Assembly: GCA_043819075.1 (NCBI GenBank)
Contig: JBDRFE010000026.1
Location: forward strand, 1 to 43,946
Direction of reading: 5' to 3'
Source of the DNA: an archaeon
GTDB lineage: Archaea > Iainarchaeota > Iainarchaeia > Iainarchaeales > 1-14-0-10-31-34
Length of the DNA stretch: 43,946 bases
Positions 1 to 43,946 of the stretch are shown here, piece by piece (position 1 is the stretch's first letter; the number at the start of each line of letters is the position of its first letter). The notes beneath the pieces are model-generated. The model was not told where the DNA came from, searched no databases, and worked only from the letters and a program-made list of their open reading frames with translations. A program made the position numbers and the translations under genes.

Positions 1-1
1 T

Positions 2-526
2 CAGTCTTTAATTGATGACGTCAAAAACCATGGCGGAATTCCTGTGTTGTCTCCTACAGGCCACAGCATTATTGAAGCAAAAATGCTTGAAGAACATGCT
101 TTAATCTCTGGGGAAATGTCCGGCCACATGTTTTTCAGGGATGAATACTTTGGGTTTGATGACGCAATTTATGCTGGTGCAAGGCTTTTGAGGATTCTGT
201 CAAACACTGATAAAAAGCTTTCAGAGCTTTTGGCTGATGCGCCAAAATATTTTTCTTCGCCTGAAATTCGTGTTGAATGCTCTGATGAAGAAAAATTTGA
301 GGTAGTGCAAAAAGTCGGGGATTTTTTCAGGAAAAGCCATGAAGTTATCTCGGTTGACGGTGCAAGAGTATTATTTGAGCATGGCTGGGGATTAATTCGT
401 GCATCAAACACCCAGCCTGTTTTAGTGTTAAGGTTTGAGGCAAAAACAAAAGACGAATTAAATGAAATAACTTCTAAATTCAGGCAGAAATTAAACGAGT
501 TTGACTGCGTTAAAATAGATTTTTGA
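2..526 (+). CDS. Phosphomannomutase/phosphoglucomutase, C-terminal part (5' end outside window)
   Basis: Frame open from base 2 (QSLIDDVKNHGG...). Alpha-D-phosphohexomutase motifs TGHS, GEMSGHMFF, DDAIYA, DGARV, RASNTQP. Confidence 0.93.
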   Translation, partial: QSLIDDVKNHGGIPVLSPTGHSIIEAKMLEEHALISGEMSGHMFFRDEYFGFDDAIYAGARLLRILSNTDKKLSELLADAPKYFSSPEIRVECSDEEKFEVVQKVGDFFRKSHEVISVDGARVLFEHGWGLIRASNTQPVLVLRFEAKTKDELNEITSKFRQKLNEFDCVKIDF

Positions 527-538
527 AAGGGAAACTAA

Positions 539-1486
539 ATGAAAGAAAAGCAGCAAAATAATTTTGCTTTTTTTAATGTCATTTATTTTGCTTTTTTTTC
601 TGTTTTTGCTTTATATGAATCATTATTTGGAGCTAAATTCCTTTCTGCTTTTATTATTTCCCCTTTGTTTTATTCTTTATTTGTTTTTTTAATTTTTCTG
701 GTTCCCTTTATTTTGCTTTCAATCCCTATCGTCTGTGTTCATTTCATTAAAAATTCAGTGTTCATTAAACAAAAAACAAAAGCCGCTGAGAACAGAAAAG
801 AAAAATTTGGGGTGAAAGATTTAATTAATTCCGTTGTTTTTCTCCTTTTAATCTTGCTTTTTGTATTTTTTGGGCTGTTGGAGCTGGTTAAAGTAGGTGA
901 AGATCTCAATCTTTTTGCAGGAGGTTTATTGATTTTTTTCTTGCTTTCTTTTGTTCAAATATTTGTTTTTGCATTTCCGTTCAATGAAATTAAAAAAGCC
1001 ATTGGCCAGAAAAAAATAGAGGTAAAAGAATTGAAAATTTTGTCAGAAAAATGGATAAAAAAAGTTCTTGATTTTGGGATTATTCCAGGATTCACTATTT
1101 TTGTTGCATTACTGTTCTCTTCATCTCTTTTCATTTTGTTTGTAGGGCCAAAAGACTTTTTTATTTTAGGCCCGGCCTTTAGCTTAGAAAACTGGGCTTA
1201 TGTTTCAATATCCCATCTTTTTACGTTTTGGATTTTGGCTGGTTTGTTTTACAAGAAATATACTGGAAATCAATTTATTATTAGCCGTGAAGTAGCTAAA
1301 ATATTTGTTGTGTTATTTTTTATTTCTCTGTTTTCTCCAATAGTCGTGAACAAACTTTTTTTTGTTCTAGTTCCGACAGAAGTTCAATTACAATTGCTGA
1401 TTTTTTCTCTTACATATTTTTTATTGGCAATGCTTGAATTTAGGAAAATGAAAAAACCTGTTTTGGCATCAAATTCTGTTCAGTAA
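539..1486 (+). CDS. Hypothetical polytopic membrane protein
   Basis: 315-aa ORF with about 8 long Phe/Leu/Ile-rich hydrophobic segments. No family motif recognised. Confidence 0.75.
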   Translation: MKEKQQNNFAFFNVIYFAFFSVFALYESLFGAKFLSAFIISPLFYSLFVFLIFLVPFILLSIPIVCVHFIKNSVFIKQKTKAAENRKEKFGVKDLINSVVFLLLILLFVFFGLLELVKVGEDLNLFAGGLLIFFLLSFVQIFVFAFPFNEIKKAIGQKKIEVKELKILSEKWIKKVLDFGIIPGFTIFVALLFSSSLFILFVGPKDFFILGPAFSLENWAYVSISHLFTFWILAGLFYKKYTGNQFIISREVAKIFVVLFFISLFSPIVVNKLFFVLVPTEVQLQLLIFSLTYFLLAMLEFRKMKKPVLASNSVQ

Positions 1487-3327
1487 AATTCTGTTGTAAT
1501 TTTGTTGTCTGTTGTTCTTGCAGTGATTTTTCCGTTTTTTCTGTCCACAATCAGCTCAAAAAAACTGTTTTCCATTCTCAGTTTTCTTTTAATAAAATTC
1601 ACTTTTTCGGATAGTTTTGGCTGCAAAAAAACTTTTTTTTCAAAGGCATTTAATTTAATGCCTAACATGAATTCATCAATTGCTTTAATCACAAAAGCAT
1701 GGCCCCATAACTGCATTCCACAGCCCTTTAATTTCCCAGAAGAATTCCAACATTCTCCGATGCCGCCAACACAGTCTTCATTCAAATCATCGATTAACAG
1801 CATTAAATAATGCATTGCTTTTTCAGTTCTTTCTGCCTTGAATTCACTGCACGCCATCCATCCGTTACATAAGCTCCAGCTTAATCCAGTGTGATAGCCG
1901 TTTTCTTCAAAACTCTGTTCTTTTCTGCTTCTGGTTAAAACCCCTTTTTTTCCGTTAAATTCATCTGATTCAAATAATTTAATTTCTTTTTCACTTGCTT
2001 TTTTCTGCATTAAATACGCTAAAGGATTACAGGTTTTAATGCATTCATTTTTTTCGTTTATTGAGTCAACAAAAAAACCGTTTTTCCAGTATTCTTCAAG
2101 GATTTTCCTGTTTAATTCAACTGCTTTTTTTTCAAGCTTATGCACTTCTATTTCTTTTCCCTCTAAAGCAGTTAAATTCCTTGCAGAATGCAGTGCTTTC
2201 AAATAAAGCGCCTGAACCTCTATTCCTGCACCTTGTCTGTTAATTGAATCCATCCAGGTTTCATCTGATTGATGGAAAATTAATCCGTTTTTTTCTTTTG
2301 ATTCAAGGAAACCCAGTGTTTTCCTGAAATTAATTGTTTCAAGTATTTTTTTGTTTCCTGACGCAAAAACATAATTGTTTAATGCAATCAAAAACAACAG
2401 CGAGGCATCAACTGAATTGAATAAAACTTTTTTTCCTTCAATAAAATTAGGTATTTTTCCATCCAGATTTTTTTCCCAGAAAAACAACAAAATTTTTTCT
2501 GCTTCCTCAAATTTTCCAAGAGAAATTAATGCAGGCAGGCTCCAGAAAACATCCCTTCCCCAGTACTGCAGAAACCACGGATAGCCGGCAAAAAAATTTG
2601 AATTGTTTTCAAGCAACCCAATTCCTTTAGCGCTTTCAGCAAAACCTTTTTCCAGTTCTTTTGAACTGCATTCAATCAGTTCATCAAATTTTTCAAGTTC
2701 TTTTTCTTTTCTTTCAAGCTCTTTTTTTAATTCAGCTTCAGTTAATTTTTTTTCTTTTTGCGGTTCTGGCACAAAACAAAAAATTATTTCTTTTCCTGAA
2801 ACAAGGATTTTTCCCGGAATAAAACAGTTTTGTTTTTCCCCTGAAGGAAAATGAATTTTATTCAACGGGTTTTCTTTGAACTCCATTTTTCCTTTAATCA
2901 AAGAAAACCCGAGTTTTCCAAGTGAATTAGATACTTCCACTGAATTGTTTTTTCCTGTTTTTATCCTGTATTCCCTTGCTGTCTCGTTTTCCTCTCTTTT
3001 CCTTATATTAACTGCAAATTCTAGCTCTGTTTGTGTTTCGCCAAAAAACTCAATTATTATGTATAAGCTGCTTTTGTTTTTTGGGGCAAAAACCGTTTCC
3101 ACTGCATTCTTGTAGTAATGTTTTGCTTTGGCGTAATCGTATGTTGTTTTAATGCAGTTTTTTTCTTCTAATCCTTTAACCGAATAATACTCTAAGTATT
3201 TTTGTGTGTCTTTCCATAATCCTGTCCATTTGGTTTTGAAGCCGTTATCACAGTACCTTGAAAAAAAGCCTTTGTTTCCTGAAAGAATATAATATTTTTT
3301 TTCTTTGTTTTCTTCAACTAAGTGCAT
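1480..3327 (-). CDS. Glycogen debranching enzyme / amylo-alpha-1,6-glucosidase-like glycoside hydrolase
   Basis: Motifs AGYPWFLQYWGRD, NSVDASLLF, TWMDS, IEVQAL, YHTGLSW, GGIGE, QLW of the GDE_C (alpha/alpha)6 domain. ATG at 3327 preferred; ORF track starts at 3366. Confidence 0.88.
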   Translation of the reverse strand: MHLVEENKEKKYYILSGNKGFFSRYCDNGFKTKWTGLWKDTQKYLEYYSVKGLEEKNCIKTTYDYAKAKHYYKNAVETVFAPKNKSSLYIIIEFFGETQTELEFAVNIRKREENETAREYRIKTGKNNSVEVSNSLGKLGFSLIKGKMEFKENPLNKIHFPSGEKQNCFIPGKILVSGKEIIFCFVPEPQKEKKLTEAELKKELERKEKELEKFDELIECSSKELEKGFAESAKGIGLLENNSNFFAGYPWFLQYWGRDVFWSLPALISLGKFEEAEKILLFFWEKNLDGKIPNFIEGKKVLFNSVDASLLFLIALNNYVFASGNKKILETINFRKTLGFLESKEKNGLIFHQSDETWMDSINRQGAGIEVQALYLKALHSARNLTALEGKEIEVHKLEKKAVELNRKILEEYWKNGFFVDSINEKNECIKTCNPLAYLMQKKASEKEIKLFESDEFNGKKGVLTRSRKEQSFEENGYHTGLSWSLCNGWMACSEFKAERTEKAMHYLMLLIDDLNEDCVGGIGECWNSSGKLKGCGMQLWGHAFVIKAIDEFMLGIKLNAFEKKVFLQPKLSEKVNFIKRKLRMENSFFELIVDRKNGKITARTTDNKITTEFY

Positions 3328-3389
3328 CCTTTTAAAATGGAAATAAACTTGATTTAAAAGTATCATGTTTGAAGCTTTTTTGCTTAATT

Positions 3390-3629
3390 TTAAAGCAGTT
3401 TTTCCGCCAGTGCTGGGTCAAGCTTTAATGTTGTTGCAAGAAAGAATTCACGGAATTTTTCAAGGTTGTTTTGTGTTAATGAATTTAATGCTTTTGAAAT
3501 CATTCCTGCTTCCCTTTTTCTTCCAAGGCTTTCTGCAATCAATGACAGTTCTTTAACTGAACCTAAAATAAGCCTTTTTTTCTGTTCTGCTGCAATTGTT
3601 TTTCCTTTCGGCCACCACAATTGAATCAT
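3390..3629 (-). CDS. C-terminal fragment of a frameshifted basic helical-repeat protein (frame open up to the A7 run at 3878-3884)
   Basis: This frame has no stop from about 3880 (SLYYTGLKAFKPSAIILERAAELVNKGEL...) down to 3390. It continues ORF 3857-4660 after a -1 shift. Confidence 0.6.
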   Translation of the reverse strand: MIQLWWPKGKTIAAEQKKRLILGSVKELSLIAESLGRKREAGMISKALNSLTQNNLEKFREFFLATTLKLDPALAEKLL

Positions 3630-3856
3630 GTCATAAAATAATGCCGCTTGGTTTGTCAGGACTGTTTTTTTGAAAACTGAATCATGGCTTTCCCTTATTT
3701 CGCTTAATTTATCCGGATAAATTGATGAAATCTCTGCTGCCTTTGCAACTGCTTTCTTGTTTGCATCCCTAATGTATTTTCTTGCTTTAGCTAATTCTCC
3801 TTTGTTGACTAATTCAGCTGCTCTTTCAAGTATTATTGCAGATGGTTTAAAGGCTT

Positions 3857-4660
3857 TTAATCCAGTGTAATAAAGGCTTTTTTTGCCTTTAAAATCTTGT
3901 CTGCAATAGTGTTCCTTTTGTTTGCTGCATCCGACCTTCCTAATTCAATGTAAATGCTTCTTATTGAATCAATTGCAGAAAATAATCTTGTGTCTGTCTC
4001 AAATTTTTTGTCTATTACTGCCTTCCTTCTTCTTTCAAGGTATTTTTCCTGAAACCTTAATTTTCTTGTCCAGTCAAGCATGTCGTTTTTTATGCCTCTC
4101 ATTGAAGCTGATGCCGAAGTGTATTTTCCTTCCCTAAGCAATTGCCCTGCTGTTTCAAACCTTTTTATTGAATTAAGCTTTTGTTCTTCTGACACAAGCA
4201 ATGGGTTTTTTGCAAGCCTGGCTAAAATTCCTGTAAAATATTCGGTGAAAGCTTTTTTTTGCATTGCATTAAATTTTTTCCATTTAAACTGCAAATCCCA
4301 TTGCAGCCTTGAAATCTCATCAAAAATCTTTTGCGCCTTGCCTGCCCTCGTTTTGACTGATTCAATCTGGTGGTAAACAAGCCTTACCCCTTCTGGAATT
4401 GTTTTCGGGCGAAGCATTCTGGTTATTTCCAAGCTTGCTTCGTTTCCCTTATAAAAAGGGATTTCTATGTTTCCGTCTGAATGAAATTTTATTTTAAGTT
4501 CTTCTGTTGTTTTTGGCTTGGCTGGCTTTAACTTTACGTTTGTTCCCCTTGGAATAATTTTTCCTTTTTCCAGCAATTCCCTGTACTGCTGTTCTGTCAT
4601 TACAGGCTGTTTTTCCCTTAACATTCTTTTTTTTGGCGGAACATATTTTTTGCCTGGCAT
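3857..4660 (-). CDS. Lys/Arg-rich hypothetical helical protein, N-terminal part of a frameshifted gene (about 423 aa if joined)
   Basis: 267-aa ORF that ends 7 codons after the GCA AAA AAA run. A helical repeat occurs on both sides of the shift. Confidence 0.7.
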   Translation of the reverse strand: MPGKKYVPPKKRMLREKQPVMTEQQYRELLEKGKIIPRGTNVKLKPAKPKTTEELKIKFHSDGNIEIPFYKGNEASLEITRMLRPKTIPEGVRLVYHQIESVKTRAGKAQKIFDEISRLQWDLQFKWKKFNAMQKKAFTEYFTGILARLAKNPLLVSEEQKLNSIKRFETAGQLLREGKYTSASASMRGIKNDMLDWTRKLRFQEKYLERRRKAVIDKKFETDTRLFSAIDSIRSIYIELGRSDAANKRNTIADKILKAKKAFITLD

Positions 4661-4699
4661 AAAAAAAATTATGCTTTGGAAGTAGTTAAATCTTTTGAA

Positions 4700-7633
4700 T
4701 CAGAGTTTAATGCTTTCAGAGATTTTTTTGTTTAATTTTTCCTTGAATTCGTTTTGCTGCCATGAATTGATTCTGCATCCTGCGGCTATTTTGTGGCCTC
4801 CGCCTTCTGCGTCAGAGCCTAATTCAATGCAGGTTTCTTTGAGTATTTTCCCTAAATTAAGCCCTTTTCTCACTAAATCATCTGTTGCCCTTGCGCTTAC
4901 CTTGATTAATTCATCTGACTGTTTTGCAAAAGCAATTACCGGCTTGTTTTGTTCAATTAATCTTGAACCATAAAGCATTCCTGCAATTATGCCTACAATT
5001 TCTTCTTTAATGTTTTTTCCTGCGTCAAAAAAATAAAATGCTTTTTCTTCTTGCACTCCGTTTGAGTGAACCCATGTAATTCCTTCCCTTAACTGTTTTC
5101 TGTGCTCTAAAAGCAGTTCCATTGCATTCTGGTAGGCGTGAGTTCTGTCTCCCATGCAGACTTTTAATCCAACTTCTGCCTGCCCGTGCCTTCCGCAATT
5201 ATGCACTACTATTCCATTAGCAATATAATTGTGGTTTTTTTCTACACTGACATCATAAACAAATTCCGGAAGTTCTTTTGTTTTAATTTTTATGTTCTTT
5301 ATTTTATCCCAGTGTATATCAGACTCGACAAATAGATTTATCTCTTGAATAAGTTTTTCTGCTTCATTTATGATCGAAGAATAGTATTCAAATGCGTCTT
5401 CTATTTTTTTTTGGGCATTTTTTCCAGGAACTTTTCCTTTTAATATTCTTGAAACCCATTCTCTTGAAATTCCTCCTTTTGCCGAAAATTTTGTCACACT
5501 AATTCTAAATGCATTTAATAATAATTTAATGTCTCTTTTAGAGATGGCTTTTTTACATTTAAGAATTTGCTTTAAATAGTATTCCGCAAATTTTGTGGCA
5601 TTTTCTTCTAAAGGATTTTTTCCTTTTGAATAATATGTAAAATGAGATGACCACTTTACTGATATCCCGAGAAGTTTTCCTAAACCCAAAATCTTTTCTC
5701 TTATTGGAATGGTACTTCCGGAAGCACGGCCACTATTTCTTCTAATAATGGATTTTAAAAAATCATTTCGTTCTTTGTCTGGAAAACCTATTCCACTTAA
5801 GAATTTTTTGATATTTGGCTTCCCGCAAACGATTAATCTGTTTTTTTGCCCTTCACAATCAGCGCATTTTCTTGAAGTGTTATGCGCCACAATTCCAAAT
5901 CTCTGAAGCAAAAAAGTCATTTGCTTAATCAATGCAGAAGAATGACTGGAAAATTCTACTCCCCCGGAATAAACGTTTCCATCACTTGCAAACAATCCGC
6001 TTAACAAACCAGAAACAAACTCTTTGTTTCCATTAAGAAGTTTTTCATCAAAACAAACTGAATTCGTTTTTTTTCCTTTATTTATTCCTAATCTATTAAA
6101 AAAGTCTGACAAAGTCTTTGAACTCCATTCAGCATTAAAAAAATTTTTTTTGTTTGAAAGGGAAATTTTCTTCACACCAAACTGCTCTTTAAAAGTCTTT
6201 TTTATAAGCTTAAAAGAAAACAAATCTTTTTTATTTCTTGAAAAAGCTATGTTTACAACAGATTTTTTTAAATGGCCGTCTCCAGCAATATAACCTGTAA
6301 GAAAGCCGAGATTTTTATTAAAAGCTGGTTTCTTGATGGTTTTAATTGTTGAACGCAATCTGACTCTGTTCCCAAAAACAACAAGTTCTTCATCCTTAAA
6401 AAAATCGTCAAATTTAAGCTTTACTGAAATATCTGGAATGTTTTTTGATATTGCTATATAGTCTCCTTCTTTGAGTTTTTCAGCAGTTACCCAACACCTG
6501 TTGCCTTCTTTAACTGACATCAGTTCATGATTTGGTGTTAAGCTTATTGACCGCCCTGCATTAGAAATCAGCTCAATTATTGGAACTCCTTTTGGCAAAG
6601 GAATTTTATGCTTTTTCAGGATTTTATCCCTGACTATTTTATTGTTTTCCACCGAAAACACATTTTTAGAAGAAATTTCTTCTATTTTTGTTGGTGTTCC
6701 ATTAAGGTAAACTTCGGTGCCCGGAACAAGGCAGGAATTCAAGAGTGTAGCATATTCTTTTGCATCCCTTAAAGGGCTTTTTGGATTTTCTTTCAGCAAA
6801 GTGTATGTTTCGCCAAAAATTTTTTTTGCCTTTTCCTCGCTGCAGCCGTTTTCAATCAAATGCATTACTAAAGCCGATGCAAAAACTTTTTTTTCTTCTT
6901 TGCTTAAATCAGAGTAAACCCTCCATTTTTCTTTTTCTTTTAACTGTATTCCGTTTTTTAAAATGAATTCAGCGCTTGCCTTGTCGTTTGCAGCCAGACC
7001 GGGAAAAACCGGGTTGGATGAAAATGAAAGAAACTGGGTTAAAGGCCTTGAAATTTTTCCATACAAAATTAAATCGTTTTCTTTTTTTATTAAGCCTGTT
7101 TCTTCTGCGTCTTCAAGTATTTTCCTGTTCAAGCCAGTTAATTTTCCTTCATAGTCCTGCATGTCTCCTACTGCCCCGACAATCGCTAATGCGCTTAAAT
7201 CCTTGTTTTTTTCGTCAATTTCTTTTGCCACCAAATACGTCATTCCTGCACCAGAAATTTCTGTTCCTCCGTCAAACCCGAACAAAAAAGGGTTTGAATG
7301 AAACAGGTAATCTGATTTAATTGGCTGATGGTGGTCTATTACAAAAAAGTTTTCTTTAATAAATTCTTCTAATAAATTAATCTGCCCTGAGCCAAAGTCA
7401 ACGAAAACAAAGTTTTTTCCCAAAGACTTTATTTCTCTTATTGTGTCAGAGTAAAGCTGTTTTGATGTTATTTGAGTGAATTTTTTTCCTTTTCTTTCAA
7501 GAGCTTTTGCCATTATGCTTCCAGCGCATAACCCGTCTGCGTCATGATGGCTTACAACAACAAAATCGTTTCTTTCAAGGATTTCTTCTGCAATCAGCTT
7601 ATTTCTTTCCTTTAATGCATTCCATTCTTCCAT
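4700..7633 (-). CDS. recJ: Archaeal RecJ-like DHH/DHHA1 phosphoesterase (ssDNA exonuclease, GAN/Cdc45-related), intein-containing
   Basis: HHDADG, VDFG, IDHH, GAVGD, LLNS|CGR and GGGHKIAAG motifs. Spliced product would be 465 aa. Confidence 0.9.
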   Translation of the reverse strand: MEEWNALKERNKLIAEEILERNDFVVVSHHDADGLCAGSIMAKALERKGKKFTQITSKQLYSDTIREIKSLGKNFVFVDFGSGQINLLEEFIKENFFVIDHHQPIKSDYLFHSNPFLFGFDGGTEISGAGMTYLVAKEIDEKNKDLSALAIVGAVGDMQDYEGKLTGLNRKILEDAEETGLIKKENDLILYGKISRPLTQFLSFSSNPVFPGLAANDKASAEFILKNGIQLKEKEKWRVYSDLSKEEKKVFASALVMHLIENGCSEEKAKKIFGETYTLLKENPKSPLRDAKEYATLLNSCLVPGTEVYLNGTPTKIEEISSKNVFSVENNKIVRDKILKKHKIPLPKGVPIIELISNAGRSISLTPNHELMSVKEGNRCWVTAEKLKEGDYIAISKNIPDISVKLKFDDFFKDEELVVFGNRVRLRSTIKTIKKPAFNKNLGFLTGYIAGDGHLKKSVVNIAFSRNKKDLFSFKLIKKTFKEQFGVKKISLSNKKNFFNAEWSSKTLSDFFNRLGINKGKKTNSVCFDEKLLNGNKEFVSGLLSGLFASDGNVYSGGVEFSSHSSALIKQMTFLLQRFGIVAHNTSRKCADCEGQKNRLIVCGKPNIKKFLSGIGFPDKERNDFLKSIIRRNSGRASGSTIPIREKILGLGKLLGISVKWSSHFTYYSKGKNPLEENATKFAEYYLKQILKCKKAISKRDIKLLLNAFRISVTKFSAKGGISREWVSRILKGKVPGKNAQKKIEDAFEYYSSIINEAEKLIQEINLFVESDIHWDKIKNIKIKTKELPEFVYDVSVEKNHNYIANGIVVHNCGRHGQAEVGLKVCMGDRTHAYQNAMELLLEHRKQLREGITWVHSNGVQEEKAFYFFDAGKNIKEEIVGIIAGMLYGSRLIEQNKPVIAFAKQSDELIKVSARATDDLVRKGLNLGKILKETCIELGSDAEGGGHKIAAGCRINSWQQNEFKEKLNKKISESIKL
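5198..6733 (-). mobile_element. Intein (512 aa) with LAGLIDADG homing endonuclease in the RecJ-like gene
   Basis: Starts CLVPGTEV. Block B LTPNHEL, LAGLIDADG motifs LTGYIAGDG and LSGLFASDG, block F VYDVSV, ends VVHN followed by +1 Cys. Removal restores EYATLLNS-CGRHG. Confidence 0.95.
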
Positions 7634-7720
7634 ATAAACCTTTTTTTTCGTTGTCTCTAAAAGTTTATTGGTTTTCCAATTATTGTTTAATTCTTTCTTT
7701 TCCTTTTATTTACTGGTTTC

Positions 7721-9043
7721 ATGGGGTTTTTTGACAGGATTTTCGGGAAAAAGCAGGTGAAAGAGGAAGTTCAGCCAAAAGATAAAATTTTTCTTGGCTT
7801 GAGTGAAGCCAAAGATTTTGCTGAAAAAACTTATTCTGATTCATTTTTTTTAATCCAAAAAGAAGTTTTTTCCAGGTTCTCTGAAATAAAGCATCTGGTA
7901 AAAGAACTTGAACTGGTATTAAAAGAATTAGAGGAAACAAAAGTAGAGGAAAACCAGGGCAATCCAAGGCTGAGAAAAATTGTTTTCACAAGCAAGAAAA
8001 CTCTGACAGACAAAATGAGTTCTCTTGCCTCAAAATTATCGCCGCCTTCTTCTAACGATTTCATTGAACTGAATTCTTTTACTGCTAATTCTATTGCAGT
8101 TCTTGAATCTGAAATAAATTCTTTCGGCAAAAACATTGCTTACACTGGCATTGTCTTGAAAGAGCCTGTGAAAAAGCTTGGGGAAAGAATTAAAGAGCTT
8201 AATTTTGTTTTTCTTGAAACAAAAAATCTTTTTGACTCAAAAAAAATGCTTTTATTGCTTCCAGAAATCAAAGGGCTTTTATCTGAGCTGAAGGAAAAGA
8301 TTGAACTTCATTCTGATTCAGTTTCAGCTGAAGAACAGGTTTCAGAAAAAATTTCTTTGGCTGAAAAAGAACTTGTTTTAGTGAAAGAAAAACTGGTTTC
8401 ATTAGAGAATTCAGCTGAAGCGCTTCAGTTCAGGAAGCTGCTGGAAGAAAAAAGCATTTTGGCTGAAAGAAAGCAGGAAATGAAGTCAAAACTAATCCAG
8501 TTGTTTTACCCTGTTGACAAGCAGTTAATCCAGTTCAATAAGCTGGCTGAATCAAAGCGTTTTATTTTGAGTGAAGAAGAAAAAAGCATTCTTGGCTCTT
8601 ATTTATCCAATCCTTTTTTTGCATTAAAGAAAGACAACAAAGCTGTTGTGCTGAAAAAGATTTTTGTTTATGTAAAGGATTTAGTTGAAAAAGGAAAAAT
8701 TTCCCTTAAAGAAAAAGAGAAGGCAAAAAAGCTGTCTGCACTGGATGAACTCATTGAATTCGATTTTTTCAGCGAGGTTTTCTGGAAATTCAACGAGCTT
8801 GAGAAAAAAATAATTGAAGCCGATTACTCCATAAGCCATCTGGATGTTTCAGGCAGGATTTCAGGCTTAAAGGAATCAATTGCTTCTCTTGAAAATTCCT
8901 GCAGGAATTTTTCAGCTGAACTGGAAAAGCAGAGGAAAAATTCTCTGAGAATTTATTCTGATGTATTGCAGTTAAAGTCAGTTTTAGAAGAAAAGCTGGG
9001 TGTTTTTTCAGGAAAGCAGGCTGAATTAAAGCTCAAACAATAA
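7721..9043 (+). CDS. Hypothetical coiled-coil protein with an N-terminal amphipathic helix
   Basis: 440 aa, heptad-rich E/K/L composition, begins MGFFDRIFGKK. Confidence 0.8.
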   Translation: MGFFDRIFGKKQVKEEVQPKDKIFLGLSEAKDFAEKTYSDSFFLIQKEVFSRFSEIKHLVKELELVLKELEETKVEENQGNPRLRKIVFTSKKTLTDKMSSLASKLSPPSSNDFIELNSFTANSIAVLESEINSFGKNIAYTGIVLKEPVKKLGERIKELNFVFLETKNLFDSKKMLLLLPEIKGLLSELKEKIELHSDSVSAEEQVSEKISLAEKELVLVKEKLVSLENSAEALQFRKLLEEKSILAERKQEMKSKLIQLFYPVDKQLIQFNKLAESKRFILSEEEKSILGSYLSNPFFALKKDNKAVVLKKIFVYVKDLVEKGKISLKEKEKAKKLSALDELIEFDFFSEVFWKFNELEKKIIEADYSISHLDVSGRISGLKESIASLENSCRNFSAELEKQRKNSLRIYSDVLQLKSVLEEKLGVFSGKQAELKLKQ

Positions 9044-9074
9044 GCCTTTTATTTTATGGCTGCTTAATTTATTC

Positions 9075-9638
9075 ATGGATTTTTCTCTTGAAGCTTTAGG
9101 CGTTAAAGGCAGGAAAACAATATTGTTTTCCGGGAAAGCAGGCCAGTCAAAAAAATTAATTGAATCAATTTTAATTCATTACAGGGGCAAAAAAAATGTT
9201 TTGGTTGTTTTTGACCCGTTAAATTATTCGAGTTTGATGGCTGATTCTTTTGTTATTTCAAAAAAGACTTTTGGAAAAAACTCTTTGAATCTTGAATCTT
9301 TTTCCCTTCCTGAGATTTCTTCAGCCATTCATTCTGTTGAAGGAAACAAAAAATCAGAAGGCATTTTATTGTTTGATTCGCTTTCTTCAATGCTTTCATT
9401 TAATCCGTCTAACGCAGTGTATTCTTTCATGTTTTTTGAGTCAAGAAAGGCAAAAGAACTGAATTATTCTGTTGTATGCTTTATTGATGAAAGGCTGCAT
9501 GACAATGCTGTTTTAAATAACATCAAAAAGATAATGGATTTTAATTTCTTTTTTGAGGTAAAAGACAACAGGCTGTTTGTCGAGTTAACTGCTTTTCCTT
9601 TTAATTCAATTTCAAAGAATTTTGTTTTTGACCTTTAA
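9075..9638 (+). CDS. Degenerate KaiC/RecA-fold protein (probably inactive ATPase)
   Basis: Eroded Walker A (SGKAGQSKK), Walker B region LLFDSLSSML, and DERLHD...IMD segment typical of archaeal KaiC-like proteins. Confidence 0.65.
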   Translation: MDFSLEALGVKGRKTILFSGKAGQSKKLIESILIHYRGKKNVLVVFDPLNYSSLMADSFVISKKTFGKNSLNLESFSLPEISSAIHSVEGNKKSEGILLFDSLSSMLSFNPSNAVYSFMFFESRKAKELNYSVVCFIDERLHDNAVLNNIKKIMDFNFFFEVKDNRLFVELTAFPFNSISKNFVFDL

Positions 9639-9640
9639 TG

Positions 9641-10429
9641 TTAAAGTATTTCAAGGATTTTGTCACAGAACTGGCTTAAAGAATTTACGACCCCTCTTTG
9701 TTCTTCTGACTTAACCATTAATAGAACGCCTTTTATTTTCCATTCCCTGAGCCTTCCGATAATCAAATGAGTAAACCTTTCAACAGAAGAAACATCATTG
9801 TAAATCAATAAGGTGCTGATTGAATCAAATATAAGGAATTTGGGTTTTTCTTCCATTCTTTTGTATGAATCGTCTATTGCAACGCTTAATTCAGTCAGGT
9901 TTCTCGGGGACTCAGTGAATTGAACGCTTTCAGTTTCAACCACATTTTTTCCTGTTCCTCTGCTTATTGCATCAATGAAGAAAATTTTTTCTGTGTCAAT
10001 TTTTTCTTTTTTAAGTGTTTCAATCATGAATTCATGTGACCTGTTCAGGGTAATGTATAAGCCATTGCCTTTTGTGTGGTTTAAGAGAATGCGGATTAGT
10101 TCATAATTTATTTTAGAGTAATTTGTCGGTTCAACAATCAATAATGCAGTGAACTGCTCTTTTGGAAGTTCTTCCAGGTATTTAAGTATTTTTAAATCAA
10201 TTCCCCTTCTTGGGTTAATTAATTCAGTTAATTCTTCTTCTGGGTTAAGCTCTCTTTTCAGGTTTGTTTTCATTTCTATTTTATTGTCTTTTTCTTTTGC
10301 CACAATTGTTTTTTTCTGTGTTTCAGGCTTTGTAAGCAGTTTTTCTAATTCTTTTACAGGGTCTCTTGCGGGTTTTTTAACTTTTTTTACAGATTCTTTT
10401 TCTTTCTGTGTTTTTTTCTTTTTTTTCAT
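9641..10429 (-). CDS. DUF835-like inactive RecA/KaiC-fold protein with a Lys/Glu-rich N-terminal extension
   Basis: YITLNR, FFIDA, SPRNLTELS, LIFDSISTLLIYN, FCDKI motifs. No Walker A. Directly downstream of the KaiC-like gene. Confidence 0.75.
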   Translation of the reverse strand: MKKKKKTQKEKESVKKVKKPARDPVKELEKLLTKPETQKKTIVAKEKDNKIEMKTNLKRELNPEEELTELINPRRGIDLKILKYLEELPKEQFTALLIVEPTNYSKINYELIRILLNHTKGNGLYITLNRSHEFMIETLKKEKIDTEKIFFIDAISRGTGKNVVETESVQFTESPRNLTELSVAIDDSYKRMEEKPKFLIFDSISTLLIYNDVSSVERFTHLIIGRLREWKIKGVLLMVKSEEQRGVVNSLSQFCDKILEIL

Positions 10430-11131
10430 TTAAATGTCCTCGAATAATTCTTGTTTTGATAAGACTTTTAATCCTGTCGGGCCAATCGTTACAGGATGAA
10501 GCTTTTCAGATATTTTTGTTCCCCTCATCTTTAATACCCCTAAACTTCTTACAAACCTGTTCTCTATTTTTGTGTGGTACAATAATAGCACTCCGTCTGC
10601 AACATATTCTTCTAATCCGAATAAGCTTCTTGTCTTGTCCAAGTTTATTTCGTTTGTGATTACTGTAGTGCAGTCAATTAGCTTAAGCATTTTGCCCAAA
10701 CTCATTATTCTTTTTCTTGCATCTAATTCTCTGTCAAAGTATAATCTGAAAATAACTCCTGGGTCAATTACAAGCCTTTTTGCGTTGATTACCTGAATAG
10801 AGTCTTCAATTAAGTTTTTCAGCTTGTCAAAGTCATATAATTCAACTGTTTCAATCATCAGCATCTTTTTTTTGATTAATACTTCTAAATCGTATCCGAA
10901 TTCTTTTCCGTTCCTGATTATTTCGTCATATGATTCTTCTAATGAAATGTATATTCCTGGTTCATTGAAATCTGTTGCACCCCTGAAAAGGTATTCAATG
11001 CAAAAGCAGGTTTTTCCTGAGCCAGGGTCTCCTGCTAATACAACTAAGTTTCCTCTGGGAATTCCGCCGTCAAGCAGTTCATCTAATCCAGGAATCCCGG
11101 TTTTTGTTCTGTCAGTTAATCTTGCCATCAA
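10430..11131 (-). CDS. Single-domain KaiC-like (COG0467) RecA-superfamily ATPase
   Basis: TGIPGLDELLDGGIP, Walker A GDPGSGKT, SLEE, LVID, EEYVADG, KMRG. Confidence 0.92.
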   Translation of the reverse strand: MMARLTDRTKTGIPGLDELLDGGIPRGNLVVLAGDPGSGKTCFCIEYLFRGATDFNEPGIYISLEESYDEIIRNGKEFGYDLEVLIKKKMLMIETVELYDFDKLKNLIEDSIQVINAKRLVIDPGVIFRLYFDRELDARKRIMSLGKMLKLIDCTTVITNEINLDKTRSLFGLEEYVADGVLLLYHTKIENRFVRSLGVLKMRGTKISEKLHPVTIGPTGLKVLSKQELFEDI

Positions 11132-11250
11132 TCTTCACTTCTAAAATATAATGTTGAAGTTATTTAAAATAACTCGCTTAATTTTTTTGTTTAATATCTT
11201 ATCCAATAATCTTTTTTTGTGTGAAACCCGCCAAAGGTTTTGTTTTCTTA

Positions 11251-11269
11251 CCCGCAAAACATTTAAATA
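11251..11269 (+). promoter_or_regulatory. Putative BRE + TATA box of the major pilin gene
   Basis: CCCGCAAAAC-A-TTTAAATA about 60 nt upstream of ATG 11329. Strong Shine-Dalgarno GGAGG at 11317-11321. Confidence 0.6.
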
Positions 11270-11328
11270 CAATTAACATTCTAATAGTATTCAATCATTG
11301 TTTTTTAAAAATTTAAGGAGGAAGATAA

Positions 11329-11769
11329 ATGTTTAAGAACAATAAAGGACAATCTGCCTTGGAATACTTAATGACATATGGTTGGGCTTTGGTTGTAATT
11401 GTAATTGTTATTGCAGCCTTGTTTGCTTTTGGTGTCTTTAATACTCCAAAAAACTGCACTCAGACAAGCGGGCTTCTAATAAAAGACTATGACTTTAACG
11501 GTGGCACTATCCAGCTTAGAATACAGAACGGAACACCAGACACAATAACTTTAACAGCTTTTTCATCAGAGCATAGCACTTCGTGGTATGGTTTGGGCGG
11601 AGATGCAACAACAGACGCTGCAAATGGTTCAGCGCTTGCCAGAACAGATGTCAACACATTCTTTTTGCAGGGAAGTTATACAGGGAATATTACTGAAGAA
11701 ATCACAATAAACTATTCCGCTGGAGGACTCACAAAAACAGCAAAAACAACTTGTAGTGGACCAGTTTAA
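11329..11769 (+). CDS. Probable major type IV pilin (class III signal peptide)
   Basis: MFKNNKG|QSALEYLMTYGWALVVIVIVIAAL signal, terminal Cys pair, own promoter and strong RBS. Confidence 0.9.
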   Translation: MFKNNKGQSALEYLMTYGWALVVIVIVIAALFAFGVFNTPKNCTQTSGLLIKDYDFNGGTIQLRIQNGTPDTITLTAFSSEHSTSWYGLGGDATTDAANGSALARTDVNTFFLQGSYTGNITEEITINYSAGGLTKTAKTTCSGPV

Positions 11770-11785
11770 ATTTAAACTTCCACTC

Positions 11786-11916
11786 TTTTTTTCTTTTTTT
11801 TTATTTTTAGCTGGCAATTAATGCCTGTTTTTTTTTGCTGTTTTTCTTTTTTTTATTTTTAATTAGCAATTAGTGTATGCTTTTTTTTTGCTTATTTTGC
11901 TTTTTTTGTTTGTTTT
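11786..11916 (+). terminator. Oligo-T terminator region with an imperfect ~52-bp tandem duplication
   Basis: Several T7-T9 runs after the pilin stop. Copies at about 11788-11839 and 11841-11892 (TTTTTCTTTTTTTT(T)ATTTTTA...GCAATTA...TTTTTTTTTGCT). Confidence 0.55.
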
Positions 11917-12905
11917 TATGTAAGTGACCTGAAAGAGTTTTCCAGTATGGCTAATACAATAAAATAAATCACATATGATGCGATTAACATTAAGGGAATG
12001 TATTTTATTCCGCCTTTTTCGCTTCTTGAATTGATTATTCCTATTGTAAGTGAGCCGAAAACAGATATCATTGCCAAGGTAACTAAAGAGAAAAGCAGGA
12101 TGAATTCAGGGGTTATAAGCATACCGCCTGTTCCTACTCCAATGGCAGATTTTGATGAAACCATTGCAGCTGTTTCTGTCGGAATGCTTCCGATTCCTCC
12201 CATTTGTTTTGACATTATTTTTACAATAAAAGAGCTTATCCCAAACATTAATGGAGCGCCAATCATTGAAGCAAAAAAAATCAGTATTACGTACATTGAA
12301 ACATTTCCTTTTACTTCTTCTTGTAATGCATTTTGTTCTCTTAAGTCATCTGATAATTGGATGAGCAGGTTAGCCATTTCTCCGCCTGAATTAATTCCTT
12401 CTGTTATCAGCCAGATAGTCCTTTCAAATGTTTTTGATCGGATTTTTTGTGTCATTTCCCTTAATGCAGTTTCAGTTCTTTCTCCTGTCATCATTTTTTT
12501 GCTTGCCTGCTTTAACTCCATTTCTAATGGCCCGAACTCTGGCCTTGCAGAAACAAGCAAAGCCTTTTCTGTTGTCAGCCCTGATTTCATGTTTGATGCA
12601 ATTAACTGCAAGGCGTCTGGCAGGATTTTTTCCACAAACCTTGCTTTTGATTCTCCTGTCTGGTTCAATAAATAGTAAATGCTTCCTGCGGTAAGGAAAA
12701 AACCGATTACAAAGCCTACAATAAAGTTAATCCAGAAAAAGTATGTTAACGCAAATCCTATTGCAAAAGCCATTGCAATGCTTAAGACTATTATGAATCC
12801 AGCAAAATTTTTTGAATCAATGTCTATTCCAGAGTACCTTAATTCTTTTTCAAATTCTCTAAGCAAATTGTTTGGAATCATTCTTCCAATTCTTTCGTAC
12901 AGCAT
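11916..12905 (-). CDS. Type IV pilus platform membrane protein (T2SSF, TadC-like)
   Basis: LPDALQLIASNMKSG, EFGPL, SGG motifs. N- and C-terminal TM pairs. Lies in the ATPase operon. Confidence 0.9.
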   Translation of the reverse strand: MLYERIGRMIPNNLLREFEKELRYSGIDIDSKNFAGFIIVLSIAMAFAIGFALTYFFWINFIVGFVIGFFLTAGSIYYLLNQTGESKARFVEKILPDALQLIASNMKSGLTTEKALLVSARPEFGPLEMELKQASKKMMTGERTETALREMTQKIRSKTFERTIWLITEGINSGGEMANLLIQLSDDLREQNALQEEVKGNVSMYVILIFFASMIGAPLMFGISSFIVKIMSKQMGGIGSIPTETAAMVSSKSAIGVGTGGMLITPEFILLFSLVTLAMISVFGSLTIGIINSRSEKGGIKYIPLMLIASYVIYFIVLAILENSFRSLT

Positions 12906-12908
12906 TTT

Positions 12909-13805
12909 TTATCCCATTAAATTTGGTGTCTTTGATTTTAATATTCCTAAGTACATGAATTCTCCTACTGCAACAAACATTAACAGCATCCAAAAAAGAA
13001 GCTCGCCTAATTTCATTTGCGGAAAAGAAGAAAGCACTATCAAAAACGTTACCCCAAGAGAAGGAATTATTACCCCTAACATCATGTACATTAATGAAAG
13101 CAGTTTCATTGAGTTTCCATAGCGGGTTATCTGCAGTTTTTCTTCTCTAATCATTGTTGCCACTAATTCTTCCATTACTTGGCTTACGTCTGCCCCTGCT
13201 TTCATTCCGTTAATTATCTGCCAGATGCTTCTCCTGAAAAAAATTGACGGATTATATCTTGCAATTTTTTCCAGTGCAGCTTCTTCTATTGTTCCGGTTT
13301 CAATTTCTTTTACTGCTTTCCTGAATTCAGTTGATAATGCGCCGTAATCCCCTTGAGCTATAATGTTTAATGCATTGAATAAAGATACTCCTGATTTTAT
13401 TTCAACTGTCATTGTCCTTAAAGCAAAAATTAAATTCCTTTCAATTTCTCTTACTTTTTGTTTTCCCTTCATTTTAGGGTATAATGCAACCTGAACCATT
13501 ACAAAAAGGCCCAATAATATTCCTCCAGCCAATCCTGCTAAAAGAAACAAGTCAGGCAAAAGCCTTACTCCGATTAAAACCGCTATAACAAACCCAAGTA
13601 ATGCATATATTGCGCCCATTGCAAGGATTATTGAACAGTATTCTTTGTCTTCATAAGATATTTCTGACTGGCTTAATTCAAGCTTTAAGTAAGGAAAAAG
13701 TTTTGACAGCTTTAAGCCTAATCCATAAAACTTTGCTGAAACCCCTTTTATCACAGGCAATGGCATGAAATTGAACGGAATTATTGTGCTTTTATCTGTC
13801 TCCAT
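12909..13805 (-). CDS. Type IV pilus platform membrane protein (T2SSF, TadB/TadC-like)
   Basis: NLIFALR...IKSGVSLFNAL...YGALSTEF pattern and TM helices. Directly after the ATPase. Confidence 0.9.
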   Translation of the reverse strand: METDKSTIIPFNFMPLPVIKGVSAKFYGLGLKLSKLFPYLKLELSQSEISYEDKEYCSIILAMGAIYALLGFVIAVLIGVRLLPDLFLLAGLAGGILLGLFVMVQVALYPKMKGKQKVREIERNLIFALRTMTVEIKSGVSLFNALNIIAQGDYGALSTEFRKAVKEIETGTIEEAALEKIARYNPSIFFRRSIWQIINGMKAGADVSQVMEELVATMIREEKLQITRYGNSMKLLSLMYMMLGVIIPSLGVTFLIVLSSFPQMKLGELLFWMLLMFVAVGEFMYLGILKSKTPNLMG

Positions 13806-13814
13806 TTTTTTCCC

Positions 13815-16800
13815 CTAAAATTTTGGTTTTTTGTTTTCTTGCACCATTTTAATTATTTCGTTTTTGTCCATATAATAGTTTGCCATTATTTTTCCAACTT
13901 CTTTTATCGGCCTTATCTTATTTTTTACAAGCCAGTCAAGAATAGATTTTTTTGTTTTTAGTTCGCTTGTCATTTCCTGTTTGCTGAATCCTGTATGCAA
14001 TCCAAGTTCATCAAACAATCTCACGCTTTCAGAGTGCTTTTCAATTGAATCTATTGCTCCCTTCCACCTGTATAAAACATTTGCTTTTACTTCTTCTTCT
14101 GAACCCCTTCTTTCTGTAATGAATTCAGCTACCTGTAAAACTCTTCTTACATTCAGCCTTCTGTTCCTGAACATTACCACATTCAAATGAACTGAATCAA
14201 GCATTGTTTTTGGCACGTCAATTGGAGGATTTGTAAGCCTTCTGATTGTTTCTTCTGCAGTGTTTGCGTGAACTGTAGTGTAAGCTGAATGCCCTGTATG
14301 CATTGCTTCAAACAATACTTCTGCTTCTCTCTGCCTTCTAATTTCTCCTACAATTAATCTGTCAGGCCTCATCCTCAAAGAGTTAATTAAAAGCTGGAGC
14401 ATTGAGACTTCTCCTTTTCCTTCAACATTTGGTTCTCTTGTAGTTAATGGCACCCAGTGAAGATAAGGGGGGAGCGATAATTCCCTTGTATTGTGGCATA
14501 CAATGTTGTCTGCTATAAAGCTTTCGTTTTCAGGCACACTGAAATCATATACAAATCCTTCAAATTTTTCTGTTGAAATTTTTTCTATTCTGTCCCATTG
14601 AAGGTCATTGAACGCAAGTTCCTGTAACGAAAAAGAAATTTTTTCAGGATATTTCAGGATAATTTTCTGAAGGTTTTCCCTTCCGATAACTCCCCTGTAT
14701 TTCAGGCTTTTCCATCCCTTGTATGTTCTGGTTTTCCCTACTTCTTCTTTTAATGCTTTCTTTATTTCATTATGCATTTCTTTTGTTATCGGAATAATAT
14801 CGGTTATATCATGGTTTACAGAAGTCAGCCATTTTTCTGAGGCAGTATTTTTTTTGTTTATGCAGAAGCCTATGTCTTCAACGTATTTTTTCAGGAATTT
14901 GGTTCCAGAAATTCTTGCCTCAAAAGTTTTGTCTTTTAGCAGTTTCCATTTCACTCTCAGCGGAATGCCAAATCTTGATAAGAGTGTCTGCATATCTTTC
15001 AGCAACTGCATTGAACTTGACCTGACAGCAATATCGTTTTTTCTCACCCAACCGTCTCCTGAAAAATACCCGTTCAATAAAGCAGCAATTTCTTTTCTTT
15101 TAAGAGAGAAAACCCATTCAGGAACTTTTTTTGTGTAAGCGTTTCCTTTTAATTCAAAAACATTTTCCATCAGCTGTTTTACTGGTTTTGAGTTAACCAT
15201 TAAAGTAAACCCGTCTGAATGCATTTTAGTTTTAAGATTAAATCTTTCTGCAATGCATTCAACTGTTTTTCTTGCTTCAGGCTCTACAATTGACATTAAC
15301 ACACTGTTTTTGTCATAGCATCCGTCTGCAAGCCATATTCCAATAAACCTTGCGAACTCTTCATCTATTTCAATCTCCAGCGGGATTTGTGTTCCCTGCC
15401 CTGAAGAAATCCAGCCTTTTTGAGGGATTTTTTGTATTGTTTTAATCATTTTGACTGAAGCCGTGTTACGCATTATTGAATTCTGGATTGCTGATTTCCC
15501 AAAACCGTTTTTCAGCAATGTCTTGTTTTCTTTCAGCAAAGCTCCTATTTCGATGCTTTTCATAAAGCAGCCGTCAAATGCATTCATGTTTTTTCTTAAG
15601 TCAAAAGAAACTTTTTTTCCACTCCAGTTTTGTTTTCTTGGGGTTGCAATTAAAGTATTTTCATTTAATGAATTGCCTTTTATGGCTTTTATTTTGCCTT
15701 CTCCGAAAGTGAATAAAGAATGGTCTGGCGTTACTTTTATTTTTCTCCCGCTTTTCAAAGTAATTTCCATTAAATCTTTTTTTACCCAGTGCCTGATAAA
15801 ATTGCTTGGCTTTTTCCATTCAATTATTCCTTTTTTGTTCATGCTCTGTATTTCAATTTCTTCGTTGTTTTCAAGTGAAATATCTTTTATTGAATCATCT
15901 TCAATTATTCCATCAATCAATTTTCCGACAGTTGTTTTTTTTGTTGTTCCTTCGTGGCTGTAAATTATTTCACTGTTCCCGCTTACACTGTCTTCAATTG
16001 AAAGGATTCTCTGGTTTGGCTGGATAAACGGCAAACAAACATTTAATGAAGTTGTTTTTCCAGAGCCTGTTCCTCCTGAAAAAATAATGTTTAATTCGTA
16101 TTCCATTGCAAGCCAGATTAAAGCCATTACTTCTGTGTTGACTGTCTTGTTTTCAACAAAATCTGTTACAGTGTATGGTTCTCTCCTGAATCTCCTGATT
16201 GTTATTGTGTTTCCTTTGCTTGAAATAGGGAATAATGTTGCATTAGCTCTGTCTCCTGTAATCAAGTGTGCATCAAGCAATGGATTCAATATTGTAATCT
16301 GTTTTCCTATTCTTCTTGCAATAATGCTTGCGTAATTTTGTATTTCGCTTTCAGGTGAAATAAATACATTTGTTTTAAGCCAGCCATATCCTTTATGGTA
16401 AACCCAGATAGGTTCTGTTGCGGCATTAATCACTATTTCTTCCAGGTTTCCGTCATTCAACAAGAATTCTATTTTTCCTAATCCAAGCATTTCTTCTAAC
16501 AGCATCCCGATTAAAACATTTCTTGATCCTTCAGCTATGTTTGGCAGTTCTTTGTCTAAAACTTTTTCTGCTTTTGCCTGGAATTTTTTTTTCAAGGAAT
16601 CAACAAAATCAGGGTCCATCATTCTTTCTGCCTGAATAGTTGAATCAGTTATAATGCTTCTTTTCAGGTTTTCCAGTACTGCTTCTGTTCCCTCGCCGAA
16701 TTCAGGGAAATCAAGCAAATAAACCCTTACAAATTCTTTTTCCCTTTCAACTATGTTTACTTCTATTTCTGTTTCAATTGATTTAATCTTGTATGTTTCA

Positions 16801-16817
16801 AGGACTTTTTCTCTCAT
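13815..16817 (-). CDS. Type IV pilus assembly ATPase (VirB11/TadA/CpaF family), intein-containing
   Basis: Walker A GGTGSGKTT, Asp box SIED|TREL, LRMRPDRLIVGEIR, AMHTGH, TTVHA. Spliced product would be 500 aa. Confidence 0.95.
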   Translation of the reverse strand: MREKVLETYKIKSIETEIEVNIVEREKEFVRVYLLDFPEFGEGTEAVLENLKRSIITDSTIQAERMMDPDFVDSLKKKFQAKAEKVLDKELPNIAEGSRNVLIGMLLEEMLGLGKIEFLLNDGNLEEIVINAATEPIWVYHKGYGWLKTNVFISPESEIQNYASIIARRIGKQITILNPLLDAHLITGDRANATLFPISSKGNTITIRRFRREPYTVTDFVENKTVNTEVMALIWLAMEYELNIIFSGGTGSGKTTSLNVCLPFIQPNQRILSIEDSVSGNSEIIYSHEGTTKKTTVGKLIDGIIEDDSIKDISLENNEEIEIQSMNKKGIIEWKKPSNFIRHWVKKDLMEITLKSGRKIKVTPDHSLFTFGEGKIKAIKGNSLNENTLIATPRKQNWSGKKVSFDLRKNMNAFDGCFMKSIEIGALLKENKTLLKNGFGKSAIQNSIMRNTASVKMIKTIQKIPQKGWISSGQGTQIPLEIEIDEEFARFIGIWLADGCYDKNSVLMSIVEPEARKTVECIAERFNLKTKMHSDGFTLMVNSKPVKQLMENVFELKGNAYTKKVPEWVFSLKRKEIAALLNGYFSGDGWVRKNDIAVRSSSMQLLKDMQTLLSRFGIPLRVKWKLLKDKTFEARISGTKFLKKYVEDIGFCINKKNTASEKWLTSVNHDITDIIPITKEMHNEIKKALKEEVGKTRTYKGWKSLKYRGVIGRENLQKIILKYPEKISFSLQELAFNDLQWDRIEKISTEKFEGFVYDFSVPENESFIADNIVCHNTRELSLPPYLHWVPLTTREPNVEGKGEVSMLQLLINSLRMRPDRLIVGEIRRQREAEVLFEAMHTGHSAYTTVHANTAEETIRRLTNPPIDVPKTMLDSVHLNVVMFRNRRLNVRRVLQVAEFITERRGSEEEVKANVLYRWKGAIDSIEKHSESVRLFDELGLHTGFSKQEMTSELKTKKSILDWLVKNKIRPIKEVGKIMANYYMDKNEIIKMVQENKKPKF
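14490..15989 (-). mobile_element. Intein (500 aa) with LAGLIDADG homing endonuclease in the pilus ATPase
   Basis: Starts SVSGNSEI. Block B VTPDHSLF, LAGLIDADG motifs IGIWLADG and LNGYFSGDG, block F VYDFSV, ends VCHN followed by +1 Thr. Confidence 0.95.
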
Positions 16818-17897
16818 TCAACCATTCCTCTTCTTTTTTTTCTCTTTTTTTGGCACCACATAATTTTTTGCAATGAGTTTTGCCCCGCCAAACACAGGAA
16901 ATTCAAGTTTCACTAAATCGTTTTTTTCAAGGACAGCATAACATTGCTTTATTCGTTCAGAGCTTAACCCAAGCAGTTTCCCTGCTTCTTTTTCATTTAC
17001 TATTCCTTTCTTTTTCACTAATTCAAGCAGCCTGTCAAAATCTGTTACAATCTTTTTTTCCTGTATTTCTTTCATTTTTCCCGTTTTTTCCTCTTCTTTT
17101 TTCATTTCGCCCACTGTTGTTTCTGCAAAGGTTTTATCCCTTATTATCTCAGTTTTTTTTGCATATTTTCTCTCTATTGCATCAAGTATTCTGTCAAATC
17201 TTTTCATCAGGTCTTGAGGCGATATAAACTCAAATTCCTTTCTTATATCTCCTTCAGAAATATTGTTTTTCTTCATTGTTTTAACGATTTTTTCTTCCAT
17301 CTGCATTGCTGTTTTGTCTTTTATCGTCGGTGCAATTCTTTTTACTATTCCAGTAGGTTTTATTGATGCTTCTAATTTTTCAGGGGATTCAATTTTGTAT
17401 ACCCCGCTTGGCCCGCCTCCTCCAAAATAAGAATTTGATGTGAATTCTTTGTGAAAGGTTTTCATTGCTTGTTCTAGTTTCTGTTTGCTTGAAGGAGTGT
17501 GTTTTACTGCTTCTTCAATTTGTTCTTCTTGCACAGTTTTGAGTTCTGGTTTACCCTCAATTTCTTTTACTGCACTTTCTTTCATTGGTTTTGGCCTTCT
17601 TTTTTCTATTTCAATGGTTTTTAGTTCTTCATCATATTCAAAGAGTTTTTTCCTGTAATCCTCTTCATTTATTTGCCTGTGGAAAAAAGCTTTTTTCAAG
17701 TTCTTTATTTTTTCTTTTGTTTTTTCTATTTCAAAATTGATTTCTTCCTCCCTTTTTTGCTGCATTTCAATTAATTCTTTTTTGCTTGGTTCTGTTTTTC
17801 CCGAAACTGTTTTCCCTGTAATGATTTGTGCATCCCCTTTTATGCTTACAAGGGTTTTTTCTTTTCCAGTTGTAAATTCTTCATGAAACTGCTTCAC
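16818..17897 (-). CDS. Pilus-locus charged coiled-coil protein with a C-terminal winged-helix-like domain (C-terminal part of a frameshifted gene)
   Basis: C-terminal TDFDRLLELVKKKG...AGKLLG...LEKNDLVKLEFP looks like a wHTH. The frame stays open upstream of GTG 17897 into the poly-A region. Confidence 0.75.
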   Translation of the reverse strand: MKQFHEEFTTGKEKTLVSIKGDAQIITGKTVSGKTEPSKKELIEMQQKREEEINFEIEKTKEKIKNLKKAFFHRQINEEDYRKKLFEYDEELKTIEIEKRRPKPMKESAVKEIEGKPELKTVQEEQIEEAVKHTPSSKQKLEQAMKTFHKEFTSNSYFGGGGPSGVYKIESPEKLEASIKPTGIVKRIAPTIKDKTAMQMEEKIVKTMKKNNISEGDIRKEFEFISPQDLMKRFDRILDAIERKYAKKTEIIRDKTFAETTVGEMKKEEEKTGKMKEIQEKKIVTDFDRLLELVKKKGIVNEKEAGKLLGLSSERIKQCYAVLEKNDLVKLEFPVFGGAKLIAKNYVVPKKEKKKKRNG

Positions 17898-17952
17898 TGC
17901 TTTCTTTTTTTTTTCGCCGAGGGCTTGTTCTCTTTTCTTTTTAAGTTCTTCT

Positions 17953-18564
17953 TCAGGGGTGATAAAAGAAATTTTTTGCCTTGTTTTTCTTTTTTTCTTT
18001 TTTAATTGAACATTTTTCTCTTTCTTTTTTTTCCTTGTTTTGTTCTTTTTTTTTTTCGGTTTCTGTTCTTTCTTCTGCAGGTGTTATTTCTTCTGTTTCA
18101 GGCTCTTCTTCTGCCCTTTTTTTCTCCTTTTCTGTTTTTTTTTGTCTTGCAAATGCTTTTATTTCCCCTACTTTTTCTTCCAGTTCTTTCTTGAGCTCAA
18201 GTATTTCTTTTCTATGAAAACCAATTTCTCTCGCAATTTTTCCCCTTTTTCCCTCTTTTTTCCTTATTTCTTCAGCAAGCTTGACCACTTCTCTTATTTT
18301 TTCTTTTTCTTTTTCTTTTTTTGTTTTTTTTTCTAGTGTGAGAAGCACGTGCTGTTTTTCAAGAATCATTTCTTCTAATTCTTCAACTTCTTTCCTTTCA
18401 AGCGTTTTTTCCAGTTTTTCTATTTTTTCTTTTTCTTTTTTCGGTTGTTTTGTGAACAGGCTTTTCAGTTTGTAAATAAGGCTGTTTCTTTTTGTTTCCA
18501 GCTCTATTCTTTTGACTTCCAGCATTCTGCTTATGAGGAATTTTTTTCTTGCCTTTTTTTTCAT
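17953..18564 (-). CDS. Lys/Glu-rich coiled-coil protein, N-terminal part of the same frameshifted gene (about 581 aa if joined)
   Basis: Low-complexity K/E ORF that overlaps the open downstream frame across A11 (18046-18056) and A8 (18025-18032) runs. Confidence 0.65.
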   Translation of the reverse strand: MKKKARKKFLISRMLEVKRIELETKRNSLIYKLKSLFTKQPKKEKEKIEKLEKTLERKEVEELEEMILEKQHVLLTLEKKTKKEKEKEKIREVVKLAEEIRKKEGKRGKIAREIGFHRKEILELKKELEEKVGEIKAFARQKKTEKEKKRAEEEPETEEITPAEERTETEKKKEQNKEKKEREKCSIKKEKKKNKAKNFFYHP

Positions 18565-18611
18565 GCAAAAACCGTATTTATTTTGTTATTTGTTCTTTTT
18601 AATTGATTCTG

Positions 18612-19469
18612 TCATCTTTTTTCAATCCCTGTTGTATAATCCATTATTCTTATGAAGCCTTCAGGGAATTTAATATAAGGTGTTATTCCTGTGCTTCCAA
18701 AGTCTATTCCGCTTTTGATTTCCACTTGAACCGAGTTGTTGTTTAAAAGAATCATTTTTGCAAATGGTTCAATAAAAATGTGCACATCTTTTTCCGCTTC
18801 CCCGCTTGTTTCAACAACAATTTCACAGCTAAGGTTTGGGTCAAGATTGCAGTAACTTACAGTTTCTTCCGGAACTTTGACGCTGTTCCTTACAATTAAG
18901 GTAAGGCAGAAACCGTTTGGGTCCCCTGGGCTCATACAGGAATTGTTTTCAATATATATTCCATTGAACGTCTGGTTTTGGAGAGTTATGTCCACTAAAT
19001 AAGAATTAAAGTCAAGGGAGGCAGGAGCATATTCTATTGTATTGTTTGTCCTGTTTCCCCTTCCAGGCGCGCTTGCGTGAAAAAAGTTAATGTCGTAAGG
19101 CCCAATAACTATTTTGTTCATGTCTTGTGTGTTAATTGTTATGTCTAATGCGTCTGTATGCTCCTGAAGGAAAAGAACGTATTTGTTCAGTGAAGTGTAA
19201 AAGTTTATTTGGCTTCTTTTGTCGGGCAGGTCTTCAGTGAAATAAATGTAGTCTGTCCCAATGTTTATGTCAATTTCTGTTCCGTTAATCATTATGTCAA
19301 ATATGTTGTCTGCAATGTTTTCATATTTATAGTCTACCCTGTTTACCATTGCATAGTTTTCCATGCTTTCCCTTGCCCCAAGTGAATTGTTTTTCAGAAA
19401 AGAAGAAAAATTAAGGAAAGTAATTCCGACAAGAAGAATCATCACAGAAAAAATGAATCCTTTTTTCAT
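18612..19469 (-). CDS. Minor pilin-like protein (class III signal peptide)
   Basis: MKKG|FIFSVMILLVG followed by a beta-rich extracellular region. ATG overlaps the upstream stop. Confidence 0.8.
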   Translation of the reverse strand: MKKGFIFSVMILLVGITFLNFSSFLKNNSLGARESMENYAMVNRVDYKYENIADNIFDIMINGTEIDINIGTDYIYFTEDLPDKRSQINFYTSLNKYVLFLQEHTDALDITINTQDMNKIVIGPYDINFFHASAPGRGNRTNNTIEYAPASLDFNSYLVDITLQNQTFNGIYIENNSCMSPGDPNGFCLTLIVRNSVKVPEETVSYCNLDPNLSCEIVVETSGEAEKDVHIFIEPFAKMILLNNNSVQVEIKSGIDFGSTGITPYIKFPEGFIRIMDYTTGIEKR

Positions 19470-19930
19470 TTTGTCCACACCCAATATTCAGAGACATAAT
19501 ACTTGCTGATTTTTTTTTCTGCAAAAGAAAGAAATATTCGGTTTCCTTTTATTACATCTTTTTCGCTTAAATCCTCTGAATTATTCCCTGTTGTATAAGT
19601 TCCTGTCTGCCTGAAGCTGTCATTTTCTTCTATGAATTCACTTATTGTTATTCTCCACTCATACTGTGTTCCAAAAGCAGAATCCATTTCTTGCTCTATT
19701 CTTGTCAAATCAAGCTGGCTGAAAATTCCTTTTCTGTCCATTATGTCAAATAAATCATTCACTTTTCTTTGTCCTTCAATTTTTGTCATAATGTTGTCGC
19801 TTTGATAAAAAGGATTAAATGAATTCATGCTTATGAAAAGGAATGCAATAATCAACGCCAGCAGCGCATCTGAAGTGAAAACAAACCCTTTAGCCGTAGA
19901 TTTTGAAGTAAATTTCAGATATTTCTCCAT
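19466..19930 (-). CDS. Minor pilin-like protein (class III signal peptide)
   Basis: AKG|FVFTSDALLALII signal. Start uncertain (19930 or 19939). Confidence 0.8.
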   Translation of the reverse strand: MEKYLKFTSKSTAKGFVFTSDALLALIIAFLFISMNSFNPFYQSDNIMTKIEGQRKVNDLFDIMDRKGIFSQLDLTRIEQEMDSAFGTQYEWRITISEFIEENDSFRQTGTYTTGNNSEDLSEKDVIKGNRIFLSFAEKKISKYYVSEYWVWTK

Positions 19931-20378
19931 TGTATTCAACCACCCTTTTTATGCTGACAACTTTTTCTGAATTGCTTAGGTAAGACGGGTTGGTGTCATC
20001 AAATTTTTCTTTTACTGTAAACCCGTCCTGTTCTATTGAAAAATAATAATTGTAGCCTAAAATGCCAAGTTTTTCAACCGACTCCCCGTAACCCATTTCA
20101 AGAAAAGCTTCAAGCTTTTCTTCATTTATAACCCTTCTTTCATTCACCAAACCAATGATGTTTACATCTGAAACAGCTTGCCAGTTTTCGGGAAACCCTT
20201 TTGTCATGACCAAGTTGTTTGCTGTGCTTGAAGCAATTCTTTTCATTTCCTTTTCAGTAACTTGTTCAATGGAATAAGAATTGTTCAGGCGGTTCTGTGA
20301 AATAAAAGCAAAAAAAATAAGAAAAACTATTGCTATTGCAAAGAACAAGTCAATTGAAATCGCTTGGCCTTTATTCAT
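19890..20378 (-). CDS. Minor pilin-like protein (class III signal peptide)
   Basis: MNKG|QAISIDLFFAIAIV and GFPENW motif. RBS GGTGA upstream. Confidence 0.85.
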   Translation of the reverse strand: MNKGQAISIDLFFAIAIVFLIFFAFISQNRLNNSYSIEQVTEKEMKRIASSTANNLVMTKGFPENWQAVSDVNIIGLVNERRVINEEKLEAFLEMGYGESVEKLGILGYNYYFSIEQDGFTVKEKFDDTNPSYLSNSEKVVSIKRVVEYNGEISEIYFKIYG

Positions 20379-20740
20379 TCAATCACCACATTTCCGTCAT
20401 AATTATAAATTTTTATGTTCCCTTTACTGCTTGAATCAAGAATTTTTCCTGAAGCAAAGCATTCAATGCTTTCGTTTTCATCATTTGTCACTTTTATAAA
20501 GCCTTGCCTTAAAAAAGAAATATTGTAATCGCTGTAGCCGTTCCATTCAATGTATTTTCCAGAGGCATGCATTTCTGAAACAATTGCCGCAATGTGCTCG
20601 CATTCTGTTTTAAGTTCAACAGTTGTTTTCACCACCCTGATTGAATTCTGCTGATTGATTAAAGAAATGCTGATAAGCAAGAAAAAAACCATTGCTATAA
20701 TTACCGCGATTATTGCTTCAATGCTTACTTGCCCTTTCAT
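20375..20740 (-). CDS. Minor pilin-like protein (class III signal peptide)
   Basis: MKG|QVSIEAIIAVII signal. Confidence 0.85.
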   Translation of the reverse strand: MKGQVSIEAIIAVIIAMVFFLLISISLINQQNSIRVVKTTVELKTECEHIAAIVSEMHASGKYIEWNGYSDYNISFLRQGFIKVTNDENESIECFASGKILDSSSKGNIKIYNYDGNVVIE

Positions 20741-20746
20741 TAAAAT

Positions 20747-22165
20747 TCACTTCACAAAACTTACGGTGTAAACACTGCTGTCACTAAATTCAAAATCAAT
20801 TGTGTAGGCGTTCCCGTTTCCAGCGGCACTAGAGAATTTCATTTCGTTGTTGGAAGTGTAGAGAGTGTTTGCAGTGACAAGGGTTCCCGCAGGCCAGTCC
20901 AAGTTAACCCAGTTTGCAGTAGGCGCTCCTGACCACACAGTATCTCCGTTCAATTCTATTTCGTTAACCATTATTCCAGAAGAAACATTCACTCTCATCC
21001 TGTTTATTGTTATATCAGGCGAGCAAACATTTCCATAAGCGAAGTCAACAAGCCTTGTTCCGGTAGTGTATGCATCTGAGTAATCAAAGCTGAATTTGCT
21101 TGCTTGTGTTGCAGTGTCTATTTGGAATGAATTGCTGTCGCTTGCAGAATCAAATTTTTTTCCTTGCGCAAGAATGCTCCATACCCCTGTTTCTGAAGTG
21201 CAGGAAACGCTTTCTGTTCCAAGATAAATCCCGTTTGTAGTGGCCAAGCCGGTTAAAACGCTTTGGCTGGTCACTGGAGGAGGGTCGCTTAGTGTAATGT
21301 TTAAATCGCTTATGTCCATTACCTCACCTATATGGTCTGAAACGCTGACTTTATAATAAATTGTTTCTCCCTGATAAAAAATTGTTTTTGGGGTGCTGTA
21401 ATTTGCGTCGCCAAACAAGCTTACATTAATGTCTTTGAGCACATGAGGCACTCTTATTTGAATAATTGATTTGTCTATGTAGCCTTCAGCTGAAAATAAT
21501 TCAATGTATCCGCTGTAATCTGTTGCAGGATGTGTTGTGGCAACAGACCAGTTAACATCAAAATTTATTGTCTGATTAGGATTAATTATGCTTGCAAGTA
21601 TCCTGCTGTTTTCCCCGTTAAGGCTTGCAATGTCTGTAATATTTCCTTTTAAAGTTACATTCAAGTCTGCTAATGCCCTGCTGGTGTTGTTCCAGACAGA
21701 AAAAACATTTGAATCATTTGTCCCTGGCCTAATAGCCCTAATAAACTTTGCAGGAATTATTGTCAGTCCCCCGCCAATCCTTGTCGTGCCTGATTCCAGT
21801 ACTTGAACAAGAACAAAATGTCTGCCTTGTTCTGTTGGCAGTTCTCCAACAACAAACGCTTTTGTATTTTCATAAATATCTGTGTTGGTGCCGCTCAAAT
21901 TCAGCAGATAGCCTACTTGGTTATTTGAAACATATTGGCCTGTAATTCCGCCTGGAATTTCTATTTCAACAAACAGCTGATTTTCTGGACCAAGCGAGTA
22001 AACACTGTCAGCTGCTTTTGCCAGAGTTTTTACAGCGTTTTGTGTCATGGAAATATCTATTGTAGTTGAAGCATTCATTTGAGAGAAAACAAACAAGAAT
22101 GCTGAAATTGAAAGAATTATTGCAGACAACACTAAGTATTCATTGCTTATTTGGCCTTTTTCCAT
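20747..22165 (-). CDS. Large pilin-like/adhesin protein with Ig-like beta domains
   Basis: MEKG|QISNEYLVL signal, LAKAADSVYSLGP pilin motif, Thr/Ser/Asn-rich beta-strand C-terminus with many NxS/T sequons. Confidence 0.85.
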   Translation of the reverse strand: MEKGQISNEYLVLSAIILSISAFLFVFSQMNASTTIDISMTQNAVKTLAKAADSVYSLGPENQLFVEIEIPGGITGQYVSNNQVGYLLNLSGTNTDIYENTKAFVVGELPTEQGRHFVLVQVLESGTTRIGGGLTIIPAKFIRAIRPGTNDSNVFSVWNNTSRALADLNVTLKGNITDIASLNGENSRILASIINPNQTINFDVNWSVATTHPATDYSGYIELFSAEGYIDKSIIQIRVPHVLKDINVSLFGDANYSTPKTIFYQGETIYYKVSVSDHIGEVMDISDLNITLSDPPPVTSQSVLTGLATTNGIYLGTESVSCTSETGVWSILAQGKKFDSASDSNSFQIDTATQASKFSFDYSDAYTTGTRLVDFAYGNVCSPDITINRMRVNVSSGIMVNEIELNGDTVWSGAPTANWVNLDWPAGTLVTANTLYTSNNEMKFSSAAGNGNAYTIDFEFSDSSVYTVSFVK

Positions 22166-22320
22166 AAAAACACTTTCCTTAAAATAAAATGTACTTCTTT
22201 AATAAAAACCTTTACAAAAAGGAAATCGAACGCCAAACAGGTAAAAAACACCTAATTCGTCAATAAACGAACGATTTGCTTTTCGTTATGTTTAAAGTCT
22301 GCTCTGCGGACTTTTATTTA

Positions 22321-23211
22321 ATGTTTTCAGCCAAAACAAAGGCAGTTGAAGAGCAAGGCTTGTGGAAGAAAATAGAGGATTTAGAGGATTCGCTTAAAAA
22401 AGCTGAATCTGCCTTAAAACCTGAAATAGAGGTTGAATTGGCGAAATTAAAGGCAAAACTGCATGAAATCCAGTCTCCTGCGCCAAAAAAAAGAAATCTT
22501 GATGTTGAGCTTGAGCTTGAAAAAAAGCAGTCACAGTATAATGACCTTTTTGAAAAATACTCTAAGTTAAGGCAGGCAGTCGGCTCTGTCAGTGAAATAG
22601 ACGAAAAACAGCTTGAAAAAGAATTAAAGTTCAGGCTTTACAGTTTTCTTCTTGAAAAATACGGTGAAATAATAAACGAAAAAGAAAAGAAAACCATTGG
22701 TGAAATAAAAGGCTTGATTGACCCAGATGACTTAAGCATCCAGTCAATTTTAGCTGAATTGATTTCAAAAAACTATTCTTTTGAAAAAAATTATTTAAGC
22801 ATTGCAAGAGAAGCATATGATTTTGTTGTAAAAGAAATTTCTTTTGTTGAATCAGATGTAAGAATCAATTTCTGGCTCACCCCGATGGAAATAATAAAGC
22901 AAAAGATTGCAGACGACGAAGACATGGCGGTATTCTTATGCACACTGCTTTATGCCTTGGGTGACGAAAAAGCTTTTGTTGTAATATCTGAAATGGAAAA
23001 CCTTTCAACACACGCTTTTGTGATAACAGAACACAAAAATAATTTTTACTTATTCGACCCCTCGCAGAAAAAAGATTTTGAAGAATTCTCAGGCAAAAAA
23101 GAGACAGTAATAGAAAAATATTCTTTCAGGAATTCAAAAATAAAAAAATTTCTCTACCGCTTTAATGCAACAGAATATGAACAGTTTGCAGAAGAAGAAA
23201 ACAAAGAATGA
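22321..23211 (+). CDS. Coiled-coil plus transglutaminase-like domain protein lacking the catalytic Cys
   Basis: FWLTPMEII...ADDEDMAVFLCTLL...HAFV...YLFDP matches the transglutaminase-like GDCED..H..D pattern, with Asp in place of Cys. Start uncertain (22276-22321). Confidence 0.75.
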   Translation: MFSAKTKAVEEQGLWKKIEDLEDSLKKAESALKPEIEVELAKLKAKLHEIQSPAPKKRNLDVELELEKKQSQYNDLFEKYSKLRQAVGSVSEIDEKQLEKELKFRLYSFLLEKYGEIINEKEKKTIGEIKGLIDPDDLSIQSILAELISKNYSFEKNYLSIAREAYDFVVKEISFVESDVRINFWLTPMEIIKQKIADDEDMAVFLCTLLYALGDEKAFVVISEMENLSTHAFVITEHKNNFYLFDPSQKKDFEEFSGKKETVIEKYSFRNSKIKKFLYRFNATEYEQFAEEENKE

Positions 23212-23298
23212 TTTATGTAGCATGTTCATTTTGTTTTTAAACACTATTATTTTTAACAGTATTATTTCATACTTTTTATGAATTACAGGGGGCTTGAA

Positions 23299-24285
23299 AT
23301 GATTAGAGTTGCAATAAATGGTTTTGGAAGAATCGGAAGAGTTGTTTTAAGGCAGGGGCTGAAAAGAAAAGACATTGAATTCGTTGCAGTAAACGACCTA
23401 ACCGACAACAAAACCCTTGCTTATTTATTCAAGTATGATTCAATTCACGGAGTCTATCCAGAAGAAGTTTCTTTTTCTGATGACAGCATTTCAATCGGAG
23501 GCAAAAAAATTAATTCTTATTCTATTTCTGACCCTGAACAGCTTCCATGGAAAAAGCTTAAAGTCGATGTAGTGCTTGAATGCACCGGCAAACTGAAAAA
23601 AAGAGAAGACTTTGACAAGCACCTGAAAGCAGGGGCAAAAAAAGTGATTATTTCCGCGCCGGCTGAAGGCGTTGATGAAACAATTGTTTTAGGCGTTAAT
23701 AATAATTCTTTAAGCCAACAAAAAACCTGTTACTCTACTGCTTCCTGCACGACAAACTGCCTTGCTCCGGTTGCAATGGTTTTGGAAAAAGAATTTGGCA
23801 TTGTATCAGGAATGATGAATACAATTCATGCTTACACTAATGACCAGAAATTAATGGATGCCCCTCACAAGGATTTAAGGAGAGCAAGAGCTGCAGCACA
23901 ATCAGTTATTCCAACAACAACTGGTGCAACAAAAGCTGTTGCAATAGTTCTGCCTTCTCTTAAAGGCAAAATGGATGGAATTTCTTTAAGGGTGCCGGTT
24001 CCAAATGGTTCAATAACAGATTTTGTTTGTGTCCTTAAAAAAACAGTGACAAAAGATGAAGTGAATTCTGCTTTTAAAAAAGCAGCTGAAACTTATTTGA
24101 AAGGAATTCTTTTGTACAGCGAAGAAAACCTTGTATCCCATGACATTATTGGAAGCACTTACTCTAGCATTGTTGACTCACAATTAACTCAGGTAGTGAA
24201 CAAGAACATGGTGAGGGTAATGGCCTGGTATGACAATGAATGGGGTTATAGTGCAAGAATGCTTGACCTGATAACAAAAGTGTAA
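23299..24285 (+). CDS. gap: Class I (bacterial-type) glyceraldehyde-3-phosphate dehydrogenase
   Basis: INGFGRIGR, ASCTTNCLAP, HAYTNDQ, RRARAAA, WYDNEWGYS. Confidence 0.97.
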   Translation: MIRVAINGFGRIGRVVLRQGLKRKDIEFVAVNDLTDNKTLAYLFKYDSIHGVYPEEVSFSDDSISIGGKKINSYSISDPEQLPWKKLKVDVVLECTGKLKKREDFDKHLKAGAKKVIISAPAEGVDETIVLGVNNNSLSQQKTCYSTASCTTNCLAPVAMVLEKEFGIVSGMMNTIHAYTNDQKLMDAPHKDLRRARAAAQSVIPTTTGATKAVAIVLPSLKGKMDGISLRVPVPNGSITDFVCVLKKTVTKDEVNSAFKKAAETYLKGILLYSEENLVSHDIIGSTYSSIVDSQLTQVVNKNMVRVMAWYDNEWGYSARMLDLITKV

Positions 24286-24296
24286 AAAGTGATTTA

Positions 24297-25505
24297 ATGC
24301 TTAATGAACCCATAACCTCTGTTTCATTAAAAGGAAAAACCGTTTTGTTAAGGGTTGACATTAATTCTAACATACAGCAGGGAAAGCCAGTTGTTTCTGC
24401 CAGAATAAAAGAGCACTCTATGACAATAAAGCTTTTTTCGTCAAAAAAAGCTAAAACTGTTGTTCTTGCTCATCAGGGCAGGAAAGGACAGGAAGATTTT
24501 ATTTCATTGAAAGGCCATCTCACTGAATTAGAAAAACTTGTTGGAAAAAAATTTTTGTTTTGCTCTTGGGAAGAAAATTTTTCTGAAAAAATTTCTTCTT
24601 TAACTGATGGGCAAATCCTGTTAATGGAGAACACGCGTTTCCTTGACTTCGAGGAAAAAGATTTAACCCCGGAAGAGCATTCAAAAGAAAAAGTAATTCA
24701 AGAACTTGCTTCTGTTTCAGATGTGTTTGTTTTGGATGCATTAAGTGTTGCCCACAGGAGCCATGCAAGTGTTGTAGGCTTTATTCCCTTGCTTCCGTCT
24801 TTTGCCGGCCCGATACTTGAAAAAGAAATAATTAATCTTGATAAAGCGCTTAACTCAAAAGAAAAACCCAGATTGCTTGTCTTGGGCGGGGCAAAGCCAT
24901 TAGACTCTTTCAAAACCCTTGTTTTTTTCTTAAAAGAAAACAGGGCAGACAAGGCATTAGTTTCAGGAATTTTTGGGGAATTATTTCTTGTTGCCTCAGG
25001 CATTAAGTTCGGCAAAAAAGATTCTTTTTTTGAATCAAAAGGCTTTCTTGAAGCAGTTCCAGAGCTCAAAAAACTGCTTGACGAATTTCCTGAAAAAATT
25101 GTCCTGCCAGAAGATCTTGCTGTTGATGAAAACAGCAGGAGAATTAACACTGATATTTCTTCGCTTCCGTCTGATTTTATTTCAAAAGACTTGGGTGAAA
25201 AAACAATAAAGAATTTTTCTGAAGAAATAATGAAAGCTAAATTAATTGTTTTTAACGGCCCGCCAGGCGTCTTTGAGGAAAAAATTTTTTCCAAAGGAAC
25301 AAAAGAAATTTTAAAAGCAATTTCTGAGTCAAATGCTTTTACTTTTTTAGGCGGAGGAGACACTGAAACTGCCTTGACTTCCCTTGGCTTTTCTTCAAAA
25401 GACTTTTCTTTTGTTTCTTTGAGCGGAAAAGCTTCTTTGAACTATCTTTCAGGAAAAAAATTAGTTGCATTAGAGGCTTTAAAGAATTCCACTCTGTCTT
25501 TATGA
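24297..25505 (+). CDS. pgk: Phosphoglycerate kinase
   Basis: LRVDIN, AHQGR, ENTRF, AHRSHAS, LGGAK, NGPPGVFE, GGGDT. Follows gap. Confidence 0.96.
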   Translation: MLNEPITSVSLKGKTVLLRVDINSNIQQGKPVVSARIKEHSMTIKLFSSKKAKTVVLAHQGRKGQEDFISLKGHLTELEKLVGKKFLFCSWEENFSEKISSLTDGQILLMENTRFLDFEEKDLTPEEHSKEKVIQELASVSDVFVLDALSVAHRSHASVVGFIPLLPSFAGPILEKEIINLDKALNSKEKPRLLVLGGAKPLDSFKTLVFFLKENRADKALVSGIFGELFLVASGIKFGKKDSFFESKGFLEAVPELKKLLDEFPEKIVLPEDLAVDENSRRINTDISSLPSDFISKDLGEKTIKNFSEEIMKAKLIVFNGPPGVFEEKIFSKGTKEILKAISESNAFTFLGGGDTETALTSLGFSSKDFSFVSLSGKASLNYLSGKKLVALEALKNSTLSL

Positions 25506-25506
25506 T

Positions 25507-26001
25507 TTACTGCCCGCAAACTGCTTCAATGCAGTCGCAGTTTCCGTTGCATGCAGCAAAATCATTGCTTTCATCGCATCCTTTATTGCAGTCACAGCCG
25601 TAATCTGCACAATGCAGTGAACCGCAAGAAACAGTTTCTGTTGCTCCTGTTAAATCAGAGTAAATGCATTCCCCGCCTTGAGGGCCGTTACAGTTATTGT
25701 ATACTGCAAAATTATACAATCCTATCACAGAATAAGCAAGGCTTAAAATCATTAAAATCGTAAGCGCCCATGAAATTAATTCAAAGTGCTTGAATACAAT
25801 GCCGCCTGCTTGTGGGCTGGTTTTCATTATTTTTGCTGTTACTTTTGTTTTCATTTTCTTGTCAAAGGCTGCCTCGCATTTTCTTAAGGTAAGCCTTCTG
25901 AAAACACAGTCAAATGCTTCTTTAGCGTATTCCCTGTATTTAGCTGAAAAAATCCCTAAAACAGCAAAAACAATCAAGGCAATAAAACAAATCATTTTCA
26001 A
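25507..26001 (-). CDS. Small membrane protein with a Cys-rich C-terminus
   Basis: Two TM segments and a tail with about 11 Cys (NCNG...ECIY...CGSLHCADYGCDC...CNGNCDCIEAVC). Confidence 0.75.
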   Translation of the reverse strand: MKMICFIALIVFAVLGIFSAKYREYAKEAFDCVFRRLTLRKCEAAFDKKMKTKVTAKIMKTSPQAGGIVFKHFELISWALTILMILSLAYSVIGLYNFAVYNNCNGPQGGECIYSDLTGATETVSCGSLHCADYGCDCNKGCDESNDFAACNGNCDCIEAVCGQ

Positions 26002-26078
26002 TCACTTAAAAAAATAAATCTTAAAGAATAAATATTAACCCTAAAAGCTTTTTAATTCAATTCATTTTATTAGCAAAA

Positions 26079-28763
26079 TCATTCAATTAATATTGCTGGC
26101 TTTAACGGAAAAGCATTCAAAGCCTTTTTTTCACTGCTTTTTTCTGCTTCAATTAACTCTATTTTGGCTTTAAACTCTTCTTCTAATTCTTTTCTGTTTT
26201 CTTCCAAAGCTTGCATTTCATTTAATTCAATTAACTCTTTTGTTTCATTCAGCTTCCTTACTGCTGTCTGGACAAAGCCCTTTAATTCTTCTTTATGTGT
26301 TTTTTCCAGTTCAACTGCTTTCTTCATTGCCTGCCCGAATTCAAGCCTGTTATTTTCTGTTTTTTGTTTTTCTTCAGACAGTTTTTTTAATAAACTCCAT
26401 TTCCATTTTGGCGCAACAAAAATTTTCACTTTAGAAATTTTTTCTTTTTTAACCAGTTCTTTTATGTGAATTACATCTTCTTTTACCCCTTCAGTGAATT
26501 CCTCTTCTTTTTCCGCTTTCCTGTTTATTTTTTTTGCATCAAATTCAGGCCATTTCTCCAGGCTTGCAAAACCTTTTCCTCCAAGCATTTCCCATAATTC
26601 TTCGCTTGAATGCGGGGCAAAAGGATTCATCATCAAAACAAGTTTTTTTGTTCCTTCAAGGAATACAACTGATTCTTTTTCCCTGAATTTCTGCAGCTCT
26701 GAAGTTAATTTCATTAACTCGCTTATTGCCTTATTTAATTCAAAACCAGAAATAAATTCTGTTACATTTTTCACTGCCCTCTGGGTTTTTGTTTCCAATA
26801 AAATTTCTTTAGAGGAATTAAATTTCTTTTTTTTCTTCAAATTCTCAAGATTTTCTTCAACCAAAGAATAAACCCTGTTCAAAAACTTAAAAGTGTTTTC
26901 TGTTCCTTTGTCTTCCCATTCCATTTCGCTTTCAGGGTTTGATGCAAACAAGATAAACACCCTAACAGTGTCTGGTCCGAATTCTTCAATTATTTTTCCG
27001 GGGTCAACCACATTGCCAAAGCTTTTGCTCATTGCTTTTCCGTCTTTTAACACCATTCCCTGAGTTAAAAGCTTTTCAAACGGTTCATCAAATTTAATTA
27101 ATTTCAAATCCCTTATTGCTTTAGTAAAAAACCTTGCATACATTAAATGCATTATTGCGTGTTCTATTCCTCCAATGTACTGGTCTACTGGCATCCAATA
27201 GCTTACTTCTTTTCCTTCAAAAACTTTTTTTGCTTTCGGCGAACAATACCTCAAAAAATACCAGCTTGAATCAAAAAAAGTATCCATTGTATCTGTTTCT
27301 CTTCTGGCTTTTCCTTTGCATTTAGGGCACTTTGTTTCAACAAAACTTTTAATTGAATCCAAGGGATTTCCTTTTCCTGTGAACTCTGCTTTTTCCGGCA
27401 GTTTAACTGGAAGGTCTTTTTCAGGAACCAATTGTATTCCGCATTTCTCGCAATAAATTATTGGAATCGGTGTTCCCCAAAACCTTTGCCTTGAAATCAG
27501 CCAGTCCCTCAGCTTATAATTCACTGTTCTTTTCCCTAATTTTTTTTCTTCCAAAAAATCAGTTATTTTTTCCATTGCTTCAAGTGAATTCATTCCATTA
27601 AATTTTTCTGAATTAACCATTATTCCTTCTTCTGTAAAAGCTTCTTGCATTTCTTCTGCTTGTAGTTTTTTGTCTTTTGGCTGGATTACAACTTTTATTG
27701 GCAAATCGTATTTTTTTGCAAACAAAAAATCTCTTTGGTCGTGTGCCGGCACAGCCATTACTGCGCCTGTTCCATAACCCATTACAGCGTAATCTGCAAC
27801 AAAAATCCTGCATTTTTCTCCGTTAACCGGGTTAATGAAATGCTTTCCAATAAACATTCCTTTTTTTTCTAATCCCTCTGAAGTCCTTTCAATTGTTGAC
27901 TGTTTTTTCACTTCCTCTAAAAACTCATTTAATTTCTCTTCATATTCTGTTCCTTTAACCCATGTTTTTATTTTCGGGTGCTCTGGAGCAAAAACCAAAT
28001 AAGTTATTCCAAAAACTGTGTCAGGCCTTGTAGTAAAAGTTGAAATTTTTTCTCCTGTTTCTTCTACTTTAAAATAAATTTCTGTTCCAAAGCTTTTTCC
28101 AATCCAGTTTTTCTGCATTGTCTTGACTCTTTCAGGCCAGTCCTTTAATTTCTCCAAGTCATTAAGCAGTTCATCAGAGTATTCAGTTATTTTCAAAAAC
28201 CATTGCTCTAGTTCTTTTTCTGTTACAGAATTATGGCATCTCCAGCATTTTCCGTCTGTAACCTGTTCGTTTGCTAAAACCGTTTTGCAGTTTTCACACC
28301 AGTTAACGCTTGCTTTTTTTTTGTATGCTAAACCTTTTTCAAAAAATTTTTCAAAAAGCCACTGGTTCCATTTGTAATAATCTTCATCTGCTGTGGCAAA
28401 ACTCCTGCTCCAGTCATAGCTAAATCCAAGCAATTCCTGCTGTGCTTTCATTTCTTTTATTCTTTCAAAAGTCCATTTTTTTGGGTCGGTTTTGCCTTTT
28501 ATTGCAGCGTTTTCTGCAGGCAAACCCAAGGCATCATAGCCCATCGGATACAATACATTGAAGCCTTGCATTCTCTTGAATCTTGCAATGCAGTCTCCTA
28601 TTGAATAATTTCTTGCGTGCCCTATATGCAGTTTGCCTGAAGGATAAGGAAACATTTCTAAAACAAAATACTTTTTTTTCTTTGAATCTGCTTTGGCTTC
28701 AAAGGCTTTTTTCTGTTTCCATTTCTTCTGCCATTTCAATGCAATTTTTAGATGGTCTGCCAT
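26079..28763 (-). CDS. leuS: Leucine--tRNA ligase (bacterial-type core, archaeal-like C-terminal domain)
   Basis: [60 protein letters not shown] 28763 preferred over TTG 28775. Confidence 0.97.
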
Positions 28764-28893
28764 TTTCTCACTCAAACTAAAGTATTACTTCATGAAAAAC
28801 TTTTAATAGCCTCTTTTCTGCTTTTTTTGATTTAATTTAATGGTTGTTAAATAAAAAAGCTTTCCTTTTATTTGATTATTTGTTTGAGGTGTT

Positions 28894-29076
28894 TTGTTGG
28901 AAGAAAAAAGGTTTCCTGAATTCAAATCAGAGTTATGCATGTACTGTGGTGCATGCGTTGGGGTCTGCCCAGTTCTTGCGCTTGATTTAAAGGAAACAAA
29001 AATTTTTTTAGACGAAAAAAAATGCATTAAATGTTTTTCTTGTGTTAAAATCTGCCCTGTGGGAGCATTAAAGTAA
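28894..29076 (+). CDS. 2x[4Fe-4S] ferredoxin
   Basis: Two CxxCxxCxxxCP motifs. RBS GAGGTG upstream, TTG start. Confidence 0.93.
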   Translation: MLEEKRFPEFKSELCMYCGACVGVCPVLALDLKETKIFLDEKKCIKCFSCVKICPVGALK

Positions 29077-29129
29077 AAGTGATTGAATGAAAAAAAACCA
29101 GTTGAATTTATTGGAACGGAGCTGAATTA

Positions 29130-30332
29130 ATGGATTTCAATGAAGAATTTGACGTAATTATTGCAGGCGGAGGCCCAGCAGGATTAAGGGCTGCAATAAA
29201 GTGCGCTGAAAAAAAACTGAAAACAGTTTTGTTTGAAAAAGACCAGGAAATCGGTTCTCCGGTTAGATGCGGCGAAGGGCTAGGAATAGGCTGGTTTAAC
29301 AGATTAGGCATTGAACCAAAACCAGAGTTTGCTGTTCACCCGATTAATGGTGCAGTATTATATGCCCCTTCAGGAAAACAATTAGTTGTAAGGTTTGACA
29401 AAATTTCAGGATATATTATTGAGAGAAGGATTTTTGAAAAACATTTAGCAAGAGAAGCTTCTTCAAAGGGCGCAAGAATTATTGCAAAAGCAACTGTAAC
29501 CGATGTATTAAAAGAAAACAATAAAGTAACTGGAGTAAAAGTTTTAATTGACGGAAAAGAAATTGAAGTAAAATCAAAGGTTGTTGTTGCAGCTGACGGC
29601 GTTGAATCAGTTGTTGCAAGAAAAGCCGGCTTAAACACTGTTAACAGTCTTTATCACGTTGATTCAGGATATCAGTATGAAATGGCTGGAGTAAAATTCG
29701 AGCACCCTGATTTAATTTCATTGTTTTTTTCAAACAAATATGCGCCCAGGGGTTACGCCTGGCTGTTTCCAAAAGGAAACGATTACGCTAATGTCGGAGT
29801 CGGGATTTTAGGCTCTGACATTAAGACAGCAAAAAAGTATTTGGATGAATGGCTTGAAACCCAGCCAGGGCTGAAAAACGGAAGCAGGATAGTGGTTAAT
29901 GCAGGCTGTATTCCAGTCGGCGGCTTTTTAGAAAAAATGACTTTAAACGGTTTTATTGCAGTAGGAGACGCAGCCCACCAAGTAAACCCGATTCATGGAG
30001 GCGGTATGGGGATTGCAATGGAGGCAGCAGATATTGCAGCAGAAGTCATTTCAGAGGCAAAACAAAAAAACGATTTCTCTGATACAATGCTTTCAGCTTA
30101 CACTACAAGATGGTATGAAAAAAGAGGCAATTCATTGAAAGGAGTTTTAAAGAAGAGAAAAATGCTTGAATCTGTTTCAGACAAAGACTTTGAAGTGTTA
30201 GTTAATTCTTTGACTGGAGAAGATGTGTTAAAAGTAATGCACGGCGACATGCTTGAGTCAGCTAAAGTGTTAACCAAAAAACTCGTAAAAAACCCAAAGC
30301 TTGCACTAGTTTTGGTCAAATACCTTACTTAA
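29130..30332 (+). CDS. Geranylgeranyl reductase (digeranylgeranylglycerophospholipid reductase family)
   Basis: GGGPAG FAD motif, RCGEG, AADG, PRGYAWLFPK, VGDAAHQVNPIHGGG. Preceded by a ferredoxin. Confidence 0.93.
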   Translation: MDFNEEFDVIIAGGGPAGLRAAIKCAEKKLKTVLFEKDQEIGSPVRCGEGLGIGWFNRLGIEPKPEFAVHPINGAVLYAPSGKQLVVRFDKISGYIIERRIFEKHLAREASSKGARIIAKATVTDVLKENNKVTGVKVLIDGKEIEVKSKVVVAADGVESVVARKAGLNTVNSLYHVDSGYQYEMAGVKFEHPDLISLFFSNKYAPRGYAWLFPKGNDYANVGVGILGSDIKTAKKYLDEWLETQPGLKNGSRIVVNAGCIPVGGFLEKMTLNGFIAVGDAAHQVNPIHGGGMGIAMEAADIAAEVISEAKQKNDFSDTMLSAYTTRWYEKRGNSLKGVLKKRKMLESVSDKDFEVLVNSLTGEDVLKVMHGDMLESAKVLTKKLVKNPKLALVLVKYLT

Positions 30333-30337
30333 TAAGA

Positions 30338-30880
30338 TTATTTTAATTCGTTTAATATTTCTTCTGAGGTTGCCGGGCTTGCATTGTATATTACTATTTT
30401 TTCAAGTTTTCCATTCAATGAAACAATTTCAGTGTTTAGATTGCCTTTGAATTTATTGAAATTTTTAAGCGTTTCTTCGCCTTTAGCTGTCTTGATTGTT
30501 ATTGCATCAGAGTTCATTGAAGTTATTGTTGCTTCTGTTCCAAACCAATTTATCCTCACGTTTTTTGCGCTGAATTCCATTGCAGGCTTAAAGCTTAATT
30601 CATACCTGAACTCATACTGAAGAAAAGTTTTTTTCGGATTCAAAAAGTTTTCAGTGGCAGAAAAATAATAAGTTGTTCCGTTTGTTGTGTAAGCGCTTTT
30701 TGTTTCATTAACAAACTGCCTGCTGTTTTTCAGCGAGTTTTCGAATGACTGTGAGACTGCTTGCTGGCTGTCAAGCGAAATATTTATTGCCCCTCCAGTC
30801 GGCTGGGGTTCTGAATTCAGCACGCAACCGGATAAAATAAAAGCAGAAAAAATCAGGGTTAATACAATACTTTTTTTCAT
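30338..30880 (-). CDS. Hypothetical lipoprotein
   Basis: MKKSIVLTLIFSAFILSG|C lipobox signal. Confidence 0.75.
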   Translation of the reverse strand: MKKSIVLTLIFSAFILSGCVLNSEPQPTGGAINISLDSQQAVSQSFENSLKNSRQFVNETKSAYTTNGTTYYFSATENFLNPKKTFLQYEFRYELSFKPAMEFSAKNVRINWFGTEATITSMNSDAITIKTAKGEETLKNFNKFKGNLNTEIVSLNGKLEKIVIYNASPATSEEILNELK

Positions 30881-30912
30881 CAAGCCACCTGTTTTGCAGA
30901 AAAAACTATTTT

Positions 30913-30934
30913 CCGTTATATATACTTGTTTTTG
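30913..30934 (-). promoter_or_regulatory. Putative BRE/TATA promoter of the lipoprotein gene (CAAAAACAAG-TATATATAA)
   Basis: A-rich BRE plus TATA box about 35 nt upstream of the start. A closely similar motif recurs at 32471-32490 and 32572-32595. Confidence 0.5.
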
Positions 30935-31006
30935 TGCTTTTTATATTTATTGTTTTGTTTTTAAAGTTATTTTAATCCAATATTAAAATATTAAAAGGTT
31001 TTTTTT

Positions 31007-32125
31007 ATGAAGCTCTTAGACTTGTCTTTAACTTGCCTGCTGCAGGAAATAAAGCCTTTAATTGAAGGCTCTTATATCAATAAAGTGCAGGAAATTTCTT
31101 CAGACAAGTTCAAGTTAAAGTTAAGGACAAACGAAGGCACAAAAAACCTTTTTTTGTTTCCTAATGCAGTCTTTTTTTCTGATTACAAGATTGAAGCAAA
31201 AAAACAGACTTCAGGTTTTGGTGCTTTCCTGAGGAAAAGAATTGAAGGAAAAAAAATTCTTTCGGTGAAACAGCATAAAACTGACAGAATCCTTGAAATT
31301 GAACTGCAGGATTATTTTCTTTTCATTGAATTGTTTTTGAACGGCAATATTATTCTGGCAGACAAAAACCTTGAAATAATTTCTGCTTTAAGAAAAGAGG
31401 AAACAAAGAACAGGAAGATTTCAAAAAAAGAAAAATATTTTTTTCCTGAATCAGGCAAGCTTGACCCGGTTGAAATGCAGTTTAACGAGTTTAATGCAAA
31501 ATTCGCTGAACTTTTCATGGAAAAAAACAATGCCCTGCATTCAATTGCCTCTGCGGTTGATATTGCCCCGATTTTTTTAGAGGAAATTTTTTTCAGGCTC
31601 AAGCTAAGCAAAGAAAAACTGGCTGAAAAAGAATTAAAAAATTTTTTTGATGAAATAAAAAAAATGTATTCCTTCAAAGAAAAGCCTTTTCCTGTTGTAA
31701 TCCAAAAAGGAACTGAAAAAACAATTCTTCCTTTCAGGCCTGCTTCAATAAAAGATTTTGCTGAAGTGCCTTCAGTTAATTCTGCTTTAGATGACTTTTA
31801 TTCAAAAGAGTTTTTTTCAGAAAAACAGCCTGAAACAAAACCAAAAAAGCTTATTGCATTAGAGCACAGCTTCAGCCAGCAGCTCGGCTCAGAAAAACTG
31901 CTTTTGGATTCAGCTGAAGAAAACAGGAAAAAAGGAGAACTGATTTATGCAAATAACTTAATCCTGCAGGAAATAATTGATTCAATGAAAAAAGGCTTCA
32001 GCAAAGGATTAAAGGAAAAGGAAATAACTGAAAAAATTAATGCGTTCCTTAAGGAAAACAATAAAAGAATAGAAGTAATTTCTTTGAGCAAGAACAAACT
32101 GCTGTTGAATTTCAGGGAAAATTAA
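31007..32125 (+). CDS. Rqc2/RqcH (NFACT-N, FbpA-like) ribosome quality control protein, C-terminally short
   Basis: GSYINKVQ, FGAFLRKRIEG, TDRIL, IELFLNGNIILAD, NSALDDFY, GELIY. Only 372 aa, with no NFACT-R domain visible. Confidence 0.85.
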   Translation: MKLLDLSLTCLLQEIKPLIEGSYINKVQEISSDKFKLKLRTNEGTKNLFLFPNAVFFSDYKIEAKKQTSGFGAFLRKRIEGKKILSVKQHKTDRILEIELQDYFLFIELFLNGNIILADKNLEIISALRKEETKNRKISKKEKYFFPESGKLDPVEMQFNEFNAKFAELFMEKNNALHSIASAVDIAPIFLEEIFFRLKLSKEKLAEKELKNFFDEIKKMYSFKEKPFPVVIQKGTEKTILPFRPASIKDFAEVPSVNSALDDFYSKEFFSEKQPETKPKKLIALEHSFSQQLGSEKLLLDSAEENRKKGELIYANNLILQEIIDSMKKGFSKGLKEKEITEKINAFLKENNKRIEVISLSKNKLLLNFREN

Positions 32126-32127
32126 AT

Positions 32128-32397
32128 TCAATCGTTTTCGATTATTTTTAATTCCCTTTCATCAACAATAAAGACGTCGCTCACTGCGGTAACCGCAGAG
32201 TAAGGGATGTTAATGATTCTGTCTTTTGCGCCGATTCTTCTCATGATTTTGCTGTCTCTGTCGACTTCCACAAGCAGTGTTTCTATTTCACCTGTGACTT
32301 CGTTGACCATTAAATCAGTTAATTTCCCTACTTCGTCGCCTCTGTTTGTAATAACTCTTTTAGTGGCTAATTGCCTTGCAACAGTGTATTTGTACAT
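32128..32397 (-). CDS. PRC-barrel domain protein (CdpB-like)
   Basis: KRVITNRGDEVGKLTDLMVNEVTGEI...IPYSAVTAVSDVFIVD PRC-barrel pattern. ATG 32397 preferred. Confidence 0.88.
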   Translation of the reverse strand: MYKYTVARQLATKRVITNRGDEVGKLTDLMVNEVTGEIETLLVEVDRDSKIMRRIGAKDRIINIPYSAVTAVSDVFIVDERELKIIEND

Positions 32398-32470
32398 TTT
32401 CACAACCTTCAAATGATTATTATAATTTATAAAGGCTTAACCTCTTTATAAATCTTGCGTTAAAACCCCT

Positions 32471-32595
32471 CAAAAACCAACTATACATAAATTCTTTTTA
32501 AATATAAGGCAGAAAAACCTTTTTTCCCGTGAATTCAAAAAAATAGTGCGGGTTTTCCCAACACCAAAACACCGTTATGTATACTTGTGTTTTTG
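32471..32595. repeat. Imperfect 20/21-bp inverted repeat bracketing an 84-bp spacer
   Basis: CAAAAAC-CAACTATACATAA (32471-32490) versus TTATGTATACTTGTGTTTTTG (32575-32595): one gap, one mismatch. Confidence 0.6.
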
Positions 32596-32676
32596 TCTGC
32601 TTTTATGGTGTTTTTTTGCTGTTTTAAGCTGTTTTCCAATACCTTTTTTAATTCCTTTAACGTATTTTTTTGTGTT

Positions 32677-32928
32677 ATGCAAAAAGATCAGCTTAAAAGA
32701 AATTCAAAATCTCTTGTTTCAGGTAAAATCCTGGTTGTTTTTGTAGTTGGCTTAATCCTTGGCGTTTTAATCCAATTTTTTTTAATTCAGCCTTTAATGG
32801 ATAACTCTGATTCTTTTAAGACAAAATATGCTGCCTGCGAGTCAAGCAGGGAAATCTGCGACAAAGAAGTAAAAACTTTTTTTTCCTGCATGCAGGAACA
32901 AGGCTTAGACCCTAATTCCTGCACTTAA
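32677..32928 (+). CDS. Small single-TM hypothetical protein with four C-terminal Cys
   Basis: MQKDQLK... basic N-terminus, one TM helix, short Cys-bearing ectodomain. ATG 32677 preferred over the track start. Confidence 0.65.
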   Translation: MQKDQLKRNSKSLVSGKILVVFVVGLILGVLIQFFLIQPLMDNSDSFKTKYAACESSREICDKEVKTFFSCMQEQGLDPNSCT

Positions 32929-33518
32929 GTTTCTTCTGTTTTTCCTTCAGGCTTTTTTTCCTTAAAAATTTGTGCCCGAAACTTAAAAATTTTGCAGTCT
33001 TCTTTTTTCCATGCTTCTTTTTCTAATCCTGCTTTAATGCATGTTTCTTCAAGGAATTGAATTGAATTCCAGTTCCACGCTAATGCGACTTGAGGTAATA
33101 ACAAACCTGAAAACCTGTTCATTTTCACTATTAAGCCGTCTTCTCCTGCCCTTATTTTTTTTGGAATCAGTTCTTTTTTTTCTTTTATTTCTTCCGGAAC
33201 AGTTAAAACAGAAATCTCTAAAACCACTTTTTCAAGTTCCCCTGCTTCAAGTTCCTTGAACCTCGGGTCATTGAATGCAGCTGAAACAGCTGCGTCAATC
33301 ACTGCATTCCATAAAGGCATTACAGGATTTGGAAATCCAATACAGCCTCTCAGTTCTTTTGAAGGAAATTCATGCAGTGAAACAAACACTCCTTGCTTTT
33401 CAGAAAACTTTTCCGGCGCAATTTCCTGCATTGTTCTCCCTGAAACAAGAAAATATTTTATGCTTTTCCTTGCAAGCTTAATCAATTGCTCTGCTTCTTT
33501 CAGTGAAAGCTTTTCCAT
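32925..33518 (-). CDS. AMMECR1-domain protein (AmmeMemoRadiSam protein A family)
   Basis: GVFVSL, LRGCIG, AAFNDPRF, EISVLT, GLLLPQVA, CIKAGL. Confidence 0.95.
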   Translation of the reverse strand: MEKLSLKEAEQLIKLARKSIKYFLVSGRTMQEIAPEKFSEKQGVFVSLHEFPSKELRGCIGFPNPVMPLWNAVIDAAVSAAFNDPRFKELEAGELEKVVLEISVLTVPEEIKEKKELIPKKIRAGEDGLIVKMNRFSGLLLPQVALAWNWNSIQFLEETCIKAGLEKEAWKKEDCKIFKFRAQIFKEKKPEGKTEET

Positions 33519-33609
33519 GCAAGAATTATGCATTAACTTTTTTTAATTCTTTTTTTTCGTCAATCAACGTGGAAAATCCTTTTTATTTTTTTTCCAAGTG
33601 AATTCAGGC

Positions 33610-36600
33610 ATGAAAGCCAGATTTCTTGCATTTTTTCTTGCAATTGTTTTTCTTTCAGGTTGTGTCTCCCAAGAAGAATTGTTCAAAAACAGGACAGCAT
33701 GCATTTCTTTAACAGCTTATTCTTTTCAGGAAATCCCTGAATGCTCTTCACAAGAAGAGTGCTTTAAGAAAGTCGAGGAAAACCTGTTTAATTTTTCTGA
33801 AAACTCTTTTTCAGGGAGTTCTGCTATTGCACTTGCCTCTTACAAGAATAATCTTGCTTCTTCCTGGCTTTACTTCAATAAATCCCTTGTTCTTGCAAAA
33901 GAAATAAACAAGGCCTGCGAAACAGGCAATTTTTCTTTGCTTCCGGAAAAAACAAACGATTTTGGCTTTCACCTGCAGAAAGCATTTGATTTTGCAGACA
34001 AGGCAGCTCTTGACAGTTTTTCTTTTATTCTCTTAGAAAAAGAATTTCTTGAAGAACAAGGCATTCAGCTTATGCCTGAAGAAAAGCTGTTTGATGACTT
34101 TATTTTGTTTAACCAGAACCTCAACGAGCTTTCTGTCCCAGAAACAACCAAAAATTCTTCTTCTTATGTTTCTCTTTATTTCAGTACTTCACAGGAATTC
34201 AATGAATTTTCTTCCAAGGCAGGCTTTTATTCCCTTTACCTTAATGAGTTTTCTTCAACTGATTTAGTCGGGTTTTACAGCAAAGACTTGTTGAACCTTG
34301 TTAAGTCAAAAAAATTTTATGTTCCTTTGCTAAAAAAAACTGTTTCTTCTCTTGTATCCTTTTTTTCTTCTTATAATAACCTTAATGAAGCTGTTGGCTT
34401 GCTTGAAAAAATGCCGTCAAACGAGCTTTTTTCGTTGCTGGGAAATTTTGTTTCATCAGAGAATTCTGTTGCTCATTCTTTTTCTGAACTGGTTTCAAAC
34501 ACTGCCTTGCATAAAAATTCGCTTAAGGAATCAAATGCACAGCTTTCCATGCAGATAGAGCAGAAAATAACTCAAACTTCTTTAAGGCTTGATGAACTCT
34601 CTTTTTCTTCTCTGAATGAATTTGATTCAAATGTTCTTGCTTTCTTGTTTGAAAACCTTGAAACAAATTCTGTTTCAGGCAGACAGCACGGAGTTGAGTC
34701 AGTCAAAGGATTTGTTTCTGATTCAAGGGAAAAACTTTTTTTCATCAAAAACAGTTTTGCTGAACTGCAGAGAAAACAGTACTTTAATGAAATTTCTTTG
34801 GGTGAAACAACTGCTTTTCTTAAAAAAATTAATTCAGAGCTTTTTTCCCTTAACTCTGATGCAGACTATTATTCCGGAAGCCTTTTTGATGAACTCACAG
34901 TTTTATGCGATGCAAAAATTTTTGTGATTAAACAGGAGCTTAATTCAGTTGATTTTTCTTCAAAGCCCTGGGAAATCCTTTCACTGGCTTCAATGGTTTC
35001 AGTCAAGATTTCTGATTACCCAAAACTTGGCAAAGAGGAAAAGCTTTTGCAGTGCAAGGAAATAATTTCTTCTTTTGAAAGCCTTTCTTTGGCATTAGCT
35101 GACAGCAACAAATTTTTTCTTGAATCAGGGAAATCCCTTGAAAGCTGTTTGGCTGAGCTTGAAGCCATTTTTAATTCAAAAAATCTTCCCCTTTTCCTTG
35201 ACTCTTTTTATTCCCTTAAGTCAGTACAAGAAAAGCTTGATTCATCTTATGTTTTAAGTTCGTGTTCAGAGCTAAAGGAAAGAATAAAGGATTTCATTTA
35301 TTCAAATGACGGGGAAGTAATTGAAATTAATTCTTTGCATGCTGATTCACAAAAAACGCTGTCAAGGCTTGTTTTTTTGAACAAAACTTTTCCTGTTTTT
35401 TTTCCTTCAGCAAAAGTAAACGGCTTTAAACAGGAATTAGACAGCCAGTCAGGGCATTTTTCTTCCGGGAAACTATCAGTTGAATTTTTTGCGGATTCTT
35501 CTTCAATGCTTTCTTCAATCAAAAAACTAAATGATTCAATGCATGCTTTTTTTGTTTCTTCTTTAGAGGAATTCCTTTCAGCTAATTCTGAAACAAAACT
35601 GGTTCCTTTGGATGAAGCTGTTTTAGGGAAAGAGTTTGCTGCAAGGCAGAAAATTTTTTTCCCCAACCCCTTAAATGAACCAGTTAATGAAAGCCTTTCT
35701 TTTCTTTCCCCTGAAATTTATGGCAATCCATTGCTTTACGGCAGCTGTTTGAATGAAATCACTAAAGAAAAAAATAATTCAAGGATTTTTTTGTCCTGCC
35801 TGCCTGAAAACGGCTTTTTCATTGAATCTGATGTAAATTATTTGATTCCTTTTTCTGTTTCCTCTGAATTAATTGAATCTTCGCAGGAAAAAATTGTTTT
35901 CAGAAAACTCGTTAAAGTGAATTCACTTTTTTCTGTTTCAAGGGTTAAAGCCGTAATCCCGCTGGAATTTAATTCTGAGTATGCTTTTGCTTTTTTTGAT
36001 TCTGAAAGGATTCCTGCAGGTGTTGATTCAAAGAAAGCGGTTTTTTTCCTTAATGACTTAAAGCCTGATTCTGAAATTGAATTATTTTATTCTGTTTTTA
36101 ACCCTGTTTCTGTTGTGTTGTCAGAGAAATCAAGAACAAAATTTGATGAAAACACTTTTCTTCTTGAATTCAGCTTTTTAATAAAAAACAATCTTGCCTT
36201 GAAGTTTGATTCAATGGATTTTTTTGTTCCGCTGGATGACACTGTTTCAGTGAAAAACATTAAGCTTTTCAGCCCTGTTTCTGAAATTCCTTTAAAGAAA
36301 GTTAATGAAAAAATAGTTTTTTCTTCTTCTCTGAATGAATTTCAGGAAAAAGAATTTATTTTAAAGTTTGAGTTAACTGACTTAACAGGTTATTCAGCTG
36401 AATTAAAGCAGTCAATTCTTTCAGACCTTTCCCTGCTTTTAAATTCACAGAACAATGAAACTGCTCTTGAATCTAAAAAACTGCTTGAAGCAGTTGATTT
36501 GGTTTCAGGCCTTGCAGGATTGCTTGGATTAAGGCAGAAAACAGATGCTCTTTTGCTGAAAGAAAACAGTTCAGTTGAAACAGAATTTGCTTCAATAAAA

Positions 36601-37635
36601 AAATCAATTGAAGAAAAAATTGATTCACTTGAAAAAAGCATTGTTTTTATTGAGTCAGTTGGCTTTGTTTCCGAGGCAAACGAGCTTAAGTCAAAGCTCC
36701 TGAAAGAAAAAACTGCTTTAGCTGATGCGCTTTTTCTTTCAAAAGAAAAGTCCCTTAATTCATTGTTTTCAATTAATTCTTCTCTGGAAGAATTTTCAGA
36801 AAAAAACTTTGAGGAATTTCTTTTGGGGAAAAGGGATTTTCTCATCAAAAAAACAGCTGGATTATCAGAACAGGTTTTTCTGCTGGAAGACAGCGGGCTT
36901 TCAAGCCTGGCAGAAAAGATTTCGCTTCAGGACAACAATTTTTTTTCATTTTTTTCCGGCAAAGACTACTTTAGTGCCGGAGTCTCCCTTAAACTTATTG
37001 AAGAACAGGTCAATCTGTTTGAAACAGGATTAAAAGAAAAAATTTCTGAAAAAAAGCAGTTTTTGTTTGAAAAAGCTTTTCTGCTGGAAGAAAAAAAGAA
37101 ATCCCTTGAACTGCTTTTCGCCGAAACAGAGCATGCCTTGGCTGAAAGTGATTCATATGTTGTTCCTATTACGTCCAAGCGGCTTGATTTCCTGAAAAAT
37201 TCATTTTCTGCCGGTGAAAAAGATTTTGTTTTTGACGGCAATTCCTTGTCGGATTTGGTTTCAGCTGAAAAAAAATTAATTGCTTTTGAATCAGAATTAA
37301 ATTCAGTTGAATCAGAGCTTGGTTTTGCCTTAAGCAAAATGAAGGAAGATGCAAGAGTTTTTCTTTTGTCTGCAAAGCTTTCTGGAAACAATGATTTGTC
37401 TGTTGCAGAAAAATTGTTCAGTGAAGGAAAATACGTTGAATCAATTAATGCTTCTTTTAATGCATTTAATTCCAATAAAACAGGCTTGCTTGCATTAACT
37501 GGTTTTGAGCTGCCTTTACAGGTTTATCCTTTAATCGGCGTGATTTTTTTTATTGCTGCCAGAAAATTGTTTTGGAAGAAAAAACAGAAGCGCAAGCCAA
37601 AGAAAAAAACCCTGCTTTCTTATTCTGAAGCATAA
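33610..37635 (+). CDS. Very large surface lipoprotein with a C-terminal TM anchor
   Basis: MKARFLAFFLAIVFLSG|C lipobox, long helical regions flanking a beta-rich region, C-terminal TM plus basic tail. About 1340 aa. Confidence 0.8.
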   Translation: MKARFLAFFLAIVFLSGCVSQEELFKNRTACISLTAYSFQEIPECSSQEECFKKVEENLFNFSENSFSGSSAIALASYKNNLASSWLYFNKSLVLAKEINKACETGNFSLLPEKTNDFGFHLQKAFDFADKAALDSFSFILLEKEFLEEQGIQLMPEEKLFDDFILFNQNLNELSVPETTKNSSSYVSLYFSTSQEFNEFSSKAGFYSLYLNEFSSTDLVGFYSKDLLNLVKSKKFYVPLLKKTVSSLVSFFSSYNNLNEAVGLLEKMPSNELFSLLGNFVSSENSVAHSFSELVSNTALHKNSLKESNAQLSMQIEQKITQTSLRLDELSFSSLNEFDSNVLAFLFENLETNSVSGRQHGVESVKGFVSDSREKLFFIKNSFAELQRKQYFNEISLGETTAFLKKINSELFSLNSDADYYSGSLFDELTVLCDAKIFVIKQELNSVDFSSKPWEILSLASMVSVKISDYPKLGKEEKLLQCKEIISSFESLSLALADSNKFFLESGKSLESCLAELEAIFNSKNLPLFLDSFYSLKSVQEKLDSSYVLSSCSELKERIKDFIYSNDGEVIEINSLHADSQKTLSRLVFLNKTFPVFFPSAKVNGFKQELDSQSGHFSSGKLSVEFFADSSSMLSSIKKLNDSMHAFFVSSLEEFLSANSETKLVPLDEAVLGKEFAARQKIFFPNPLNEPVNESLSFLSPEIYGNPLLYGSCLNEITKEKNNSRIFLSCLPENGFFIESDVNYLIPFSVSSELIESSQEKIVFRKLVKVNSLFSVSRVKAVIPLEFNSEYAFAFFDSERIPAGVDSKKAVFFLNDLKPDSEIELFYSVFNPVSVVLSEKSRTKFDENTFLLEFSFLIKNNLALKFDSMDFFVPLDDTVSVKNIKLFSPVSEIPLKKVNEKIVFSSSLNEFQEKEFILKFELTDLTGYSAELKQSILSDLSLLLNSQNNETALESKKLLEAVDLVSGLAGLLGLRQKTDALLLKENSSVETEFASIKKSIEEKIDSLEKSIVFIESVGFVSEANELKSKLLKEKTALADALFLSKEKSLNSLFSINSSLEEFSEKNFEEFLLGKRDFLIKKTAGLSEQVFLLEDSGLSSLAEKISLQDNNFFSFFSGKDYFSAGVSLKLIEEQVNLFETGLKEKISEKKQFLFEKAFLLEEKKKSLELLFAETEHALAESDSYVVPITSKRLDFLKNSFSAGEKDFVFDGNSLSDLVSAEKKLIAFESELNSVESELGFALSKMKEDARVFLLSAKLSGNNDLSVAEKLFSEGKYVESINASFNAFNSNKTGLLALTGFELPLQVYPLIGVIFFIAARKLFWKKKQKRKPKKKTLLSYSEA

Positions 37636-37668
37636 ACTTTAAATAAAGCTTAAGGGTTATATTAGTGG

Positions 37669-38637
37669 ATGGCTGAAAGTAAACCAAATGAGCAGGAAAT
37701 AAATGCTTTAAAAGAAAAAATCCTTAAAGAAAAAAAAGAGCAGAAACAGGCTGAGCCAAAGAAAGCAGAGCAGAAAAATCAGGCAGAAACTAAAAAGCCC
37801 GAAGAAAAGAAAGCTGAACAGAAAAAGCCTGAATTAAAAATTCCTGAGCCAAAACAGGCTGAAAAAGCAAAACCTGTTTCAAAGCCTTCAATGTCATCAA
37901 ATTCAATTATTTTGATTGTGATTGTTTTTGCTTTACTTGTTTCTCTTGTTTTTGTCTTGACTGGCTTGGGAGACAAGCTGTTAAAACCTGAAGCTAAAGA
38001 AAAAACTTTTACCTGCCCTGACGGAACAGTTGTTTCTTCTGAAGACCAATGCCCTGATGTTGTGCCTCCAAAAAAAAAGCTTTCTTTTGATGAAAGATAT
38101 GATTTGTGTTTGAATGAAAGCAGTGTGCAGATAAAAGATGAATGCATTCAGGAACTTGCAATTGAATTCAACAAGCAAGAATTATGTGTTGAATTAGTGA
38201 ATCTTGATGAAGAAAAATGTGTTCGAGCTGTTTTAAGGGCTAATGCAGTTTTTTCGGCTGACACAGAAGAATGCAACAGCCTTATAACAAAGTTTGACAG
38301 GGTTGAATGCATTAAAGAAATTGCTTTGCTTTCTCTGGATAAAACTGTTTGTGACAAACTGTCTGATTCAACTGAAAGGAATTCCTGCCTGACAGAATTA
38401 GCAATTGAAGCAGAGGATTTAAGTGTCTGTGATTCAATTAAAACCAGTGCAATTCAAACATGTAAATTCAATACTGCTATTGCAATAGCTGATGTTTCTT
38501 CTTGCAGTATCTTCAGCCTGCCAAAAATCAGGTATGACTGCATTTCAAGGATTGCAGAAAAAACAAATAATGTTTCTTTGTGCGAGCAGATTCTTGATTC
38601 TTCAGCGAAGTCAAACTGCTTAAGCAAGTTTCCTTAA
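37669..38637 (+). CDS. Single-TM protein with a K/E/Q/P-rich cytoplasmic tail and Cys-rich extracellular repeats
   Basis: TM IILIVIVFALLVSLVFVL, TCPDG motif, then seven ~26-aa repeats with two Cys each. Confidence 0.8.
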   Translation: MAESKPNEQEINALKEKILKEKKEQKQAEPKKAEQKNQAETKKPEEKKAEQKKPELKIPEPKQAEKAKPVSKPSMSSNSIILIVIVFALLVSLVFVLTGLGDKLLKPEAKEKTFTCPDGTVVSSEDQCPDVVPPKKKLSFDERYDLCLNESSVQIKDECIQELAIEFNKQELCVELVNLDEEKCVRAVLRANAVFSADTEECNSLITKFDRVECIKEIALLSLDKTVCDKLSDSTERNSCLTELAIEAEDLSVCDSIKTSAIQTCKFNTAIAIADVSSCSIFSLPKIRYDCISRIAEKTNNVSLCEQILDSSAKSNCLSKFP

Positions 38638-38638
38638 T

Positions 38639-39799
38639 TTACTTTAAATACAGGTAAGCGTAAATTATTATTCCGATTACAGCCAGCAGGCTTCCTGCAA
38701 TAAGTTCTTTTGGAAGGCCTTTTTCTTCAAAGATTATTGCTGTTTTCTTGCACTCGGTTTTTTCCTGCCCAAAAGTTAATTCGCATCCTAATTCAAATTC
38801 TCCTGCGGCATCTGATTTGGCTGTTGTCCTGAAATAAACTGTTTCTTTTGGCTGGATTACTTCAAATTTTTTGTTTTTGCTTTCAAAGGTTATTCCTGAA
38901 TCAGCAAAAAGTGTTATTTCTGAATTGTGGACTGCGTTCAATGAATTGTTTATTATCACTATTTCTATTTCACTTTTTTCTCCAACAGAATTAATCTGTT
39001 TTTTCAGCATTATCACTGGTTCAAGTGCTTTTTGGGTTGAAGGGAATATTTCAGGGTAATTTGATTCAATTTTTTCTTTTTCCCCGAATGCATTGAAATA
39101 GTATGCGTCTGCATTTGGAAGGACTCTGGTGTTTTCGTTTTTCAGCCTGTAAGTGTATTCAAGCGAAATTTCCTGCCCTGGAAGTATTTCTCCTTTAAAA
39201 GAGCTGTTTCCTTTGACTAATTCAATGTCTGTTCTTTCAGCGTCACCGTCAATTATTTCAACAACAGTTTTTTCGTTCCCGTAATTTTTCAGCGAGGTTT
39301 TAATCATGATTTCGTTGCCGACAATTCTTTCTTTTGATATGACTTCTTTTCTGAAACTGTTTTCAGGGAAAAAAGCTGTAGTGTAATTCCCTATGCTTGA
39401 ATCATCAAACACATTTATTCTTGTTATTGAATCCGAAGTAAAACTGCATAATTTCAGGGTGTTTTTTTCTTTAAGTTTTTCTTTTTTTACTGTAATTCTT
39501 TCAAACTCTTTTCCTTTGCCTGGCTCTATAACCAAAACCAGTTCGTTGTTCAAAAAAACATTTATTTTTGCGTTTCCTTTTGTGTCTGGAGTGAACTCAG
39601 AATGAACTGAAATAACCGTGAATTCTTCTTGGTTGAATTCATCGTAAAAGATTATTTCCCTGCATTCTTCTTTGTTTGCCCCGTCAAGCACAAATTCTTC
39701 ATAGCCGATTGAATCAAATGTTTCTTCTTTAATTGTTTCTGCATGAACCGTTAAGCCGGCTAAAATAACCAAAACCAGAAAAAAGACTGTTTTCTTCAT
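38639..39799 (-). CDS. Secreted Ig-like (BatD/CARDB-like) protein with a C-terminal TM anchor
   Basis: Signal peptide, LKNYGNE and ILPGQEISLEY Ig-fold motifs, C-terminal TM. Confidence 0.75.
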   Translation of the reverse strand: MKKTVFFLVLVILAGLTVHAETIKEETFDSIGYEEFVLDGANKEECREIIFYDEFNQEEFTVISVHSEFTPDTKGNAKINVFLNNELVLVIEPGKGKEFERITVKKEKLKEKNTLKLCSFTSDSITRINVFDDSSIGNYTTAFFPENSFRKEVISKERIVGNEIMIKTSLKNYGNEKTVVEIIDGDAERTDIELVKGNSSFKGEILPGQEISLEYTYRLKNENTRVLPNADAYYFNAFGEKEKIESNYPEIFPSTQKALEPVIMLKKQINSVGEKSEIEIVIINNSLNAVHNSEITLFADSGITFESKNKKFEVIQPKETVYFRTTAKSDAAGEFELGCELTFGQEKTECKKTAIIFEEKGLPKELIAGSLLAVIGIIIYAYLYLK

Positions 39800-40686
39800 T
39801 TTTTTCCCTTTATTTTTTTAATTATTTCCTGCAGCGAACTGTTTAAAGATTTCTCGTTTTTTATTTCAATTACTTTTTTGTAGTTTTTAAGGCATTTTTC
39901 CCTGCAGTAGCCTGTTTCCTCGCAGAATACGTTGTCCTGTATTTTCACTTCATTATAGCCTTTTTTCCTGAGCCTTTTTTCAATTATTTCTGGTTTTGTC
40001 CTGAGCAGGAAAACCATGTCTGCTTTTATTTTCATTTCACATAATACGTGGCCTTCAATTATTGTTCTTGTTTTTTTTTCCAGCAATTCATTGAGTTTTT
40101 TCCGGAATTCTTTTGTGTCTATTTCAACTTCTTTTCCTTTTTTTTTGCCTGTTTTTGTTTTTAATGCAAAATCCTTTTCGTTAATCACTTCAAATTTAAG
40201 TTTTTTCCCAAGTTTTTTTGCAATAGCGGTTTTTCCTGTTCCAGGAGTTCCGGTAATGACAATATTCATTTTTTTCCTGAAGAATTTGCTGAAAACTTTT
40301 CCTGTAATTAATGAAAAAACTGTTATCGGGATTTTTGTCAGCTCAAATGCAAGTGAATCAGTTTTTTTCCCGTTCACTTTCACTGCTTTTCCCACAATAT
40401 TTTTTTCATTTATTTTTTTGTCAAACCTGTTGTTGTTGTCTCCTTTTACAAGGAAATTTTTCCCTTTTTTTCCTAGAATGCGGTGAATAACAAATTTTCC
40501 TTTAGAGTAATACGCTGCGATGTCCCCTGTTTTAAGTTCTTTTGGAGAAATTATTTTGATTTCAACCTCTGATTTTTCCGGAATCAAAGGATACATGCTT
40601 TTCCCTTTTATTTTTACTTTTATTTTTTTTCCAGAATTTTTTTCCCTTAAAAATTCAATTGCTTTCTCTATTGTTTTTTCTTTCAT
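39796..40686 (-). CDS. Fusion of an S24/S26-type serine peptidase domain and an AK6/Fap7-type adenylate kinase
   Basis: Residues 1-139: GKSMYP, GD, IHR, KGDNN. From Met140 (ATG 40269): ITGTPGTGKT, IIEGH, RLRKKGYNEVKIQDN. Confidence 0.88.
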   Translation of the reverse strand: MKEKTIEKAIEFLREKNSGKKIKVKIKGKSMYPLIPEKSEVEIKIISPKELKTGDIAAYYSKGKFVIHRILGKKGKNFLVKGDNNNRFDKKINEKNIVGKAVKVNGKKTDSLAFELTKIPITVFSLITGKVFSKFFRKKMNIVITGTPGTGKTAIAKKLGKKLKFEVINEKDFALKTKTGKKKGKEVEIDTKEFRKKLNELLEKKTRTIIEGHVLCEMKIKADMVFLLRTKPEIIEKRLRKKGYNEVKIQDNVFCEETGYCREKCLKNYKKVIEIKNEKSLNSSLQEIIKKIKGKK

Positions 40687-41655
40687 TTAATCACTAAAAC
40701 AACCGTATTTTTGTTTGTCAAATTCTTCTTTTATTTCTTTTTGAAATCTATGTGAAAAAGTATTATTTTTAGCGTAAAGCACCAGATTGGGTTCTTTAGC
40801 CTGCACATACAACTTCATTATTTTATTTTTTATATGGTAATCTATTTCAAACACACTCCAGCCTTTCCATGTGTTTTCTTTTATTAAATTAAGGTCGCTG
40901 CGAAGCGACCCATTTTGTTCATCAAAATATACTATAAAAGAATGTTTGTTCATTATAAGTTCGCTGAATGAAAAATTTTCATCGCTTTCAAGATAGTTGA
41001 ATAAAAAAGGAATAATAAAAACAAATTCATTTTGGTCGTAGAGTTTTGGGCTAAGAACGCTTTTGTAAGCTTCATCACAGTTTCCTCTTAGTCCGCTTGT
41101 AAAAAATTGAGATGAATTCTTGTCAATCAAAAATAAAAGAAAATAAAACTTTTTTTTCATTTCAGCATAAACCATCCCTTTTGTGAAATCTGCGTTTTCA
41201 TCTAAAATAAATGTGTTGTGGTCTTCAGGGTAAGGGTTGTAATATTCGACTTTATATTGGTATTTGAACCCTTTTTTCAGTGAAATTTTTTCTTTCAAGG
41301 CAATTTTAATTTCAAATGCAATTTTTTTTGTTTTTCCGTCTGAAGGAGTTATTTCAAACACAATATTTTCGGTTTCTGTATCTGGGCATTTTATAGAAAG
41401 TTTGTTTTCCCCTTTTTTTAAGTCAAAATAACCAAAGCACTTTAATTCTTTTGTTTTGCCAGTGACTTCAAATCTTGTTTTTGGGAGTTCTTTTTCTGAA
41501 TTAACTTCAAGTTCAATGCTTTCGCTTTCAAAATCAAATTCGCCTGAATTAATTTCTATTTTGTATTCTTTCATTTCCTGATTTTTCTTTTCAGTGCACC
41601 CTGAAAATATTAATAAGACTAAGATTAAAACCAGAATCAACAATTTTTTGTCCAT
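40687..41655 (-). CDS. Hypothetical lipoprotein
   Basis: MDKKLLILVLILVLLIFSG|C lipobox. ATG 41655 preferred over TTG 41691. Stop abuts the peptidase-kinase start. Confidence 0.78.
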   Translation of the reverse strand: MDKKLLILVLILVLLIFSGCTEKKNQEMKEYKIEINSGEFDFESESIELEVNSEKELPKTRFEVTGKTKELKCFGYFDLKKGENKLSIKCPDTETENIVFEITPSDGKTKKIAFEIKIALKEKISLKKGFKYQYKVEYYNPYPEDHNTFILDENADFTKGMVYAEMKKKFYFLLFLIDKNSSQFFTSGLRGNCDEAYKSVLSPKLYDQNEFVFIIPFLFNYLESDENFSFSELIMNKHSFIVYFDEQNGSLRSDLNLIKENTWKGWSVFEIDYHIKNKIMKLYVQAKEPNLVLYAKNNTFSHRFQKEIKEEFDKQKYGCFSD

Positions 41656-41724
41656 GGCATAAAAAGTATCCTGCAATGTTTTTTTATTCAATTGGATTGT
41701 TATTTAATGTTTGACTGGCAAGAT

Positions 41725-41811
41725 TCATAAAGCGCTTCTAACTGCTGTGCGTTTCTTTACAGATAAACCTATTCTTAGATTGAGTTTTTTTTACAGTTTA
41801 TTGTTATCAAC
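41725..41811 (-). pseudogene. Decayed tandem copy of the putative precursor peptide gene
   Basis: Translates VDNNKL*KKLNLRIGLSVKKRTAVRSAL*, which aligns with MENYKK..KKLNLKMGFSGTKPISPVGTAS*. No ATG, internal TAA. Confidence 0.6.
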
Positions 41812-41824
41812 TGTTTTTTTTGTG

Positions 41825-41920
41825 TTATGAGGCTGTTCCAACTGGACTAATTGGTTTAGTTCCTGAGAAACCCATTTTTAGGTTAAGCTTTTTTATTGCG
41901 GGTTTTTTATAATTTTCCAT
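41825..41920 (-). CDS. Putative RiPP precursor peptide, 31 aa (MENYKKPAIKKLNLKMGFSGTKPISPVGTAS)
   Basis: Translated by hand, below the track cutoff. YxxPxI leader motif, TGATTGA before the ATG as in other genes here, TATA-like boxes upstream, a paralogous copy, and divergent from radical SAM genes. Confidence 0.7.
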   Translation of the reverse strand: MENYKKPAIKKLNLKMGFSGTKPISPVGTAS

Positions 41921-41940
41921 TCAATCAAGCTTCTATTTTT

Positions 41941-41998
41941 TTTATAAACATTAAGTACTGAATTAATATATATTAACTAATCTTTTATTTATATAAAT
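41941..41998. promoter_or_regulatory. Divergent promoter region between the peptide and radical SAM genes
   Basis: Three palindromic TATA-like elements: TTTATAAA (41941-41948), TTAATATATATTAA (41963-41976), ATTTATATAAAT (41987-41998). Confidence 0.5.
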
Positions 41999-42036
41999 GT
42001 TTGTTTATTGTTTTTTTATGTTTTGGTTGTGCGTAA

Positions 42037-43095
42037 ATGAAACTTAATAAAATTAATTCTTTTGCGGTTTCTTATACTAATAAGTGTAATATTGAATGCA
42101 GGCATTGTATTGTTGATTGTGGTCCTGATAAGGGTGAAAAGCTTGATTTTGAGAGGTTTTTGTTGTTTGTCGGGCGATTTAAGGAATTTGGTGTTAAGAG
42201 TTTGGAGGTTACTGGTGGCGAGTCTTTTTTGTTTTTTGATGAGCTTGTAAAGATTTTTTCTGAGGCGAAAAAGCTTGGTGTTTCTAGTAGTTTGATTTCT
42301 AATGGTTTGTGGGGTTTTTCTGAAGAGAATGCTGAAAGGGTTGTATCTGAATTGGTTGGTGCTGGTTTAAAGGGACTTTATATCAGTTCTGATGAGTTTC
42401 ATTTGGAGTTTGTTCCGGCTAAAAGTGTTTTTAATATTGTTGACGCTGTAATGAAACGAAAAGAAAAGGTTAAGGCGGTAATAAAGTTTTGTTATTCAAG
42501 GAATTATTCTTTTTTTGATTTTTTAACTGAAAACGCAGGTTATTTTAAAAATTTAAAGAAAAAGTATCCTAAAAAGAATTTGAATGTGCTTGTTCAGCCG
42601 GTGATTCCGCTTGGAAGAGCAATTGAAAAAGTTCCAAAGGAAAACTGTGTTGCGGGGAAAAAAACCACTGAAAAATTGTGCCCTATGTTAGGTTCTCCTT
42701 TTATAAATCATGATGGAAATGTTTTTTTCTGTTGCAATGGCTCTGAATTAAGTAATCCTCTGGAGGGTGTTTTCTTTTTGGGTAATTTTTATTCTGATTC
42801 TTTTGAGGAATTTGTAAAAAAGTATCAAAAGAATCTTTTTGCTTTTTATGTAAAAGTTAAAGGTCCTGCTTTTATTGAAAAATTGGTTAGAAAGCATAAA
42901 CTGAAGAAAGTGAATAAAATGAAGTATCCTCTTGTTGGCTACACTGGAATATGTGATTTTTGTTTTTGGAATTTAGGCCAATATCTTAAGCAAGATCTTG
43001 ATGACATGTTGTTAGAGGAGTTCAGCAAGGACAAGGCAATGCAAAAGCTTGCTGTAAAAGAGTCATTAAAATTCCGGAAAAACAAAAAAAATTAA
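42037..43095 (+). CDS. Radical SAM protein with a SPASM/twitch-type domain, YydG/EpeE peptide epimerase-like
   Basis: C17xxxC21xxC24, TGGE, LISNGLWG, ISSDEFH, PLGRA, C215, HDG..FC232C233, IC306DFC309. Confidence 0.9.
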   Translation: MKLNKINSFAVSYTNKCNIECRHCIVDCGPDKGEKLDFERFLLFVGRFKEFGVKSLEVTGGESFLFFDELVKIFSEAKKLGVSSSLISNGLWGFSEENAERVVSELVGAGLKGLYISSDEFHLEFVPAKSVFNIVDAVMKRKEKVKAVIKFCYSRNYSFFDFLTENAGYFKNLKKKYPKKNLNVLVQPVIPLGRAIEKVPKENCVAGKKTTEKLCPMLGSPFINHDGNVFFCCNGSELSNPLEGVFFLGNFYSDSFEEFVKKYQKNLFAFYVKVKGPAFIEKLVRKHKLKKVNKMKYPLVGYTGICDFCFWNLGQYLKQDLDDMLLEEFSKDKAMQKLAVKESLKFRKNKKN

Positions 43096-43121
43096 TTTAG
43101 TTTTCATTTGTGTTGGTTTGG

Positions 43122-43946
43122 ATGAAAATAAATAGAATCGAATTATTTGCCTTTTCTTATACTGACAAGTGCAACATTAAATGCGCCCACTGCATTGCTG
43201 GCAGCAGCCCTGAAAAGCATAAAAAGCTCGACCTTGAAAGACTTTTGTTGTTTGTAAAGCAGTTGAAGGAGTTTAATATAAAGAGTTTTGAGATAACAGG
43301 AGGAGAAGCCCTTGTGTTTTTTGACGAGGTCATTGAATTGCTTTCTGTTGGGAAACAAGCCGGAATTTCATCTAGTGTGATTTCTAATGGTTCTTGGGGT
43401 TTTTCTGAGGAAAATGCTGAAAGGGTTGTATCCGAATTAGCTGATGCAGGCTTAAAAGATCTTTTTATCAGTTCTGATGAGTTTCATTTGGAGTTTGTTC
43501 CGGCTAAAAGTGTTTTTAATATTGTTGACGCTGTAATGAAACGAAAAGAGCCTATTAAAGTGTTTTTAAGGTTTTGTGAGTCAAAAAATTATTCTTTCCT
43601 TGATTTTTTAACTGAAAATGCAGGTTATTTCAAAAATTTAAAGAAAAAATATCCTAAAAAGAATTTAAGAGTGCTTACCCAATTTTTAGCCCCGCTTGGA
43701 AGGGCATTTAAAAAAGTTCCAAAAGAAAATTATGTCATTAAAGCAAAGCTTGCTGAAAACCCCTGCAATCTGGTAAAGCGCCCTTTTCTAAATGCTGATG
43801 GAAATATTTTTTGCTGCTGTAATGGCCCTAAACTGAACAACCCTTTGACTGCACCATATTTTTTGGGTAATTTTTATTCTGATTCTCCTGCAGAATTTAT
43901 TAAAAATTATGAGGAAAGCTTTTTTGTTTTTTATTTGAGGACCAAA
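43122..43946 (+). CDS. Second YydG/EpeE-like radical SAM protein (paralog, 3' end outside window)
   Basis: Absent from the ORF track because there is no stop in the window. MKINRIELFAFSYTDKCNIKCAHC..., TGGE, ISNGSWG, ISSDEFH, PLGRA, NPC, DGNIFCCCNG. Open for 275 codons. Confidence 0.9.
   Translation, partial: MKINRIELFAFSYTDKCNIKCAHCIAGSSPEKHKKLDLERLLLFVKQLKEFNIKSFEITGGEALVFFDEVIELLSVGKQAGISSSVISNGSWGFSEENAERVVSELADAGLKDLFISSDEFHLEFVPAKSVFNIVDAVMKRKEPIKVFLRFCESKNYSFLDFLTENAGYFKNLKKKYPKKNLRVLTQFLAPLGRAFKKVPKENYVIKAKLAENPCNLVKRPFLNADGNIFCCCNGPKLNNPLTAPYFLGNFYSDSPAEFIKNYEESFFVFYLRTK

Follow-up and report, generated by a model that had tools for sequence, protein, structure and literature searches.

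Gene content and extent of the locus

We analyzed a 43,946-nucleotide window from an Iainarchaeota archaeon (GCA_043819075.1, contig JBDRFE010000026.1, positions 1-43,946; genome label G000). A gene cluster at its end extends past the window and is continued on contig G000:C39 (locus L001), where the rest of a second radical SAM gene is followed by genes for a PqqD/RRE, for an HprK/ScmC-like P-loop protein and for an NTP_transf_5 nucleotidyltransferase. The features, with the evidence for each, are as follows.

39796..40269, minus strand: adenylate-kinase-like flank gene (PRK03839)
40270..40686, minus strand: soluble S26/SipW-type peptidase (TIGR02228, alignment)
40687..41655 (ATG 41655), minus strand: lipoprotein with an FSGC lipobox-like motif and Ig-like and LolA/MucB-like domains (weak fold matches)
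about 41725..41807, minus strand: decayed second precursor copy, 21 open codons (similarity to precursor)
41825..41920, minus strand: precursor peptide, 31 aa, YKKPxI leader (ORF, conservation, leader HMM)
41921..42036, no strand: AT-rich divergent intergenic region (sequence)
42037..43095, plus strand: radical SAM 1, EpeE-like twin-Cys enzyme, 352 aa (HMM, alignment, fold)
43122..43946, plus strand: radical SAM 2, truncated at the contig end, remainder at G000:C39 1-372 (contig overlap)
43806..43946, no strand: exact 141-nt overlap with G000:C39 (sequence identity)
C39 379-633, minus strand: discrete PqqD/RRE, 84 aa (PF05402, E 1e-16)
C39 674-1570, minus strand: HprK/ScmC-like P-loop protein, 298 aa (HMM, motifs)
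C39 1644-2717, minus strand: NTP_transf_5 nucleotidyltransferase, 357 aa (PF14907, 108.8 bits)

The 31-aa ORF, the two radical SAM genes, the lipoprotein and the S26 domain all lie where the preliminary description of this DNA had put them. It had also proposed looking beyond position 43946 for an RRE, a transporter or further enzymes; the PqqD/RRE and further enzymes were found on C39, but an exporter was not, the ABC_membrane domain PF00664 being present in 0/5 genomes (13/14 controls positive; genomes about 91-99% complete). The region had been given as starting at 39796, but 39796-40269 is the flank gene resembling adenylate kinase, which scored 111 bits with PRK03839 and so fell short of the cut-off, 152. 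In G000 this gene and the S26 gene share one continuous reading frame, whereas in 3/3 relatives listed they are separate, with an ATGA overlap. A frameshift artefact was rejected as the source of the fusion, since a contig from another run covers 39750-42300 with six substitutions and no gaps. The flank gene is probably outside the pathway.

The whole cluster was present in five related genomes, and its order was kept in 5/5 relatives for which the enzyme match is full, although counts across loci are not independent because the loci are kin. Pieces were found in two further, fragmented genomes, and the corresponding site of G016 was empty of the cluster. Most sampled close relatives of this small-genome archaeon carry it. 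A putative GT4 glycosyltransferase (identity HMM-confirmed in G000 only) and a candidate PMT/STT3-like membrane protein are divergent from the nucleotidyltransferase in 6/7 genomes with that side visible; the pair is missing along with the cluster at the empty G016 site, and the neighbours differ in G018. The G017 and G018 clusters also hold a B12 radical SAM gene. An alignment-based scan of genome contigs recovered six loci (four close, two weak), and a single-protein locus scan of the same contigs gave no match. Twenty of 70 metagenome loci were analyzed, and L055 was left out as 99.96-100% identical to L012.

The precursor peptide and its decayed copy

The preliminary description had proposed to look for short YxxP ORFs in homologous loci. 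A peptide whose leader is Y[KE]KPx[IL] and whose core varies adjoins the enzyme in 8/9 loci with upstream DNA; the clade enzyme of L058 has no such peptide within 3.4 kb. Y, K and P were invariant in 8/8 leaders, and the cores were unrelated. With a leader HMM built from the seven other loci, the ORF at 41825-41920 came first among the 12,893 short ORFs in the genome (E 1e-4, the runner-up having 0.18), and it was the only one of them with Y[KE]KP near the start. Plain YxxP occurred in 93 of these ORFs, so that YxxP by itself is weak evidence. Leader pairs showed 93 synonymous vs 122 non-synonymous codon differences, and none of the eight precursors matched an NCBIfam family. The leave-one-out rank, together with conservation beside the enzyme, indicates that the 31-aa precursor proposed earlier is genuine, and we regard a conserved RiPP-type cluster with a true precursor as very probable.

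From the Tyr-to-P1 spacing of the linear polyphosphorylated peptides (LPP), the precursor is predicted to be cut after Ser19, which would release a 12-residue core rich in Ser, Thr and Pro, with one Ile and one Val. This register places a small residue at P1 in 8/8 peptides (by shuffling, P 0.012 for this column and 0.09 when any of eight columns may count). Val/Ile and Ser/Thr are found in each of the eight predicted cores. Cys, Trp, Tyr and His are missing from all of them, which speaks against cross-links of the thioether or aromatic kind. Ser3 and a C-terminal Ser each occur in one of the eight, and one peptide would carry Pro at +1.

The second precursor copy lacks a start codon and YxxP and has an in-frame stop. 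Its DNA score was reached by 1 of 9,176 genome tiles and its protein score by 11 of 9,176, so that the decayed copy noticed earlier is real. Its letters are the same in the contig from the other run. A frameshift artefact as its source was rejected, and, given that the other contig agrees without gaps, the in-frame stop probably does not stem from misassembly. In the intergenic region, a putative TATA-like box was seen by eye ~28 nt before the precursor start.

Radical SAM enzymes and accessory proteins

EpeE/YydG of Bacillus subtilis converts L-Val and L-Ile of EpeX to D-residues. EpeE was the nearest characterised enzyme by sequence, HMM and fold, being the top PDB match (E 2e-20; next 1e-6) and the top fold (TM 0.70-0.75; next 0.50) at 21% identity. 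All eight Cys positions of radical SAM 1 (C17/21/24, C215, C232, C233, C306 and C309) are common to EpeE, including the H-donor; C232/C233 align with EpeE C222/C223 (numbering fixed by the D210A chain), so that the T-SPASM fold with twin Cys is shared. The ISNGxWG and SxDxxH motifs are also shared. The EpeE-like motifs described earlier for both enzymes are complete in radical SAM 1 only, whereas radical SAM 2 has VISNGSWG and ADGxxxCCC; its last motif, MCDFC, lies past the window on C39. Radical SAM 2 is 65% identical to radical SAM 1 and is its recent paralog, so that G000 has a second copy of the enzyme as well as of the precursor. Two enzymes as a core feature was rejected, since a single one of this type was found in 5/5 related genomes that match in full.

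In the HMM and phylogeny check proposed at the outset, the YydG HMM TIGR04078 gave 112.3 bits for radical SAM 1 and 83.8 for radical SAM 2 (partial protein), far under the cut-off of 300, and no genome of the 215 in the phylum exceeded it. In the tree, which included one YydG, from Macrococcus, and did not resolve the deep branches, the enzymes formed a clade of their own (support 0.997) with that YydG elsewhere. The patristic distance to the YydG reference was 4.26, vs 3.5-4.3 for the four other outside sequences listed, so that YydG stands no nearer than the rest of the family.

By analogy with EpeE, we consider L-to-D epimerisation likely: the twin-Cys enzyme would take a core C-alpha hydrogen and C233 would return one from the opposite face, giving D-residues, probably of Ile/Val. 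The same RiPP pathway with other radical SAM chemistry (C-alpha oxidation or dehydrogenation, backbone cleavage or a cross-link) is unlikely, although it retains an appreciable share of our confidence. The low identity and separate clade leave room for it, as do the size of the family, which has at least 444 clusters and EpeE as its only close solved member, and the absence of Asp210, which is Gly in radical SAM 1 and Lys in radical SAM 2 and is conserved in only 2/10 precursor-linked enzymes and 14/149 family representatives. The second, H-donor Cys, however, is retained in 9/10 and 133/149 of the same sets, and cores without Cys, Trp, Tyr or His argue against cross-links. The exception, the L057 enzyme, has Cys-Ser in place of Cys-Cys with a precursor still present. 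In the accessible part of the EpeE report, Asp210 is proposed as a proton relay, and slow turnover persists in C223S, which makes the Cys-Ser case compatible with epimerisation (PMC13012085).

The S26 domain scored 56.7 bits with TIGR02228 (cut-off 51.85). Its N-terminus is polar and Lys/Glu-rich, with the hydrophobic anchor absent by eye, and S30, H68, D83 and D89 were invariant in 5/5 aligned. It was rejected as the housekeeping signal peptidase, a distinct one being encoded on contig C63. The RRE had its top PDB match in 9X8Z (LppB, E 1e-6), followed by 9X90 (4e-6) and TbiB1 (7e-6), so that LppB and the lasso RREs are effectively tied. In the kinase-like protein, Walker A was found in 7/7, with DD in 3/7, ED in 3/7 and DE in 1/7; the HprK-related/ScmC HMM matches were weak (21-32 bits), precomputed Pfam assigned PF27840, a profile search of the PDB gave no informative relative, and no plasmid matched the protein. 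The DxD of the nucleotidyltransferase was invariant in 7/7 aligned, and the gene is split in G014. Lipoprotein matches were weak (MucB E 8.5e-4; best Z 9.7 among many similar; Atlas <0.9).

Relation to known systems and proposed pathway

The backbone of the cluster matches the LPP family of Bacillota rather than the epipeptides, as judged from the RRE, signal-peptidase-like leader peptidase, putative HprK-like kinase and NTP transferase in common. According to the accessible part of the LPP report, which describes lppAKBSDN of Paenibacillus alginolyticus and an RRE-dependent S26-type leader peptidase (PMC13381572), the two systems share a discrete RRE, a signal peptidase of SipW/archaeal type that has an N-terminal helix, an HprK-like kinase (putative in the archaeon), an uncharacterised NTP transferase, a YxxPx[VI] leader with a variable core, glycosyltransferase neighbours and the lack of a cyclase in the cluster. 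The catalytic residues, read off each protein separately, are S29/H68/D93 in LppS and S30/H68/D83/D89 here, and Y-16 and T-1 of LppA have the same Tyr-to-P1 spacing. The archaeal cluster differs in its host, its EpeE-like enzyme, its lipoprotein and the lack of an MsbA-like exporter. The leader is YxxPx[IL] in 8/8, with no HQ or FE, unlike YxxPxVLxHQxIxFETxxS of LPP; Phe at -3, present in LPP, is absent; and the predicted cores have 8-20 aa vs 45 for LppA. LppK requires Ser3 (PMC13381572), a residue that the archaeal cores do not conserve. The part of the LPP supplements that was accessible contained no mention of Diapherotrites, Iainarch, YydG or TIGR04078, and listed at least nine archaeal peptidase rows; of those listed, two have an RRE, and an LPP precursor accompanies none (PMC13381572).

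Two other systems share parts of the backbone. SynChlorMet (ScmC TIGR04249, ScmD TIGR04248, ScmE/F TIGR04250/1), for which no paper under the name was found in the literature searched, has PqqD-like and ScmC-like genes in common, but all scores fell far below their cut-offs (ScmC 23.5/125, ScmD 40/100, ScmF 28.4/400), the enzyme here is EpeE-like rather than ScmE/F and the precursor lacks Cys repeats. The paeninodin and pseudomycoidin lasso clusters, in the accessible parts of their reports (PMC6993621, PMC8498205), have an HprK-like kinase with DD, an NTP transferase with DxD, a YxxP-type leader and a discrete RRE; the archaeal precursors differ from PsmK-type substrates in that so few have a C-terminal Ser. 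No lasso macrolactam cyclase or B2 peptidase was found among the cluster ORFs, and PF00733 proteins occur unlinked in 5/5 genomes.

We therefore moderately favour, on the basis of gene content, conservation, motifs and fold, a predicted LPP-like, RRE-dependent RiPP pathway with an EpeE-like epimerase, giving a linear peptide that is Ser/Thr-phosphorylated and epimerised. The discrete RRE would bind the YKKPxI leader, as motif, synteny and LppB suggest. Besides the radical SAM step, the HprK-like protein probably phosphorylates core Ser/Thr, by analogy with LppK and PsmK, and the nucleotidyltransferase, perhaps with the adjacent GT4, might tentatively be assigned the capping of the phosphate with a sugar, after PsmN. 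The S26 protein is a probable RRE-dependent leader peptidase acting on RRE-presented peptide, as LppS does; whether the cut falls after the small residue found 15 positions past Tyr, as LppS would predict, we rate about evenly. The product would be a linear modified peptide of 8-20 residues, and the lipoprotein is a candidate surface binder.

Instead of being released as a natural product, the peptide could serve cell-surface glycosylation as a carrier or tag that is phosphorylated, loaded with sugar and used with the GT4 and PMT-like glycosyltransferase. The lack of PF00664 and the GT4 and PMT/STT3-like neighbours, missing with the cluster in G016, fit this, as does the location of LPP clusters in capsule loci too, in the accessible part of that report. 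We nevertheless think it rather improbable: cores unrelated between genomes better fit a diversifying signal or weapon, G018 has other neighbours, and it is hard to see what an epimerase-like enzyme would do for a carrier. Less probable still is that the peptide is only an LPP-like phosphopeptide, with the radical SAM enzyme a neighbour acting on another protein or small molecule. The L058 enzyme without a visible peptide points that way, as do G166, where RRE, kinase-like and nucleotidyltransferase genes stand alongside an unrelated SPASM enzyme, and distant family members near non-RiPP genes (in L075, an ABC importer ATPase). Against it, all complete loci place the enzyme with the precursor on one side and the RRE on the other, it was duplicated along with the precursor in G000, and five distant family members examined adjoin RiPP maturases (TIGR03975 over cut-off in L065, L068 and L073; YcaO in L062; a SPASM maturase-like protein in L069).

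The epipeptide-like pathway of the preliminary description was not supported. A true epipeptide, an EpeX/EpeE-type membrane-active antibiotic, is very improbable and membership largely refuted: the locus epeXEPAB (yydFGHIJ; EpeE PDB 8AI1-8AI6) offers the nearest solved structure, but the missed YydG cut-off, the absent Asp210 and the separate clade argue against it, as do accessory genes of LPP/SynChlorMet type. No EpeX, EpeP or EpeAB was found in the cluster, every ORF of which was assigned otherwise, in contrast to L050, a real epe locus; the leader is of RRE type and the cores lack Trp/Tyr. A chance ORF among unrelated neighbours, for which the frequency of plain YxxP might speak, is refuted by its leave-one-out rank, its same position in 8/9 loci and the leader codon differences.

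The backbone is not new, having been published for Bacillota and recurring in other genomes. A survey of ten Iainarchaeota genomes, as far as its accessible part states, reported no biosynthetic cluster and blamed small sample size (PMC9902471), and the accessible parts of PMC10288494 and PMC9811515 do not mention archaea. In the literature searched, mostly open-access, we found no paper on this cluster, though supplements may hold such clusters, and no D-amino-acid RiPP from an archaeon.

The eight natural enzyme-substrate sets, with short synthesizable peptides, could test epimerisation in the EpeE-like family and bear on the dispensability of Asp210 and on RRE recruitment of such an enzyme, and the cluster is another system in which the unsolved function of the LPP nucleotidyltransferase could be studied. 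A reduced-genome family keeps this seven-gene pathway with a fast-changing core. More speculatively, and doubtful as a whole, a family of DPANN-type archaea may maintain a pathway of its own for a linear peptide which, if so, would be a D-amino-acid RiPP from an archaeon and would extend LPP chemistry beyond Bacillota. The peptide would be epimerised, phosphorylated or phosphoglycosylated, with C-methylation in some members, and would reach the surface without an ABC exporter, where the LolA-like lipoprotein may hold it as a strain-specific signal for recognition or as a weapon.

Extent and conservation of the cluster

The 31-aa ORF, its decayed copy, the two radical SAM genes, the lipoprotein and the S26 domain named in the preliminary description were all found in place, and the main features are as follows.

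39796-40686, minus strand: single 296-aa frame joining S26 and an adenylate-kinase-like gene via a run of seven A
40270-40686, minus strand: S26 peptidase
about 41725-41807, minus strand: dead copy of the precursor
41825-41920, minus strand: 31-aa precursor peptide with a YKKPxI leader
42037-43095, plus strand: first radical SAM gene (rSAM1)
43122-43946, plus strand: second radical SAM gene (rSAM2), completed on another contig

The final 141 bases of the window are identical to the first 141 of contig C39 of the same genome, and the two contigs were joined on the basis of this overlap and synteny. C39 completes rSAM2 and, convergent to it, encodes a PqqD/RRE protein, a ScmC/HprK-like P-loop protein and an NTP_transf_5 protein, where the preliminary description had advised looking past position 43946 for PqqD/RRE, a transporter or more enzymes. 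A GT4 gene follows, and then a membrane protein gene, an ortholog of which resembles PMT/STT3-type proteins by language-model features. We consider it very likely that the genes of the window and C39 form a genuine RiPP cluster.

Of the phylum's 215 genomes, 6 matched the enzyme at E 1e-15; all belong to the window's family, being the host and five of its eight relatives. Because these genomes are kin, counts across them are not independent. The five matching relatives carry S26, lipoprotein, peptide, one radical SAM, RRE, kinase-like protein and nucleotidyltransferase genes in identical order. N gaps lie inside the S26 and RRE genes of genome G011, and the peptide of G018 is on the same strand as the enzyme. 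Pieces of the cluster were found on short or cut contigs of G017 and G013, and therefore the nucleotidyltransferase, at least, is present in seven of the eight relatives. G016 lacks the cluster block, and its flanking genes lie side by side. A B12-binding radical SAM gene is additionally present in G017 and G018; in G017 a 44-codon fragment like its start immediately precedes the full-length gene (L141 3076-3210). The nucleotidyltransferase of G014 is split (L011 6774-7819). A conserved short Cys/Lys-rich ORF of ~37-42 aa (L010 10635-10748, L012 15031-15228 and L013 15556-15684, all minus) sits between membrane glycosyltransferase-like and beta-CASP nuclease-like genes.

The S26/adenylate-kinase-like pair shows a stop/start overlap in the three relatives examined, and in G013 a methyltransferase-like ORF (label by eye) follows S26 in place of the adenylate kinase (L169, G013:C119, 30-818, minus). 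A contig from metagenome run X1 covers 39750-42300 with six substitutions and zero gaps relative to the window, so both the in-frame fusion and the in-frame stop of the dead copy are probably real. A separate housekeeping signal peptidase is encoded elsewhere in the host genome. The lipoprotein model (pLDDT 85) has Ig-like and LolA/MucB-like domains, for which the matches are weak.

The window makes up the entire contig C26 of the host genome, which measures 1.24 Mb, with 34.6% GC and a completeness of 90.55%. The window stretch is present in the groundwater metagenome runs X1 and X2, of which X2 may be the sample of origin. Positions 9075-22165 hold what we take to be a Type IV pilus-like locus (pilins, TadC-like membrane proteins, ATPase), adjoining KaiC/RecA-like proteins. 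A DHH/RecJ-like protein (4700-7633, minus) and a pilus-assembly ATPase (13815-16817, minus) each appear to bear an intein, judged by eye from a long insert that has HN at its end and C or T as the next residue. A second, weak PqqD match in the host genome (E 7.8e-5; G000:C67 506-691; L140, L145) immediately precedes a gene that by eye is radical SAM-like, and PqqD plus radical SAM units occur in genomes of the same order (L143 7090-8338, G065; L144 7222-8548, G173; L146 6606-7970, G117).

The precursor peptides

The expectation that homologous loci would carry conserved short YxxP ORFs held for 8 of the 9 loci with upstream DNA; the metagenome loci L056 and L057 supplied further peptides, and at L058 the enzyme was present and no peptide was found. 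With a leader HMM built from seven other loci, the window peptide ranked first among 12,893 short ORFs of the genome, and only 1 of 9,176 genome tiles equals or exceeds the DNA-level score of the dead copy. The leader Tyr, Lys and Pro are invariant (n=8). The predicted cores share a common composition and otherwise nothing: Val/Ile and Ser/Thr are available in 8/8, and Cys, Trp, Tyr and His occur in 0/8. One X1 substitution changes peptide Gly20 to Glu.

Radical SAM enzymes and the epipeptide reading

The locus had been proposed to encode an epipeptide-like pathway with EpeE/YydG-like enzymes. The likeness itself stood: EpeE was the best match by sequence (E 2e-20, next 1e-6), by HMM and by fold (TM 0.70-0.75, versus 0.50 for SkfB; predicted model, pLDDT 87), and C233 aligned with EpeE C223, the hydrogen donor in EpeE, for which Asp210 is proposed as proton relay (PMC13012085). 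However, the YydG HMM scores were 112 and 84 bits against a cut-off of 300, and Asp210 is not conserved. In a 99-sequence FastTree tree with deep branches unresolved, the archaeal enzymes formed one clade (support 0.997), and a true YydG from a Macrococcus epe locus fell outside it. A true epipeptide system is very unlikely. The enzyme family comprises at least 444 clusters at E 1e-30; the second Cys occurs in 133 of 149 aligned representatives and the Asp210 equivalent in 14. The L057 enzyme has Cys-Ser at the twin-Cys position, and that of G018 retains the Asp. Among 12 neighbours of distant homologs, hand-picked and not chosen blind, 5 were RiPP maturase-like and 1 was an ABC importer ATPase; the remaining 6 gave no match at 1e-25.

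rSAM1 and rSAM2 are sisters (support 0.934) and share stretches of 84 and 50 nt without a mismatch, and therefore represent a recent duplication, which parallels that of the now dead precursor. The enzyme of L056 was duplicated independently. Across 42037-43946 the two genes form a mosaic of 48-100% identity per 60 nt, which, with the exact runs, suggests gene conversion between them; the least similar block (residues 201-220) lies beside the loop equivalent to Asp210. Enzymes sharing 46% and 39% identity occur in records titled Candidatus Iainarchaeum and Candidatus Diapherotrites.

Comparison with phosphorylated peptides and a proposed pathway

Counterparts of four of the five core genes of the linear polyphosphorylated peptide (LPP) family, that of the kinase being putative, were found in the archaeal cluster, with matching catalytic motifs. 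According to PMC13381572, this family is Bacillota-restricted, LppK polyphosphorylates Ser3, LppS (S29/H68/D93) cleaves after Thr-1 only with the RRE, lppN deletion causes no detectable change, and the final product is unknown to its authors; radical, rSAM and epimer have zero occurrences in the main text. LppA has Tyr at -16, and with the same register the P1 residue of the archaeal peptides is Ala, Gly, Ser or Thr in 8/8, a match that is suggestive only (P 0.012 for the column alone and 0.09 when any of eight columns is allowed). For the window peptide, the predicted cleavage site is after Ser19. In contrast, the HQxIxFET half of the leader is absent, Ser3 occurs in only 1/8 peptides, and an LPP-type exporter was found in 0/5 genomes. 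For pseudomycoidin, PMC6993621 describes a homologous kinase that phosphorylates the terminal Ser and a hexosylation of the phosphate that requires PsmN.

In G166, of the same phylum, part of the backbone is accompanied by a SPASM enzyme of unrelated type. The G166 cassette (L142, G166:C9, 1878-11385) comprises a nucleotidyltransferase, an ABC transporter, a SPASM radical SAM gene, two PqqD matches and an HprK-related protein, and the short-ORF filter found no precursor there. A literature search of limited coverage found no publication describing this cluster or a radical SAM peptide epimerase from an archaeon.

The cluster is neither an epipeptide system nor a strict LPP system. By analogy, the RRE would most likely bind the leader, which the soluble S26 enzyme would most likely remove. 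In the core, a radical SAM enzyme would most likely epimerise residues and the kinase-like protein would most likely phosphorylate a Ser/Thr, to whose phosphate the nucleotidyltransferase may add a cap.
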